Assembly: GCA_038214375.1 (NCBI GenBank)
Contig: JBBQRX010000006.1
Coordinates: forward strand, 39,979-103,978
DNA length: 64,000 bases
Source of the DNA: Candidatus Limnocylindrales bacterium
Lineage (GTDB): Bacteria; Chloroflexota; Limnocylindria; Limnocylindrales; CSP1-4
Reading direction: 5' to 3'
Under the pieces are notes generated by a model. That model was given only the letters and a program-made list of their open reading frames with translations. It did not search any database and was not told the DNA's origin. Below are positions 1 through 64,000 of the stretch, one piece after another. The position numbers were made by a program, and so were the translations under genes. Each line of letters opens with the position of its first letter. Positions within the stretch are counted from its first letter, which is position 1.

Positions 1-32
1 ACGGGCCGCTGATCGCGCCGGAGGGGTCGCCA

Positions 33-65
33 CCCGCGCCGGACGGGTCGCCACGCGGGGTTTTT
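33..65 (+). terminator. putative intrinsic terminator of the off-window upstream gene
   Basis: CCCGCG (33-38) can pair with CGCGGG (54-59) and is followed by GTTTTT (60-65). A TGA at 10-12 could end an upstream ORF. The loop is long (15 nt), so this is weak. Confidence 0.3.
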
Positions 66-75
66 GACGGCCCCA

Positions 76-84
76 TGCGATAAT
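76..84 (+). promoter_or_regulatory. extended -10 element (TGcGATAAT) abutting the ispH start
   Basis: TGcGATAAT at 76-84 ends 6 nt before ATG 91, leaving no room for an SD. No convincing -35 at correct spacing. Confidence 0.3.
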
Positions 85-90
85 CCCGGC

Positions 91-1056
91 ATGGGCATGG
101 TGCACGAGGTGCGGATCGCGAAGCGGACCGGGTTCTGCTATGGCGTTCGCGAGGCCGTCGACAAGGCGAAGGAATCCGCCGATGCGGGCAAGCGCACCCA
201 GACGCTCGGCCAGGTGGTCCACAACGAGGGCGTGATCGCGGAGCTCGGCGCGCGCGGCGTCGTGAGCATCGGCGAGCTCTCCGAGGCGGCGGCCGGCTCC
301 ACGGTCGTCATCCGGGCCCACGGCGTGACGCCGGCCGTCCGGTCCGCGGCCGCCGAGCGTGGCCTCGAGATGATCGACGGGACCTGCTCGTGGGTGATCG
401 GCGAACAGCGCCAGCTCCAGGGCCTTGTCGCGGAGGGGTACACGATCGTGCTGCTGGGCACGCCGAACCACCCCGAGGTGGTGGGCCTGCTCGGCTTCGC
501 GCCGGACGCGATCGTCGTGGACGACGAGTCGGACTGGGATCGCATTCCGCGCAAGAAGCGGATGGCGCTCATCACGCAATCCACCCAGCCACCCTGGAAG
601 TTCGAGCGCCTGGCTGCCTTCATGGTCGGACGCGCCCACGAGCTCAAGATCATCAACAGCGTCTGCCCGGTGACGATCCGGCGGCAGGAGGACACGGTCG
701 AGCTGGCGCGGGCCGTCGAGTTTATCGTGGTCGTCGGCGGGCGACAGTCGGCCAACACGCGCGAGCTCACCCGCCTGTGCGAGATCGTGGGAACGCCCGC
801 GATCCAGGTCGAGCGGGCGACCGACCTCACCGACGCGTCCGTGTTCGGTACCGCCGGGATCGTCGGGGTGACCGGCGGGACATCGACGCCGATCGAGGAC
901 CTCGAGGCGGTCGCGGAGCGGATCCTCGCGCTGGCCGGGACGGCCGACGCCGCCGCGCATGCCCACGACCTCGCGGTCGCGGCGCTCGGTGCTGCCGCGA
1001 CCCCTGCCGGACGTACGACCTCGCTGCCGAGCTTCGAGTTCGCGGCGGCTCGCTGA
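91..1056 (+). CDS. ispH: 4-hydroxy-3-methylbut-2-enyl diphosphate reductase (IspH/LytB)
   Basis: ORF 64..1056. N-terminus ...VRIAKRTGFCYGV, internal NSVCPV and GGRQSANT motifs, and ~320 aa length fit IspH. ATG 91 preferred over TTG 64. Confidence 0.9.
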   Translation: MGMVHEVRIAKRTGFCYGVREAVDKAKESADAGKRTQTLGQVVHNEGVIAELGARGVVSIGELSEAAAGSTVVIRAHGVTPAVRSAAAERGLEMIDGTCSWVIGEQRQLQGLVAEGYTIVLLGTPNHPEVVGLLGFAPDAIVVDDESDWDRIPRKKRMALITQSTQPPWKFERLAAFMVGRAHELKIINSVCPVTIRRQEDTVELARAVEFIVVVGGRQSANTRELTRLCEIVGTPAIQVERATDLTDASVFGTAGIVGVTGGTSTPIEDLEAVAERILALAGTADAAAHAHDLAVAALGAAATPAGRTTSLPSFEFAAAR

Positions 1057-1063
1057 GCACGGG

Positions 1064-2602
1064 GTGGCATCGCTTCCCGTCGTCGCGCTGGTCGGACGCC
1101 CGAATGTCGGCAAGAGCACGCTCTTCAACCGGATCGTCGGCGACCCGCGCGCCGCGATCGTGGAGGATCGCGCCAGGACCACCCGTGACCGCCTGTATGC
1201 CGAGGCGGACTGGAACGGGCGCTCGTTCCTCGTCGTCGACACCGGGGGGCTGGAGACGACGCCCGGCAACGCCATCGAGGAGAAGGTCCAGGAGCAGGCG
1301 CGCCTCGCGATCGCCGAGGCCGACGTGATCGTCTTCCTTCTCGACACGACGACCGGCATCACGCCGTCCGACCAGGAGGCGGCCGAGATGCTGCGGCGGG
1401 CGTCGGCGCCCGTCATCCTCGCGCCGAACAAGGCCGACAACGCCAGGCGAGAGCTCGACGCGGTCGAGTTCTGGGCGCTCGGCTGGCCCGAGTCGTGGCC
1501 GATCTCGGCGGCCCACGGCCGGGGGGTGGCCGACCTGCTGGACGCGATCGTCGAGGCGCTGCCGCCCGAGAGTGCCGAGGAGCTGGGTCGGAAGACGCGC
1601 CTCGAGCGCCAGGACCTCGCGGCAGCGCACGTCGCGGACGCGCTGGCCGAGGGGATCGTCCCGTTCGACCAGGACACGGCCGGCGCCGACCTCTCCGCCG
1701 ACGAGTTCGACCCCGACCACGTGCCGGGTCCCGTGACGATCGCGCTCGTCGGGCGGCCCAACGTCGGCAAGTCGAGCCTTCTCAACGCGCTGCTCGGCGA
1801 GGAGCGGATGATCGTCAGCGAGATCCCGGGCACGACCCGCGACGCGATCGACACGCGGATGGCGTTCGGCCAGGGCGAGATCGTGCTGGTCGACACGGCG
1901 GGGATCCGGCGTCGCGGGAAGGTCGCCTCCGGTCCGGACGCCGATCGCTACTCGACCCTGCGCGCCCTCAAGGCCGTCGATCGCGCCGACGTGGTCGTGC
2001 TCGTCGTGGACGCGGTGGACGGGCTGACGGCGCAGGACGCGCACGTCGCCGGGTACGCGGTGGACGCGGGCAAGGGGCTGGTTCTCGCGATCAACAAGTG
2101 GGACCTGGTCCAGGAGAAGACCGACAAGACGTTCGACCAGTACGTGACCTGGATCCAGCGCGACGCGCCGTTCCTGGACTTCGCGCCCGCGGTCTCGATC
2201 AGCGCGAAGACCGGGCAGCGGGTCGAGCGCGTGCTCGAGCTGGCCGTGGACGTCTGGGGTGAGCGTCGCAAGCGGATCGGCACGGGCGAGCTGAACCGTC
2301 TCCTGACCGATGCCGTCGCGCGCCAGGCGCCGCCGGCCGTCAAGAACCGCCGGCCGCGGCTCTATTACGCAACGCAGGCGGGGATCGAGCCGCCGACGTT
2401 CATCTTCTTCGCGAACGACGCCGCCTTGATCCACTTCTCCTATCGGCGCTACCTCGAGAACCGGATCCGCGACGTCCTCGGGTTCCACGGGGCGCCGATC
2501 AAGCTCGTCTTCCGCGATCGGGGCACGGAACGGCCTCGGCGCGCGCGACCTGCTGCCCGGGCACGAGCGAGCGCACGGCCGGGGACGCGCCGGCCGAACT
2601 GA
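1064..2602 (+). CDS. der: ribosome-associated GTPase Der (EngA), two tandem G domains
   Basis: Two P-loops (GRPNVGKSTLFN and GRPNVGKSSLLN), DTGG/DTAG, NKAD/NKWD, and a KH-like C-terminus. In-frame GTG at 1064 lies just after the ispH stop; the upstream part of ORF 959.. overlaps ispH. Arg-rich 30-aa tail. Confidence 0.9.
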   Translation: MASLPVVALVGRPNVGKSTLFNRIVGDPRAAIVEDRARTTRDRLYAEADWNGRSFLVVDTGGLETTPGNAIEEKVQEQARLAIAEADVIVFLLDTTTGITPSDQEAAEMLRRASAPVILAPNKADNARRELDAVEFWALGWPESWPISAAHGRGVADLLDAIVEALPPESAEELGRKTRLERQDLAAAHVADALAEGIVPFDQDTAGADLSADEFDPDHVPGPVTIALVGRPNVGKSSLLNALLGEERMIVSEIPGTTRDAIDTRMAFGQGEIVLVDTAGIRRRGKVASGPDADRYSTLRALKAVDRADVVVLVVDAVDGLTAQDAHVAGYAVDAGKGLVLAINKWDLVQEKTDKTFDQYVTWIQRDAPFLDFAPAVSISAKTGQRVERVLELAVDVWGERRKRIGTGELNRLLTDAVARQAPPAVKNRRPRLYYATQAGIEPPTFIFFANDAALIHFSYRRYLENRIRDVLGFHGAPIKLVFRDRGTERPRRARPAARARASARPGTRRPN

Positions 2603-2964
2603 CGTTCGCGGAACGGCAGCGCGGGCAGAGCCGCGCGGGCGGGCGCCGCGCGGGGCCACTCGTCACATTCGTACGTCCGCCGCACGAAATCGGCTCGGGT
2701 GTACGTTCAACGCACGATTCCGACGTACGGTTCGCCTCGGCTGCCTCGGGGATGCCTCCCAGGGGCCCAATCGGCCTGGAATCGGTCGCGTTCGTGCAGT
2801 CAACGTACGTTCGTGGCACCTCGCCACGTCCCGGGCCCCACCGTTCGGTCGGATCGTTCATCTGCCGCAAGCCGCGTCGCGGTTCGGACCACGGGCGGCC
2901 CCAGTGAGGCGGCCCTGGGCCTCCGCGGACATCAGCCGGCGCGGCGGTTGGCGGACACGGCGTC

Positions 2965-2973
2965 TGCTATCCT
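2965..2973 (+). promoter_or_regulatory. possible extended -10 (TGcTATCCT) for tRNA-Pro
   Basis: TGcTATCCT ends 8 nt before tRNA position 1 (2982). No clear -35. Confidence 0.3.
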
Positions 2974-2981
2974 CTCCGGGT

Positions 2982-3058
2982 CGGGGCGTGGCGCAGCTTG
3001 GTAGCGCACCTGAATGGGGTTCAGGAGGTCGAGCGTTCGAATCGCTCCGCCCCGACCA
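2982..3058 (+). tRNA. tRNA-Pro (anticodon GGG), CCA encoded
   Basis: Hand-folded cloverleaf: acceptor CGGGGCG/CGCCCCG, D stem GCGC/GCGC, anticodon stem CCTGA/TCAGG with loop ATGGGGT (GGG), T arm GAGCG-TTCGAAT-CGCTC, then ACCA. Confidence 0.9.
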
Positions 3059-3073
3059 TCGCCTGAACACGAG

Positions 3074-3104
3074 AATGGCCTCCGGTACGCCGCCGGGGGC
3101 CATT
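3074..3104. terminator. hairpin between tRNA-Pro and the convergent GH25 gene
   Basis: AATGGCCTCCGG (3074-3085) pairs with CCGGGGGCCATT (3093-3104) with one mismatch, followed by a T. Confidence 0.4.
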
Positions 3105-3216
3105 TGAATGGTCAGCCGTCCTCAGGCGACGGGCCCGACGTAGTAGATACCCTCCCAGCTGACGATGCCGTCGGGGGAGTTCGTGACCTCGAGGTTGGCG
3201 TGGAACGGTTCGCGCC

Positions 3217-5169
3217 CTACTGGACCGAGTACCGCGCCTTGGGGCTCAGGAAGCTGACCGCGTTCGTCGTCGTGGGGGCCGCATACGCCCGTACGTACCA
3301 CTGTCCGCGAACCGTGAAGCGCCACACGAGGCGTGCCCTTCCGACCGAGTTGGCCGTGACGCTGCGCGTGTAGGCGGCGACCCAGCGGCTGCCCACCAGG
3401 CGCCAGATCTGGAACGTGACGGTTGCCCGTGGCACCGTCGGACCGACCGGTCGGACGGTGGCCGTGAAGGGCACCAGCGTGCCCGCCGCCACGCGCTTGA
3501 CGCTTCCGCCGTTGGTCGGCTGCAGCACGATGACCTGCCGCGTCGTGACGCGCACGGGTGGGCTCGTCGCGGCGCCGAGATCGGGTTCGCCCGCGTAGAG
3601 GGCCTGGAACTGGGTCGTCACCGGCGGGGTGTACGCAGGGCTGACGGCGTGGCCCGTGGCGTCGGTCACGACCGTCGCGATGTCGGACCATTGCGTCTCG
3701 TTCGCCTGCATCCGCTGCAGCGTCAGGCTGCGGTTCGCGCCCGACGTGGCGCCCGATGTCGCGACCTGGACGTTCAGCGTCACCGACTGGCCCGCAACGA
3801 CAAGGGTGGCGCTCGGCGTGACGCTGAGCTGGGGGGCCGGGACCGTGACGTTGAACGCCGCGGGGGTGCTGGTGCCGCCCCCCGGCGGCAGGTTGAGGAC
3901 CGTCAGCGACCCCGTTCCGGGCGTGGCCGTCAGGGCGGCCGGCACGACCGCGGTGAGCTGCGTCGGCGAGACGAATGTCGTCGCGATCGGCGTCCCGTTC
4001 CACTGGGCCGTGGAGACTCCGGCGGCGAAGTCCCCTCCCTGGATCGAGACGCTCAGGTCGCCGCCACCCGCCGTGATCGTTGCCGGGGCGACCGCGGCGA
4101 GGACCGGCGGGGCGTTGGGCGGCGTGACCGGCGGCGCGACCGGTAGCAGCGGAAGGTAGTTGAATGTCATGCCGGTCAGGTCGCTCCCGTTGAACCGGTC
4201 GAGGTCAACGCACCCGGTGATGCCGGCGACCGCGCCGCAGTCGCTGTACTGCCAGAACGTCCAGCCGCGGCCGCTCCAGTCGTTGGCGGGAACCGTGGGG
4301 CTCGTGATGAACCAGTGGGCGATCCACAACACCGCGTAGCCCTGGTCGGCGAACATCGTCGTATCGCCCATGGAATTCGTCCAGAAGGTCGGGCTGGTGT
4401 AGATCATCGGCCGGACCCCGAGCTTCGCGTAGACCTCGTCCAACCACGCGCCCACCCATGCCTGCAGGGCTGCCGGCGACAACCCGCCGGTCCGCTCGAC
4501 GTCGAGCGCGGGGACCAGGTCGCCGGGGAGGAGTGCGGCGGTCTGGACGAACCAGTCGGCCTGGAGGATCGCGTCGCCCGGCGCGGCCAGGGGAGCGGCG
4601 AAGTGATAGGCGGCCGTCGCGAGCCCGGCGGCCCGGGCACCGGCGTGATTGGTCGCGTAGGTCGGGTCGGCGTACGTCGAGCCCACGGTGGCCTGCATGA
4701 CCGCGAAGCGTTTGCCCGCGCCAGGCACCTGCGCCCAGTCGATCGTGTTCTGGTAGTGGCTGACGTCGATCCCCTCGAGGTAGACCGCGGGCACCGGAGG
4801 GGGCAGGGTCGACGGCGCGAAGAGCCCGGTCGCCGCGTACGCCACGCTCACCCCGTAGAGCGTCGATACGCTCGTGCCGCCGACCGCGGTGATCGCATAC
4901 CAGGTGCTCGCGGAGACGGCCGTGACGCAGGAGGTGGACCAGGAATCGCCCGAGACCGTGCCGGAGACGGTCACGATGGTGCCCGCCGTCATGGTGACGA
5001 TCACCGACGAGGTGGACGTCGTCGATGGCGCTTTTCGAAGGAAGGCGTTACAGCTGGCGGCGTAATACGCGTCCACGGCGGCTGCTCCGCGCGGCGCGAA
5101 GGGAACGAGCGCCAGCGCGATGAGGATCGCGAGGACGGCCGGGAGGCATCGGCGACGCACGAACTGCAT
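3217..5169 (-). CDS. secreted multidomain GH25 muramidase (lysozyme) with SH3-like N-domain and IPT/Ig-like C-terminal repeats
   Basis: Signal peptide MQFVRRRCLPAVLAILIALALVPFAPRGAAA. GH25 signature GIDVSHYQNTIDW...FAVMQATVG...AAYHFA. C-terminal beta-rich repeats. SD-like GGGAGA precedes ATG 5169. Confidence 0.8.
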   Translation of the reverse strand: MQFVRRRCLPAVLAILIALALVPFAPRGAAAVDAYYAASCNAFLRKAPSTTSTSSVIVTMTAGTIVTVSGTVSGDSWSTSCVTAVSASTWYAITAVGGTSVSTLYGVSVAYAATGLFAPSTLPPPVPAVYLEGIDVSHYQNTIDWAQVPGAGKRFAVMQATVGSTYADPTYATNHAGARAAGLATAAYHFAAPLAAPGDAILQADWFVQTAALLPGDLVPALDVERTGGLSPAALQAWVGAWLDEVYAKLGVRPMIYTSPTFWTNSMGDTTMFADQGYAVLWIAHWFITSPTVPANDWSGRGWTFWQYSDCGAVAGITGCVDLDRFNGSDLTGMTFNYLPLLPVAPPVTPPNAPPVLAAVAPATITAGGGDLSVSIQGGDFAAGVSTAQWNGTPIATTFVSPTQLTAVVPAALTATPGTGSLTVLNLPPGGGTSTPAAFNVTVPAPQLSVTPSATLVVAGQSVTLNVQVATSGATSGANRSLTLQRMQANETQWSDIATVVTDATGHAVSPAYTPPVTTQFQALYAGEPDLGAATSPPVRVTTRQVIVLQPTNGGSVKRVAAGTLVPFTATVRPVGPTVPRATVTFQIWRLVGSRWVAAYTRSVTANSVGRARLVWRFTVRGQWYVRAYAAPTTTNAVSFLSPKARYSVQ

Positions 5170-5477
5170 GTTCGATCTCCCCGTGCCCTGGTCCTGGACG
5201 GCGAACCCGCGACGCGAAGGCCGTCCCGGGCTGCGTGGCACGTGATCCCGGCACGATCGTGTTCCGGGGGCCCTCGGAGCCTGGGGTTCGGCGAGGGAGC
5301 CTCCCCGATGCTACCAGCCGCGCGCCGGCACGTCCCGGCGTACCGTTGCGCCCCCGAAGGCCCGCACGGTGGGCGAGATACCGCAATGCGCGGCGGCAGA
5401 CCCCGCTATGGTTGACATGACGTCCCCCGGCGGCTCGACGCGGCCGGCCGGGGTCGTGCACGGACGGGAGACGGACG

Positions 5478-7340
<1,863 letters not shown>

Positions 7341-7417
7341 TCGGGCCGACCGGGCGCGCCGGCCTCCTCGCGAAGCTCGACGATCTCGACCCCGCCCAGC
7401 TCGGCGGGCTGGGCGAC

Positions 7418-8869
7418 ATGAGCCCGGAGCAGTTCCGGGCGGCCGCCCACGCCACCGTGGACCTGCTCGCTGACTACCTGGAGCATGTCGAGGACTTCGC
7501 GATCCTGCGGCCGATCGAGCCGGGCATGCTCCGCGACCAGCTGCCACCGGACCCGCCCGAGGGCCCTGAGCCGATCGGGGCGATCCTCGCCGACGTCGCC
7601 CGGCTGGTCGAGCCGAACGCCACGCACTGGCAGCACCCGGGCTTCCTCGCGTACTTCGCGACCACGGCCTCCGGTCCCGGGATCCTCGGCGAGTTCGTCA
7701 CCGCGGTGCTGGGCCAGAACCCGATGCTCTGGCGGACCTCACCCGTGGGCACGGAGCTCGAGGAGGTGGTCGTCGGCTGGCTGCGGCGCGCGCTCGGCCT
7801 GCCCGACGCCTTCGACGGGCTGCTGACCGATACGGCCTCGACGTCGTCGCTCATCGCGATCGCCGCGGCGCGCGAGGCGGCCGGCCTGGACGTTTCGGCG
7901 CGCGGGCTCGCGGGGCGGCCGGAGATCGGGGCGCCCGTCGTCTACGCGTCGCAGGAGGCGCACAGCAGCATCGAGAAGGCGTGCATGACGCTCGGCCTGG
8001 GCCGGAGCGCCTGCCGTCGGATCGCGACCGACGACGCATATGCCATGCGGATCGATGCGCTCGAGGCGGCGCTCGCGGCGGACCGGGCCGCCGGGCGGAC
8101 GCCCATCGCGATCGTGGCAACGATCGGCACGACCTCGTCCACGGCGGTGGACCCCGTCCCGGCGATCGCGGACCTCGCCGCTCGCGAGCGGCTCTGGCTG
8201 CACGTGGATGCGGCGTACGGGGGCGCCGTGGCGCTCCTGCCGGATCGGCGGGGGCTCTTTGCCGGGTGGGAGCGCGCCGATTCGATCGTGGTGAACCCCC
8301 ACAAGTGGTTCTTCACACCGCTCGACGCGTCGCTCCTGTTGAGCCGTCGGATGCCCTCGCTCCGCGCCGCGTTCAGCCTGGTGCCGGAATACCTGCGCAC
8401 GCTGGACCGTGCTCGGCCCGTCCACGACTACAACGAGTACCAACCGCAGCTCGGACGCCGGATGCGCGCGCTCAAGCTGTGGTTCCTGGTCCGCTACTTT
8501 GGGATCGAGGGGCTCCGCCGGCGGATCGACGCCCACTGCCGGCTGGCGGCTGAGCTTGCCGGGGAGATTGACGCCAACTCGGACTTCGAGCGCCTGGCGC
8601 CCGTGCCCTTCTCGACGGTCTGCCTCCGCTGGCGACCCGCGGAGCTGGCCGGCCGCGAGGACGAGCCGGAGGTCCGCGCGCGCCTGGATGCGGCGAACGA
8701 GCGGCTGATGGCAGTCGTCAACGCCTCGGGCGAGATCTTCCTCTCGCACACGCGGCTGCGGGACCGGTTCGCGATCCGCGTCGCGATCGGCAACCTCCGC
8801 ACCGAGCCGCGCCACGTTGCGCGTGCCTGGGCGCTTCTCCAGTCCGAGGCCGCGCGGCTCGCCGGCTGA
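7418..8869 (+). CDS. PLP-dependent aromatic-L-amino-acid/tyrosine decarboxylase-like enzyme (group II decarboxylase)
   Basis: N-terminus MSPEQFRAAAHATVDLLADYLE, HWQHPGFLAYF, and the PLP-lysine context VNPHKWFF. ATG 7418 chosen; in-frame GTG 7337 overlapping the pckG stop is an alternative start. Confidence 0.85.
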   Translation: MSPEQFRAAAHATVDLLADYLEHVEDFAILRPIEPGMLRDQLPPDPPEGPEPIGAILADVARLVEPNATHWQHPGFLAYFATTASGPGILGEFVTAVLGQNPMLWRTSPVGTELEEVVVGWLRRALGLPDAFDGLLTDTASTSSLIAIAAAREAAGLDVSARGLAGRPEIGAPVVYASQEAHSSIEKACMTLGLGRSACRRIATDDAYAMRIDALEAALAADRAAGRTPIAIVATIGTTSSTAVDPVPAIADLAARERLWLHVDAAYGGAVALLPDRRGLFAGWERADSIVVNPHKWFFTPLDASLLLSRRMPSLRAAFSLVPEYLRTLDRARPVHDYNEYQPQLGRRMRALKLWFLVRYFGIEGLRRRIDAHCRLAAELAGEIDANSDFERLAPVPFSTVCLRWRPAELAGREDEPEVRARLDAANERLMAVVNASGEIFLSHTRLRDRFAIRVAIGNLRTEPRHVARAWALLQSEAARLAG

Positions 8870-8926
8870 CCGTCGCTCCGGCCGTGCATTCGCTGGCCGA
8901 AGCCTCCCGGGTTCGCGCCTCGGCGC

Positions 8927-9679
8927 TCAGTGCGCCGGAACGGCGAGCTTCGGAAAGGCCGTGTCGTAGTCGAACGTGTAGGTCGTGGCGCCCAGCGGGT
9001 CCGTGCGGCGCGCCGCCAGGATCCGGCCGCTCGCCGGGTCAAGGCGCACCCGGGCCGTGACGCGGCCGCCCAGGAAGGGTGAGACGCCGGTGTACGCCCA
9101 CGTCAGCGTGCCGTCGGTCCCGCGCGTGATGGTCTCGGTGATCGATCCGTCGCTCGGGCTGCTCCCGCTCCACGAAACGGCCGGCTGGCCGATCCTGCGG
9201 AACCCGCTCGTGAGCGCCGAGGCGCCGCACTGCCAGGCGCCCGCGATCCGCGCGAAGCCGGACTGCTTGTCGTAGGCTGCGCCGCCGACGCAGATGAAGA
9301 CGAGCTTCCCGTCAACGACCGTTGCCGATGCACCCGGCTCGAACCGCATCAGTCCGGGGTTCGGTCCCGCGATGGTCACCGCCACGTGCCTGGCTGCCGT
9401 CAGGCCGCGAGTGGCGGCCGTCCAGAATGTCTTCGGGGTCGTCGCGGCGCTCGGCCGCGGTGTCGCGACGCGAGGCGGAGACGCGCCCGGCGAGGCGTCG
9501 CCTTCGGACGCCCTGGGGCTCGCGGCAGCCGTGGGTCTCGGCGTCGGCGCGCCCGAGGGCGCGGCGCTCGGCGTCGCTCCGCATCCCACCGCGATCGCGG
9601 CGACGAGGAGCACGAACACGGCGCCGTGCAACTGATTCCGGGCGTGTGCGGCGGAGTGCACCATCGGGCGATCCAGCAT
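8927..9679 (-). CDS. hypothetical lipoprotein
   Basis: N-terminal hydrophobic stretch ending in lipobox AIAVGC, then a Pro/Ala-rich linker and a beta-rich domain. No recognisable family. Confidence 0.6.
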   Translation of the reverse strand: MLDRPMVHSAAHARNQLHGAVFVLLVAAIAVGCGATPSAAPSGAPTPRPTAAASPRASEGDASPGASPPRVATPRPSAATTPKTFWTAATRGLTAARHVAVTIAGPNPGLMRFEPGASATVVDGKLVFICVGGAAYDKQSGFARIAGAWQCGASALTSGFRRIGQPAVSWSGSSPSDGSITETITRGTDGTLTWAYTGVSPFLGGRVTARVRLDPASGRILAARRTDPLGATTYTFDYDTAFPKLAVPAH

Positions 9680-9772
9680 CGGTCGATCCTACCGGTTCGC
9701 GCGGTAGACTCCCGCCAACCCTCCCACGCTCGCGCGCCGGCGATTCCGCGCCGCGCCATCCAAGGAGCCCGC

Positions 9773-11293
9773 ATGGTCACCCAGGTCGCCCGCGACTACC
9801 CGATGTTCATCGACGGCGCTTCGGTCGAGGCCGCCGGCGGGGCGTGGCTGGAGGTCCGCAACCCGGCCACCGGCGCGCTCGTCGGGCGCGTTCCCGCGGG
9901 CAGCGAGGCGGACGTGGACAGGGCGGTCGCGGCGGCGCGCGGGGCGTTCCGCGACGGGCGGTGGAGCCGGCGCCACCTGCCCGAGCGGGCGGCGATCCTC
10001 GCGCGCCTGGCCGACCTGATCGAGGCCCACGCCGACGAGCTCGCGCTCCTCGAGACGCTCCAGACCGGCTCCGCCTACAAGCTCCGCCGCGACTCGGACC
10101 TGCCGTTCACGGTGGACAACCTGCGCTTCTTCGCCGGCGCGGTGCGGCACCTCGAGGGCAAGGCAGCCTACGAATACTCCGGCAGCCACACGAGCTTCGT
10201 CCGCCGCGAGCCGCTGGGCGTCGTGGGCCAGGTCAGCCCCTGGAACTACCCGCTCTGGATGGCCACCTGGAAGATCGGGCCCGCCCTCGCCGCGGGTAAT
10301 TGCGTTGTCCTCAAGCCTGCCTCGTCCACGCCGCTGACCACGATCCGGCTCGCGGAGCTGGCCGCGGAGGCAGGGGTCCCCGCCGGCGTCCTGAATGTGA
10401 TCACGGGCCGGGGCGACGTGGTCGGCGCCGCGCTCGCCGCGCACCCGGACGTGGACCTCGTCTCGTTGACCGGCGACTCCGAGACGGGGCGCCGGATCCA
10501 GGCGCTCGCCGCGGGCAACCTCAAGCGGACACACCTCGAGCTGGGCGGGAAGGCTCCCGTGATCGTCCATGCGGATGCCGACCTGGAGGCCGCGGCGCGC
10601 GGCGCAACCGCGGGAGCGCTCATCAACGGCGGCCAGGACTGCACGGCCGCGACGCGTGTTTACGTGGACCGGCGCGTGCTCGAGCCGTTCACCGCACGGC
10701 TCGTCGAGCTGTTCGCGTCGGTGCGCGTGGGCGACCCGCTGGATCCGGCGACGGACCTCGGGACGCTCATCAGCGGCGCGCAGGTCGCGCGCGTGGACGG
10801 CTTCGTGCAGCGGGCCGTTGCCGCGGGCGCACGCGTTCTCGTCGGCGGCACGCGGCCGGACGTGCCAGGCTTCCCGGACGGCGCCTTCTACCTGCCGACC
10901 GTGATCATCGGCGCGGCGCAGGACAGCGAGATCGTCCAGCAAGAGGTCTTCGGGCCGGTGCTCGTCGTGCTCCCGTTCGACACGGAGGAGGAGGCGCTCC
11001 GGCTGGCGAACGACACGCGCTACGGCCTCGCGAGCTCCGTCTGGACGAGCGACCTGCGGACCGCGATGCGGGCGACGATCGAGCTCAACTTCGGACACGT
11101 GCTCGTCAACGACCACCTGATGGTCACCAGCGAGATGCCGCACGGCGGCTTCCGCCAGTCGGGCTTCGGCAAGGACATGTCGATGTACTCGTTCGAGGAG
11201 TACACCCGAGTCAAGCACGTCATGATCGAGCTCACGGGCGAGGCCGAGAAGCCCTGGCACTACACGATCTTCGGGGAGAAGCGGGCCGAGTAG
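9773..11293 (+). CDS. NAD(P)-dependent aldehyde dehydrogenase
   Basis: VSPWNYPL, ELGGKAP, catalytic Cys context GQDCTAATR. AAGGAG lies 5 nt upstream of ATG 9773; the upstream part of ORF 9386.. is Arg-rich junk. Confidence 0.9.
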   Translation: MVTQVARDYPMFIDGASVEAAGGAWLEVRNPATGALVGRVPAGSEADVDRAVAAARGAFRDGRWSRRHLPERAAILARLADLIEAHADELALLETLQTGSAYKLRRDSDLPFTVDNLRFFAGAVRHLEGKAAYEYSGSHTSFVRREPLGVVGQVSPWNYPLWMATWKIGPALAAGNCVVLKPASSTPLTTIRLAELAAEAGVPAGVLNVITGRGDVVGAALAAHPDVDLVSLTGDSETGRRIQALAAGNLKRTHLELGGKAPVIVHADADLEAAARGATAGALINGGQDCTAATRVYVDRRVLEPFTARLVELFASVRVGDPLDPATDLGTLISGAQVARVDGFVQRAVAAGARVLVGGTRPDVPGFPDGAFYLPTVIIGAAQDSEIVQQEVFGPVLVVLPFDTEEEALRLANDTRYGLASSVWTSDLRTAMRATIELNFGHVLVNDHLMVTSEMPHGGFRQSGFGKDMSMYSFEEYTRVKHVMIELTGEAEKPWHYTIFGEKRAE

Positions 11294-11600
11294 GGCCGAT
11301 GTGAGCACGAAAACAGGCCCCTGGGGAGCGTCCCCGCCACGTGCCCGACCGCCATCCTGACTGCAGTTTGCTACCCCGATCAGACCACTCTGGCGTCGTC
11401 GAGGGCCGGCAGACGGCGTCGCAGCGCCTCGTCGATCCGCCCGCGCGCCGTTCGGGCTCGCAGCGGCGGATACGAGGCCAACGGTACCCTTTGCCCGGCC
11501 CCCGGCTCCGCACAGGGGCGCTCCGCTCGCCTCGAACGACGGGACGCTACTGGGCGTCCAGGGGTCGTGCCATTCGGCCCTCGACCTTGTTGGGTTCCGA

Positions 11601-11792
11601 GTGGATCGTACGGACATGAAGGACGAATGCCCCATGACCGAGGACTGCCCCGGCTACGACCGCGACCGACGGACGTGCCTCCTCCGTCCGGGCGACTGCG
11701 AGTTCAATCCCGCCGACGACGAGGCCGCCCTGACGTTCGAGAGTGCCGAGGCGCCGACGCCGGATGTTTTCGAAGAGGTCGTTTCGCGATAG
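11601..11792 (+). CDS. small hypothetical protein with four Cys and an acidic tail (true start may be 11616 or 11634)
   Basis: 63-codon ORF with GC-rich third positions. Spacing is C-x5-C-x9-C-x6-C. It is the only plausible ORF in a 964-nt gap. Confidence 0.3.
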   Translation: MDRTDMKDECPMTEDCPGYDRDRRTCLLRPGDCEFNPADDEAALTFESAEAPTPDVFEEVVSR

Positions 11793-12257
11793 GCCGGAGG
11801 ATCTCCTCGTCAAGGCACATCCCGCGGGGAGCGAATGCCGCCGGGCGGAAAGTGCGGACGCCTCCGGCGTAGGCATCGCCTGGAACTTGTTCTGCCCAAG
11901 CGTGACCCGCCGCTGACCCTGGGGGTGCCGCGCATCCACGCATTCCGCGGGATCCCGATCGAGCACGTGACTGCGATACGGCTGGCCTCCAGGTCGCCGG
12001 GTGCCGGAGTCCTGCGACGCTACTCCGGGTACCCGACCGAGCTGCACGACATCACCCACTGACACCGGGCGGGCCGTTTGCCCGGGTGAGGAGCCGCATA
12101 ACACCGGCCTTGTCGGGCCGAATGACCCTTGCAGGCGGGCGGATGGGCCCCTTCGCTATTCGAAGTGGGAGGCGTTGACACGCGGTCCTGACCGCAGCCA
12201 CCGGAACCGTGCCAAGCCACCGGCGAGACCGAGACGCGGGGAAGAGAGGCGACGCAG

Positions 12258-12917
12258 ATGCGAAGTCGATCACTCGCCATCGCCGTCGTGATGGCGTTGG
12301 CCGGCTGTGGCGGAGCGCCGCCGGCTGCGCGGGTGGACACGCCCGCGCCGTCCGTTCCTCGCGCAGCCCCGACCGCTCCCGCGCCGTCACCCACTCCGGT
12401 GCCGACTCCGACGCCATCGGTGACCGAGGAGCAACTGGCTGCCGTCTGTTCGGGAAGAGCAATCCCGTCGGCCGCGCCCTATGCCGGCAAGGTCCATCCC
12501 TTGGTCGTCATCGACGAGTGGCTGGGCCGCTATGTCGATTCGGTCTACGTCATCAACAAGAAGCTCGACGACGGCACCTGGTCGAGCTCGCAGATCCAGC
12601 TGGTCGTGTGTGTTCCGTTCGATCAGAAAGCCAGTGTGACCGTTGGCTCATGCGGCCGAAACTGGACCAGGAAGAGCGACGGGGTGGCCGGCGAGCTGCT
12701 CCTGCAGCGCTACAAGATGAAGGTCCGCGTGGTGCTCGCCAGAACGGGCAAGACTCTCCAGACGGAGGCGCTCTTCGGCTCCGTCCCGAGCTGCGGTGGG
12801 AAGTTCTCCTCCCTCAACCTGAGCGTCAAGCCGCCCTGGAAGGGATACGGCTCCAAGGTCACAGTTGCTCAGATCAACAAGTACGCCACGGCCGTGTCGA
12901 AGCAGGCGGTGAAGTAG
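12258..12917 (+). CDS. hypothetical lipoprotein
   Basis: MRSRSLAIAVVMALAGCGG lipobox, Pro/Ala-rich linker, then a globular domain. Confidence 0.65.
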   Translation: MRSRSLAIAVVMALAGCGGAPPAARVDTPAPSVPRAAPTAPAPSPTPVPTPTPSVTEEQLAAVCSGRAIPSAAPYAGKVHPLVVIDEWLGRYVDSVYVINKKLDDGTWSSSQIQLVVCVPFDQKASVTVGSCGRNWTRKSDGVAGELLLQRYKMKVRVVLARTGKTLQTEALFGSVPSCGGKFSSLNLSVKPPWKGYGSKVTVAQINKYATAVSKQAVK

Positions 12918-13212
12918 CCCAGCCCCGGCGGGGGTTTGCGGCCGAGAGGTCGCGATAAGCTGGAGGATCGGCTCGTCAGGGCGAACATGCCGGGCAAAGC
13001 TCGCCATCTCCGCACCTCGCCCTCCGCTCACGCTTGGTCAGGTTCGAACGATGACCGCGGCACGATGTGGGACACGCGATTCGCGTTCGAGCGCGCCCTC
13101 ACCATCCGGAAGATGACACGTCGGCGGCGCTCTCGGCCGGAGCTGGGGCGCCGGCGGCCTCGAACCGTACAATGGCGGCTCCACGCGCCACCCTGCCGGA
13201 GGACCCGCGCCC

Positions 13213-13602
13213 GTGCCGCCGATCACCGAGCTCACCCGGATCGAGCCCATCCACCTCGAGCGCCTGGCGCGCCAGGGCGTCTTCACGACCGGCCTCCTGC
13301 TCGAAGTCTCGGAGACCCCGACGCGGCGCCAGACGCTTGCCGACCAGGTGGACGCGTCCACGAATGACGTGCTGCGCTGGCGCGACGAGGCCCTCCTGCT
13401 GAACCTGGCCGGGTTCGGGTCGCCGGAGCATGACCTGTTCGCGTTCGCGGGCTACGAGGGGCTTGGCGCGGTGCTGAAGGTCGACCTCGAGGCCTTCGGC
13501 GCCGCAATCGCGCGGGCCGCGACCCGCCTGCAGGTGGTGCCGCCGACGGACCTTGTCGTCGAGACATGGTGGGAGCAGGCCCGGACGCTGCAGGACGAAT
13601 GA
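13213..13602 (+). CDS. DUF4332-like (helix-hairpin-helix) domain protein
   Basis: Two HhH-like repeats (LTRIEPIHLERLARQGVFTTGLLL; LLNLAGFGSPEHDLFAFAGYEGLGAV). GGAGGA SD before GTG 13213. A TACAAT box lies at 13168-13173. Confidence 0.55.
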   Translation: MPPITELTRIEPIHLERLARQGVFTTGLLLEVSETPTRRQTLADQVDASTNDVLRWRDEALLLNLAGFGSPEHDLFAFAGYEGLGAVLKVDLEAFGAAIARAATRLQVVPPTDLVVETWWEQARTLQDE

Positions 13603-14282
13603 CGGCCGCCGTGGCAGTTCCAGCCAGTCCGCGTGCCCGGTGGTCGCGAGGTTCGCTCGTGATCGGGTCGGCCACGATGCTCACCCTGGTCGGCATCGCG
13701 ATCGGGCTCTTCTTCAACCCCGTCTGGGTCTCGTTCGAGCAGGGTCGCACGCGCGCCGATCTCTGGACGGGCTTCACGCCCCAGGCGGTCCGGACCGTCA
13801 CCGACTCCGTCCTCGGGGAGGTCTACCTGGGCCCGGGGACGTTCGCCCAGTCCGTGGACGGCGTGCCGGTCTTCAACGAGCGTGAGCGTGCCCACATGGC
13901 CAGCGTGCGCGGCGTCGTCGTCGCGTTCTTCGGGCTGGTGTTCCTTTCCGCGGCGATCCTCGTGGCGGGCCGGGTCCGGTCGCGCGGTGCGGCGTGGTAC
14001 TGGCGTGCGGTCGCCCGGGGGTCCGCGGTTCTCGCTGTCGGCACGGTGGTCGTCGGTGTCGCGTTCGGGCTGGTTTTCGAGCAGGCGTTCACGCTGTTCC
14101 ACGAGATCTTCTTCGCGCCCGGGACGTGGACGTTCGACCCCGCGAAGGACCGGCTGGTCCAGCTCTTCCCGGACGACTTCTGGACCGAGACCAGTGTCGC
14201 CATCGCGGTCGTCGGCCTGCTTCTCACGCTGGCGACGTGGGCATTCGCTCGCAGCCGCGCCAGGCGCGGCGGGGCCGCCTGA
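13599..14282 (+). CDS. TIGR01906/DUF1461-family integral membrane protein
   Basis: TM-flanked fold with NERERAHMASVRGV and FHEIFFAPGTWTFDPAKDRLVQLFPDDFW blocks. ATG overlaps the previous stop (ATGA). Confidence 0.65.
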   Translation: MTAAVAVPASPRARWSRGSLVIGSATMLTLVGIAIGLFFNPVWVSFEQGRTRADLWTGFTPQAVRTVTDSVLGEVYLGPGTFAQSVDGVPVFNERERAHMASVRGVVVAFFGLVFLSAAILVAGRVRSRGAAWYWRAVARGSAVLAVGTVVVGVAFGLVFEQAFTLFHEIFFAPGTWTFDPAKDRLVQLFPDDFWTETSVAIAVVGLLLTLATWAFARSRARRGGAA

Positions 14283-14283
14283 G

Positions 14284-15432
14284 GTGCTGCTGCGCGGGAT
14301 CCCGGTGGCGCGACTGCTCGGCACGGAGATCCGTGTCCACATCTCGTGGACGCTCATCGCGGCCTTCGTGGTCGCCTCGCTCGGTGCGGTGGACCTGCCG
14401 GGGCGCTATCCGGGTTGGCCCACGGGGCTTGCATGGCTCGTGGCCGTGGCGACAGGGGTCGGCTTCTTCGGCGCCGTGCTGCTCCACGAGGTGGCCCACA
14501 TCGCCGTCGGGCGCCGGGCGGCCGTGGCGCCGGAATCGGTGACGCTGCTCCTCTTCGGTGGCGTCCCCTCGGCCGAGCGCGGCGCGCGGTCTGCGGCCTG
14601 GGAGGCCGCGATCGCCATCGCCGGGCCGATCGCGAGCATCGCGGTCGGCGCCGCGTCGCTGAGCGCGGCGGGCGCCATCGCAGTCCCGTCGGTATCGAGC
14701 GTGCCTGCTCAGGCGCTCGGCGAGGTGCTCGCGGTGGTGGGGCTCCTGAGCCTGTTCGTCGGCCTGGTGAACCTGGCACCCGTCTTCCCGCTGGACGGCA
14801 GCCGCTTGCTCCGCGCCCTCGCCTGGCAGCTGACCGGGGAGGAGGGTCGCGGCACGCGCGTGGCGGGCGGGGTCGGCCGGCTCATCGGCATCGGGATGAT
14901 GGGCGGCGGCGTGCTGCTCGCGGTCAGCGGGGAGCTCATCGACGGGTTCTTCCTCGGCATGCTCGGCTGGTTCGTCCGGGGCTCGAGCGGTGCCCAGGCC
15001 CGACAGGAGGTTCTCGAGGGCCTCATCGTGGACGCCACCGTGGGCGACGCGATGGAGCGCGATCTCCCGGTCGTCCCGCCGCAAGTCACGCTCGACACGT
15101 TCGCTGCGGTCCTGTCGGGCCCGGAGAGCGTCTCGATGGTCCGCGTCATGGCGGGTGGCCGCCTGGTCGGGCTGGTGGGGCCGCGCGAGCTCCGGCGCGT
15201 CAGACGCTCCGCGTGGCAGCGAACGCAGGCATCCGTTGCCATGGCGCCCGCCGACTCCGTTCCCGCGGCTGCTCCAGGCGACGGTCTGCGATCCGCCGTG
15301 GCTCGCCTCCAGGCGGCCGGCGTCGAGGGCCTGCCGGTGGTCGAGAACGAGGAGCTGGTCGGGATCCTCACCCGGCACGGGATCGGCCGGCTCGTCCACG
15401 AGCGATCGCGACAGGCGATCCCACCCCGATGA
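14284..15432 (+). CDS. site-2 protease family (M50) metalloprotease with C-terminal CBS pair
   Basis: HEVAH zinc motif within multiple TM helices, NLAPVFPLDG motif, CBS-like C-terminus. GTG 14284 is 2 nt after the previous stop. Confidence 0.85.
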   Translation: MLLRGIPVARLLGTEIRVHISWTLIAAFVVASLGAVDLPGRYPGWPTGLAWLVAVATGVGFFGAVLLHEVAHIAVGRRAAVAPESVTLLLFGGVPSAERGARSAAWEAAIAIAGPIASIAVGAASLSAAGAIAVPSVSSVPAQALGEVLAVVGLLSLFVGLVNLAPVFPLDGSRLLRALAWQLTGEEGRGTRVAGGVGRLIGIGMMGGGVLLAVSGELIDGFFLGMLGWFVRGSSGAQARQEVLEGLIVDATVGDAMERDLPVVPPQVTLDTFAAVLSGPESVSMVRVMAGGRLVGLVGPRELRRVRRSAWQRTQASVAMAPADSVPAAAPGDGLRSAVARLQAAGVEGLPVVENEELVGILTRHGIGRLVHERSRQAIPPR

Positions 15433-15445
15433 ACGAGGCCCCGCG

Positions 15446-16780
15446 ATGAACGAGCTCATGCCCATCGCGGTCGCCCGTGCGCAGGTGCTGGCGGCGATTC
15501 CGGCCGCGCTCCCCGCCGTGACCGTCGCGCTCGGCGATGCGCTCGGTCGCGTGCTGGCCACCGACGTTGCCGCCGCGACGGACCTCCCGCCGTGGGACAA
15601 CTCGGCGATGGACGGGTATGCCATCCGCGCCGTCGACGTCGCCGGCGCGACCGAGACCGCACCGATCCTGCTGAGCGTGGCGGGCGAGGTTGCCGCGGGG
15701 AGCGCCTCGGAGACGGCCGTGGTCCCGGGCTCGGCCCTGCGCATCGCGACCGGCGCACCGATGCCGCCCGGCGCGGACGCGGTGGTCGCCGTGGAGCTGA
15801 CGACGCCGCAGGAGGCGGACGGGTCCGCCGGGCCGCGCGGCCGCGACGCCACCGGACCGCTTCCCGCGCGGATCCTGGTCCACGAGGCGACACATCCCGT
15901 CCGGAACGTCCGGCTCCGCGCGAGCGACCTCCAGCTCGGGCGCCGGGTCCTCCCTGCCGGGCGGGCCGTGGGACCCGCGGAGCTGGCGATCATCGCCGCG
16001 GGCGGCGTCGCACGCGTGTCGGTCCACGCCCGGCCGCGGGTCGCGGTCCTCTCCACCGGCGACGAGCTCCGCGTCTCCGGCAGCGACCTCGGTGCGGCCG
16101 GGATCCCGGATTCGAACGGGCCGGCGCTCGTGGCGCTCTGCGCGGCCGCCGGCGCCGACGCGCGCCACGTGGGCATCGCCCCCGACCGCCTGGAACCCAC
16201 GCTCGAGCTGCTTCGCGAGGCGCTCGTGGATGCCGACCTGGTGATCGCGAGCGGCGGCGTCTCCGTTGGCCCGTACGACGTGGTCCGCGGCGCGTTCGCC
16301 CGGGTCGGAACGGTGGACCTCTGGCGCGCGGCCATCCAGCCGGGCAAGCCGTTCGCGTTCGGGACCGCCCCGCGCCCGGGTGGTGAAGCGGGCCCGCCGG
16401 TGCTGCTGTTCGGGCTTCCCGGGAACCCCGTCTCGGTCTTCGTGACGTTCGAGGTGTTCGTCCGGCCCGCGCTGCGGCGTCTCGCCGGCCGCACCGACGA
16501 GGCGCTCCTGCGTCCCGTCGACGCAGGCGTGCTCGAGGAGCCGGTCACGAAGTCGATCGGCCGCCGGACCTTCCTGCGCGTGGCGGCGCTCCGCGACCCG
16601 GCCAGCGGGGCGCCGATCCGCGATTCCGTGGGCCGTGTGCGTGTCGCCCTGGCCGGGGGCCAGGAGAGCCACCAGCTCTCGGCGCTCGCGGCCGCCGATG
16701 CGCTCGCCGTCGTGCCAGAATCGGTCGCAGGCCTGCCGGCGGGCGCCGGGGTCGAGCTGTGGTGGCTCGATCGGCCCTGA
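15446..16780 (+). CDS. moeA: molybdopterin molybdenumtransferase MoeA
   Basis: PPWDNSAMDGYA, SGGVSVGPYD and GLPGNPVS blocks. ATG 15446 lies within ORF 14990... Confidence 0.9.
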   Translation: MNELMPIAVARAQVLAAIPAALPAVTVALGDALGRVLATDVAAATDLPPWDNSAMDGYAIRAVDVAGATETAPILLSVAGEVAAGSASETAVVPGSALRIATGAPMPPGADAVVAVELTTPQEADGSAGPRGRDATGPLPARILVHEATHPVRNVRLRASDLQLGRRVLPAGRAVGPAELAIIAAGGVARVSVHARPRVAVLSTGDELRVSGSDLGAAGIPDSNGPALVALCAAAGADARHVGIAPDRLEPTLELLREALVDADLVIASGGVSVGPYDVVRGAFARVGTVDLWRAAIQPGKPFAFGTAPRPGGEAGPPVLLFGLPGNPVSVFVTFEVFVRPALRRLAGRTDEALLRPVDAGVLEEPVTKSIGRRTFLRVAALRDPASGAPIRDSVGRVRVALAGGQESHQLSALAAADALAVVPESVAGLPAGAGVELWWLDRP

Positions 16781-16841
16781 CGACACGTACGCGAGCCGGC
16801 GGCCCGGCACCGACCGGGCGGATCCCCGGCACGGAGGTGGC

Positions 16842-17501
16842 ATGGACGAGCGATCGCAGCCCCGGGCGGATCGCCGCCGGCTGACCCACGTGGACCGCGC
16901 GGGTCGTCCGCGCATGGTGGACATCTCCGCCAAGCCGACCACCGTCCGCCGCGCGGTCGCCGAGGCGGAGGTCGTCTGCAGCCAGGAGACGCTCAGCCTC
17001 GTGATCGACGGGCGGGGACCGAAAGGCGACGTGCTGACCGTCGCCGAGATCGCGGGCGTCATGGGCGGCAAGCACACCGCCGACCTGATCCCGCTCTGCC
17101 ACCCGCTGGCGCTGACCGACCTCCTGGTCTCGATCACGCCCGACCGGGCCGCCTCCGCGCTGCGCATCCGGGCCGAGGCGGCCACGGTGGGGCCGACCGG
17201 CGTGGAGATGGAAGCGCTCGTCGCGGCGAGCGTCGCGGCCCTGACCGTCTACGACATGGTCAAGGGCGTCGAGAAGGGCGTGGAGATCCGCCACGTCCGC
17301 CTCGTGAGCAAGGTCGGCGGGAAGTCGGGCGACTGGCGCCGCGAGGGGTCGGATCTTCCGCCGGCGCAGGCCGCTCCGCCGGCGGGCGCGCCAACCGGCG
17401 GGTTCGTCCCGGCCTCACCGGCGATGGTTCGACCGAAGGGTGTTCGCGGCCCGGCACGGGCCGGCGGGATCCGGCGGCCGGGTCGCCGGACCGGTCCCTG
17501 A
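16842..17501 (+). CDS. moaC: cyclic pyranopterin monophosphate synthase MoaC (with ~55-aa low-complexity C-terminal extension)
   Basis: LTHVD...MVDISAKP...GVMGGKHTADLIPLCHPL...YDMVK. GGAGG SD before ATG 16842. Confidence 0.9.
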   Translation: MDERSQPRADRRRLTHVDRAGRPRMVDISAKPTTVRRAVAEAEVVCSQETLSLVIDGRGPKGDVLTVAEIAGVMGGKHTADLIPLCHPLALTDLLVSITPDRAASALRIRAEAATVGPTGVEMEALVAASVAALTVYDMVKGVEKGVEIRHVRLVSKVGGKSGDWRREGSDLPPAQAAPPAGAPTGGFVPASPAMVRPKGVRGPARAGGIRRPGRRTGP

Positions 17502-17504
17502 CCG

Positions 17505-18011
17505 ATGCCAGCAGGACGCCGGACGGCATTCGTCCTGACCGTGAGCGACCGCGGCTCGACCGGCGATCGGGTCGACACGTCCGGGGACGGGCTCGCCGCG
17601 CGCCTGGCCGTCCTGGGCTTCGCGGTGGAACGCGAGATGGTTCCCGACGAGCGCCGGCGCATCGAGTCGATGCTCGTCGCGGCGGCATCGCGGCACGGGC
17701 TGATCCTCACGACCGGCGGAACCGGCCTGACGCCGCGCGACGTCACGCCCCAGGCAACGCTCGCGGTGATCGACTACCAGGTGCCGGGCTTCGCCGAGGC
17801 GATGCGGGCCGACGGCCGCGCGAAGACGCCCATGGCGATCCTCTCGCGAGCCGTGGTGGGCGTGCGCGGGCAGACGCTCATCGTCAACCTCCCCGGCAGC
17901 CCGCGCGCGGCGCTCGAGTCGCTCGCGGTGCTCGAGCCGGTCCTCGATCACGCGCTCGATACGCTGCGCGGCCCGCACGATCACGCGGGGTGGGGGAGCG
18001 ACCCCGGCTGA
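17505..18011 (+). CDS. mog: MogA/MoaB-family molybdenum cofactor biosynthesis protein
   Basis: MoCF_biosynth core LILTTGGTGLTPRDVTPQAT and NLPGSP. Confidence 0.85.
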   Translation: MPAGRRTAFVLTVSDRGSTGDRVDTSGDGLAARLAVLGFAVEREMVPDERRRIESMLVAAASRHGLILTTGGTGLTPRDVTPQATLAVIDYQVPGFAEAMRADGRAKTPMAILSRAVVGVRGQTLIVNLPGSPRAALESLAVLEPVLDHALDTLRGPHDHAGWGSDPG

Positions 18012-18102
18012 GCGACCAGCGCCAACGAGCCCGGTTGATGCCACGAACGCGGTACATGCCCAGGCGCGGCTCCCGCGCGGCGGCCGGTGATAGGATCGCC
18101 GC

Positions 18103-19269
18103 GTGACGGCAGCCCACGCCCTTGGCCGGCTCACCGACGACCAGCGCGCGATTCGCGACGCGGTGCGGACGCTCGCCCGCGAGCGGGTGGCGCCGCGCGC
18201 GGCCGAGATCGACCGGACCGCCGAATTCCCCGAGGACCTTCGGGTCCTCCTCGCCGAGCAGGGCATCCTGGGCCTGCCCTTCCCCGAGCGGTTCGGCGGC
18301 CTGGGGGCCGACCTGCTGACCGTCTGCCTCGCGATCGAGGCGCTCTCGGCCGCCTGCGCGACGACCGGCCTGATCCTCGCGGTCCAGGAGCTCGGGTCGC
18401 TGCCCCTCCTGCTCGCCGGGACCGAGGAACAGCTCGCCCGGTTCGTGCCGGGGCTCGCTTCGGGAAGCGACCTGATCGCGTTTGCCCTGACCGAGGCGGA
18501 TGCCGGTTCGGACGCGGCAGCCGTCCGCACCCGTGCGGTCCGCGACGGCGAGACCTACCTGCTGACGGGGGAGAAGCGCTTCATCAGCCAGGGGAGCGTG
18601 GCGAGCCTCGTGACCGTGTTCGCGGTGACGGACCCCGACGCCGACCGGTACGGCCGGATCTCCGCGTTCGTCCTCGAGACCGGCAGCCCGGGCTTCTCGG
18701 TCACCCGCCTGGAGCACAAGATGGGGATCCGCGGGTCGCCCACCGCGGAGCTTGCCTTCGACGAGGTGCGCGTGCCGGCCGCCAACCGGCTCGGGGCGGA
18801 GGGCGATGGGTTCCGCCTCGCGATGCGGACGCTCGACCGGTCACGCCCGGGAATCGCCGCGCAGGCCGTGGGGATCGCCCAGGGGGCGCTTGACGCGGCC
18901 GCCGCGTACGCGGGCCAGCGCCGCCAGTTCGGCAAGGCGATCGGCGAGTTCCAGCTCGTGCAGGGGATGCTCGCGGACATGGATGCCCGGACCGAGGCGG
19001 CGCGCCAGCTCCTCTATACGGCCTGCGAGGAGATCGAGCGCGGCGCGCCGGACGCCGGGAGGTGGTCCGCGCTGTGTAAACTCGTGGCGGGGGATGCGGC
19101 GATGGCCGTGACGACGGACGCGGTCCAGGTGCTCGGCGGCTATGGCTATCTCGAGGACTTCCCAGTGGAGCGGATGATGCGCGACGCGAAGATCACCCAG
19201 CTCTACGAAGGGACGCAGCAGATCCAGCGGCTGGTGATCGCCCGGGCGCTCCTCGCCAGCGAACGCTAG
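18103..19269 (+). CDS. acyl-CoA dehydrogenase
   Basis: FALTEADAGSDAAA, GEKRFISQG and C-terminal YEGTQQIQRLVIAR are typical ACAD blocks. Confidence 0.9.
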   Translation: MTAAHALGRLTDDQRAIRDAVRTLARERVAPRAAEIDRTAEFPEDLRVLLAEQGILGLPFPERFGGLGADLLTVCLAIEALSAACATTGLILAVQELGSLPLLLAGTEEQLARFVPGLASGSDLIAFALTEADAGSDAAAVRTRAVRDGETYLLTGEKRFISQGSVASLVTVFAVTDPDADRYGRISAFVLETGSPGFSVTRLEHKMGIRGSPTAELAFDEVRVPAANRLGAEGDGFRLAMRTLDRSRPGIAAQAVGIAQGALDAAAAYAGQRRQFGKAIGEFQLVQGMLADMDARTEAARQLLYTACEEIERGAPDAGRWSALCKLVAGDAAMAVTTDAVQVLGGYGYLEDFPVERMMRDAKITQLYEGTQQIQRLVIARALLASER

Positions 19270-19305
19270 TCCCCACCGTTCGGGTCACGCAGGGAGATCC
19301 AGATC

Positions 19306-20082
19306 GTGCGGATCGTCGTGCTCCTGAAGCCGGTTCCCGACCCGGGCGAGGAGCGCCTCGGCGCCGATGGCCGGCTGGACCGCTCCGTCAGTCCCGTGAT
19401 CAATGGCAACGACGAGTACGTCCTCGAGGCCGCGCTCAAGCTCGTGGAGGCCGGCGGCGGCGAGATCACGCTCCTCTCGATGGCTCCGGCCGGCGTCACC
19501 GATCCCATCCGCAAGGCGCTCGCGATGGGTGCGACGCGGGCCGTCCTCGTGAGCGACCCCGCCCTGGCGGGTGCGTGCACGTGGACCACGGTCCAGGTCC
19601 TCGCCGCCGCGTTGCGCACGCTCGAATTCGACCTGGTGGTCGCCGGGATCGACACCTCGGACGGCGGTGGCGGGGTGGTCGCGGCCGGTATCGCGACGCT
19701 CCTGGAGCTCCCGTATCTCTCGAATGCACGGCGGATCGAGCCGTTCGAAGGGGGCGTCCGCGTCGAGCGGCTGAGTCCCGCCGGCCACGACCTCCTGGAA
19801 GCCTCCCTGCCCGCGATCGTGTCCGGGACGCAGCTTCTCGGCGAGCCGCGCTACCCGTCGCTGCGCGGGATCATGGGCGCCCGGTCGAAGGAGATCGCGG
19901 TCCGCACCCTCGCGGATATCGGGCTCGCCGATCGTCCCGTGGGAGGTGCCCACGCCACGACCGCCATGCTCGACGCACGGCCGCCTGCGTCCCGGGGCTC
20001 GACGCGGGTCGTTCGCGACCTGGAGCCAGCCGCCGCAGCGGCGGCGATCGTGGACTTCCTCGTCGAGCGACGTGCCCTGTGA
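19306..20082 (+). CDS. etfB: electron transfer flavoprotein beta subunit
   Basis: MRIVVLLKPVPD N-terminus and EtfB-length protein immediately 5' of etfA. Confidence 0.9.
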   Translation: MRIVVLLKPVPDPGEERLGADGRLDRSVSPVINGNDEYVLEAALKLVEAGGGEITLLSMAPAGVTDPIRKALAMGATRAVLVSDPALAGACTWTTVQVLAAALRTLEFDLVVAGIDTSDGGGGVVAAGIATLLELPYLSNARRIEPFEGGVRVERLSPAGHDLLEASLPAIVSGTQLLGEPRYPSLRGIMGARSKEIAVRTLADIGLADRPVGGAHATTAMLDARPPASRGSTRVVRDLEPAAAAAAIVDFLVERRAL

Positions 20083-21083
20083 TGGGCGGGATCTGGGTCG
20101 TCGGCGAGGTCGATGCGTCGGGCGCGCTCACGAAGCTTTCGGCGGAGGCGGCGACCGCTGCGCGCGCGCTCGGCGAGGCCGGGCACCTCGATGTCACCGG
20201 CCTCATCGTGGCCGCCGAGCCGGACCGGGCCGCCGCGAGCCTGGCCACGTTCCTGCCGGTCGTGCTGGCCGTGCGCGCGCCGGAGGCGATGGACTGCCCG
20301 GCCGCGGCGGTCGTCGCAGCACGGGTCGCCGCGCTGGCCGGCGCCGCGGAGCAGCCGCCCGCCTGGTTCGTGTTGGGCGCCTCGCCGGACGGCCGGGATC
20401 TCGCCGGCGTGCTCTCCGCGCTTCTCGAGATCGGCGTGCTCGTGGGCGCCACCGGCCTCGCCTGGGGCGACGCCGCGGACGGCGTGCCCGCCGGTCCCCG
20501 GGTGGAGATGCAGCCGTTCGGCGGGCGGCTCCTGACCACGAGCGGCTTCACGGGGGATCGCGGGATCATCCTGCTCCGTCCGAACATGGTCGCGGCGGAG
20601 CCGCTCGCCGCGCCCGGCCGCGTCGAAGAACGCTCGGTCGAGGCGGTCACCGACCCGCCCGCCGTTCGCGTCGTCGAGCGCGTCGCCGCCGAGGCCGCGG
20701 GGCCGAGCATCGAGGAGGCGCGCGTCATCGTGTCCGGCGGCCGCGGCGTGGGCGGGCCGGAAGGGTTCGCCGGCCTCCGCGAGCTTGCCGGGCTGCTTGG
20801 CGGAGCAGTCGGCGCCACTCGCGCCGCCGTCGACGCCGGCTGGATCGACTACGCCACGCAGATCGGCCAGACCGGCAAGACCGTGAAGCCCGCTATCTAC
20901 CTCGCGTTCGGCGTCTCGGGCGCGATCCAGCACAAGGTCGGGATGCAGACGGCCGAGACGATCGTCGCGGTCAACCGCGACCCGGACGCCCCGATCGGCG
21001 AGTTTGCGGATCTCTTCCTGATCGCGGACCTCGCGACCGTCGTCCCGGCGCTCATCGCGGCCCTCCGCGCCCGGACCGGATAG
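20082..21083 (+). CDS. etfA: electron transfer flavoprotein alpha subunit
   Basis: ATG overlaps the etfB stop (TGATG). C-terminal FAD-binding block IVSGGRGVG...QIGQTGKTVKPAIYLAFGVSGAIQH. Confidence 0.9.
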   Translation: MGGIWVVGEVDASGALTKLSAEAATAARALGEAGHLDVTGLIVAAEPDRAAASLATFLPVVLAVRAPEAMDCPAAAVVAARVAALAGAAEQPPAWFVLGASPDGRDLAGVLSALLEIGVLVGATGLAWGDAADGVPAGPRVEMQPFGGRLLTTSGFTGDRGIILLRPNMVAAEPLAAPGRVEERSVEAVTDPPAVRVVERVAAEAAGPSIEEARVIVSGGRGVGGPEGFAGLRELAGLLGGAVGATRAAVDAGWIDYATQIGQTGKTVKPAIYLAFGVSGAIQHKVGMQTAETIVAVNRDPDAPIGEFADLFLIADLATVVPALIAALRARTG

Positions 21084-21096
21084 CGGCGGCCCCGCG

Positions 21097-21663
21097 ATGC
21101 CCGAGGCGATCCTCCTCGCCATCTCCCTTGTCCTGTTCGCGCTCCTGGCCGTGACCTTCGTGCTCGTCCTGCGACGCGCCGCCCAGGTAGTGGCCCAGAC
21201 GCGCGAGCTCGATGGCTTTCGCGGGGCGACCGGCGACCTCGCGACCAGGATCGCGGCCAGCCTGAGCGGCGCGGCCGAGCGTATCGACGCGGTCCGCCGT
21301 GGGCAGGTCGCGCCGGATACGATCCTCGAGTCGCTCGAGGCGGCCCGCGACGGGATGGAGCGGTACCGGGTCGAGGCGGAGGCACTGGCCGCGCCTGCCG
21401 GGTACGACCCGCTTCGGGCGAGGCTGGTCGAGGAGCTGGATCGTGCGGCGCGCGCGTTCGACATGGTGGACCACGGGTGCGCAACGCTCTCCGCGGCGAG
21501 CGTCGGGCGGGCTCGTGGGGCCGAAGGGCAGACCGCGATCAAGCGAGGCTACCTCAACATCCTGCACGCCCGCGAGGCGATCATCGAGGTGGCGACCAAC
21601 CTGCGTTCGGCGCGACCGTCGAAGAGCTCGCCGCGGTGGTTCACCGGCCGGTCGGGGGACTGA
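21097..21663 (+). CDS. hypothetical membrane-anchored protein
   Basis: N-terminal TM helix (AILLAISLVLFALLAVTFVLVL) followed by a helical Ala/Arg-rich domain. No family recognised. Confidence 0.5.
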   Translation: MPEAILLAISLVLFALLAVTFVLVLRRAAQVVAQTRELDGFRGATGDLATRIAASLSGAAERIDAVRRGQVAPDTILESLEAARDGMERYRVEAEALAAPAGYDPLRARLVEELDRAARAFDMVDHGCATLSAASVGRARGAEGQTAIKRGYLNILHAREAIIEVATNLRSARPSKSSPRWFTGRSGD

Positions 21664-21754
21664 AGTCTCCGCCATTGCTCCCGGGTGGCCGCTATGTCGT
21701 GGTATCGTGCGCACGCACCACAAGATGTAGTGGTGGGGAGCGGAGGTGTGGCCG

Positions 21755-22234
21755 ATGCACTGCCCGCAGTGCGAGTCGCGTGACTCGCGGGTGGTGGACT
21801 CGCGCGACCTCGATGACGCTGCGACGATCCGCCGACGGCGCGAGTGCCTGGCCTGCGGGGCGCGCTTCACGACCTACGAGCGGATCGAGGCCGCCAGGCT
21901 GATCGTGGTCAAACGCGACGGAGCCCGCCAGGAGTTCGATCGCGACAAGCTCGCCGCGGGGCTGCGCAAGGCGCTGACGCGACGGCCGGTCCCGGACTGG
22001 GCGGCGGATCGCGCCGCAGACGAGATCGAGGTGTTGCTTCGCGCCGGCGGAACGACCGAGGTCGACTCCGGACGGGTGGGGGAGCTCGCGATGGACAAGC
22101 TGCGGGCGCTGGACCACATCGCGTACATCCGCTTCGCCAGCGTCTACCAGAGCTTCGAGGACCTGGCCACGCTCAAGCGGGAGGTCGATTCGCTCTTCGC
22201 GCAGCGCGAGATCGACCCGGAGCTGGCGCGATGA
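21755..22234 (+). CDS. nrdR: transcriptional repressor NrdR
   Basis: MHCPQCES...CLACGARFTTYE zinc ribbon plus ATP-cone. GGAGG lies 8 nt upstream of ATG 21755. Confidence 0.9.
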   Translation: MHCPQCESRDSRVVDSRDLDDAATIRRRRECLACGARFTTYERIEAARLIVVKRDGARQEFDRDKLAAGLRKALTRRPVPDWAADRAADEIEVLLRAGGTTEVDSGRVGELAMDKLRALDHIAYIRFASVYQSFEDLATLKREVDSLFAQREIDPELAR

Positions 22235-22258
22235 GCGCCCGTCGGTGAGCGCCCGTCG

Positions 22259-23896
22259 ATGAGCGTCCTCGCCGACCGCGACATCCGGGCCGAGCTGGAA
22301 TCCGGCCGCGTGCGCATCGAGCCCTACGACCCGATCGACCTCCAGCCGAGCTCCGTGGACCTCCACCTCGACCGGAGCTTCCGGGTCTTCCGCAACAACC
22401 GCTACGCCTTCATCGACGTCCGCCAGTCGCAGCCGGACCTGACCGAGCTCCTGTCGATTCGGGACGACGAGCCGTTCATCCTCCACCCGGGCGAGTTCGT
22501 GCTGGGCCAGACCGTCGAATGGGTGGAGCTGCCGGACGACCTCGTCGCGAGGCTCGAGGGGAAAGCGCTCGCCCTCGACACGCCCGTCCCCACGCCGCTC
22601 GGCTGGCGGACGATGGGCGATCTCGAGCCCGGCGACGACGTTTTCGACGAACGTGGGGCTCCGACACGGGTGATCGCCGCAACACCCCCGATGTTGGGAC
22701 GTCCATGTCGCGAGGTTCTGTTCTCAGATGGCACCCGCCTCGTCGCCGATGCTGCCCATCAGTGGCTGACGGTCGACAAGAACGGGCGTCGGTACGGGCG
22801 GTCCCGCGCAGCCATCCGCACGACCGACGAGATCGCCCGGACGCTCCACGTACGCGGCGAACGCAACCACCATGTGCCGCTGGCCGGCGCGGCCCAGTAC
22901 CCGCCCCGACTGGGCCTTCCGATCGAGCCGTACACGCTCGGCGCATGGCTCGGTGACGGGACGAGCACGAAGGCGGAGATCACGTGCTGCGACACCGAGA
23001 TCCTGGCCCAGATCAGCGGCGACGGTTACCAGGTCCGGAGGCTCAACTACGGCAACCATCTCTACCGAATCGGCGGGGAAGGACACACGCGTGACTCGGT
23101 GACCGGTCGATACAGCCGAAATGGGTCGATCTCGAGTCGTCTCCGCGCACTGGGGCTGCTTGGTAGCAAGGCCGTCCCGCGGCCATACCTCGAAGCCGGG
23201 ATCGCCCAACGGATGGCCCTCCTCCAGGGCCTGATGGACACCGATGGGTTCGTCGACGACGTGGCTGGCCGTTGCGAGTTCACGAGCACGAAGGAGGGTC
23301 TCGCCGAGGCCGTCGTCGAGCTTGCAGCGGGCCTCGGGCTCCGACCAATCAAATCGGCCAGCAGGGCGATGCTGAATGGGGTTGACCACGGGCCGAAGTA
23401 CCGGGTGAAGTTCACCCCGGATCGTCCGGTCTTCCGGATTCCCCGGAAGATCCTCCGCCAGAAGGCTGCGGACGCGCGCTTCCATCGCTTTCGGGCGATC
23501 GCCGACGTTCGAGAGGTGGCGTCGGTACCAGTGCGGTGTGTTCAGGTCGCGTCGCCGCGGGGCTTGTTCCTCGTGTCGCGTTCATTCATCCCGACGCACA
23601 ACAGCTCGCTCGGCCGTCTCGGCCTGCTGATCCACTCGACGGCGGGCTACGTGGATCCGGGCTGGAAGGGCAACCTGACGCTCGAGCTCTCGAACGTCGC
23701 GAACCTGCCAATCGCGCTCTACCACGGCATGCGGATCGGCCAGATCAGCTTCTTCCGGATGTCGAGCCCGGTCGAGCGGCCGTACGGCAGCGCCGGGCTC
23801 GGGTCGAAATACCAGGGCCAGAGCGAGCCAACCGCGTCCGCCTTCCACCGCGACTTCGCGGCCGGTCGCCGGCGCGGCCCGGATCCGGCGGGCTGA
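22259..23896 (+). CDS. dcd: dCTP deaminase precursor interrupted by an intein
   Basis: N-extein is MSVLADRDI...LVARLEGK. C-extein is [36 protein letters not shown]..., which are contiguous Dcd blocks. 346 aa of unrelated sequence lie between them. Confidence 0.9.
22565..23602 (+). mobile_element. intein (346 aa) with LAGLIDADG homing-endonuclease domain; Ala1 / Trp-Cys-Thr class-3 signature
   Basis: Block [11 protein letters not shown]. Block [13 protein letters not shown] (Trp codon 22763-22765). LAGLIDADG motifs LGAWLGDGT and [11 protein letters not shown]. Block F VRCVQV (Cys codon 23537-23539). Block G FIPTHN, then +1 Ser (23603). Confidence 0.85.
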
Positions 23897-23906
23897 GGGG
23901 CGTCGC

Positions 23907-24767
23907 GTGGCATTCAATGACGCGGTCCACTGGTCGACGGAGCTTGGCGCCGGGGTGCGTATCGCGCTCGTCCAGGCGGGCACGTTTCGGTCGGACGCCG
24001 GAGCGCTCTTCGGGCCGGTTCCGCGGGTCCTCTGGGGGAAGCTCGTGGCCGACGAGATCGATGCCGAGGGGCGCCTCCTCCAGGCGCTCAACTGCCTGCT
24101 GATCGAGACGCCGGCCGGTCGCGTCCTCGTGGAGACGGGGATTGGCGAACGGCTCGACGAGCGGGGCCGGACGTGGCGCGGCCTCGTCGGCGACCCGATC
24201 GTGCCGACGCTCGTGCAGGCCGGATTCGATCCGGCCAGCGTCAACATCGTGGCGATGAGCCACCTGCACTACGACCACGCTGGCGGGCTCTTGCGGGCGG
24301 ACGGCACGCGCGCGTTCCCGCGTGCGCGCATCGTGGTTCAACGCGCCGAGTGGGAGATCGCTCTCGACGAGAACCCGCGGATCGTCGCATCGTACGACCA
24401 GCCCGAGCTGCGGCTCGTTCGGGAGTGGGGCAGCGCGGGCGCGGCCGACGGCGAGGTGGAGCTGCTGCCCGGCGTCTGGGCGGTGCCGACCGGCGGCCAC
24501 ACGGCCGGCCACCAGGCGATCGTGGTGCGGTCGCCGGACCGGACACTCGCATTCCTGGGTGACATCGCGATGCGGCCCTGGTCGGCCAATCCGCGCTGGA
24601 TCCCGGCCTTCGATGACTTCCCGCTCGACTCCGTTGCACAGAAGGCGACGCTCTTCGCGCGCGCCGCCGAGGAGCGCTGGACGGTCGTCCTCTCGCACGA
24701 GCGCGAGCGGCCCGTCGGGCGCCTGGTGCCCGATCGGGATCGGTTCGCCTGGGAGCCGCTCGTCTAG
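23907..24767 (+). CDS. MBL-fold metallo-hydrolase
   Basis: MSHLHYDHAGG metal-binding motif, a later TGGHTAGH, ~286 aa. Confidence 0.8.
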   Translation: MAFNDAVHWSTELGAGVRIALVQAGTFRSDAGALFGPVPRVLWGKLVADEIDAEGRLLQALNCLLIETPAGRVLVETGIGERLDERGRTWRGLVGDPIVPTLVQAGFDPASVNIVAMSHLHYDHAGGLLRADGTRAFPRARIVVQRAEWEIALDENPRIVASYDQPELRLVREWGSAGAADGEVELLPGVWAVPTGGHTAGHQAIVVRSPDRTLAFLGDIAMRPWSANPRWIPAFDDFPLDSVAQKATLFARAAEERWTVVLSHERERPVGRLVPDRDRFAWEPLV

Positions 24768-24770
24768 ATC

Positions 24771-25499
24771 TCACGGCGACGTCGTGGGTCGTCCCGTCGC
24801 GGGCGCGCCGCTCGCGGCGCCCGATGAGCCGGTTCCCGCCGGCGGAAGCCCCACGAGCGCCAGGTTGGCCGCGGCGATCCCGGTGTCCACGGGACCCTGG
24901 ACGATCGCCCGGATGATCCCGTTTGCGTCGAGGAAGAGCTGGGTGGGAAGGCCGTAGACCCGGTAGCGCCGGAAGACGTCGCCGGCCAGGTCGGCCGCAA
25001 CCGTGTACTCGAGGCCGTATTTCGCAGCATACGCGCGCACGTCGTCGACGGTCGACTCCTGGACGCTGACGGCGACGAGGGCCAGGCCGCGGGGCCGGTA
25101 GGCGGCGAAAACCTCGCGCAGGACCGGCGTCTCGGCCTGGCATGATGGGCACCAGCTCGCCCAGAAGCTGATCCAGACGGGATGGCCGCGAAGGTCGGCC
25201 AGACGTACCGGGGCGCCCGCCAGGTCCCGCAGCGGAGCCGTCGCCCCGTCGACGCCCAGGATCTCCAGCTCCGGGGCGCGGTCCCCGACACGCAGCCCCT
25301 CGACGGCGGGCCCGATCGCGAACTGCGTCGGCCGCGGAGCGACCCTCGGGGTCGGTGCCGATGCGAGCGGGGCGGTCGCCACGACCAGGATCGCGGCCAC
25401 GATCACGATGGTCCCGAGTGCGGCGGCAAGCTGGCGGCCGGTGAACGGCCCGATCAGGCCGCGGCGCGGGTCGGGGGTCTCGGCTGGTGGAATCGCCAC
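24771..25499 (-). CDS. membrane-anchored TlpA/ResA-like thiol-disulfide oxidoreductase
   Basis: N-terminal TM helix plus thioredoxin fold with WASWCPSCQ active site. Confidence 0.85.
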   Translation of the reverse strand: MAIPPAETPDPRRGLIGPFTGRQLAAALGTIVIVAAILVVATAPLASAPTPRVAPRPTQFAIGPAVEGLRVGDRAPELEILGVDGATAPLRDLAGAPVRLADLRGHPVWISFWASWCPSCQAETPVLREVFAAYRPRGLALVAVSVQESTVDDVRAYAAKYGLEYTVAADLAGDVFRRYRVYGLPTQLFLDANGIIRAIVQGPVDTGIAAANLALVGLPPAGTGSSGAASGAPATGRPTTSP

Positions 25500-25503
25500 T
25501 TAG

Positions 25504-26340
25504 CTAAACGCCGGGTGCCAGGCGTGCGAGGAGCGTGAGCACGTCGAAGACCATCGCGAGGCCGATCGCGACCACAAGGAGCCCGCCGACCAGGCTGACC
25601 GCGCGCCCGTGGCGAACCAGTGGCCGGACGACCGCCGGGGCCCGGTCGTACAGGATCGCGAGCGCCACGAACGGGAGGCCGAGGCCCAGGCTGTACGCGA
25701 ACAGGAGGAGGCCGCCCTGGAGCGTCTGCCCGGAGGACGCCGCGACTGTGAGGATGCTACCCAGGATGATCCCGATGCATGGCGTCCAGCCCACCGCGAA
25801 GACCACGCCAAGCCCGAACGAGGCGAGCCAGCCGCCGCGCCCGCCCACGAGCCTCCCGCCCAGCCGCTCGCCGAGGCCGGGCCCGCCGGTCCCGTCGAGT
25901 CCGGCACCGAACGAGGTCGTGCCGCTCGCCCGGGCAAGCTCGCCGGCGGCTCCTGCCTCGAGCGGGCGCCAGGTCCGCTGGAGGACGCGCTGGATCGCGG
26001 GCACGGTAAGGATCCCGGCGAGGTTCAGGCCCATGACGATGAGCACCAGGCCGCCGATCGTGCGAAGCGTCGGCAGCAGGTCGTAGAGCCCGCCGCCGAT
26101 CAGCGAGGCGCTCACGCCCAGGGACGTGAAGACCGCCGCAAAGCCAAGCACGTACGCAAGCGAGTGGCGAACCGCCAGCCAGCGCGACGACCCTGCAGCG
26201 GCAGGCCCCTCCCCGCGAACGACCGCCACGACCGTCAGCTGCCCGATGTACGCCGGGACAAGCGGGAGCACGCATGGCGAGACGAAGCTGATGATGCCCG
26301 CCCCGAAGGCGAGCAGCAGCGTGAGGTCCGAGGCGGGCAT
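25504..26340 (-). CDS. ccdA: cytochrome c biogenesis thiol-reductant transporter CcdA (DsbD family)
   Basis: Polytopic membrane protein with FVSPCVLPLVP and GWTPCIG Cys motifs. Confidence 0.9.
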   Translation of the reverse strand: MPASDLTLLLAFGAGIISFVSPCVLPLVPAYIGQLTVVAVVRGEGPAAAGSSRWLAVRHSLAYVLGFAAVFTSLGVSASLIGGGLYDLLPTLRTIGGLVLIVMGLNLAGILTVPAIQRVLQRTWRPLEAGAAGELARASGTTSFGAGLDGTGGPGLGERLGGRLVGGRGGWLASFGLGVVFAVGWTPCIGIILGSILTVAASSGQTLQGGLLLFAYSLGLGLPFVALAILYDRAPAVVRPLVRHGRAVSLVGGLLVVAIGLAMVFDVLTLLARLAPGV

Positions 26341-26344
26341 CGCG

Positions 26345-26674
26345 TCAGCCGCCGGGGCCGGCCGGCGGCGGACCGGCGGCGACCCCTCCCTCGTCCAGCG
26401 CCGCCGCCAGGAACGCGCGGATCGGACCCGCCCGGATGGCGAGTGGGAGGCGGCGTCCGGCGAATTCGAGGACCGGGATCAACTCGATGAGCTCGCGCTC
26501 CACGGACGGGTCGTCCGCGATCCGACGCTCCACGAGGGCTGGCGTCCGGCCCCGGTTCGCCGCCCGCTCGGCGAGCAGCGCCGTCACGAGCGTCCGGGCG
26601 TCGTCGCACAGGTGGCACCCGTCGCCGCGCCACAGCACGAGATCGGGGAGGGGAGTGGGAGCCGCCGGGTCCAT
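26345..26674 (-). CDS. glutaredoxin-like small redox protein
   Basis: LVLWRGDGCHLCDDA CxxC motif, ~109 aa. ATG 26674 chosen because the longer ORF start (26782) abuts the tRNA gene. Confidence 0.65.
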   Translation of the reverse strand: MDPAAPTPLPDLVLWRGDGCHLCDDARTLVTALLAERAANRGRTPALVERRIADDPSVERELIELIPVLEFAGRRLPLAIRAGPIRAFLAAALDEGGVAAGPPPAGPGG

Positions 26675-26782
26675 CGGGCGGCATTCTACGGCGCGGCCGT
26701 GCGTCGGGCCGCCGGGCGACGAACTCGCTGCTCGCGCCGAGGCGTCGTCCTGCCGTGAGGCTGCTGTACGATCGATGCCCAC

Positions 26783-26855
26783 GCCCCCGTAGCTCAGTGG
26801 ATAGAGCGAGGCCGTCCTAAGGCCTGCGTCGGCGGTTCGAGTCCGTCCGGGGGCG
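26783..26855 (+). tRNA. tRNA-Arg (anticodon CCT), no encoded CCA
   Basis: Acceptor GCCCCCG/CGGGGGC, D arm GCTC-AGTGGATA-GAGC, anticodon stem AGGCC/GGCCT with loop GTCCTAA (CCT), T arm GGCGG-TTCGAGT-CCGTC, discriminator G. Confidence 0.9.
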
Positions 26856-26856
26856 C
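26830..26856 (+). repeat. attL-like copy of a 27-bp direct repeat (3' part of tRNA-Arg)
   Basis: cggcggttcgagtccgtccgggggcgc is repeated exactly at 37848-37874. Confidence 0.75.
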
Positions 26857-27495
26857 TCCAGCAACGCAGCAGGCTCGAAGAAGGGCCGGGCAGGTGGCGT
26901 CCACTCGATGGACTCCGGCTCCACGCTCCGACCCTTTGCCTGGACCCTCTCGACCAGAAGCCGCACCAGCTCAGCGAGCTGGGGGCGGGTGGCTTTCTCG
27001 ACGTTCGCGGCCATCGTCACCATCACATGGCGGTTGCGGTCGAATGCGACCAGCTTGTTCGGGTCGGACAGCATCGTCCGCGTCTCGGTCACCTGGCGGC
27101 GATACTCCTGCCCGGTCAGGTCCCCCCCATCCGAACAACTACGTGAGCCGCGTCAGACGAGTCTCCAGGCGGCGGCGCTTCGATCCGACGAGGTCGGCAT
27201 CCGGCACGCTGAGCCGACGGGCCAGCTCCGCCCGCGCCTCGTCGATGGTCCTCGGTGGCAGCGTCATCGCCTGGACGGCCTCGATGACGAGACGCTCGGC
27301 ATCACCAGCCGGAACCGAGGGTGCATGGCACCTGCGGCAAACGTAGTACCGCCACTCGTGGCCTCGCGCAACGCGGCAGGCCCCATGCATGGGGTGGCCG
27401 TTCTCGCACGAGATCACGCCCCTCAACAGGTGGAACTCGATGCGCTGCCACCGGACAGGCTTCGGGCGCTGTACCAGGCGGCACTCAACCGCCAT
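26857..27495 (-). pseudogene. large serine recombinase, C-terminal remnant (zinc ribbon plus coiled-coil), disrupted
   Basis: ORF 27139..27495 carries the recombinase zinc-ribbon pattern (ISCENGHPMHG...YYVCRRCH). It ends at TAG 27139-27141. Reading resumes (LFGWG...) and shifts frame in a C7 run (27122-27128) into ORF 26817..27092. No N-terminal resolvase domain is present. Confidence 0.65.
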
Positions 27496-27643
27496 TGGGA
27501 CGTGTCCGCATAGGTGAGCCAGAACGCCGTATCGTCAGCCAGTTTTTCGGAGAATTGCGTGTCAGCTCGGTGTCGTCCTTCAGTAGGGCGGTCATGACGC
27601 CCATCGGACGAGTCGTACTGTGCGCCAGAATGCAGATGGGCAG

Positions 27644-30600
27644 ATGATCGACTTCCTCTCCGTCGAACGATACGTCGCCGCCCTCTCCACGGAGAAGGAG
27701 CGTGGAGATGCCTTCGAGCGTGCCGTCGCCCACCTCCTCCGGCACGATCCCGAGTTCGGCATCCGGCGGGTCTGGGGTTGGAGCGACTGGCCGGGACGGG
27801 AGGCAGTGGGTGCCGCCGCCAGGGATCTGGGTATCGACCTCGTTGCCGAGGACGCGACGGGTCGTCTGGTCGGCGTCCAGGTCAAGTTCCGACTCGACCC
27901 CGACCGGCTCATCCGCTGGCAGGACGTTGCGACCGCAGTCGGTTACCGGCCTGGCCTCTTCTCCCGCCGCCTAATCGTCACGAACGCCTGGGACCGGGGA
28001 CCGAACGCATACGAGGCCCTGGGGTCCCCCGGGGCCGCCAAGGAGCCGATCCAGTGGGTCCTCCGCGACGCCTTCCTCGCGAGCGAGATCGACTGGGCCG
28101 ACGCCCTGACGCACGGACTGTCAGGCGAGGCGACCCCGGAGCGCCGTCCCCGGACCCCCCGACCGCACCAGGTGCTTGCTGTCGCCGACACGGTCGCGAT
28201 CCTCCGCGAGAACCCTCGCGCCCAACTCGTCATGGCGTGCGGTTCGGGCAAGACGCTCGCGGCCCTGTGGATCGCCGAGGAGCGCAAGGACGAACGGGTC
28301 CTCGTCCTCGTGCCGTCCCTCCTTCTCCTCCGCCAGTTCCGCCGGGACTGGATCGAGTCGGCCACGCTCCCGTTCGTAGACCTCGTTGTTTGCTCGGACG
28401 AAACGACCGTCGGGCGCGACGAGGTCTGGGTCAGGACCGCCGACCTCGGTGTTGCGGTGACGACCGACGCATCGGAAGTCGCGGCGTTCCTGCGTGGCCA
28501 CGGTCGCAGCGTCATCTTCGCGACGTACCAGTCGAGCGAGCGGATCGCAGACGCCCAGGCCGACCCTAGCATCCCGGCGTTCGATCTCGTCGTCTGCGAC
28601 GAAGCGCACAAGCTCGCCGGGGTCCAGGCGTCGGGCGACGAACGGGAGCGCGACTTGAAGGTCGTCCTCGGTGCCGACCGCATTCGGGCCAGCCGACGGC
28701 TCTTCACGACCGCGACGCCCCGGATCTACGGGGCCGCGACGGAGAAACGGCTCGAACAGGGCGGAGCAGACATCGAGGTCGCCTCGATGGACGACCCGGC
28801 GGTCTTCGGCCCGGTCGCCCACCGCCTGACCTTCCGCTCGGCCGTCGAGCAGGGCATCCTCGTGGACGACGAACTCGTCGTCGTGGTCGTGACCGACGCG
28901 GAGATTGCCGACCTGATCGACCGCCGGGCGTTCGTCCGGGCCGAGGAGTTGACGACCGACGCCGAGTCGCTCGCCTTCCTCGTTGCTGTCCGCACGGCGA
29001 TCTCTGAGCTGGATCTGCGGCGCTCGATCTCGTTCCACTCGTCCATCGCCCGTGCCCGAGCCTTCGCCCGCTGGCTGCCGGAGGTGAGCGCGGACCACCC
29101 CGTCCCGGCGACTGGCCACGTCTCGGGACTCATGCCGACCGGAGAGCGGAACCGGGTTGTCGAACGCCTCCGTGACCCGGGGGTCCCGACGGTCGTCACG
29201 AACGCCCGCTGCCTGACCGAAGGGATCGACATCCCGGCGCTCGATGCCGTGCTGTTCGTAGACCCACGAGGCAGCCATATCGACATTGTGCAGGCTGTCG
29301 GGCGTGCAATGCGGACCGACCCCGGCAAAGAGTGCGGGCGCGTGATCATCCCGGTCTTCTTGACGGAGGCCGAGGGAGTTGATCCGGAAGCGGCGGTGGA
29401 GTCGAGCGCCTTCAAGCCCGTGCTTGACGTACTCCGGGCGATGCGGGCGCACGATGAGGAGCTGTCCGTCGAAGCCACACGTCTGCGCGTCGAGCTCGGG
29501 CGACGGGGCGGGGGCTTTGTGGACTCCAGGTTTCTAGCCGACCACATCCGTGTCCTCGACGCGGCGTCAGCAGTGGATGTCGCTGCGTTCCGCCGCGCCA
29601 TCCGCCTCCGCGCTGTCGAGCTCTCCGCTGACTCGTGGTCTTCCGGGATCGCCGCGCTTCAGGACTATGTCGCCCGCGAAGGCCACGCTCGTGTGCCACG
29701 GCCACGCGGCGAGGCTTCGGCACTTGCGACCTGGGTCAATCATCAGCGCGTCAGACACAGCGCCGGTCGTCTCGATCCGGCCCGGGTCGCCGAACTCGAG
29801 GGTTTGCCCGGCTGGACGTGGGACCCAGTCGCTGACGACTGGGTTTCTGGCGTGGCTGCCGTCCATGCTTTCGTCGCTCGCGAGGGCCACTCTCGTGTGC
29901 CCGCGAGGCATGTCGAGGGCGATCTCCGGCTTGGGACATGGATCTCAACGCAGCGTACCGGCCAGCACTCTGGTCGCCTCGATCCGACTCGTGCTGCTGA
30001 ACTCGAGGCGTTCCCCGGCTGGACCTGGGACCCCAGAACGGATGACTGGGTCGCTGGCATGGCCGCCATGCGAGTCTTCGTCGCCCGCGAGGGCCATGCA
30101 CGGGTGCCAGGGGACCACGTCGAGGGAGATCTGCGGCTCGGCTCGTTGCTCCATGAACGACGGGGCGACCGAAAGCGTGCTCGACGCGGCGACCGCATGA
30201 GGGGTCGTCTCGATCCGGCCATGGTCGCGGAACTCGAGGCTCTTCCCGGCTGGAGCTGGGACCCCCTCGCCGATGACTGGACTGCCGCCGTCGTTGCCCT
30301 CCGAGCCTTCGTCGCCCGCGAGGGCCACGCCCGGGTGCCGTATGGTTGGGTCGAGGGGGATCTCAGACTCGGGCAGTGGGTGGCTACGCGCCGCGCCGAG
30401 CACCGCGTCGGTCGTCTCGAACCGGCGCGTGCGGCGGAAGTCCAGGCCTTCCCAGGCTGGACGTGGGACCCCCTCTCCGACGACTGGGTTACGGCACTCG
30501 GTGCCCTACGCGCCTTCATTCTTCGAAAGGGTGACGCCCGGGTGCCGTATGGTTGGGTCGAGGAGGATCTGCGCCTTGGGCGATGGGTGATCAAGCGCCG

Positions 30601-30724
30601 CGCCGAGCACCGCGTCGGTCGTCTCGATCCCGACCGCGCTGCCGAACTCGAGGCGCTGACGGGCTGGGTTTGGGAGGTCCGCCCCCGCAGGCGAGCCGAG
30701 AAGAGAATGGGCAAAGGGACCTAG
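27644..30724 (+). CDS. Mrr-like (PD-(D/E)xK) nuclease / SF2 helicase (ResIII-DEAH) / five helicase-associated (HA) domain repeats
   Basis: N-terminus has GIDLVAED...VGVQVKF. Helicase motifs are ACGSGKT (I), VCDEAHKLAG (II), TATP (III) and QAVGRAMR (VI). The C-terminus has five ~65-75-aa repeats (W..G...L..FVAREGHARVP......DLRLG.W.....R...GRLDP.R.AELEA.PGW.WDP). Confidence 0.85.
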   Translation: MIDFLSVERYVAALSTEKERGDAFERAVAHLLRHDPEFGIRRVWGWSDWPGREAVGAAARDLGIDLVAEDATGRLVGVQVKFRLDPDRLIRWQDVATAVGYRPGLFSRRLIVTNAWDRGPNAYEALGSPGAAKEPIQWVLRDAFLASEIDWADALTHGLSGEATPERRPRTPRPHQVLAVADTVAILRENPRAQLVMACGSGKTLAALWIAEERKDERVLVLVPSLLLLRQFRRDWIESATLPFVDLVVCSDETTVGRDEVWVRTADLGVAVTTDASEVAAFLRGHGRSVIFATYQSSERIADAQADPSIPAFDLVVCDEAHKLAGVQASGDERERDLKVVLGADRIRASRRLFTTATPRIYGAATEKRLEQGGADIEVASMDDPAVFGPVAHRLTFRSAVEQGILVDDELVVVVVTDAEIADLIDRRAFVRAEELTTDAESLAFLVAVRTAISELDLRRSISFHSSIARARAFARWLPEVSADHPVPATGHVSGLMPTGERNRVVERLRDPGVPTVVTNARCLTEGIDIPALDAVLFVDPRGSHIDIVQAVGRAMRTDPGKECGRVIIPVFLTEAEGVDPEAAVESSAFKPVLDVLRAMRAHDEELSVEATRLRVELGRRGGGFVDSRFLADHIRVLDAASAVDVAAFRRAIRLRAVELSADSWSSGIAALQDYVAREGHARVPRPRGEASALATWVNHQRVRHSAGRLDPARVAELEGLPGWTWDPVADDWVSGVAAVHAFVAREGHSRVPARHVEGDLRLGTWISTQRTGQHSGRLDPTRAAELEAFPGWTWDPRTDDWVAGMAAMRVFVAREGHARVPGDHVEGDLRLGSLLHERRGDRKRARRGDRMRGRLDPAMVAELEALPGWSWDPLADDWTAAVVALRAFVAREGHARVPYGWVEGDLRLGQWVATRRAEHRVGRLEPARAAEVQAFPGWTWDPLSDDWVTALGALRAFILRKGDARVPYGWVEEDLRLGRWVIKRRAEHRVGRLDPDRAAELEALTGWVWEVRPRRRAEKRMGKGT
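29633..30679 (+). repeat. in-gene tandem array of five HA-domain coding repeats
   Basis: The repeats start at SWSSG, DWVSG, DWVAG, DWTAA and DWVTA. The third carries a 9-residue Arg-rich insertion and lacks the conserved Trp after LRLG. Confidence 0.7.
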
Positions 30725-31218
30725 AGCCGGACGTAGTCCACGGCGTTGTCGTCGAGGGAGTCCTTCCGCTTCCAGTACCGCTCAGTCATCCTCGGGTCGG
30801 CGTGTCCAGCCGCCCTCTGCACGACGTGAAGCGGCGTTCCGCCTTCGAGGGCCAGCGTGACGAAGGTGGCCCGCAGGCCATGCGGGCCCAGCCGCTCGAG
30901 GCCAGCGGCCCGCAGCCGACGGACGACGACCTGATAGACCGCCCGGTCGGACAGCGGATGCCGACCGGGTATGTGTCCGCCCTTGCGAACCTCGACGAAG
31001 AGTGGATCATCGCCAACCAGCTCGAGGCCAGCCTCCGTCGCCGCAACGAGCCAGTCGTCGATCAGCCATTGGACGTCGGGGGGAACCTTGACCGTCCTCA
31101 CCACGTTGCCCTTGCCGGTGATGGTCAGGACGTGGTGTCCCTGCCCGGACGCGACCCCGCCATCATGGGCGCCGTGGACGCCCTCGGCCCGTCGGGGCGG
31201 GAGCGTGGTGGCGGTCAC
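30721..31218 (-). pseudogene. tyrosine recombinase/integrase, C-terminal catalytic half only
   Basis: HGLRATFVT (HxxR), AGHADPRMTERY (His and catalytic Tyr). Only 165 aa, with no N-terminal SAM-like/core-binding domain and no first catalytic Arg. Confidence 0.7.
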
Positions 31219-31399
31219 GGGCGACGCCGCCCGCGCTGACCGTTGCCGCGACCCTCATATGCAACGGGGAGATCGTCCACACGACGCTAGGCGTCGGAGG
31301 CGGCCCTCATCGCGACCGGCGAGACGGCCCCGCCCTGCCGTCTTCCTGAGAGCGAAGGATCGGGGACGAGCGCCGTGCCTCGCGTGCATGCACCCGCCG

Positions 31400-32760
31400 C
31401 GAACGCAGGCATTCGACGCTCTCTCTATGAAGAAGGGCCGGCTGTCAAGCCGATTGGTGGATGGGTGACGGTTCCCCGTCCGGTTCGAGCTGTGCTCATC
31501 TCTCTATCGCCTCCTGCGGGGAGGACCAGGTTGGATCGGATGCTCCGGCGGCCCATCTCAGACGAGGGTCGTCAAGCGACCAGAGGGCGCGCGGGGGGCC
31601 TGCCGGGAGCGAACGGTTCGTTCTTCGTCAGCATGTGCCAGATCGCGGTGCTGATCTCGCGGGCGAGCTCGACCCGGGCGACCTTCGCTCCGCGCTGACG
31701 GCCGAGGCGCTGCTTGGTGCGCTCGTACCGCTCGCGGTAGGCGGGATGGCGGGCGGCGTGGGTGGCGGCCTCGATGAGCGCCCAGCGCAGGTACTTCGGG
31801 CCGTTCTTGGCGAGCGGACCGCGATCGTCCCGACGGCCCGACTGGCGGACGATCGGGCACAGCCCGGTGTACCCGGCGAGCTTCTTGGGACTGCTGAACC
31901 TCCCGATGTCGCCGACCTCGGCGGCGATCGTGTAGCCGAGCACCCAGGCGATCCCGGGCACGGTCATGAGGTGCGGGACGTACCGGTGGTCGGCACCGGC
32001 TGCCCGGAGCTCGCGTTCACAGGTCGCGATCTGGGCGTCGAGCTCGTCGACGAAGTGCAGGCTCCGCTCGAGCGTGGCCACCCAGGGCTCGGGAACGGCC
32101 AGGCTCGCGAGCAGCTCGCGTCCCTTCGTCCCGAAGAGGTCGGATACCGGGACCGGGTGGCCGAACGCGATGAGGGTGGCGTGGATCCGGTTCTTGAGCG
32201 CCGTCCGGTGGCGCACGAGGTGGAGCCGGAAGCGCGCCCGCTCGCGCTCGGCCCGCACCGACGGATCGGGCAGCCAGATGGCGGGCACGAGGTCGCGCCG
32301 CCCGAGCTCGGCGAGGACCCAGGCGTCGATCTTGTCGGTCTTGGCGGCCAGGGGTGCGAGGCCCTTGACCTTCACCGCGTCGGCGATCTCGACATCCCAG
32401 CCGTAGAGCTCGAGCTGGTCGTGGACGAAGCGGGCCCCGTTCATCGACTCGATCGTCGCGGTCACCTCCTGGCCATGCCTCGAGATCCGGGCGACGAGCT
32501 CGCGGAGCCCGAAGACCTCGGGCGTTGCCGCGGTCACCTCGACCGTCCGGCCTTCCTCGTCGAGGACGTGCACATCAAGCCTCTGGCGCGACAGGTCCAA
32601 TCCGGCGTACAACATGCGTGGGCCTCCAAGGTGCTGGTTGCGATGACAACCCAACGTTGCCACCGCGGAGGCCCTTCTTCATGACATTCAGTCCCGTCGG
32701 GGTTCACGGTGGGGAACGGTCGAGACCACCCCGCCGTCCTGCGTGTATGGCCTCAGCTCA
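31400..32760 (-). mobile_element. IS110-family insertion sequence (ends not determinable by eye)
   Basis: Contains the transposase gene above. IS110 elements typically lack inverted repeats, so the boundaries are only a rough guess. Confidence 0.3.
31572..32615 (-). CDS. IS110-family transposase
   Basis: MLYAGLDLSRQRLDVHVLDEEG N-terminal DEDD-type domain and C-terminal block GIAWVLGYTIAAEVGDIGRF...AGYTGLCP. Confidence 0.9.
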   Translation of the reverse strand: MLYAGLDLSRQRLDVHVLDEEGRTVEVTAATPEVFGLRELVARISRHGQEVTATIESMNGARFVHDQLELYGWDVEIADAVKVKGLAPLAAKTDKIDAWVLAELGRRDLVPAIWLPDPSVRAERERARFRLHLVRHRTALKNRIHATLIAFGHPVPVSDLFGTKGRELLASLAVPEPWVATLERSLHFVDELDAQIATCERELRAAGADHRYVPHLMTVPGIAWVLGYTIAAEVGDIGRFSSPKKLAGYTGLCPIVRQSGRRDDRGPLAKNGPKYLRWALIEAATHAARHPAYRERYERTKQRLGRQRGAKVARVELAREISTAIWHMLTKNEPFAPGRPPARPLVA

Positions 32761-32787
32761 CCCCGTTCCCGGCGACACTCCCTCGGC

Positions 32788-33256
32788 CTACGCGGAAGGG
32801 CCCGCTGGCACCGCGCCGAGCTGCCGCATCATCGCCAGTGCGTCGGTGACACCCCAGTGCTCGTGGGCGAGGCCATCATCGCCGGATCGGATGATGTCGA
32901 CGAGCTGGACGCTGACGCGCTTGCCGGTCGGCGGCATGCCCATGAACGCACCCTGATGAGCCCCCGTGAGCCGCGCCCCACGACAACCTTGTCACTCGAC
33001 GTCAGGACCTCTTCGGCGCCAAGGCGCAGGTCGATGATATCGCCGCCGCGACCGGGCTCTCGATCAGCGGGGTGCTCTCGGTGAGCGCGTCGGTGTCACC
33101 GAACAACGGGGTCATGCTGGTGGTGGCGAACGGTTCGGGCACCGCCGTATGCCCGGCGGTCGTGCCCCAGACCAAGGGAACCGTGATCCCGCAACCCGCC
33201 TGTCTGCCGATCTACCAGCCGTCGCCGAGCGTCTCGGTCACCGTCTCGTATCGCAT
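32788..33256 (-). pseudogene. SnoaL-like ester cyclase, multiply frameshifted
   Basis: Manual minus-strand translation gives ...TGAHQGAFMGMPPTGKRVSVQLVDIIRSGDDGLAHEHWGVTDALAMMRQLG* (stop at 32788-32790). Upstream pieces (SDKVVVG, GDTDALTE, MRYETVTETLGDGW*) lie in other frames with in-frame stops. Confidence 0.45.
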
Positions 33257-33431
33257 GGCCTGATCTCGCGTCCGGGCCGACCTGAGAGGGACCCCCTAAC
33301 GACGGCCCGGGGGTTACGTTAGTACTGGTGGCGGGAGGCGTCGACACGCGGTCCAGACTCTGGTCGCCCGGGACCGTGCCGAGCCAATGGCGAGACCGAC
33401 CCGCATCGATCGGACTCCACTGGAGGCAACA

Positions 33432-34214
33432 ATGTCGGTCAAGCGGCTGGGCGCGCTCGTCATGGCCTTAGGTCTGCTGGGGGCTATTCCGGCCACGGCC
33501 ATCGCCTCAGGAAGCTCCTACTGGAACGTCGCTGGTACCTACGGCGTCAACGTTACGTACCTCGCCACCGCTTATCCGGAGACACTGGTCCTGACGCAGT
33601 CCGGAACGGGGACCATCACCGGGGCGTCGATCGGTGCGCCGTGCTCGCCGGCCTGCACGAACTTCACCATCACGAGCGGCTCAGTGGTCGGCGACACGAT
33701 CACAATCGTGGCAACCAGTCCATTCACCCTCACCTTGACGGGCGTGATCGCCGCTGACGGGACCATGGCCGGTTCCTGGGCAGACGGCGCTGGTGGCCTG
33801 GGCCGGACGGGAACCTGGGCGACGACTTCCGGGGCCGCAACCTTCCTCGACGCCAGCACGCACGCGAAGACCGACCTCGTCCCGTACCCGAGCGGTATGG
33901 CCGTGGGCGCCGTCATCTTCAACAGCTCTGCGGGCGACCCGAACAACCTCGAGTTGACCGTGCAGCTCAAGAAGGTGTCGCCCAACACGACCTACGACGT
34001 CTACCTCTTCCTTGATGGGAATGGGAACGGGACCGGCACGGTCGTCGGGACCATCACAACGAATGCCGCCGGAAACGGCACTTTGCACGTCAATACCTAT
34101 GTCACCCCGGGCATCCACACGGTCGCGGTCGACGTCACGCTCCACGGAAGTGGCAGCGACGTGTATGTCTCCCCCGGCCTCTACGGGCAGGATCTCTTCC
34201 TCTACTTCCGATAG
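33432..34214 (+). CDS. secreted hypothetical beta-rich protein
   Basis: Signal peptide MSVKRLGALVMALGLLGAIPATAIA, then a Thr/Gly/Val-rich sequence. No family recognised. Confidence 0.6.
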   Translation: MSVKRLGALVMALGLLGAIPATAIASGSSYWNVAGTYGVNVTYLATAYPETLVLTQSGTGTITGASIGAPCSPACTNFTITSGSVVGDTITIVATSPFTLTLTGVIAADGTMAGSWADGAGGLGRTGTWATTSGAATFLDASTHAKTDLVPYPSGMAVGAVIFNSSAGDPNNLELTVQLKKVSPNTTYDVYLFLDGNGNGTGTVVGTITTNAAGNGTLHVNTYVTPGIHTVAVDVTLHGSGSDVYVSPGLYGQDLFLYFR

Positions 34215-34236
34215 AGGCCATCCGCGCCATTACCGA

Positions 34237-34266
34237 GAAGACCCCGGGCCGTGGCTCGGGGTCTTC
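34237..34266 (+). terminator. stem-loop downstream of the secreted-protein gene
   Basis: GAAGACCCCG (34237-34246) pairs perfectly with CGGGGTCTTC (34257-34266). There is no strong T-tract. Confidence 0.5.
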
Positions 34267-34422
34267 CGTTGCTGATCGCCCTGGCATGGCCCGCCCCACG
34301 CCGCAGGCAGCCCGAGGACGACCTCTCGATAAGAGTGCCGCGACGAGACCTGATATGACCGGCGGCGGCGCTCGGGCTGATATAGCTTGGTGTCGGGACG
34401 ACGAGAGTAGGGGAGGGTTGCC

Positions 34423-34494
34423 TCAGCCGACCTCGACGCCTCCTCAGCAACCGGACACCAGCGGGGAGTTGCCGGCCTCGGCCCCGCGGCCGCG
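34423..34494 (+). repeat. left copy of a ~75-bp direct repeat bracketing the multicopper oxidase pseudogene
   Basis: tcagccgacctcgacgcct...ggggagttgccggcctcggccccgcggccgcg is roughly 80 percent identical by eye, with small indels, to 36453-36532. Confidence 0.55.
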
Positions 34495-34688
34495 CGCATC
34501 GGTGCCTGGACCGCGACGGAGAGCGCCCGACTCGTCTGAGCCAGGGACATTCATCCTGAACTTCCACCATGGTGCTGCTGCGCACCAAGAGGGCCTCTGG
34601 TGCATTTGAGGGTCGATTCGGGACGTACAATGCCGAGTCCAACGGCTCGGCCGCGTAGACGGCGCCACAGGATGATCGGAGGGCAGCG

Positions 34689-36385
34689 ATGAAGCCAATC
34701 ACGCGTCGACGCTTCCTCCAGTACGGAGTGGGAATCGGCACCGCACTCGCGGTGCCGGCGTGGGTGGGAACGCCGCTGGCGAGCGGGGCGAAGGGCGGCA
34801 AGCTGGCGAAGTACCTCGAACCGCTGCCGCTCCCCGGGGCCGGGATCGTCGTGGCTGCCCAAAGCGGCCCGAACCAGTATGCCTTCAGCCAGACCCAGAT
34901 CACCCGCCGCCTGCACCCGGACCTGCCGGCGACCCCGATCTGGGCGTACGACGACGGCTCCGGGCTCGCGGGTCAGGCTGGGTCGTTCGGGATGGCGATC
35001 GTTGCCCAAAGCGGCACCCCGCTCGAGGTGAGCTACACCCATGACCTGCCGGAGACCTACCCAGCCTGGATCCCGGTCGATACGCGGCTGACGCCGCTCG
35101 GCACCCAGGTGCGCCTCATGACCCACCTGCACGGGGGCTTCGTGGCGGCCGCCAGCGATGGCAATCCGACAGTGACGCCAAACGGCTTCGGCCGGGGCGA
35201 CACCCAGCGCGTCTTCTATCCCAACCAGTCGCCGCAGATGCCTGCGTCCATGCTCTGGTTCCACGACCATGGCCTGGGGACGACGCGCCTGAACGTGTTC
35301 GCCGGGTTGGCTGGCGCCTACATCCTGCGCGACCAGTACGACACCGGCACGGAACCCAACCCGGCGGGCATCCCCGGCGGTGCCTACGAGATCCCGCTCG
35401 TGATCCAGGACCGCCAGTTCAACCCCGACGGCACGTTCCGCTACCCAACCAGCGACATCGCCGGGGTCACTTGGGTCGGGGAGTACTTCGGCGACGTCAT
35501 GCTGGTCAACGGCAAGGTCTGGCCGTACCTCGAGGTCGAACCGCGGATGTACCGCCTTCGGATCCTCAACGGCTGCAACGCGCGGATCCTGAGCCTCGAC
35601 ATCGGCGGAGTTGACTTCTGGCAGATCGGCGCGGAGGGCGGCCTGTTCGACATCCCGGTGCCGGTCAAGGAGCTGGTGCTGGCGCCGGCCGAACGGGCCG
35701 ATGTGCTCGTCGATTTTCGCAAGTTTGCCGGCGCGAGGTTGGTGCTCAAGAACCACCGGCCGTCACGACCGGTCGTGACCCCGGCACCGTCGCTCGAGCA
35801 GGTGATGCAGATCCGGGTCGGAACGACGATCTCCCACCCTGGTCCGAGCTCGGTGCCCTCGAGCCTGCCTGGACGCGCTGCCGACCTGCACAATCCGGTC
35901 GCGACACGCTACATCACGCTCAACGAGATCGATGTCGACGAGTCGACGTGGTTCTTGAACCTCAACGGCCTGCACTTCGACGATGGGCCGATCACGGAAA
36001 CTCCAAGGCTCGGCACGGTCGAGGACTGGGTCTACGTCAACCTCACTGCGGACACGCACCCCATGCACTCCACCTCGTCACCTTCCAGGTGGTCGGTCGC
36101 ACCCCATTCGATGTGCAGGCCTATGAGGAGGCCACCGAGGGCCCGCATGGCGTCCCCGGCGGAATCGACCCGACCCACTTCGCGACGGGTCCGATGCTGC
36201 CGCCCGCTCCCGAAGAGCGCGGCTTCAAGGACACCGTCAAGGCGAACCCAGGCTATTTCACCACCATCCGGGCGAAGTTCGAGTTGCCGACTGGCGTAAC
36301 GGCGCCGCAGACCTATGTGCACCACTGCCACATCGTCGAGCACGAGGACAACGACATGATGCGGCCCTTCACCGTCACGGTCTGA
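34689..36385 (+). pseudogene. Tat-secreted multicopper oxidase (CotA/bilirubin-oxidase-like) with a 1-nt deletion frameshift
   Basis: Twin-arginine leader MKPITRRRFLQYG. Copper motifs HLHGG and WFHDHG. At 36063-36079 the DNA reads atgcactccacctcgtc where atgcacCtccacctcgtc (HPMHLHLV) is expected. The C-terminal part (LHLVTFQ...HCHIVEHEDNDMM) continues in ORF 35948..36385. Confidence 0.8.
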
Positions 36386-36452
36386 TCCCTGCTCCCGCGG
36401 TCCGGGCGACCTCTGCGCTCCCGGGACGGAGGATCGTGGGCCGCCGACAACG

Positions 36453-36532
36453 TCAGCCGACCTGGAGGCCTGCCGAAGAGAATCGGACCCAACACCATCG
36501 GGGAGCTGCCGGCCCTCGGCCCCGCGGCCGCG
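36453..36532 (+). repeat. right copy of the direct repeat bracketing the multicopper oxidase pseudogene
   Basis: tcagccgacctggaggcct...ggggagctgccggccctcggccccgcggccgcg; see 34423-34494. Confidence 0.55.
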
Positions 36533-36580
36533 GTGTGAGGACACCTCCTCGACGCCGATGGACGCTCCCGGCGTGTCGTG

Positions 36581-37216
36581 TCAGCTGGACTGGTCGTCCC
36601 GTCGGGTCATCACGAAGGCGGCAGTCAGTTGCTCCGGACGGGGCTCCGGGAGCCGCTCGATCTCGAAGGCGTCGCCAAAGAGCTCTACCTCCTCTCCGTG
36701 CTCGAGCACCGGGACCAGCCTGGACGGACCAGTGAGGCTGATTCGCGGCAGGTCGGAGCGAGCCGCATAGAAGGCGTACAGCACGAGGATCGAGCCCGGG
36801 CGGGCGAGCCGGATGATCGTCGACGCCATTGCCCGCCGGTCCATGGGCGCGAGATCGTCGAGCGTGCCGTAGTCGACGAGCAGGTCAAACGGGCCTTCGA
36901 CGCCTGGCAGGCTCCGGGCGGTCAGGTCGCCCTGGACGAAGCGGAGCCGTTCGGACAGGCCGGCGGCAACCGACGCCCTTCGCGCCTTCTTGAGGGCCAC
37001 CGGGGAGAAGTCGACGCCAACGACTTCGAAGCCGCTTTGAGCGAGGAAGATGGCGTTCGCTCCGGCTCCACAGCCGAGATCGATCGCCCGCCCGGGGGCG
37101 AGTCGCTCCGGCGTCAACCGGCCGGACCGGACGAGCTCGACGAGCTCCGAGCGAGCGCCGATCTCCCACGGCGCCCGCCAGCGGTACATGAGGTCGTAGA
37201 ACCAGACCGGCGGCAT
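36581..37216 (-). CDS. class I SAM-dependent methyltransferase
   Basis: Motif I AIDLGCGAGANAIFLA and motif II-like VVGVDFSP. 211 aa. Confidence 0.85.
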   Translation of the reverse strand: MPPVWFYDLMYRWRAPWEIGARSELVELVRSGRLTPERLAPGRAIDLGCGAGANAIFLAQSGFEVVGVDFSPVALKKARRASVAAGLSERLRFVQGDLTARSLPGVEGPFDLLVDYGTLDDLAPMDRRAMASTIIRLARPGSILVLYAFYAARSDLPRISLTGPSRLVPVLEHGEEVELFGDAFEIERLPEPRPEQLTAAFVMTRRDDQSS

Positions 37217-37300
37217 CAGGCATGACGTCCGTCGGTCGTCGTCCAGCGAGCAGTCCCTTGCCGCACACTGTCCCTGATGCTCCGTCCGTCACCCGCGCCC
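37106..37300. repeat. 195-bp segment (methyltransferase 5' end plus upstream region) duplicated at 42381-42575
   Basis: Hand alignment gives 174/195 identical positions with no indels. The ATG is at the same offset (110) in both copies. Confidence 0.75.
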
Positions 37301-37356
37301 AGGCCCGCGCAGGCCGTCAGAGTGTGGTGAGCTGGCTCCCGTTTCACCGTGCGCTC

Positions 37357-37662
37357 ATGCCCGGCATCCAGGGCCGCCGTTACGAGCTGTTCCACCTTGC
37401 AGCTCTCCTGTTCCGCACGCACGGCTATCGCGGTGCCACGATCAAGGCGTTGGCCCACGCCTGCCACATGAGCCCGGCGGCGATCTACCACTATCTTCCC
37501 TCCAAGGCCGCGTTCGCAACCGTCATCGTCGCCGGCCCGACGACCGGGCTCGCTGCTGATCCGACCTCGGTCCGTGCCACAACCATCGATCTGCTCCGGC
37601 TCCATCTCGTCCGGGTTGGCGTCGACGCCGCCCACTTCGACGAGGCGATGACCCGAGGGTGA
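37357..37662 (+). CDS. TetR/AcrR-family regulator, short (about 101 aa; probably truncated)
   Basis: HTH block FHLAALLFRTHGYRGATIKALAHACHMSPAAIYHYLPSKAAF. It lacks a normal-length ligand-binding domain and is divergent from the methyltransferase gene. Confidence 0.55.
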   Translation: MPGIQGRRYELFHLAALLFRTHGYRGATIKALAHACHMSPAAIYHYLPSKAAFATVIVAGPTTGLAADPTSVRATTIDLLRLHLVRVGVDAAHFDEAMTRG

Positions 37663-37847
37663 GGCCGGCGAGCGGCGGCCGCAACGGGCCTGGGCCGCAT
37701 GGCCACCCGAATCGAATGAATCGCCCGTCGGATTCGAGAGCGCGACGACGACGGTCTCCGCCAGATCGAACCCGGCCCGCACCGACGCTCTGACTCCCGT
37801 TCCCTCGACGACCGTGCGGTTCGTCACGAGCCTGATCTTTCTCTTGG

Positions 37848-37874
37848 CGGCGGTTCGAGTCCGTCCGGGGGCGC
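37848..37874 (+). repeat. attR-like copy of the 27-bp tRNA-Arg 3' repeat
   Basis: Exact copy of 26830-26856. The sequence upstream of it does not form the rest of a tRNA. Confidence 0.75.
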
Positions 37875-37952
37875 CATACCCACGCAGCTTCCTGAAGAAC
37901 GGGCGTCGCCGCGGGACCGGCGGGAAGCGGCGTCGGCGGTAGCATTCGCCAC

Positions 37953-40787
37953 GTGGACGAAACCGTCGCCATCGTTCCCACGGATCCGTCGCTTGTCGAC
38001 GCCGCGGCCGTCGCGGCCGGGCTCGGCGTCGAGCCGATGAGAGGGTTGTCGGCCGTCGAGGCGGCGGCCCGGCTGGCGCAGGACGGGCCGAACGAGCTGC
38101 GCGCGAAGCCGCCCGTCCCGATATGGCGCAAGATCCTGGCCCAGTTCCAGGACCCCCTCGTCTATCTGCTCCTCGTGGCGATCGTGATCTCGCTGGTCGC
38201 CTGGATCGTCGAAGGCGCCCACGGCGCACCCGTCGACGTGATCGTGATCGCGGCCATCGTGATCGCCAACGCCGCGCTGGGGTTCATCCAGGAGAACCAG
38301 GCCGAGGACGCGGTCGCGGCGCTCGCGGTTATGACCGCGGCCAACTCGACGGTGCTGCGCGACGCTGTCCTTGCGACGGTGCCGTCATCCGGGCTGGTGC
38401 GGGGCGACATCCTCGTCCTCTCCGAGGGGGACTCGATCGGGGCGGATGCCCGCCTGGTGACGGCGACCGGCCTCAAGGTTCAGGAGTCGTCGCTGACCGG
38501 CGAGTCCGATGCCACCCTGAAGGATCCGGCCACGCTCGAGGCGCAGGCGCCCATCGGCGATCGCTTCGACATGGTGTTCAAGGGCACGGCCGTCGTCCAG
38601 GGGGTCGGCCGGGCCGTGGTGACCGGGACCGGCATGCGGACCGAGATGGGCGCCATCGCGCACATGCTCGACGAGACCGAGGCCGTCGATTCGCCGCTGC
38701 AGAAGGAGATCGCCTCGGTCTCGCGGGCCCTCGGCTTCATCGTGATCGGGATCGCCGTCGTGGTCATGGTCGCCATCGCCGTGCTCAACGGCGTGGACTC
38801 GCCGGCCGACTTCGTGGCAATCCTGCTCCTGGGCGTGTCGCTGGCCGTGGCGGCCGTGCCCGAAGGCCTGCCCGCGATCCTGTCCCTGGTGCTGGCCATC
38901 GGCGTCCGGAGGCTGGCCCAGCGCAACGCCGTCATGAAGAGTCTGCACTCGGTCGAGACGCTGGGCTCCGCGTCGGTGATCTGCTCCGACAAGACGGGCA
39001 CGCTCACCCGGAACGAGATGACCCTGCGCACCGTGTTGACCGCCTCCGGCGAGGTCGAGCTCACGGGGACCGGCTATCGGCCGGAGGGCGAGGCCTTCCT
39101 GAGTGGCGGCGCGGAGGACGCCATCCTGTTCGAGGCGCGGCGCGTCCTCGTCGGCGGGGTCCTGGCGAACAACGCCCAGCTCGCCGAGATCGACGGCAAA
39201 TGGCGGATCCAGGGCGATCCCACCGAAGCCGCCTTCCTGGTCGCCCAGCACAAGCTCGAGGGCACCGTCAATCGCGTCGCCCGGTACGAGCGACAGGCCG
39301 AAATTCCGTTCACGTCCGAGCGGAGGATGATGTCCGTCCTCGCGGAGGACTCGCGCGGGGAGACGACCCGGCTGTTCACCAAGGGCGCCCCCGACATCCT
39401 GCTCGCTCGCTGCAAGGCGACCCAGGTGGGAACGGAGGTCGTCGCGATGGACGAGGCCCTGCGAGTCGCTGCGCTGGCCGACGTCGAGCGCCTCTCGGAG
39501 CGGGGCTACCGGACGCTCGGCGTCGCGTTCCGCTCGATCGACGTCAACGACCGCGAGATGACCGGGGATCTGGACGAGTCCGCCGAGCGCGACCTTGTCT
39601 ACCTCGGTCTCGTCGGCATCATCGACCCGCCGCGCGCTGAGGCGGCCGTGGCGGTCAGCGAGGCGCATCACGCCGGCATCCGCACCATCATGATCACCGG
39701 CGACCATCCCGTGACGGCCCGCCGGATCGCGTCGGACCTCGGCATCGTCGGCCCGGACGCCCGGGCCGTCACCGGCGCTGAGCTCGACCGGCTCAGCGAC
39801 GAGGAATTCCGAGCCACCGCCCGCGAGGTGTCGGTCTTCGCCCGCGTCGCCCCCGCGCACAAGCTGCGCATCGTCGATGCCCTGCAGGACGACCACCACG
39901 TCGTGGCCATGACCGGCGACGGCGTCAACGACGCCCCGGCGCTCAAGAAGGCCGACATCGGCGTGGCCATGGGCATCACCGGCACCGAGGTCACCAAGGA
40001 AGCCGCAACCATGATCCTGGCCGACGACAACTACGCCACGATCGTGGTCGCCGTCCACCAGGGCCGGGTGATCTTCGACAACATCAAGAAGTTCCTGCGG
40101 TACCTGCTGTCGTCCAACATGGGCGAGGTCGCCACAGTCTTCTTCGGCGTCGTGTTCGCCGGATTCCTCGGCCTGTCCGCCGCCAGCGAGGGCGGCGAGC
40201 TGGTCGTACCGCTCCTGGCGACCCAGATCCTGTGGATCAACCTCGTGACCGACTCAGGCCCGGCGCTGGCGATGGGCGTCGACCCGGAGATCGACGACGT
40301 CATGGCCCGGCCGCCGCGCCGCCCCGAGGACCGGATCCTGGATCGCGCGATGTGGATCCGGATCATGTTCATCGGCCTCGTGATGGGCGCGGTGACGCTG
40401 TTGACGATCGACATGTTCCTGCCCGGCGGCGCCATCGCGGGCTCGGACTCGCTCGTGGTCGCCCGCACGGCCGGTTTCACGACCCTGGTCTTCGCGCAGC
40501 TGTTCAACGCGCTGAACTCGCGCTCCGAGAACACCAGCGCGTTCCGCGGCCTGTTCAGCAACAGGTGGCTGTGGGGCGCCCTGGGGCTGGGGGCCGTCCT
40601 GCAGGTGCTCGTCGTCGAAGTTCCGCTCCTGCAGGAGGCCTTCGGCACCGCCTCGCTCGATCCCTTCCACTGGGCGGCGGTGATCGGGATGGCCTCGATC
40701 GTCCTGTGGGCGGAGGAGCTTGCCAAGTGGGGTCGTCGCCGCCTTGCCCCCGCGGCGACGCGCCCGGAAGCCGCTGCGATCGGGTAG
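37953..40787 (+). CDS. cation-transporting P-type ATPase (type II, Ca2+-ATPase-like)
   Basis: TGES, CSDKTGTLT, MITGDH and TGDGVNDAPALKKADIGVAMG motifs, ~10 TM helices, 944 aa. Confidence 0.9.
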   Translation: MDETVAIVPTDPSLVDAAAVAAGLGVEPMRGLSAVEAAARLAQDGPNELRAKPPVPIWRKILAQFQDPLVYLLLVAIVISLVAWIVEGAHGAPVDVIVIAAIVIANAALGFIQENQAEDAVAALAVMTAANSTVLRDAVLATVPSSGLVRGDILVLSEGDSIGADARLVTATGLKVQESSLTGESDATLKDPATLEAQAPIGDRFDMVFKGTAVVQGVGRAVVTGTGMRTEMGAIAHMLDETEAVDSPLQKEIASVSRALGFIVIGIAVVVMVAIAVLNGVDSPADFVAILLLGVSLAVAAVPEGLPAILSLVLAIGVRRLAQRNAVMKSLHSVETLGSASVICSDKTGTLTRNEMTLRTVLTASGEVELTGTGYRPEGEAFLSGGAEDAILFEARRVLVGGVLANNAQLAEIDGKWRIQGDPTEAAFLVAQHKLEGTVNRVARYERQAEIPFTSERRMMSVLAEDSRGETTRLFTKGAPDILLARCKATQVGTEVVAMDEALRVAALADVERLSERGYRTLGVAFRSIDVNDREMTGDLDESAERDLVYLGLVGIIDPPRAEAAVAVSEAHHAGIRTIMITGDHPVTARRIASDLGIVGPDARAVTGAELDRLSDEEFRATAREVSVFARVAPAHKLRIVDALQDDHHVVAMTGDGVNDAPALKKADIGVAMGITGTEVTKEAATMILADDNYATIVVAVHQGRVIFDNIKKFLRYLLSSNMGEVATVFFGVVFAGFLGLSAASEGGELVVPLLATQILWINLVTDSGPALAMGVDPEIDDVMARPPRRPEDRILDRAMWIRIMFIGLVMGAVTLLTIDMFLPGGAIAGSDSLVVARTAGFTTLVFAQLFNALNSRSENTSAFRGLFSNRWLWGALGLGAVLQVLVVEVPLLQEAFGTASLDPFHWAAVIGMASIVLWAEELAKWGRRRLAPAATRPEAAAIG

Positions 40788-40821
40788 GGTGCCCGCGCGC
40801 CGAACAGGCGCGTGGGCACCC
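40787..40821. terminator. 15-bp stem hairpin after the ATPase gene (between convergent genes)
   Basis: GGGTGCCCGCGCGCC (40787-40801), loop GAACA, GGCGCGTGGGCACCC (40807-40821), with one G-T pair. Confidence 0.55.
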
Positions 40822-40868
40822 GACTTCGAGATACCAGAGCAGAAGGGTCGGGGACGAGCGCGACCGGG

Positions 40869-41500
40869 CTACTTCCTGATGTACATCATCACCGGCGGGA
40901 TCATGCCAGCTCGCTCCGCCGCTGCCGTCAGCTCCGGAGACATGGAGCCCTGAGCTGCGGAAGGCTTCCACGTCGGGGACATCCCATGTGCTGGCGACCT
41001 GGTTGCTCCCATCCATGGCGACGTAGCTGGATCCGTCGGACGCGCGAGCGGGTCGCCGGTAAGCGGCAGGATCGCCCCGGGCCGCGATGTTCTTCTGGCG
41101 GGAACCGAACCGCAGTGGACGATCCGGAGTGACAGATGGCCGAGGAAGGGCCGCAGGTCCTCGGGCTCGAGCTGCGAGATGTGGGCAAGGACGAGGACCT
41201 CGAGCCCGGGCGCATCGGCAACGGGCCGGAGATCCCGTGACCCTTCATGGTGTCGATGTGGAACCACCGGAGCGCCGGGCTCTCGCGGAACGACGGCAGC
41301 AACGCGGTCGAGCTGGTCGATTCGAGGATGAGCCAGCGCAGGTGTGGCATCCGCGCCAGCGGCGCGAGATCGTGCGGCACGCGGAGCCGGTACAGCTCGG
41401 TCAGTTCGAGTCGGCCGATCTCCGGGTGCAGCTCCAGCGAGCGCACGGTGCCGAGGCCGATGTGAAGGCGCTCAAGGCGTTCGAACCGGCGGAGCAGATC
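40869..41500 (-). pseudogene. leucine-rich-repeat-like gene remnant, frameshifted
   Basis: LRR-like periodicity (LERLHIGLGTVRSLELHPEIGRLELTELYRLRV...LRWLILES...) in ORF 40928..42028 continues in another frame (DLRPVADAPGLEVLVLAHISQLEPEDLRPFLGHLS) in ORF 40869..41267. No clear start. Confidence 0.3.
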
Positions 41501-41681
41501 TGTTCGATGGATCCGATCCCGAGCTGCCGCAGGCTCGTGAACCGGCTGGTCGTGTCGATGTCGGTCGAGGTCCCGCTGATGCCCTGACCCGAAGCGGTAT
41601 CTGCCCGAACCTGTAATGATCCGCGCCCGGGCCGCAATGTCGGCCGGACGGACAGGCGCCCTGCTGGTGCCGGAGGAATCG

Positions 41682-42320
41682 ATGCAGCCTTCCCTGGCTC
41701 GGAATGTCCACCGCCGCGGCGTCGCACCGGTGATCGCGTTGTGCGCCTCGCTTCTCGTGGCGGCATGCTCAGGCGCCGCCTCGCCCGGTGCGTCCGCGCC
41801 ATCCGCTCCGGCCGCGACCGTGGCACCCGCTGGCCAGGCCTCGAGCGCGCCGGCGGGCGGTGCTGGCGCGTCGTCGGGCTGCCCAGGCAACGCGTTGATC
41901 CACTTCTGCGGACACGCCGCGATAAGCGGTGGCGTTGTCGCGGAGGCGGACGTCACCGCGAGCTGGCCGGCGTTCGGGATCAAGGACTGCGCGGGCTGGC
42001 TGGAATGTAACAGCGACGATCGGACCATGGTCTACCTGCCCAGTCCCGATTACTCCGCCGCGTTCACCATCTCCGCCGCCATTCAACACTACAAGGGTCC
42101 CGGGACGTACGACGTCAAGGACCTCGTGGGCAAATTCGGGCCTTTCCAGGTGGAGGTCGGGGCGAACGGCTGGACCCCCGGGAGCGCGACGACCGGCTCC
42201 ATGACGGTCAAGGCCGACGGCTCCGGGACCGTTCAGGCCAAGGGCCTTGAGCCCGTGGGCGACGTCAACACGATCCAGAAGCCGGTCGACGTCACCGAGT
42301 CGTGGACCTGCGTGAACTGA
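41682..42320 (+). CDS. hypothetical lipoprotein
   Basis: GGAGGA SD. MQPSLARNVHRRGVAPVIALCASLLVAACSG lipobox, Ala/Ser/Pro linker, Cys-containing globular domain. Confidence 0.6.
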   Translation: MQPSLARNVHRRGVAPVIALCASLLVAACSGAASPGASAPSAPAATVAPAGQASSAPAGGAGASSGCPGNALIHFCGHAAISGGVVAEADVTASWPAFGIKDCAGWLECNSDDRTMVYLPSPDYSAAFTISAAIQHYKGPGTYDVKDLVGKFGPFQVEVGANGWTPGSATTGSMTVKADGSGTVQAKGLEPVGDVNTIQKPVDVTESWTCVN

Positions 42321-42380
42321 CCGGGGATATGCGGCCTCCCTGGGCGACGAGGCCGCGGCCCTGCCGGATCGCGGCCCCGC

Positions 42381-42575
42381 CTCCGGCGTCAATGGCCCGA
42401 ACCGTAGGAGCTCTACGAGCTCCGAGCGAGCGCCGATCTCCCACGGCGCCCGCCGGCGGTACGTGAGGTCGTAGAGCCAGACTGGCGGCATCAGGCACGA
42501 CGTCCGTCGGCCGTCGTCCAGCTAGAAGACCCTTGCCGCAGACCGTGCTTGATGCTCCGTCCGTCACCCACGCCC
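42381..42575. repeat. second copy of the 195-bp segment; includes a dead 5' fragment (about 37 codons, 42381-42491, minus strand) of a methyltransferase paralogue
   Basis: Minus-strand translation MPPVWLYDLTYRRRAPWEIGARSELVELL... matches the N-terminus of the 36581..37216 product, then homology stops. Confidence 0.7.
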
Positions 42576-43076
42576 TTAACTCCTCGAAGCGGTCGCGCCG
42601 GGTCTCGTGCTGGACGCATGGTTCGGAATGATCGTCCACGGCGCACTCGGCTCCCGTCGCGACTGGTGGCTCAGGTGGCACCCGCGTCATGACGAGCCCG
42701 TATTGACACGCAGTCACCGGAGGTCCACCTTTGAGCGCGGATGGCTACGTATCGTCGCCGTTGATCCGGTGCGGCGCCCATCTGGTCCAAGGCCAAGGGC
42801 CCATCGAGGCGATGCGTGGAGACCGGCGATCGCGGCGCAAGAAGGTCAGTGGCAGTCCCAGCGACCCGCGGGAGTGCGGCCTCGAAGGCGACCAGGGCAC
42901 GAGTCGCTCCGCGCGACGCAGGAGCGAACGGCACCGGCGGAGTAAAGGCGCCAAAGCCGCGACCGAGTGAGGAAAGCCAGGAATCCTCGGCTCAGAACCG
43001 AGGCCTGCATCGAAGCCGCCCTCGACGCGATGGTCCGCCCGACCGCGCCGCCAGTCCCGGTCCCAGGCGGCCGGTA

Positions 43077-46000
43077 ATGGCTCGTCCGACCAAGCGACGG
43101 GGCGCCATCCTCGTCGTTGACGATGACGCGGCCGTTCGCGCGCTCATCGGGACGCACCTCCGCCGGCAAGGCTTCGAGGTTCGCGAAGCGACGGACGGCG
43201 AGCTGGCCCTGGGCATGATCGAAGAGGAGGCCTTCGCCCTCGTCATCCTCGACATGAACATGCCCGGAATGTCCGGTGCCGATGTCGTGCGGCGGCTCCG
43301 GGAGCACCTCGAAACGGAGGCCCTCCCGGTCCTGATCCTGACCGGCAAGAGCGACAAGTACCCGCTTGTCGAAAGTCTGGCGATCGGCGCGGACGGCTAC
43401 CTCACGAAGCCGATCCGTCTCGACGAGCTCACGGCCCTCGTTCGGGCGCGGTTGCGGATCGACCGCGCCTCGGCCCAAAAAGCCCTCCGCGAAAATGAGG
43501 GGTTCTACCGGACGCTCGTCGAAGGGTCCGCCGATGGCATCCTGGTCTCGGACGCGAGCGGCCGCTACGTCGAGGCGAACGCGGCCATCTACCGGATGCT
43601 CGGCTACTCGCGCGACGAGATCCTCGCGAGGTACTCGCCAAACCTGAGCGCAACCGACGATCCGCTGACTCCTGCCGACATGGACGAGCGGCTGGCGGAG
43701 ACGCAGGCCGGAACCGGCCTCCTCGTCGAGCGGCGGTACCGGCGCAAGGATGGAACCAGCCTGCCGGCCGAGGTCAGCTACACGGTCCTCCCCGACGGCC
43801 GCCTGCAGCGCACCATCCGCGACATCACCGTGCGCCTCGCGGCCGACGCCGAACAGGCTCGCCTCACCGCGAGCCTCCGCGAAAGCGAGCGAACGCTTCG
43901 CGAGAGCGAACGCAACCTCGCGGAAGCACAACGAATCGCCCATGTAGGCAGCTGGGAGCGTGACCTCGGGACAGGGGCGGTCCGATGGTCAGAGGAGACG
44001 CGCCTGATCCTCGGCCTGGAGCCGGGCAGGACCCAGGGGACGATCGACGACTTCCTCGCCTTCGTGCATCCCGACGATCGAGACCGGGCAGCCGCGAGCC
44101 AATCGGACCTCCACGCCTCGTGGACGCCGACCGAGCGGGAGTACCGGATCATTCGGCCGGATCGTTCGACCCGTCACCTTCGCGAACGTGCAGAGGTCAT
44201 CCGAGACGCCGCGGGAACCCCGCTTCGGTATGTCGGCTCGACCCAGGATGTGACCGACGAGGTCGCGGCCGAGGCAGAACGGGCGAGCCTTGTCACAGCC
44301 CTGCGGACGTCCGAGGCACAGTTGCGGACCGCCCTCGACACGATGGTCGACGGCGTGGCCATCCACCGCGCGATCCGCGACGATCAGGGCCGGATCATCG
44401 ACTTCGTGATCGACTACGCGAACACGGCGGTCGTCGCGACGAGAGCCATCGCTGGCAGCCTGCGGGTGGGTCGCACGCTCCTCGAGCTGTTCCCCGCCGA
44501 CCGCACCAACGGGCTCTTCGACGCCTACGTCAGCGTGGTCGAGACGGGAGCCCCCTTCGAAACCGACGACTTCCCGTATGTCGAGCCCGACGCGGCCAGC
44601 GGCGTCTCCGAGCAGGTGCTCGACCTGCGGGCGGCGAGGCTTGGCGATGGACTGATCATCGTGGTGCGCGACGTCACGTCGCGCCATCGCGCCGAGTTCG
44701 AGATGCGGCGCCTGGCCCATGCGATCGAGCAATCGGCGGACGCCGTCATGATCACCGACGGCGATGCCCGAATCGAGTACGTCAACTCGGCGTTCGAGCA
44801 GGTCAGCGGCTACACCCGCAACGAGGTCCTGGGTCAGAACCCACGCATCGTCAAGAGCGGCATCCAGGGACCCGCCTTCTACGCGGCGATGTGGGCTGCC
44901 CTCTCGGGCGGCCAGTCGTTCGTCGCCGAGCTGACGAACCGCCGCAAGGACGGCAGCCTCTACCAGGAGGAGGCCGTGATCTCTCCGATCCGCGACAACG
45001 GCGGCAAGATCACGAGCTACGTCGCGGTCAGCCGTGATGTCACCCGCGAACGCGCCCGCGAGGCCGAGCAGGAGCGGCGCGCCCGCGAGCGGGCGATCAT
45101 CGGCGGGACGTTGGCCGCAATCCGGCCAGGGGCGACGGCCGAGGCGACGGCCGAGCTGATCTGTCGACAGGTGGCCAGCATGACCGAGGTCGCCTCGGCC
45201 GCTATCCACTACTTCGCCATCGATCGGCGGGCGACGCCCCTGGCGATGGTGCGGGCTGACGGCGGGCCCGTCCCGATGCTTTCGCTCCCGGCCCGGCGAA
45301 GCGAGACCCTGCGCCAGCGGGCTGCCGAGGGTCCGTGGGTCGAGGCGTGGGCTGATCGGCCCGGGACTCGGAACCAGCGGATGATGCACGGCCTCGGCCT
45401 CTCGGCGATCGCCCGGGTTCCGATCAACCACGACGGACAGCTCATCGGGATCCTCGCCGCGACCTCGGCCGCATCCGATGCGATCGCGGGGTTGACCGAG
45501 CACCTGCCCGCCCTCCTCGAGTTCGCGGGGATCGCCGGTGCGCTCGTCGGTGCGCGTGTCATCGACCTGACGGAGGGCGGCCGGCTCCGGGCTCGCGTGG
45601 AGCGGATCATCGCGTCCTGCGCGTTCTCGCCGGTCTTCCAGCCCATCGTGGACATCACCAGCGGCGAGCACGTCGGATATGAGGCGCTCACCCGATTCTC
45701 GGAGGGCATTCGCCCGGACCTCGTCTTCGCCGACGCGAGTGCTGCTGGGGTCGGCCTGGAGCTCGAGGCGGCGACCCTCGCGGCTTCGGTGGAAGCCTCT
45801 GCTGGGTTGCCGGGCGGCGCCTGGCTCAGTCTCAACGTCTCGCCGCACCTCGTGGTCGCCGGCGATCTCCTCGCCCGGCTCCTCGGGGGTGCGCACCGAC
45901 CCGTCGTGCTGGAGGTGACCGAGCACACGCCGGTCGGCAGCTACCCGGAGCTACGTGCGGCTCTCACCCGCCTCGGATTGGGTGTCCGCGTGGCCGTCGA

Positions 46001-46295
46001 CGATGCCGGCACAGGGGTGGCCAACTTCAGCCACATCGTCGAACTTCGGCCTGCGTTCGTGAAGCTCGACATCAGCCTCGTTCGTGGCGTCGACTCGGAT
46101 CTCACCTGTCAGGCCCTTATCGTCGGACTGCAGCACTTTGCCCGGGAGTCTTCGAGCGAGGTGATTGCCGAAGGGGTCGAAACGGCGGAGGAGCTGGCCG
46201 CCCTGCGAACGTTGGGTGTCCGGTTGGTGCAGGGATACCTCCTCGGGCGGCCGGAGCCGGTGATCCTCGCCGCGGCGCCCACCGTGGTGGTCTGA
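43077..46295 (+). CDS. response-regulator receiver / 4x PAS / GAF-like / EAL-domain protein (predicted c-di-GMP phosphodiesterase, no GGDEF)
   Basis: REC domain: ILVVDDD...ALVILDMNMPGMSG...LTGK. Four PAS-like modules. EAL blocks: YEALTRF, LEVTEH, AVDDAGTG, FVKLDISLV, AEGVET, VQGYLLGRP. ATG 43077 lies within ORF 42816... Confidence 0.85.
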   Translation: MARPTKRRGAILVVDDDAAVRALIGTHLRRQGFEVREATDGELALGMIEEEAFALVILDMNMPGMSGADVVRRLREHLETEALPVLILTGKSDKYPLVESLAIGADGYLTKPIRLDELTALVRARLRIDRASAQKALRENEGFYRTLVEGSADGILVSDASGRYVEANAAIYRMLGYSRDEILARYSPNLSATDDPLTPADMDERLAETQAGTGLLVERRYRRKDGTSLPAEVSYTVLPDGRLQRTIRDITVRLAADAEQARLTASLRESERTLRESERNLAEAQRIAHVGSWERDLGTGAVRWSEETRLILGLEPGRTQGTIDDFLAFVHPDDRDRAAASQSDLHASWTPTEREYRIIRPDRSTRHLRERAEVIRDAAGTPLRYVGSTQDVTDEVAAEAERASLVTALRTSEAQLRTALDTMVDGVAIHRAIRDDQGRIIDFVIDYANTAVVATRAIAGSLRVGRTLLELFPADRTNGLFDAYVSVVETGAPFETDDFPYVEPDAASGVSEQVLDLRAARLGDGLIIVVRDVTSRHRAEFEMRRLAHAIEQSADAVMITDGDARIEYVNSAFEQVSGYTRNEVLGQNPRIVKSGIQGPAFYAAMWAALSGGQSFVAELTNRRKDGSLYQEEAVISPIRDNGGKITSYVAVSRDVTRERAREAEQERRARERAIIGGTLAAIRPGATAEATAELICRQVASMTEVASAAIHYFAIDRRATPLAMVRADGGPVPMLSLPARRSETLRQRAAEGPWVEAWADRPGTRNQRMMHGLGLSAIARVPINHDGQLIGILAATSAASDAIAGLTEHLPALLEFAGIAGALVGARVIDLTEGGRLRARVERIIASCAFSPVFQPIVDITSGEHVGYEALTRFSEGIRPDLVFADASAAGVGLELEAATLAASVEASAGLPGGAWLSLNVSPHLVVAGDLLARLLGGAHRPVVLEVTEHTPVGSYPELRAALTRLGLGVRVAVDDAGTGVANFSHIVELRPAFVKLDISLVRGVDSDLTCQALIVGLQHFARESSSEVIAEGVETAEELAALRTLGVRLVQGYLLGRPEPVILAAAPTVVV

Positions 46296-46465
46296 CCAGG
46301 AGCTGGATCGAGCGGGGCGCATCGACTCGCCTCCCGGCCAGGAGACCGTGGACGTCCGCCAGTGGGGTGCCGACGAGCCGGCCGATCGCGTTGCGGGATC
46401 GCGCCATCCGCCGCCGCCCGGCACGCGAAGTACCGATGAACCCCGTGGACAAGGAGCCCGACCCG

Positions 46466-47329
46466 ATGACTTCTCTCACCGCCGACGCGGGCAGCGTCGC
46501 GACCGAACGCAGCGAAGGGACGGCCATTCCAGCCGCCAGGAGCCGTTCGCTCCGGCGCTGGAACCGGGGCCTGACATTCGCGCACGGCCTGCAGTTCGTG
46601 GCGATGATCGCGATCTCCGCGACCACCGTCCGGTTCGAGCCGGTCGTGCCGACCATCCGGCCGATCATCGAGAATGGGAAGTTCACCGGCGTCGAGCCGT
46701 CGAGCGTGGTTCTGTTCTCCGTGCCGCTCGTGTTCGTGATCGCCTCGTTCTTCCTCATGAGCGCGATCGCCCACGCGTCCGCAGGCTGGTTCCTGCGCGG
46801 TCGCTACGAGGGGTTCCTGGCGCGTGGGATGAACCCGCTGCGCTGGGTCGAGTACGCGTTCTCATCGACGGTGATGATCGTGGCGATCGCCTATCTGAGC
46901 TACATCACCGACTTCCCCGCGCTGGTCGCAATCGCGGGTGCCAACGTGGCCATGATCCTCTTCGGCTGGAGCATGGAGGCCGCCAACGAGGGGCGCCTGA
47001 TGAAGGGCGAGCCCATCGACTGGAAGCACTTCATCTTCGGGTGCATCGCGGGCGCCGTCCCGTGGATCGCGATCTTCTCGATCCTGTGGGCCTATTCCGC
47101 GCAGGACGGGCTCTCGGCGGACGCCGGCATCCCTGCCTTCGTCTACGTGATCATCGGCAGCCTGTTCGTGGCATTCAACATCTTCGCGATCACGATGGTC
47201 CTTCAATACCGGAAGGTCGGCCGCTGGAGCGACTACCTGTACGGCGAGAAGACCTACATGGTCCTGAGCCTGGTCGCGAAGTCGCTCCTCGCCTGGCAGG
47301 TCTGGTCCGGCACGCTGCGCCCATCCTGA
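46466..47329 (+). CDS. heliorhodopsin (7-TM retinal protein)
   Basis: AAGGAG lies 9 nt upstream of ATG 46466. Blocks NPLRWVEYAFSSTVMIV (Glu codon 46850-46852), AMILFGW, FGCIAGAVPWI, IPAFVYVIIGSLF and YMVLSLVAKSLLAWQVWSGTL (Lys codon 47279-47281) match my recollection of heliorhodopsin 48C12. Confidence 0.85.
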   Translation: MTSLTADAGSVATERSEGTAIPAARSRSLRRWNRGLTFAHGLQFVAMIAISATTVRFEPVVPTIRPIIENGKFTGVEPSSVVLFSVPLVFVIASFFLMSAIAHASAGWFLRGRYEGFLARGMNPLRWVEYAFSSTVMIVAIAYLSYITDFPALVAIAGANVAMILFGWSMEAANEGRLMKGEPIDWKHFIFGCIAGAVPWIAIFSILWAYSAQDGLSADAGIPAFVYVIIGSLFVAFNIFAITMVLQYRKVGRWSDYLYGEKTYMVLSLVAKSLLAWQVWSGTLRPS

Positions 47330-47370
47330 CCGAGGCCCTGCCCTTGGTGGAGCCCTCGAGGGCGGTGATC

Positions 47371-48183
47371 ATGAGTGATACGAACGAGATCGGCACCTGG
47401 CACTACGGGCTCATTGCGCGGTGGTGGGCCGAGTTCAACTTGCCGGAGCCCGCAGAGGCCGCCTACTACGAGGCGGCGATCCGCCGGTTTGGCGAGCCGG
47501 CGCTCGACCTGGGATGCGGGACGGGCAGAATCCTCGTGCCCATGCTGGCAGCGGGACTCGATGTCGATGGCGTCGATGTCTCGCCCGACATGATCGCCTA
47601 CGCGAGGAGCCGGTCGCTGCAGGCCGGATTCACACCTGCCCTCGCCGCCCAGCCGCTGCACGAGCTCGACCTGCCGCGAACCTACCGGACCATCTACGTC
47701 TGCGGCGTCTTCGGGCTCGGGGGCCGGCGCGACAACGACCGCGAGGGCCTGCGGCGGGCGTACCGGCACCTGGCGCCGGGCGGTGCCCTGGTCCTCTGGC
47801 ACGAGCTGCCGTGGGCCGGTCAGGACGAGCAGGGATGGGCGCGGTGGCTGCCAGGACGTCGCGTCGGGATCCCGCGAGCGTGGCCGGCCGAGGGCGACCG
47901 ACGGCGTGCCGCCGATGGCGACGAGATCGAGCTCGTCAGCCGCCTGGTCTCGTTCGATCCCCTGGCCCAACGGCAGGAGCTCGAGATCCGGGCTCGCCTC
48001 TGGCGCGCCGGTGAGCTCGTGCGGGAAGAGACCCACAACCTCAGCGAGAACCTGTACTTCGCGCAGGAGCTGCTGCTGCTCCTCGACGAGGCGGGGTTTC
48101 GAGACGTCACGGTCCAAGCGGCCTATACCGATCGACCGGCCACGGCCGAGGACGAGACCGTGGTGATCGTGGCGCGGCGCTGA
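47371..48183 (+). CDS. class I SAM-dependent methyltransferase
   Basis: Motif I ALDLGCGTGRIL and DVDGVDVSPDM. Starts 41 nt after the heliorhodopsin stop. Confidence 0.8.
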   Translation: MSDTNEIGTWHYGLIARWWAEFNLPEPAEAAYYEAAIRRFGEPALDLGCGTGRILVPMLAAGLDVDGVDVSPDMIAYARSRSLQAGFTPALAAQPLHELDLPRTYRTIYVCGVFGLGGRRDNDREGLRRAYRHLAPGGALVLWHELPWAGQDEQGWARWLPGRRVGIPRAWPAEGDRRRAADGDEIELVSRLVSFDPLAQRQELEIRARLWRAGELVREETHNLSENLYFAQELLLLLDEAGFRDVTVQAAYTDRPATAEDETVVIVARR

Positions 48184-48254
48184 TCGCCGATCCGCGCGCC
48201 GCCCCGGACCGCGCCCGCGCGCCGGACGTCCGCGCCGATGGCACAATCGACCCC

Positions 48255-48908
48255 ATGACCTGCTGCGCACCGGGAGGCTCCCCGTTCGACCGCCAGTTCG
48301 ATCCTCGTCACGCCGCCCGCCACCTGCGCGCGTACCGGCGCAACGGGGCCGTCGGCCTGACCCGGGCGCTGGTCGAGGCACTCGCAGGCGACGGGATCCG
48401 TGGCCAGACCGTGCTGGAGATCGGCGGCGGCGTCGGGGCAGTGCACCATGACCTCCTGCGGGCGGGCGCCGCGACCGCCGTCGACGTGGACGCATCACGG
48501 GCGTACGTCGCCGTCGCGCGGGAAGAAGCCGTGCGCCAGGGCCACGCCGACCGCGTCCGCTACGTGATCGGCGACCTCGTCGCCGTCGCTGACGATCTCG
48601 AGCCGGCCGACGTCGTCGCGCTGGACCGGGTCGTGTGCTGCTACTGGGACATGGCAGCACTCGTCAGTCGATCGGCATCCCTCGCGCGCCACCGGTACGG
48701 GCTCGTCTACCCGCGCGATACGTGGCTCGGCCGGGTTGGCGTCGCGCTTCTGAATGCCCAGCTGCGCCTGTCGCGTTCCCCGTTTCGCGTGTATGCCCAC
48801 CGGACGGCGGAGGTCGAAGCGATCCTCGCGGCCAACGGCCTCGTCGAGCGCCTCCACCGCACCACGCGTGTCTGGCAGCTGGCGGTCTATGAGCGGCCCG
48901 CACCGTGA
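48255..48908 (+). CDS. SAM-dependent methyltransferase-like protein
   Basis: Motif I VLEIGGGVGAVH and an acidic loop AVDVD. N-terminal CC motif (MTCCAPGG). Confidence 0.65.
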   Translation: MTCCAPGGSPFDRQFDPRHAARHLRAYRRNGAVGLTRALVEALAGDGIRGQTVLEIGGGVGAVHHDLLRAGAATAVDVDASRAYVAVAREEAVRQGHADRVRYVIGDLVAVADDLEPADVVALDRVVCCYWDMAALVSRSASLARHRYGLVYPRDTWLGRVGVALLNAQLRLSRSPFRVYAHRTAEVEAILAANGLVERLHRTTRVWQLAVYERPAP

Positions 48909-49046
48909 GACGGCGCCCCACCTGATCGGGTGAGACTCCTCGTCGCCTTGCGACAGGGGCGCGAGCTCATCGTGGTCAGCGGTGCCCGGCGGTGTACCGT
49001 GGGCGGCTCCGGCGGGTGCGATCTGCCACCGGTCGTGGGCGGTTTC

Positions 49047-49616
49047 ATGCAGGGGGTTGTCTTGAAGCGTGTCGTCGTGATCGTCGGCCTGGCTGCGGCC
49101 ATGCTTGTCGCGGGCTGTGGCGGGTCCGGCTCGGGCAGCCCGGCGGCGACCGGGCAGGCGTCGGCGACACCTGCAGCGTCGGCATCCACGGGCTCGTCGG
49201 CCGACCTCTCGACCCAGTTCGGCGGCGACGTCTGCACGGCGCTCACCAGGGCGGAGATCGAAGCCGCGACCTATCCCCAGGGTTCGGCGACCTTCGCGAG
49301 CACGGACACCCAGAAGGACGCGACGACTGGCAAGCCCGTCGTGTGCCAGTACCTCGTCACCTTCGATGGGAAGCCGTCGATCGTCGGCGCCGCCGTCTCC
49401 CTGATGGACGACACGGAGTTCGGGACGCGCGCCGAAACCTCGCTCATCGCGCCGCCCGAGCCGCTCCCAGGGATCGGCACCGAGGCATACGTCGTGCTCC
49501 CGGCGCCGGGCCTGATCGAAGTCTGGGTCACCGGCGCACACGGCCATTTCAAGATCGGCGCGCAGGCGAGGGAGACGGCCATCGCGTTCGCCACCCTCGC
49601 TGCCGGGCGCGACTGA
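49047..49616 (+). CDS. hypothetical lipoprotein
   Basis: MQGVVLKRVVVIVGLAAAMLVAGCGG lipobox, then a Ser/Gly/Ala linker. Confidence 0.6.
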   Translation: MQGVVLKRVVVIVGLAAAMLVAGCGGSGSGSPAATGQASATPAASASTGSSADLSTQFGGDVCTALTRAEIEAATYPQGSATFASTDTQKDATTGKPVVCQYLVTFDGKPSIVGAAVSLMDDTEFGTRAETSLIAPPEPLPGIGTEAYVVLPAPGLIEVWVTGAHGHFKIGAQARETAIAFATLAAGRD

Positions 49617-49621
49617 GGACG

Positions 49622-50545
49622 TTGACCGACGGTCCAGCCCAGCGCCGCGCCGACCTGTACGATTCGCGGGTGGATCGGGGTCCATCGGACTACGCACTGC
49701 TCGACTTTGGCGCCGGCCGCCGGCTCGACCGATTCGGTGGCGTGGTCCTTGATCGCCCGGCGCCGGGTGTTGCCAACGTCGCACAGCTCGACCCGGGGGC
49801 GTGGAGGTCCGCTGCGGCGCGGTTCGGTCGTGCCGCCGGCGCCCACGATCTCGCCGGTTGGGACACGCCCGATGCCATGCCGTCCGCGTGGGAGGTCGCG
49901 ATCGACGGCCTGCGCCTCGAGCTTCGTCCGACGCCGGCCGGCCAGGTGGGCCTCTTCCCGGACCACATCGAAGCTGCGGCATGGGCGGCCGCGCGCAGCC
50001 TGGAGCTCGGGGCCCGGCTCGGCAGGCCGCTCGACGTTCTCAATCTCTTCGCGCACACCGGGCTCACGACGCTCGCGCTCGCTCGTGCCGGCGCCCGTGT
50101 CACGCACGTGGACGCGTCGCGGCCCGCGGTCGCGTGGGCCCGACGGAACGCGACCCTCGCGCGCCTCGACGAGGCGCCCGTACGATGGATCATCGAGGAC
50201 GCTCGCACCTTCGTCGCCCGCGAGACGCGCCGGGGCCGCCGCTACGACGCGGTGGTGCTCGATCCGCCGACGTACGGGCATCCGCCCGGTGGGGGTCCTG
50301 CCTGGCACCTCGAGACGGACCTCGCCGAGCTGCTCTCGGGCTGTGCGGCGCTGACCGACGCAGCGCCCGGGCTCTTCCTCCTGACCGCGCACACCGCCGG
50401 GCTCGACCCCGCGGAGCTGCGTGCCCGAGTCGCCGGCGCGTTCGGCGCGGGGCTCGCGAGCCGCGCCGAGGTTGTCGCGCTCGGCGCGCGCCGTCCCGAT
50501 GGCCGGCAGCTGCCGGCGGGCTTCGCGATCCGGTGGACCACGTGA
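49622..50545 (+). CDS. class I SAM-dependent (RlmI/RlmK-like) RNA methyltransferase
   Basis: NLFAHTGLTTLA (motif I-like), VVLDPPTYG (DPP motif IV). TTG 49622 is the first in-frame start after the lipoprotein stop; the start is uncertain. Confidence 0.65.
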   Translation: MTDGPAQRRADLYDSRVDRGPSDYALLDFGAGRRLDRFGGVVLDRPAPGVANVAQLDPGAWRSAAARFGRAAGAHDLAGWDTPDAMPSAWEVAIDGLRLELRPTPAGQVGLFPDHIEAAAWAAARSLELGARLGRPLDVLNLFAHTGLTTLALARAGARVTHVDASRPAVAWARRNATLARLDEAPVRWIIEDARTFVARETRRGRRYDAVVLDPPTYGHPPGGGPAWHLETDLAELLSGCAALTDAAPGLFLLTAHTAGLDPAELRARVAGAFGAGLASRAEVVALGARRPDGRQLPAGFAIRWTT

Positions 50546-51387
50546 CGCACGATCGCGCCGAGCGGCCGACACTCACGAGCGCCGCGAACCCACGCCTTCG
50601 CGCCGCCGCGGCGCTGCGAGACCGGCGTGCCCGGGTTCGAAGCGGCCTGCTCCTCGTGGACGGCGCCCGCGAGGTGGCTCGCGCGCTCGACGGCGGGGTG
50701 ACGCTCGTGGAGGCGTTCGTGGCTGCGGGGGCACTCGCGGACCCGGAGGTCGGCCTGGTCGCCGCGCGCGCAGCCGCGCTCGGCGTCCCGCTCGTGCCGG
50801 TCGCTTCGAAGCTGCTCGGCCTCCTGGCGTACGGGGAGCGCGCGAGCGGGATCGTCGCCGTCGCCATGGCCCCGGACACCTCGCTCGAGGCCATGCACGT
50901 CCCGGCCCTGGCACCCCTCGTCGGGATCGTGGAGGACCTGGAGAAGCCAGGTAACCTGGGCGCAGTCTGCCGAAGCGCGGACGGTGCGGGGCTCGACGCG
51001 TTGATCGCGGCCGGCAGCGGGAACGGTTCGGTTGGCTCGGTCGATCCCTGGAACCCCAACGCCGTGCGGGCATCGCTCGGGACGGTCTTCACCCTGCCGC
51101 TCGGGGTCGCGACCACCGCCGAGACCGTTGCCTGGTTGCGCGGGCGTGGCCTCCGGATCGTCGCGGCGCGCGTGGACGGGAGCGTGCCCTATACGGAGGT
51201 AGACCTGGCCGGTCCGGTCGCCCTCGTCCTCGGGAGCGAGGCCCACGGGCTGACGGCCGCATGGTCGGGCAGCGACGTGACCGCCGTCCGGTTGCCCATG
51301 CGGGGCCGTGCCGACTCGCTGAACGTGGCGGCCGTCGGGGCCATCCTGTTCTACGAGGCGCGTCGCCAGCGTGACGCGCGACCGTGA
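50542..51387 (+). CDS. TrmH/SpoU-family RNA 2'-O-methyltransferase
   Basis: EKPGNLGAVCRSADGAG, LVLGSEAHGL and SLNVAAVGAILFYE motifs. GTG overlaps the previous stop (GTGA). Confidence 0.85.
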   Translation: MTHDRAERPTLTSAANPRLRAAAALRDRRARVRSGLLLVDGAREVARALDGGVTLVEAFVAAGALADPEVGLVAARAAALGVPLVPVASKLLGLLAYGERASGIVAVAMAPDTSLEAMHVPALAPLVGIVEDLEKPGNLGAVCRSADGAGLDALIAAGSGNGSVGSVDPWNPNAVRASLGTVFTLPLGVATTAETVAWLRGRGLRIVAARVDGSVPYTEVDLAGPVALVLGSEAHGLTAAWSGSDVTAVRLPMRGRADSLNVAAVGAILFYEARRQRDARP

Positions 51388-51448
51388 CCGGCCCTGGCGG
51401 CGGCGGGCCGGGCCGCGGGTGGGCGCGAAATCGGCGCGGGGGTCCCCG

Positions 51449-51474
51449 TAACGAATGGGCCCCGCGATTCGTTA
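51449..51474. promoter_or_regulatory. AT-rich perfect inverted repeat TAACGAAT-N10-ATTCGTTA (operator or terminator candidate)
   Basis: 8-bp arms at 51449-51456 and 51467-51474, in the spacer between trmH-like and SBP genes. Confidence 0.3.
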
Positions 51475-51574
51475 GTCGAACAGAGGCTTCTCGCGACGAA
51501 CATCGTTCCCCCGGCGATGCCTGACGCGAAGGCCTCTCTTGCTGCCCGCCGACCGGGCCTCCCGTGGTCGGACC

Positions 51575-51580
51575 TATACT
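51575..51580 (+). promoter_or_regulatory. -10-like TATACT, 7 nt upstream of the SBP ATG (leaderless candidate)
   Basis: TATACT at 51575-51580, ATG at 51588, no SD in between. Confidence 0.3.
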
Positions 51581-51587
51581 CGGCGCC

Positions 51588-53207
51588 ATGATTTCCCCCT
51601 GCCGACGGACACGTCGGGTCGGCTCGCCCGGGCGCAGCGTGGTCGTCGGGATCGCGGCACTGGTGGCGCTTGCCGGCCTCGTGCAGGCGGTCCCCGGCGA
51701 CGGCGTCCGCGGCGCCGAGCGGGAGACGCGGATCGCGATGTCGGCCCCCACGACGATCGATCCCGCAGCGGCCGGCGACGCGGGGAGCGCGGCCGTGATC
51801 GCGCAGCTCTTCGAGGGGCTCACGGCGATCGACGGCAGTCTCGCGCCGCGCCCGGCGCTCGCCGCCGGCTGGACCTTCAGGGATGGCAACCGGACCGTCG
51901 ACTTCACGTTGCGCGACGGGCTCGCGTTCTCGGACGGGACGCCGATCACCGCGGACGACGTGGTCCGGAGCTGGCTTCGGGTGCTCGACCCCGCGGCCCC
52001 ATCACCGCTGGCTGCACTCCTCTACGACGTGGTCGGCGCGCGCGCCTACGCGACCGGAAGCGCAACGGACCCGACGGCCATTGGCCTGCACGCCGATGGC
52101 CGGGTCTTCGAGGTGCGCCTGACACGGCCGGCGGGCGACTTCCCGGCGATTGCCGCCAGCCCGACGCTCGCGGTCGTCCCCCCCGGCGTCGGGCGGGGCG
52201 GCGCCGGGCTTGCACCCGGGACCGGCTTCGTGGCGTCGGGTGCCTACCTGCTCGCGGGGCGCACCGCGACGGAGCTCCAGCTTGCCGCGAACGCGCGCTA
52301 CTGGGCAGGCTCGCCTGCGCTCTCGCGGGTCACGCTCGTGACGGACCTGGGCGGGAAGTCGCCGGTGGACGTCTTCGGCGCCAGGAACCTGGACTGGACG
52401 TCGATCGGGTCGGAGGACGCCTCGTGGATCGGCTTCGAAAAGACCCTTGGTCCGCAGCTGCGCTCGTCGGCAGACCTCGCGGTGACCTACTTCGGGTTCG
52501 ATACGCGCAGGCCGCCGTTCAACGATGCGCGCGTCCGGCGCGCCTTCGCGCAGGCCGTCGACTGGCGCCGCGTCGTGCAACTTGCGGACGGCAACGAGGC
52601 GCTGTCGGCGACCGGGATGGTCCCGCCGGGCATCCCCGGCCGGAGCGGGGCCGACTTCCTGCCGACATTCGACCCGGCGGGCGCGAAGCGGCTCCTCGCC
52701 GACGCGGGCTATCCGGACCCGGCCGCCTTCCCGGTGATCACGCTCGTCGACGCCGGGACCGGGTACGACGCCGGCATCCTCGACCAGCTCCGGGCGAACC
52801 TGGGGATCACGGTGCGGTACGAGGCGCGCGAGTTCACGGACTTCTTCACCCGTCTGGGTGGAACCGATGGGCCGCAGCTCTGGGCGCTCGGATGGGTCGC
52901 CGACTACCCCTCGCCGGACGACTTCCTCGGGATCCTGCTCGGCGGCGGCCAGCCGAACAACTACGGCGGCTGGACGTCGGCCGCGTTCGACGCGGCGATC
53001 GCCCGCGCGGGAGGGAGCCAGGACGCGGCGACCATTCGTGCGGCCTACGACGAGGCCGAGGCGATCGTCCGGGACGAGGTGCCCGTGGTGCCAGCCTCGT
53101 ACGGGACCAGCTATGCGCTGAGCCGGACCGGGTTGCTGGGCGCCCAGACGAACGGCCTGGGGATCCTGCGGATCGCCGGGATGGCATGGGCGCCGGGGAC
53201 CCCATGA
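51588..53207 (+). CDS. ABC transporter substrate-binding protein, family 5 (peptide/nickel type)
   Basis: Signal/anchor VVVGIAALVALAGLVQA. Blocks LFEGLTAIDG...LAAGWTF...FTLRDGLAFSDGTPITADDVVRSW. Confidence 0.85.
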   Translation: MISPCRRTRRVGSPGRSVVVGIAALVALAGLVQAVPGDGVRGAERETRIAMSAPTTIDPAAAGDAGSAAVIAQLFEGLTAIDGSLAPRPALAAGWTFRDGNRTVDFTLRDGLAFSDGTPITADDVVRSWLRVLDPAAPSPLAALLYDVVGARAYATGSATDPTAIGLHADGRVFEVRLTRPAGDFPAIAASPTLAVVPPGVGRGGAGLAPGTGFVASGAYLLAGRTATELQLAANARYWAGSPALSRVTLVTDLGGKSPVDVFGARNLDWTSIGSEDASWIGFEKTLGPQLRSSADLAVTYFGFDTRRPPFNDARVRRAFAQAVDWRRVVQLADGNEALSATGMVPPGIPGRSGADFLPTFDPAGAKRLLADAGYPDPAAFPVITLVDAGTGYDAGILDQLRANLGITVRYEAREFTDFFTRLGGTDGPQLWALGWVADYPSPDDFLGILLGGGQPNNYGGWTSAAFDAAIARAGGSQDAATIRAAYDEAEAIVRDEVPVVPASYGTSYALSRTGLLGAQTNGLGILRIAGMAWAPGTP

Positions 53208-54682
53208 TGCGACCACACGCGAAACGCGTGCTCCCGGCGCTGCTGGCCGCGCTCGGCATGGCGCTCGGGCTTGCCGCGCCCGGGGTGCGGGCCGCGGACA
53301 TCTCCTTCGACACGCCGACCGCCACCGCCGTCTACGGCACGGGCGTCACGTTCGTGCAGCCCGTCACGGTGGGTGGGACGATCCGCCGGACGGAGCTCCT
53401 GATCACGTTCCCGACCGCGCTCGGGCCGCTCGTCCACGAGATCCCGGCACCGTCGGGCAGCGGCGCGCTCACCCTCCGCGGAGGCCTGTCGGACGCGACC
53501 GACGGCCACCTGGTGCCGAATACGCCGCTGGTGGCGCGCTGGCGCATCACCCTGGCGACGGGCGACGCGGTCGAGGGGCCGTCGGTGACCGTCCGCTATG
53601 CGGACACCCGCTTCGCATGGCGCACGCTGACCGGGACGCTGGTCCGGCTGCACTGGTACGAGGGCTCGGACGCGTTCGCCAGGCGCGCGCTCGCGGTGGG
53701 GGAGAAGGGGGTGCAGCAGGCCGCCGACCTGCTGGGCGTCACGGAGACGGACCCCATCGACTTCTTCGTCTATGCGGCGCAGGCGCCCTTCTACGATGCG
53801 CTGGGGCCGGGCACCCGCGAGAACGTCGGGGGCGAGGCGCACGCCGACATCCGCACCCTCTTCGCCCTCATCGAGCCGAGCGCCGTCAACGACCCGTGGG
53901 TGGATGTGGTGATCCCCCACGAGCTGACCCACCTGGTCTTCGACACGGCCGTGCACAACCCGTATCACCTTCCGCCGCGCTGGCTCAACGAGGGGCTCGC
54001 GGTCTATCTCTCCGAGGGATACACGACGACCTGGCGCGCGGCCGTCGAGGGGGCGATCGGCGGCACGCTCCTCTCGCTCGCTGCGCTCGACGGGCAGTTC
54101 CCGACGACAGCAGACGGGTTCCTCCTCGCGTACGGCGAGAGCGTGTCGGCCGTGGATTACTTCGTCCGGACGTACGGCAAGGCACGCCTCGTCTCGCTGA
54201 TCCGATCGTACGGCGCCGGCCGCACGGATGACGAGGCGTTCAAGGCGGCCATCGACCTGGATGTGCCGGGATTCGAGGCGGCCTGGCTGGCGGCCCTCGG
54301 TGCGACCGCGCCCCACCGGTATGGCCCGCAGCCGGCGCCGACCGGGCCCGTGCCGCCCGGCTGGAGCGGCGCCGTTGCCTCCATCCCACCGGACACGGCG
54401 TCACCCCCGCCGGCGTCCGGTCCGGCGTCGCCCGACGTCAACGGCTCGGGTGCGGCGGCTTCCCCGGGGGCGTCCCCGGCCGCCGCCGGGGGCGGCACGA
54501 ACGGCGGGGGCGGGGCACCCGGCGGGCCGATCCTGCTCGCGATCGCGGCAGCCGGGCTCGCGGTTGGCGGATCGCTGGGATATTTGCGGCGCCGGCGCAG
54601 GCCGCGTTCCGGGGTCGGGAGCGAACCGCCGGCGCCCCGTCCGGTCGAGCCCGAGCCGGATCTCCCTGCGACCGACCCATGA
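53204..54682 (+). CDS. secreted, C-terminally membrane-anchored MA-clan (HExxH) metallopeptidase-like protein
   Basis: Signal peptide; HELTH with downstream NEGLAVY (gluzincin-like); Pro/Ala/Gly-rich linker; TM helix plus RRRRR stop-transfer. ATG overlaps the SBP stop. Confidence 0.7.
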   Translation: MMRPHAKRVLPALLAALGMALGLAAPGVRAADISFDTPTATAVYGTGVTFVQPVTVGGTIRRTELLITFPTALGPLVHEIPAPSGSGALTLRGGLSDATDGHLVPNTPLVARWRITLATGDAVEGPSVTVRYADTRFAWRTLTGTLVRLHWYEGSDAFARRALAVGEKGVQQAADLLGVTETDPIDFFVYAAQAPFYDALGPGTRENVGGEAHADIRTLFALIEPSAVNDPWVDVVIPHELTHLVFDTAVHNPYHLPPRWLNEGLAVYLSEGYTTTWRAAVEGAIGGTLLSLAALDGQFPTTADGFLLAYGESVSAVDYFVRTYGKARLVSLIRSYGAGRTDDEAFKAAIDLDVPGFEAAWLAALGATAPHRYGPQPAPTGPVPPGWSGAVASIPPDTASPPPASGPASPDVNGSGAAASPGASPAAAGGGTNGGGGAPGGPILLAIAAAGLAVGGSLGYLRRRRRPRSGVGSEPPAPRPVEPEPDLPATDP

Positions 54683-55443
54683 GCAGCGTCGCCGCCCGGA
54701 TGCGGTCGATCCCCACCTGGGAGATCACGCTCTTCCTCGCGCTCGTCTCGCTCGGGTTCCTGGTCGCGGCCCAGCTCCGGTCCGAGACGCCACGTGTCCG
54801 GTATACCTCCCAGGAGCGCGCGCCACTCATCGAGACCGCGCTCGACCTGCAGACGCGCCAGAAGGCGCTGCAGGCGCAGATTCTCGACCTCCGCAGCCGG
54901 ATCACGACGGCCGAGGTCGCGACGCAGGGCAGCGGCGCGCTCGCCACGCAGCTCAACGCCGCGCTCTTCCAGGCGCGGCTCTCCGCGGGCCTGACCGCGC
55001 TCGAGGGCAACGGCCTCGTCGTCCAGCTCGAGGATGCCCCGCAGATCTCCCAGACAGCCGGGAGCGCGGACCTCCTCGTCACCGGACGGGACGTGCGGAC
55101 CGTTGTCGAGGAGCTCTGGTTGGCAGGCGCGGAGGCCGTCGCCGTCAACGACGAGCGCGTCGTCTCGACCACCTCGATCCTCGACATCGGCGGGTCCCTT
55201 CTCGTGAACTCCGCCTACGTCGCCCCGCCCTACCAGGTCAAGGCGGTCGGTCCGGCCGATCTCTACACTCGGCTGGCAGCGTCCGCGAGCTGGGTGGACT
55301 ACGTCGCAACGCGCGCCGGGCAAAACGGCGTGCGGATTGCGATCGCGCAGCCGGCCAGCCTGATCATCCCCGCGTATGCCGGGTCGGTGACCATCCGGTA
55401 CGCCCAGCCGCCGGCCACGCCGGCACCCTCGGCGAAGCCGTAG
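54679..55443 (+). CDS. DUF881-family membrane protein
   Basis: N-terminal TM helix; LEGNGLVVQLED...VVEELWLAGAEAVAVNDERV...PPYQVKAVG pattern. ATG overlaps the previous stop. Confidence 0.75.
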   Translation: MSSVAARMRSIPTWEITLFLALVSLGFLVAAQLRSETPRVRYTSQERAPLIETALDLQTRQKALQAQILDLRSRITTAEVATQGSGALATQLNAALFQARLSAGLTALEGNGLVVQLEDAPQISQTAGSADLLVTGRDVRTVVEELWLAGAEAVAVNDERVVSTTSILDIGGSLLVNSAYVAPPYQVKAVGPADLYTRLAASASWVDYVATRAGQNGVRIAIAQPASLIIPAYAGSVTIRYAQPPATPAPSAKP

Positions 55444-56118
55444 ATGCGAAGCCGGCGCAGCCAGATCGCACTTGCCGCGGTCGCCCTCGTCCTCGGGTTC
55501 CTGGTCGTCACCCAGGTCCGGAGCCAGGCGGGAGGGACCGGCCTCGAGGACCGCTCGGCGCAGGACCTGACGCTGCTCGTGGCGAACCTCAACACGCGCA
55601 ACGACCAGCTCCGGGGCGAGGTCGCGGACCTCGGTCGCCAGCTCGACTCCATCGTCGCGGCGCAGGCGCGCGGCGACACGTCGGCGGGTCAGCTCCGCGC
55701 AGATCTCGTCCGGGTGCGGACCTGGTCGGGCGTGGACGCGGCCGTCGGCCAGGGCGTGCGTATCGTCCTTCGCGGGCCGGCCACGGCGAACGTCCTCGAG
55801 GATCTGGTCAACGAGCTACGGAACTCGGGCGCCGAGGCCATCTCCGTGGGTGGCGTCCGCGTCGTCCCGGGGACGATCGCCGGCGGCGTGCCCGGCGCGC
55901 TGTCCGTCGAGGATTCGCTGCTTCCCGACCCGCTGGAGGTCGTCGCGATCGGCAACTCGGCCACGATGACGGGGACCCTCACCCGCGCCGGCGGGCTGGT
56001 GGCACAGGAGATGGCCACCAACCCCGGCCTCGGCATCGAGGTCACCCCGGCCGACCGGCTCCGCGTGCCCGCGACCGCGCGCGATCTGGCGCCGCGGACC
56101 GCGAAGCCACGCCTGTGA
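55444..56118 (+). CDS. DUF881-family membrane protein (paralogue)
   Basis: N-terminal TM helix; GQGVRIVLRG...LVNELRNSGAEAISVGGVRV...LEVVAIG pattern. ATG immediately follows the previous TAG. Confidence 0.75.
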   Translation: MRSRRSQIALAAVALVLGFLVVTQVRSQAGGTGLEDRSAQDLTLLVANLNTRNDQLRGEVADLGRQLDSIVAAQARGDTSAGQLRADLVRVRTWSGVDAAVGQGVRIVLRGPATANVLEDLVNELRNSGAEAISVGGVRVVPGTIAGGVPGALSVEDSLLPDPLEVVAIGNSATMTGTLTRAGGLVAQEMATNPGLGIEVTPADRLRVPATARDLAPRTAKPRL

Positions 56119-56226
56119 GACCGCCATGGGGGAGTGCGGCCGACGGTGTGCGGCAGCGCCCGACGTCCGGGCGCCCCAGGCCGGGTGAGTGCTACCCTCG
56201 GCGCCGATGAACGGAACCCGAACCGC

Positions 56227-56439
56227 ATGACCGCGCCCGTCCCGTTCCGCCTGCGGGACCGAATCGAGCTGCGACGCCCGCACCCGTGCGGCGGGCGGGC
56301 CTGGGAGGTGGACCGCGTTGGAGCGGACCTCGGGCTGCGCTGCGTCACCTGCGGCCGCGGCGTGCGGCTCGAGCGCCGCCAGGTCGAACGGCGGCTCGTC
56401 GCCTTCATCACCCGCGGCGCGGAGGACGGGGCAGCGTGA
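56227..56439 (+). CDS. DUF951-like small protein
   Basis: LRRPHPCGGRAWEVDRVGADLGLRCVTCGRGVRLERRQVERRL pattern (HPCG...C..CG). Confidence 0.6.
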   Translation: MTAPVPFRLRDRIELRRPHPCGGRAWEVDRVGADLGLRCVTCGRGVRLERRQVERRLVAFITRGAEDGAA

Positions 56440-57821
56440 TCGAGCCTCGGGGCAGCTCCGAGGCGCCCGCCTCGGCGCTCGCTGTCTTTCAGAACCGGCC
56501 ATTCCTGATCCTGTGGCTTTCGCAGGTCGCGACCCAGGTTGGCGGCAACATGGTCCTGTACGGCCTGACCGTCCTGATCTTCACCGCGTCGGGGTCGAAC
56601 AGCTTCGTGTCGATCCTCCTGATCAGCTTCCTGGCGCCCGCCGTCATCTTCGGCGCGCTCGCCGGCGTCTACGTGGACCGTTTCGACCGCCGCCTGGTGC
56701 TTGTCGCGACGAGTCTCGTCCGGGCGATCCTCTTCTTCCTGCTCGCGTTCGTGGGCGCGAACGTCGGCGTGATCCTCCTGCTCAACCTGGTCGTCTCCAT
56801 CGCGACGACGTTCTTCGCCCCTGCCGAGCTCAGCGTGATCCCACTCGTGGTGCCGCGCAGCCAGCTGACGGCGGCAAACGGGATCTTCACGCTGACGCTG
56901 AACGCGGCGTTTGCGCTCGGGTACACGCTGCTCGGCCCGCTCGTGGTGACGATCGCCGGCCCGACCCTCCTGATCGGCGTCGTGGCCGTCCTCTACCTCG
57001 CCTCGGCGGTGCTGTGCTGGTCGCTTGCGCCCGCACCACCATTGCCGCTGCCAACCGGCCACGACACCCTCCACGACGCCGGCGCGGCGGTCGGCTCGGT
57101 CTTCGGGCAGTTTCGGGAGGGGATCGCCTACGTCCGTGCCAACCGCACGGTGGCCTGGGCGCTGACCTACCTGGGCATGGCGGCATCGATCGTCGGCGTC
57201 CTCGGCGCACTCGGACCGGGCTTCGCCGTCCACGTCCTGAACCTGGCCTCGAAGGACTTCGTGGTCGTGGTCCTCCCGCTCGGGTTGGGGGTCGTCGCGG
57301 GGGTCCTCCTCGTCAACGCGATCCGCACCGTCATCCCGCGCCGCCGGACGATCGAGATCGGGCTGGTCACGCTCGGGGTCTGCCTGGTCCTGATCACGAT
57401 CGCGAACCCGATCAGCCAGCTGCTTCTGCGCGTGAACGCGGCCCAGCCCGTCGTGGACGTATCGGCGCTCGTCTCGGTGCTCTCGGTCGTCGTGGCCATC
57501 GCCTTCGTGGCCGGAATCGCCTATGCGTCGGTCGCGATCCCGGCGCAGACGGAGCTGCAGGAGGTGATCCCCGAGGACGTCCGTGGCCGCGTCTTCGGGA
57601 TCCTCAACACGCTGGTCTCGGTCGCGAGCTTCCTGCCGATCATCATCGTCGGCCCCGTCTCGGACGCATTCGGCCCGGGGCCCGTCCTGCTGGCCGCGGC
57701 TGGCATGGTTGGGCTGAGCGGTGTCGGCTCCATCCTGCTTCGCGACCAACGGGAGCGGCCTGCCGGGCCCGGCACCGACGATGAGGCCGGCATCCCCGGC
57801 CCGTCGCCGGACGAGCCGTGA
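56436..57821 (+). CDS. MFS transporter
   Basis: About 12 predicted TM helices, GVYVDRFDRR loop motif. GTG overlaps the DUF951 stop (GTGA). Confidence 0.85.
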   Translation: MIEPRGSSEAPASALAVFQNRPFLILWLSQVATQVGGNMVLYGLTVLIFTASGSNSFVSILLISFLAPAVIFGALAGVYVDRFDRRLVLVATSLVRAILFFLLAFVGANVGVILLLNLVVSIATTFFAPAELSVIPLVVPRSQLTAANGIFTLTLNAAFALGYTLLGPLVVTIAGPTLLIGVVAVLYLASAVLCWSLAPAPPLPLPTGHDTLHDAGAAVGSVFGQFREGIAYVRANRTVAWALTYLGMAASIVGVLGALGPGFAVHVLNLASKDFVVVVLPLGLGVVAGVLLVNAIRTVIPRRRTIEIGLVTLGVCLVLITIANPISQLLLRVNAAQPVVDVSALVSVLSVVVAIAFVAGIAYASVAIPAQTELQEVIPEDVRGRVFGILNTLVSVASFLPIIIVGPVSDAFGPGPVLLAAAGMVGLSGVGSILLRDQRERPAGPGTDDEAGIPGPSPDEP

Positions 57822-58852
57822 CCGCGCGAGCCGGGATCGCACGCGCGGTCAGCCGCGCCCGCGCGCCGCTCCCGCGAGTCGCCGTCATCTTCACGGGCGG
57901 CACGATCAGCATGACCGTCGACTCCGGCGCGGGCGGAGCGGTCCCGACGCTTGCGGGCACGGACCTGCTTGCCCTGGCCGCGGGCGTCGAGGAGATCGCC
58001 GAGATCGTCGCAATCGACCGCGGTCGAACCCCCGCCAGTCACTTCTCGTTTGCCGACGTCCTCGCAATCGGCGGCGCGATCCACGCGGCCCTCGCGGACC
58101 CCGTCGTGGCGGGGATCGTCGTGGTCCAGGGGACCGACACGCTCGAGGAGACGGCGTTTGCGTGGGACCTCTGCCACCGTGATCCACGCCCGGTCATCGT
58201 GACTGGGGCGATGCGCAACGCGAGCGAGCCCGGCTGGGACGGCCCGGCCAATCTCCGCGCTGCCATCCGGATCGCCGGTCACCCTTCGGCCCGGGGTGCG
58301 GGCGTGCTGGTCGTGCTGGCGGGACGGGTGATCGCGGCGGACGACGTCGCGAAACGTCACAGCACCGCGCTCGATGCCTTCGCGAGCCGCGCCGGTCAAC
58401 CGCTCGGGCGGGTGGGGGAGCGGCGGGTCTCTCTCCGAACCCGGGGACGACGACGCCGGGTCCAGCCGGTGCCCGCCGCAGCCGGCGGCCCCATCGAGAT
58501 CGTCATCGCCGCCCTCGAGACCGATGGCCGGGCGCTGGATCGGGCGGTGGCAGGTGGGGCGCGAGGCGCGGTGGTCGCAGCGACCGGCTCCGGCAACACC
58601 CACCCCGACCTCCTGCGCGCCGCAATCGACGCCATGGCAGGCGGCGTTCCGGTCGCGCTCGCGAGCCGGACGGGCGCCGGTTCGGTGGGTCCGTTCTACG
58701 CGTTTCCGGGCGGAGGCACCACCTGGCAGCGAGCGGGCCTCCTGCTGGCGGGCTCGCTGACGCCGGTCCAGGCCCGAGTGGCGCTCGCGCTGGGCCTCGG
58801 CACTGGACTCGGGATCGAGGGACTGCGGGCGCTCCTTGCCGACCCGGCTTGA
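57818..58852 (+). CDS. ansA: L-asparaginase
   Basis: VAVIFTGGTISM (catalytic Thr motif) and VVVQGTDTLEETAF. GTG overlaps the MFS stop. Confidence 0.85.
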   Translation: MTARAGIARAVSRARAPLPRVAVIFTGGTISMTVDSGAGGAVPTLAGTDLLALAAGVEEIAEIVAIDRGRTPASHFSFADVLAIGGAIHAALADPVVAGIVVVQGTDTLEETAFAWDLCHRDPRPVIVTGAMRNASEPGWDGPANLRAAIRIAGHPSARGAGVLVVLAGRVIAADDVAKRHSTALDAFASRAGQPLGRVGERRVSLRTRGRRRRVQPVPAAAGGPIEIVIAALETDGRALDRAVAGGARGAVVAATGSGNTHPDLLRAAIDAMAGGVPVALASRTGAGSVGPFYAFPGGGTTWQRAGLLLAGSLTPVQARVALALGLGTGLGIEGLRALLADPA

Positions 58853-58916
58853 TGGGCCCCACGCGGCAGGTCCGGCGCGCTATCCTCGCCCGAGTCTCAG
58901 CCCACGGAGGACTCAC

Positions 58917-59252
58917 GTGACCAGCAGCATGACCCCGGCGAAGCGCGAGCTGAACCACCGCCTCGAGACGATCAGCTGGGGCCTCTTCCTGATCATGCTC
59001 GGCGGCTTCGCCCTTCTCCCGTCGGTGGCGGAGGGGACCTGGCTGATCGGCGCGGGCGCGATCATGCTCGGCCTCAACGCGGTGCGACTGGTCCTCGGTA
59101 TCCGGACCAGCGGGTTCACGATGATCCTCGGGACCGTTGCGCTCCTGGCGGGCATCGGGAGCGTCTACGGCGTCCACGTCCCGGTCGGGCCGCTCCTCGT
59201 CATCCTGATCGGCCTCGCCATCATCGTCCGCGCTCTCGACCGCGCCCGCTGA
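58917..59252 (+). CDS. small integral membrane protein (3-4 TM), unknown function
   Basis: GGAGGA SD before GTG 58917; hydrophobic helices WGLFLIMLGGFALL, WLIGAGAIMLGL, MILGTVALLAGIG and LLVILIGLAIIV. Confidence 0.55.
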   Translation: MTSSMTPAKRELNHRLETISWGLFLIMLGGFALLPSVAEGTWLIGAGAIMLGLNAVRLVLGIRTSGFTMILGTVALLAGIGSVYGVHVPVGPLLVILIGLAIIVRALDRAR

Positions 59253-59272
59253 CGCGGGCGGTCCGCCCTCCC

Positions 59273-62038
59273 TCAGCGGGCCCGCGGAAGCTCGATCCGG
59301 ATCCTGGCGTCGATCACGACCGCGCCCTGCTCGAGCACGACGAGCGGGCTGCAGTCCATCTCGACCATCTCCGGGTGGGCCTCCACCATCGCGCTGACGC
59401 GCAGGAGCGTCTCCTCGAGCGCGGCCACGTCGACTCGCGGCGCGCCGCGGTAGCCGTCGAGGAGCGGGAACGTCGCGAGCGACCGGACCATCTCGCCGGC
59501 GTCCCGGTCGGTGAGCGGCGTGATCCGCACCGCGACATCGCGGAGCAGCTCGACCTCGGCACCGCCCGCGCCGCAGGCGATGACCGGCCCGAAGAGCCGG
59601 TCGTGGACGACGCCGACGAGCATCTCCACGCCGCCGAGGATCATCTGCTGGACGAGGAAGCGCTCGACCGGGTGGCCGCTGGCTTCCAGGGCGGCGGACA
59701 TCACCCGCGCGGCCGCCTCGACCGCCGCGGCTCCGTCGAGGGCGAGCACCACGGCCCGTGCCTCCGCCTTGTGGACGATCCCGGTGGCGACCGCCTTGAG
59801 GGCGACCGGGCCGCCGATCTCATCCGCGGCCCGCCCCGCGTCCTCGGCGGTCTCCACGAGACGCCACGGCGCGGTCGGGATCCCATAGCACGCGAGCAGA
59901 TGCGCGACCTCGTCCGGCCGGAGCCAGCGCGAGCGGCCGTTCTCGGTCGGCGCCGCGGTGGACGATCCCGCGAGCGTCCCGCCCGCGGCCGGCTCGCCCG
60001 GGTCGATCGTCGCCATCGCCGCCGCAAGGGCGGCTGCGGCCTGGTCCTCGCGGAGGTCGTCGTAGTGGGGCACGCTCCCGAGCGGCGCGGCCCGCCATTC
60101 GGCATAGCGGACGGCATGCGCCAGGGCGCGCGCGGCCTCCTCCGGGTAGCTGTAGGCAGGGACCTTGACCGCGCCGTCGCGCAGGGCGCGCGGCCCTCCC
60201 TCGGCCGACATGAACACGGTGAGGACGGGGACGGGCCGCGGAAGCTCGAGCACGGCATCGCGGATGGCGGCCGCGACGTCCTCGGTCTTCGTGACGAGCG
60301 GGGGGACGAACAGGACGATGATCGCGTCCACTCCCTCGCAGGCCGCGAGGATGCCGATGGCCCGGCGGAACGAGTCCGGCGTCCCCTCGATCGTGTCCAC
60401 GGGATTGCCGAGGGCCGCCTCGGGCGGCAGGAACGCCGCGAGGGCAGCCTGGACCTCAACCGGCAGGGACGGCACGATCAGGCCGCTTGCGTCGCACGCG
60501 TCGGCGGCCAGGATCCCGGGCCCGCCGCCGTTCGTGAGGATGGCGACCCGCCGCCCGGTGGGCAGCGGCTGGTTCGCGAGGAGGGAGGCGACATCGAAGA
60601 ACTCGCCGAGCGTGTCGGTGCGCACGACGCCAGCCTGGTGGAAGAGGGCATCGACCGTGACATCCGACGCACCAATGAGGGCACCCGTGTGGGACGACGT
60701 GGCGCGGGCACCCGCCGCGGACCGACCGCTCTTCACCGCGATGATCGGCTTGGTGCGGCCGACGCGGCGGGCGATGCGGGCGAACTTTCGCGGGTTGCCG
60801 ACCGATTCGAGGTACAGGGCGAGCACTGCGCTCGCCGGATCGTCCTCCCAGTACTGCAGGAAGTCGTTGCCCGAGAGGTCGGCCTTGTTGCCGATCGAGA
60901 TGAAGCTCGAGAGACCGAGCCCCAGCCGGTTGGCGTGCTCGATGATCGCGAGGCCCAGCGCGCCGCTCTGGGAAAGGAAGCCGACGTTGCCGCTGATGGG
61001 TGCGGTCGGGGAGAACGTCGCGTTCATGCTGACCGACGGAGCGAGGTTGATGACGCCCATGCAGTTGGGCCCCACCAGGCGCATGCCAGCCTGGCGGCAG
61101 ACGGCCAGCAGCTCCCGCTGCCGCGCCACGCCCTCCCCGCCGATCTCCGCGAACCCCGGCGAGACCACCACGACCGTCTTCACGCCCTTGGCCGCGCACG
61201 CCCGGGCGATCTCAACCGCCGAGGTCGCGGGGACCACGAGCACCGCGAGGTCCACGGGGCCCGGGATCTCGCCGACCCCGCGGTAGGCCGCCACGGACTG
61301 CACGACGTCGGCGTTCGGGTTGACGGGGTAGACCGGCCCCGTGAAGCCGCCGCTCAGGAGGTTGTGGAAGAGCTCCCCGCCGATCGTCCCGCGGCGTCGG
61401 GAGGCCCCGATCACCGCCACGGACGTGGGGTAGAGCAGGCCGTGGACCGCCGCGGCAGCCGCGATCTGCTCGCGGCGCTCGAACCGCTCGCGCGCAGGGC
61501 CCGTGAGCGCGGTCGGGAACTCGACGAGGACGGCTCCCGGCTCCGCGCGCAGCCGCGTCGGGAAGCCGCTCTCGTGGAAAACCCGGAGCATCCGGCCGTT
61601 CTCGGCCAGGACGTCCGCGGAGAACGTGGAGATGCCAGCCTCCTGCGCCCGCTCCGCGAGCTCCTCGAGCAGCAGCGTGGCGATGCCGCGGCCCTGCAAC
61701 TCGTCCGCGACGATGAACGCGACCTCCGCCGAATCCGGCCCGATCCTGTCGTAGCTGGCGTGCGCGATGATCCGGTCGGCGATCCCGGTCTGGGCCACCA
61801 GCGAGTAGTCCGTCGCCTCGGCGGGAGCGGCCCACCGGTGGGCCTGGCCCTCGAGGTCCGACACGAGGCCGGCGAAGCGCATGCGGCGCGACTCGGGGGC
61901 GAGCGCCCGGAGGAACGCCAGGAGCGCGGGCTCGTCCTCGGGGCGCGCCGGGCGAATCCGGATCGCCGACCCGTCCCGGAGGATGGTGTCGCGCGCTCGG
62001 TCCCGTGAAGTGGCGGTGCTCATGGTGTTGCCTGCCAT
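59273..62038 (-). CDS. bifunctional GNAT acetyltransferase / ADP-forming acyl-CoA synthetase-like protein (Pat-type protein lysine acetyltransferase)
   Basis: N-terminal GNAT (IRPARPEDEPALLAFL...QGRGIATLLLEEL...FHESGF), then CoA-binding (VAVIGASRRRGTIGG), succinyl-CoA-synthetase-like and ATP-grasp regions. ATG 62023 is an alternative start. Confidence 0.85.
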   Translation of the reverse strand: MAGNTMSTATSRDRARDTILRDGSAIRIRPARPEDEPALLAFLRALAPESRRMRFAGLVSDLEGQAHRWAAPAEATDYSLVAQTGIADRIIAHASYDRIGPDSAEVAFIVADELQGRGIATLLLEELAERAQEAGISTFSADVLAENGRMLRVFHESGFPTRLRAEPGAVLVEFPTALTGPARERFERREQIAAAAAVHGLLYPTSVAVIGASRRRGTIGGELFHNLLSGGFTGPVYPVNPNADVVQSVAAYRGVGEIPGPVDLAVLVVPATSAVEIARACAAKGVKTVVVVSPGFAEIGGEGVARQRELLAVCRQAGMRLVGPNCMGVINLAPSVSMNATFSPTAPISGNVGFLSQSGALGLAIIEHANRLGLGLSSFISIGNKADLSGNDFLQYWEDDPASAVLALYLESVGNPRKFARIARRVGRTKPIIAVKSGRSAAGARATSSHTGALIGASDVTVDALFHQAGVVRTDTLGEFFDVASLLANQPLPTGRRVAILTNGGGPGILAADACDASGLIVPSLPVEVQAALAAFLPPEAALGNPVDTIEGTPDSFRRAIGILAACEGVDAIIVLFVPPLVTKTEDVAAAIRDAVLELPRPVPVLTVFMSAEGGPRALRDGAVKVPAYSYPEEAARALAHAVRYAEWRAAPLGSVPHYDDLREDQAAAALAAAMATIDPGEPAAGGTLAGSSTAAPTENGRSRWLRPDEVAHLLACYGIPTAPWRLVETAEDAGRAADEIGGPVALKAVATGIVHKAEARAVVLALDGAAAVEAAARVMSAALEASGHPVERFLVQQMILGGVEMLVGVVHDRLFGPVIACGAGGAEVELLRDVAVRITPLTDRDAGEMVRSLATFPLLDGYRGAPRVDVAALEETLLRVSAMVEAHPEMVEMDCSPLVVLEQGAVVIDARIRIELPRAR

Positions 62039-62150
62039 TCTCGGGCAGCGCGACCCGTCCCGCTATAGTCTCGTGACACCGATCTCGAGCCGGCCCAGGC
62101 GATCGATCCGGCACCGCGCAGCCCGCCAGAAGGAGCGAAGCCGAGCGCCC

Positions 62151-63329
62151 GTGCACGATGCGACCGCGGAACGCGCCCAGCCCCTCGTGGTCTACGGCGC
62201 AGCGTCCCTCCACTACGACTTCGGGAGCCATCACCCGCTGACGCCACGCCGGTTCGGTCCCGGGATCGACCTCCTGCGTGCGCTCGGCGCCGACCGTTTC
62301 CTCGCGCCGGCGGCGGCCCCGGACGCCGCGCTCGAGCGCGTCCATCACCCGGCCTACATCGCGACGGTGCGGATGCTGTCCGACTACCCGGATGTGGACC
62401 CGCAGGCAGGCTTCGAGTCCTGGGGCGACGATCCGCCCTTCTACGGCATGCACGAGGCGGCGGCCACGGTCGCCGGCGGCTCGATCGAGGCGATGGAGCG
62501 GATCCTCGCCGGCGACGAGCTGCACGCCTTCCACCCCGGCGGCGGCCTCCACCATGCGATGCCCGGTCGGGCCAGCGGCTTCTGCATCTACAACGACGTG
62601 GCGCTCGCCGTCGGGCGCGCCCGGGACGCGGGGCACCGCGTGCTCTACGCCGATCTCGACGTGCACCACGGTGACGGCGTGGAGGCGATCTTCTGGGACG
62701 ACCCGGAGGTCATGACCGTCTCGTTCCACGAAACGGGCAGCTCCCTCTTCCCGGGGACCGGCTTCGTGGACGACCGGGGCGGCCCACGGGCGCGCGGGAC
62801 CGCCGTCAACGTGCCGCTCGAGCCCGCCACCGGCGATGCATCCTGGCTCGGCGCGGTCGAGATGCTGCTCCCGGCGCTCACCGCCGCGTATCGGCCAACC
62901 ATGCTCGTGACGCAGCACGGCTGCGACACCCATCTCCTGGACCCGCTCGCGCATCTGCAGCTGAGCACCGCTGCGATGTCGCGGGCCGCACGGCTGCTCG
63001 ACGGCCTCGCCCACGAGCATGCGGAGGGACGCTGGCTGGCGACCGGCGGCGGGGGCTACGACGTCTACCGCGTCGTCCCGCGGGCCTGGGCGCTCGTCTG
63101 GCTCGCGCAGGCGCACCGCGACGTCCCGCTCGCGACGCCTTCCACGTGGCGCTCCCAGTGGGCGGCGGAGGCCGCGGAGCACCGACAGGCCCTGCCGCCG
63201 ACGACATTCATCGACCCACCGGAGGTCATCGCCCGCGAGCCGCACCAGGTTGCCGAGGCCAATCTCGACGCCGCGCGGAGAGCGCTCGCGGGCTCGCTGC
63301 ACGGACTCGCGGAACGGGACAGTGCCTGA
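62151..63329 (+). CDS. acuC: histone-deacetylase-family (AcuC-like) Zn-dependent deacetylase
   Basis: GGGLHHAMPGRASGFCIYNDVA and YADLDVHHGDGVEAIF...VSFHE blocks. In-frame GTG at 62151. Confidence 0.85.
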   Translation: MHDATAERAQPLVVYGAASLHYDFGSHHPLTPRRFGPGIDLLRALGADRFLAPAAAPDAALERVHHPAYIATVRMLSDYPDVDPQAGFESWGDDPPFYGMHEAAATVAGGSIEAMERILAGDELHAFHPGGGLHHAMPGRASGFCIYNDVALAVGRARDAGHRVLYADLDVHHGDGVEAIFWDDPEVMTVSFHETGSSLFPGTGFVDDRGGPRARGTAVNVPLEPATGDASWLGAVEMLLPALTAAYRPTMLVTQHGCDTHLLDPLAHLQLSTAAMSRAARLLDGLAHEHAEGRWLATGGGGYDVYRVVPRAWALVWLAQAHRDVPLATPSTWRSQWAAEAAEHRQALPPTTFIDPPEVIAREPHQVAEANLDAARRALAGSLHGLAERDSA

Positions 63330-63488
63330 GGCCGTGACCGGGCATGCCATGCACGCGTGCGCATACCTTGACGGGCCGACGGGAGTGGCTAGTCTGTCGG
63401 CGTCACCTGTCCTTCTGCGCGCATCGCACGGCGTGCCGACCACGCGCCGAGACCTCGAACACGAAGCCCTGATGTCGGAGGCGATTGC

Positions 63489-64000
63489 ATGAGCACGACC
63501 CAGCCCGAGATCGAGGCCCTGTTCTCCGAGCAGCGGGAGTTCGCGCCGCCGCCCGAGTTCGCCGCGCAGGCCAATGCCGGCAACGACCTCTACGAGCGGG
63601 CCGACCGGGATTTCGAGGCGTTCTGGGCGGCCGAGGCTAACGCACGGATCAGCTGGTCCCGACCCTGGGACACGGTCCTCGAGTGGGAGCTCCCGTACGC
63701 GAAATGGTTCATGGGCGGGCAGCTCAACGCCGCCTACAACTGCGTCGACCGCCACGTGGAGAACGGGATCGGATCGAAGGTCGCCTATTACTGGGAGGGC
63801 GAGCCGGGGGACACCCGGACCTTGACGTATGCCGACCTCCAGCGCGAGGTGAACCGCTGCGCCAACGCACTCAAGGCGCTCGGGGTGAAGACGGGCGATC
63901 GCGTCGGCATCTACATGCCGATGATCCCGGAATTGCCCATCGCGATGCTCGCCTGCGCGAAGATCGGCGCGCCGCATGTCGTGGTATTCGGCGGCTTCAG
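63489..64000 (+). CDS. acs: acetyl-CoA synthetase (AMP-forming), 5' part; runs off the window
   Basis: Manual translation from ATG 63489: [29 protein letters not shown]...[18 protein letters not shown]...[16 protein letters not shown]...[13 protein letters not shown], a typical Acs N-terminus. Confidence 0.9.

Follow-up and report, generated by a model that had tools for sequence, protein, structure and literature searches.

The structurally solved heliorhodopsin (HeR) 48C12, originating from a freshwater actinobacterial fosmid (PDB 6su3, 6uh3), is taken here as the reference for residue-by-residue comparison, and partnership with other proteins is described for two further members of the family: AbHeR acts with glutamine synthetase (Cho 2022, PMC9529153), whereas the partner of OcHeR is an ABC transporter, OmrDE, the latter work also cataloguing the groups of genes found next to HeRs (Cho 2024, PMC11109279). 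With respect to transcriptional control, two systems governed by ECF sigma factors come closest to what is reported below. The consensus of sigma-LitS, GCATCCR-N15-CVGAAD, was described for the light-inducible LitR/LitS system of Streptomyces and its crtE promoter (PMC11519972), and mycobacterial SigK-RskA is encoded in a conserved mpt83-sigK-rskA cassette, the signal activating it being reported as unknown (PMC7509140). A literature search combining heliorhodopsin with LitR, CarH or Limnocylindria returned no relevant paper. Here we describe a heliorhodopsin gene of a Candidatus Limnocylindrales bacterium together with its upstream region, neighborhood and relatives, the whole 64-kb stretch of DNA that was analysed being referred to as the window.

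The gene occupies positions 46466–47329 of the + strand and consists of 287 codons followed by a TGA stop. The first-pass annotation had proposed a heliorhodopsin with seven transmembrane helices at this place, and both parts of the proposal were borne out. Pfam search of the 287-aa ORF gave a match to the heliorhodopsin profile PF18761 with 260.6 bits (E = 1.5e-77, cut-off 26.7) spanning it in full (profile positions 1–242 of 242); the equivalog model NF038020 (HeR) of NCBIfam scored 256.3 bits (cut-off 100), and the top matches among solved structures are heliorhodopsins, including 48C12 (6su3) with E = 1.7e-49. PF01036 (Bac_rhodopsin) did not match the ORF even at E <= 1, which argues against its membership in type-1 rhodopsins. 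Hydropathy reveals seven hydrophobic segments, and alignment of residues 26–286 to residues 9–255 of 48C12, as well as to TaHeR, places the seven helices colinearly. All sequence blocks quoted by the first-pass annotation, namely RWVEYAFSSTVMIV, MILFGW, FGCIAGAVPWI, IPAFVYVIIGSLF and LSLVAKSLLAWQVWSGTLRP, are found in the ORF. GC content at third codon positions equals 0.92, as is usual in the host genome, and dN/dS calculated against seven relatives ranges from 0.14 to 0.19; as judged from these sequence data, the gene is intact and kept by selection.

Compared with 48C12, the protein is 46% identical over 244 aligned residues, a level of identity to solved structures that leaves its fold hardly in dispute. 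Glu129 (codon 46850–46852, +), invariant in the 120 closest homologues, aligns with E107 in TM3, the single Schiff-base counterion, and Lys272 (codon 47279–47281, +), present in 120 of 120 homologues, aligns with K241, the lysine of TM7 binding retinal as a Schiff base; the two codons singled out by the first-pass annotation do encode these residues, which in the alignment to 48C12 and the solved HeRs fall on retinal-binding positions. [quoted passage not shown] Of 24 functional positions of 48C12 that were checked, 21 are identical and invariant in the 120 homologues; retained are K241, E107, H23, H80, S76, S237, N101, R104, W105, Y108, E149, Y226 and E230, which cover the retinal-binding site and, in the hydrogen-bond network of 48C12, the Ser, Asn, Arg, Trp, Tyr and Glu positions. 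Clade-specific substitutions affect Q213 (Met in 120/120 homologues), S113 (Thr in 120/120) and S109 (Ala in 110/120). Other differences from 48C12 are the phylum of the host (Chloroflexota), longer DE and EF loops, and a cytoplasmic N-terminal tail which exceeds that of 48C12 by 17 residues and is also more basic, with 6 Arg among residues 1–34, in line with the long Arg-rich tail noticed before. Lys and Arg residues number 16 in the N-tail and the BC, DE and FG loops vs 3 in the AB, CD and EF loops and the C-terminus, and by the positive-inside rule this in silico charge pattern fits the inverted topology of the family, with the N-terminus inside.

A Shine-Dalgarno element AAGGAG read from the sequence (46451–46456, +) precedes ATG 46466 by 9 nt, and (A)GGAG followed by ATG is aligned in eight related HeR loci. 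Two other starts were considered and rejected: GTG 46367 sits 5′ of the putative promoter, and ATG 46436 coincides with the predicted 5′ end of the transcript. Since the counterpart of ATG 46436 in L083, the locus of the closest relative, is out of frame and reaches a stop codon, 46466 was taken as the true start. When L083–L087 were compared against the window by blastn and tblastx, the only block common with L083 (91% nucleotide identity) extended over 46394–47333 (+), encompassing the putative promoter, the 5′ UTR and the ORF; the homology ends 72 nt 5′ and 4 nt 3′ of the ORF, and the flanks are unrelated. From confinement of the homology to this segment we infer that the gene forms a self-contained transcription unit, and the heliorhodopsin of the window keeps its upstream motif although the neighborhood has been reshuffled.

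This motif, CCATCCG-N15-CGAAG (46404–46430, +), located 35 nt before the ATG, has the appearance of −35 and −10 elements of a SigK/LitS-type ECF sigma factor, by which the gene is probably transcribed. It is the sole exact match in the 64-kb window, and the best-scoring site there for a positional weight matrix (PWM), with 21.1 bits against 15.3 bits for the runner-up. Yet 19 of 100 shuffles of the 64 kb yielded one match or more, so that its occurrence in the window, taken singly, is weak evidence; what gives the motif weight is where it stands and that it is conserved in other loci. At a fixed position before HeR it was found in 22 loci by the strict pattern and in 31 of 83 by the PWM, these counts carrying some circularity because the matrix was trained on sites first picked by eye; about 0.1 strict matches before HeR are expected by chance against the 22 observed. 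Over 1.35 Mb the strict pattern matched 63 times compared to approximately 15 in shuffles, and 14 of the 63 were discarded as artefacts, since they fall in the glutamine synthetase gene on a conserved stretch encoding IRYDHVLE. The two blocks are conserved and their 15-nt spacing is fixed, while spacer sequence and surroundings diverge.

The same likeness might arise by chance, or if the motif were an element of the leader or UTR under conservation, HeR then being transcribed from an unrecognised promoter of housekeeping type or by transcripts running on from the upstream EAL gene. A single match in 64 kb is indeed not significant by itself, the spacer differs in length by 1 nt from that of sigma-LitS sites in Streptomyces, the gene for a cognate sigma factor is absent from the window, and the search for sigma-70 promoters between 46200 and 47500 gives no guidance, as 0 sites were found and 0 expected in a genome of 71% GC, where such a scan is uninformative. 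We nevertheless regard this explanation as rather unlikely, given that two short blocks persist at a 15-nt spacing amid diverged sequence, that the 35 nt separating them from the start codon, with the Shine-Dalgarno element in between, is a promoter-like distance, that the motif also stands 7–19 nt before ORFs of ECF sigma factors, as autoregulation would predict, and before fasciclin, DUF4397, SDR and DUF2867 genes in the loci under study, and that it comes close to an ECF promoter consensus derived independently and defined experimentally.

Transcription from an ECF promoter is the reading that we follow, and both described systems offer points of comparison. Written as gCCATCCG-N14-GCGAAG, the site matches the sigma-LitS consensus, which is that of Streptomyces, at 6 of the 7 positions of one block and 5 of the 6 of the other; with GAA as the anchor, its spacer lacks 1 nt and each block deviates at its first base. 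An ECF sigma context in relatives and B12-binding-domain proteins encoded beside HeR in L023 and L036 are shared with LitR/LitS, but the target is a rhodopsin gene instead of carotenoid genes, and its promoter role is putative. Resemblance to the SigK system comes from the relatives: in L023, L031, L036 and L037 the motif precedes SigK-like sigma genes, whose products have SigK as their best NCBIfam match (1e-49), although with 168.9 bits they stay below the cut-off of 226. In L023 this gene is followed by an anti-sigma gene with RskA_C/zf-HC2 domains and preceded by Amino_oxidase, DUF1365 and CMAS genes, presumably the same arrangement as at the sigK locus of M. tuberculosis (Rv0447c–Rv0449c). 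Fasciclin-domain genes preceded by the motif in relatives form a further parallel, MPT83 and MPT70 being fasciclin-domain proteins. The SigK promoter reportedly reads CCATCC...CCGAAT, which was not used as evidence. Heliorhodopsin is, however, not a described SigK target, and SigK-RskA genes are absent from the window, where Pfam detected no ECF sigma, anti-sigma or B12-binding genes over the 64 kb; with no sigma gene there, the cognate regulator is hypothetical for the host genome. Belonging of the motif to the SigK/LitS type implies that HeR expression would depend on an ECF sigma/anti-sigma system, which would be encoded elsewhere in the genome and would turn the gene on in response to light, photo-oxidative or envelope/redox stress.

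Relatives of the locus allow this control to be placed in a broader context. Of 83 related Limnocylindria loci, 52 show neighbor types known from published HeRs (MerR-B12 in 27, glutamine synthetase in 26, SDR in 20 and photolyase in 14), and none of these partner genes is found in the 64-kb window. As far as sequence comparison goes, HeR genes of the clade occur in two mutually exclusive contexts, one with a CarH-like MerR-B12 regulator, glutamine synthetase and photolyase near HeR, and the other with the putative SigK/LitS-type ECF promoter motif, to which the heliorhodopsin described here belongs. MerR-B12 genes were found in 27 of the 52 loci lacking the motif and in 0 of the 31 loci having it; a cascade in which cis-encoded LitR would act through LitS on HeR was for this reason not supported. 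B12-binding proteins devoid of HTH, encoded beside HeR in L023 and L036, are the only B12-binding type accompanying the motif. Loci with the motif also hold a set of genes for cyclopropane/furan-type fatty acids along with a gene for a B12-binding protein. Tentatively, and with somewhat less confidence than the promoter assignment itself, HeR may be counted among the core targets of an ECF regulon of SigK/LitS type in one large group of Limnocylindria, the host included. Other putative targets of such a regulon are genes for fasciclin (MPT83-like), DUF4397, SDR and NAD-binding/DUF2867 proteins, as well as the sigma factor's own gene.

In the window itself, HeR is flanked on the same strand by a gene for a protein with REC, three PAS, GAF and EAL domains, a putative c-di-GMP phosphodiesterase assigned by Pfam (43077–46295, +; 170 nt 5′ of HeR), and downstream by methyltransferase genes, among them one encoding a class-I SAM methyltransferase, likewise assigned by Pfam (47371–48183, +; 41 nt past the HeR stop). 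Between HeR and the latter no intrinsic terminator was detected in the scan of 46200–47500, which is likewise uninformative at 71% GC; co-transcription of the two is possible, but their adjacency is not conserved: neither the EAL gene nor a homologous methyltransferase ever adjoins HeR in 80 related loci. A conserved EAL-HeR-methyltransferase operon was rejected on the ground that genes 33–48 of the window are never beside HeR in these loci, and the contexts of P0006, P0082, P0002 and P0009 are all unlike that of the window.

This arrangement on one strand could be taken as a sign that HeR is coupled to cyclic-nucleotide signalling, the light-activated protein binding and modulating the adjacent EAL phosphodiesterase or the methyltransferase in parallel with the pairs of HeR and glutamine synthetase or ABC transporter, for which the published partners are encoded beside HeR (PMC9529153, PMC11109279). 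GGDEF and EAL genes do occur now and then near HeRs (Bulzu et al.), and in L083 HeR likewise lies behind large same-strand genes for nucleotide cyclases (Guanylate_cyc + AAA_16), with a c-di-GMP-II-type riboswitch-like element before the adjacent methyltransferase. We hold such coupling to be improbable, as an EAL, cyclase or homologous methyltransferase gene adjoins HeR in 0 of 80 related species, the boundaries of homology to L083 indicate that neighbors were not inherited together with HeR, and the putative promoter separates HeR from the EAL gene; because signalling genes are abundant in genomes of this kind, the adjacency of EAL and HeR is likely to be due to chance.

As for the protein, its identity as heliorhodopsin together with the general mode of action of a retinal-binding sensor or regulator with slow photocycle is highly probable. 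By analogy with characterised relatives, it would bind all-trans-retinal, pass through a slow photocycle, and sense light or exert regulation via contact with a partner protein and not by ion pumping, slow-photocycle light sensing being its most likely function. That it transports ions instead, as a light-gated proton channel of the kind of viral V2HeR3, appears very improbable in spite of the reported ion transport by a viral HeR: the counterion/His/Ser network is fully kept at the identity level given above, and 48C12 reportedly showed no ion transport. Besides, bacterial HeRs were described with partner genes and viral HeRs without them (Cho 2024, PMC11109279).

The source of the chromophore was raised by the first-pass annotation, which reported a lack of retinal-synthesis genes around HeR. 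Pfam scan of 55 called genes and 8 ORFs from uncalled gaps of the 64-kb window agrees with that observation, no SQS_PSY, lycopene cyclase, Blh/BCD, RPE65/CCO, polyprenyl synthase or Amino_oxidase of phytoene-desaturase type being detected there; IspH/LytB (91–1056) is the only isoprenoid-related match. This absence holds for the window and says nothing on the remaining genome. The significance implied for it is not supported, since published surveys show such absence to be normal for hosts of HeR: a complete de novo retinal pathway was found in 1 of 381 HeR-only genomes (Bulzu et al.), and blh is rare, whether beside HeR genes or across the whole genomes of HeR-only organisms (Chazan et al.), so that not finding the pathway in 64 kb is what the family leads one to expect. 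Retinal would be made by genes outside the window, or else be taken up or obtained by converting exogenous carotenoid or retinol; uptake or conversion, or off-locus synthesis, is what has been proposed for most HeR-only organisms, and carotenoid genes are present in some aquatic Limnocylindria MAGs. That the gene is a functionless remnant whose apoprotein never receives retinal in its host, as the empty 64 kb could suggest, is scarcely credible in view of the dN/dS values, the intact ORF with a good Shine-Dalgarno element, the invariance in 120 homologues of the retinal lysine, the counterion and most other checked 48C12 positions, and the retention of HeR in HeR-only organisms usually devoid of the pathway (Bulzu et al.; Chazan et al.).

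At least 5,862 relatives of this heliorhodopsin exist, and copies 64–86% identical to it occur in 80 species-level genomes; the 80 species-representative loci all come from MAGs, 75 being labelled as Chloroflexota or one of its classes and most as Candidatus Limnocylindrales/Limnocylindria. It is an ordinary heliorhodopsin of a soil Chloroflexota bacterium, neither its identity nor the missing retinal genes being unusual, and in itself adds one more uncharacterised HeR to a family with thousands of close members in soil Chloroflexota. The new point of the analysis is the conserved promoter-like motif, which suggests that the gene is controlled by a sigma factor responding to stress or light. 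If this promoter is real, it links heliorhodopsin to a widespread ECF system and provides a testable handle on the timing of its expression, bearing on what heliorhodopsins do. If the regulon reading is true as well, it would define for the first time how transcription of a heliorhodopsin gene is controlled, would tie the protein to a light or photo-oxidative membrane-stress response, and may give a hint at the inducing signal of SigK-RskA systems.

The heliorhodopsin gene (HeR) occupies window positions 46466–47329 on the + strand and encodes 287 residues closed by a TGA stop. Its assignment, proposed in the first-pass annotation from sequence alone, is borne out by profile searches: Pfam PF18761 was matched over the entire model with 260.6 bits (gathering score 26.7) and the NCBIfam equivalog NF038020 "heliorhodopsin HeR" with 256.3 bits (cut-off 100), type-1 rhodopsin profiles gave no match in the Pfam search even at E ≤ 1, and all six matches among solved structures are heliorhodopsins, with the characterised reference 48C12 (PDB 6su3, E = 1.7e-49) ranking first and TaHeR-type entries after it. 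Pairwise alignment with 48C12 (46% identity over 244 positions) places the Schiff-base counterion Glu129 (codon 46850–46852) opposite E107 and the retinal lysine Lys272 (codon 47279–47281) opposite K241; both codons lie exactly where they had been located by the first reading, and all sequence blocks quoted there are present in the protein. Among 24 compared functional positions of 48C12, 21 are identical (including H23, Q26, S76, H80, N101, R104, W105, Y108, S112, N138, M141, G145, E149, W173, F206, Y226, E230, S237 and W246), and the three differences, Q213 to M (Met244, codon 47195–47197, + strand), S113 to T and S109 to A, are clade-wide, being shared by 120, 120 and 110, respectively, of the 120 closest homologues. 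The longer Arg-rich N-terminal tail likewise proved real, exceeding that of 48C12 by 17 residues and carrying 6 Arg within residues 1–34. Distribution of Lys and Arg, 16 on the side of the N-terminus versus 3 on the opposite side, is consistent under the positive-inside rule with the inverted topology of heliorhodopsins. Given a GC3 of 0.92, like that of neighbouring genes, and dN/dS of 0.14–0.19 against seven relatives, the gene looks native and, as far as the sequence can tell, is intact, retains all hallmark residues checked and evolves under purifying selection.

Three in-frame start codons are available (GTG 46367, ATG 46436 and ATG 46466), and we accept the last as the start. The Shine-Dalgarno element AAGGAG (46451–46456, +) precedes it by 9 nt, and the (A)GGAG-ATG layout is aligned across eight related loci. 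ATG 46436 was rejected since its counterpart in L083, the locus of the closest relative, is out of frame and runs into a stop.

This protein belongs to a very large clade and is ordinary within it. When about 5.8 billion proteins were searched, at least 5,862 of the 8,000 scored candidates matched at E ≤ 1e-10; the best 120 are 74–100% identical to the window protein, and the few named among them are "heliorhodopsin HeR" of Chloroflexota or Candidatus Limnocylindrales MAGs. Species-representative genomes contributed 80 loci with 64–86% identical proteins, all from MAGs, 75 of them assigned by label to Chloroflexota or a class within it, 5 labelled otherwise; Candidatus Limnocylindrales or Limnocylindria is the label of most, and soil is the origin of many, as judged from isolate names. 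The nearest relatives of the host, whose window has a GC content of 71%, are Chloroflexota of the Limnocylindria group.

The lack of retinal-pathway genes, also pointed out in the first-pass annotation, holds for the whole 64 kb: Pfam scanning of all 55 genes called with a frame-specific GC model, and of the eight largest ORFs from the 9.5 kb uncovered by the gene caller, revealed no phytoene synthase/desaturase, lycopene cyclase, Blh/BCD, RPE65-type oxygenase or polyprenyl synthase, IspH/LytB (91–1056) being the sole isoprenoid-related gene. Such absence near HeR is the norm for heliorhodopsins and is unremarkable. A complete de novo retinal pathway was reported in only 1 of 381 HeR-only genomes (Bulzu et al.), blh is rare beside HeR genes, and its genome-wide co-occurrence with HeR is mostly confined to cases where another rhodopsin is also present (Chazan et al.). 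Since some aquatic Limnocylindria MAGs possess carotenoid genes together with xanthorhodopsin-like type-1 rhodopsins and the pathway is rare family-wide, 64 kb cannot reveal the source of the chromophore.

Upstream of HeR, at a distance of 170 nt, Pfam delineates a REC-PAS×3-GAF-EAL protein of 1072 aa (43077–46295, +), and its sequence suggests an active c-di-GMP phosphodiesterase. Where this gene starts is uncertain, as its reading frame stays open back to 42816; by eye, the EAL signature motifs YEALTRF, EVTE, KLD, EGVE and QGY look intact. Downstream, a class-I SAM methyltransferase gene begins after 41 nt on the same strand and is followed by a second methyltransferase, a DUF3558 protein, a third methyltransferase and a SpoU methylase (all by Pfam). 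Window genes 33–48, which surround HeR, have no counterparts beside HeR in the 80 related loci, and the HeR contexts of four close relatives are all unlike that of the window. In L083 the HeR is 93% identical in protein and 91% in nucleotide sequence, and similarity to the window is limited to 46394–47333 (6489–7431 in L083), which comprises the ORF, 72 nt of leading sequence with the putative promoter, and 4 nt past the stop; no similarity was detected in either flank, so that synteny breaks sharply. With similarity so confined and neighbours differing, HeR behaves as an independent unit whose surroundings have been reshuffled, and this sequence pattern suggests a single-gene unit that may have been relocated or horizontally exchanged within the clade. 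Adjacency to the EAL protein in the window, and to nucleotide cyclases and a c-di-GMP-II-like element in L083, hints at a functional coupling of HeR but is not conserved, and such coupling is considered very improbable. In L083, two large Guanylate_cyc + AAA_16 (STAND-type) cyclase genes (817–6274) precede HeR on the same strand, placing a different second-messenger enzyme in the position held by the EAL protein in the window, and the c-di-GMP-II-like element (~8324–8400, −) lies just upstream of the methyltransferase gene adjoining HeR.

Elsewhere in the window, two c-di-GMP-II-GAG riboswitch aptamers (Rfam RF03169; 12159–12243 and 33325–33410, both +; 43.6 and 74.7 bits, gathering score 40) are found upstream of small ORFs without Pfam match. 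The dCTP deaminase gene (22259–23896, +) is split by an insert that resembles an intein and includes a LAGLIDADG homing-endonuclease domain, the DCD halves covering residues 3–102 and 462–522. The segment ~26783–32615 beside tRNA-Arg(CCT) is likely a mobile island and contains small ORFs, a phage-integrase fragment, an IS110-family transposase and a 1026-aa Mrr_cat_2/ResIII helicase with five "helicase associated" (HA) repeats. A multicopper-oxidase-like ORF (34752–36299, +) has weak Pfam matches (Cu-oxidase E ~0.004), and since its last ~75 residues are Arg/Ser/Pro-rich and resemble an out-of-frame read, the gene may be frameshifted or decaying.

Clustering of genes located up to 4 positions from HeR in 79 loci revealed the recurrent neighbours: a NAD_binding_10/NmrA + DUF2867 protein (29 loci, in 25 directly adjoining HeR on the same strand), a MerR + B12-binding regulator with CarH as best NCBIfam match (25), a glutamine-synthetase family enzyme (25), SDR (16), amino-acid permease (14), fasciclin (13), DNA photolyase (12) and DUF4397 (11). 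The list agrees with published HeR neighbour groups (Cho et al., 2024), among them glutamine synthetase, photolyase, MerR and SDR; homologues of the listed families were found nowhere in the window.

When HeR upstream regions, which otherwise do not align, were compared, two conserved blocks at fixed spacing emerged: CCATCCG-N15-CGAA(G/T/C), represented in the window by CCATCCG-N15-CGAAG (46404–46430, +). Between the end of this motif and the ATG are 35 nt, which include the Shine-Dalgarno element. This site is the only exact match in the window and its top PWM site (21.1 bits; the next, 15.3 bits, is within a coding region). Since at least one match also appears in 19 of 100 shuffles, a lone one in 64 kb carries no significance; what counts is where the motif sits and that it is conserved across loci. 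The strict pattern has 63 matches in 1.35 Mb of loci versus ~15 in shuffles, and 22 of them share the window's position relative to HeR, for which ~0.1 are expected. Fourteen of the 63 fall within the coding sequence of glutamine synthetase and were discarded as artefacts. By PWM the motif precedes HeR in 31 of 83 loci and, in the same set, ECF sigma genes (L023, L031, L036 and L037), as well as fasciclin, DUF4397, SDR and NAD-binding/DUF2867 genes of HeR loci. The best family match of these sigma factors is ECF SigK (1e-49, below the curated cut-off). Locus L023 (1567–13816) successively encodes SDR, Polyketide_cyc2, Amino_oxidase, DUF1365, CMAS, the SigK-like sigma, a zf-HC2/RskA_C anti-sigma, DUF4397, a B12-binding protein without HTH, HeR, NAD-binding/DUF2867 and two fasciclin proteins, thus resembling the conserved mycobacterial mpt83-sigK-rskA cassette, the inducing signal of which is reported as unknown (PMC7509140), with HeR added. 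In L023, a SigK-RskA-type locus, the motif precedes several units; L031, L036 and L037 are similar, and the HTH-less B12-binding protein gene directly precedes HeR in L023 and L036. The motif blocks are nearly the same as in the experimentally supported consensus GCATCCR-N15-CVGAAD of the Streptomyces sigma-LitS-dependent crtE promoter (PMC11519972), the spacer being 1 nt shorter here. On these comparative grounds the motif is, on balance, probably a real ECF promoter.

Comparison of the 83 loci (the window, L003–L083 and L087) separates two types. CarH-like MerR-B12, glutamine synthetase and photolyase genes each occur in 0 of the 31 motif-bearing loci, to which the window and its nearest relatives belong, versus 27, 26 and 14 of the 52 loci without the motif. 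The two types exclude each other, so that HeR of this clade has one of two contexts, the CarH/glutamine synthetase/photolyase type or the SigK/LitS-type ECF one. For the motif loci, the counts (MerR-B12 in 0/31) do not support a simple LitR-to-LitS cascade with its genes next to HeR, and none of the papers found by our literature search links heliorhodopsin to LitR, LitS or CarH.

As a finding, one more heliorhodopsin of known type is ordinary, and some novelty belongs solely to the purely computational reading of promoter and regulon. By analogy with characterised relatives, HeR would bind retinal and serve as a slow-photocycle sensor or regulator acting via protein contacts, and comparative genomics suggests that it may be transcribed alone from the putative SigK/LitS-type ECF promoter. 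Under such a promoter, the expected inducers of HeR would be light, photo-oxidative stress or envelope/redox stress, the nature of the signal being less certain than the promoter itself.
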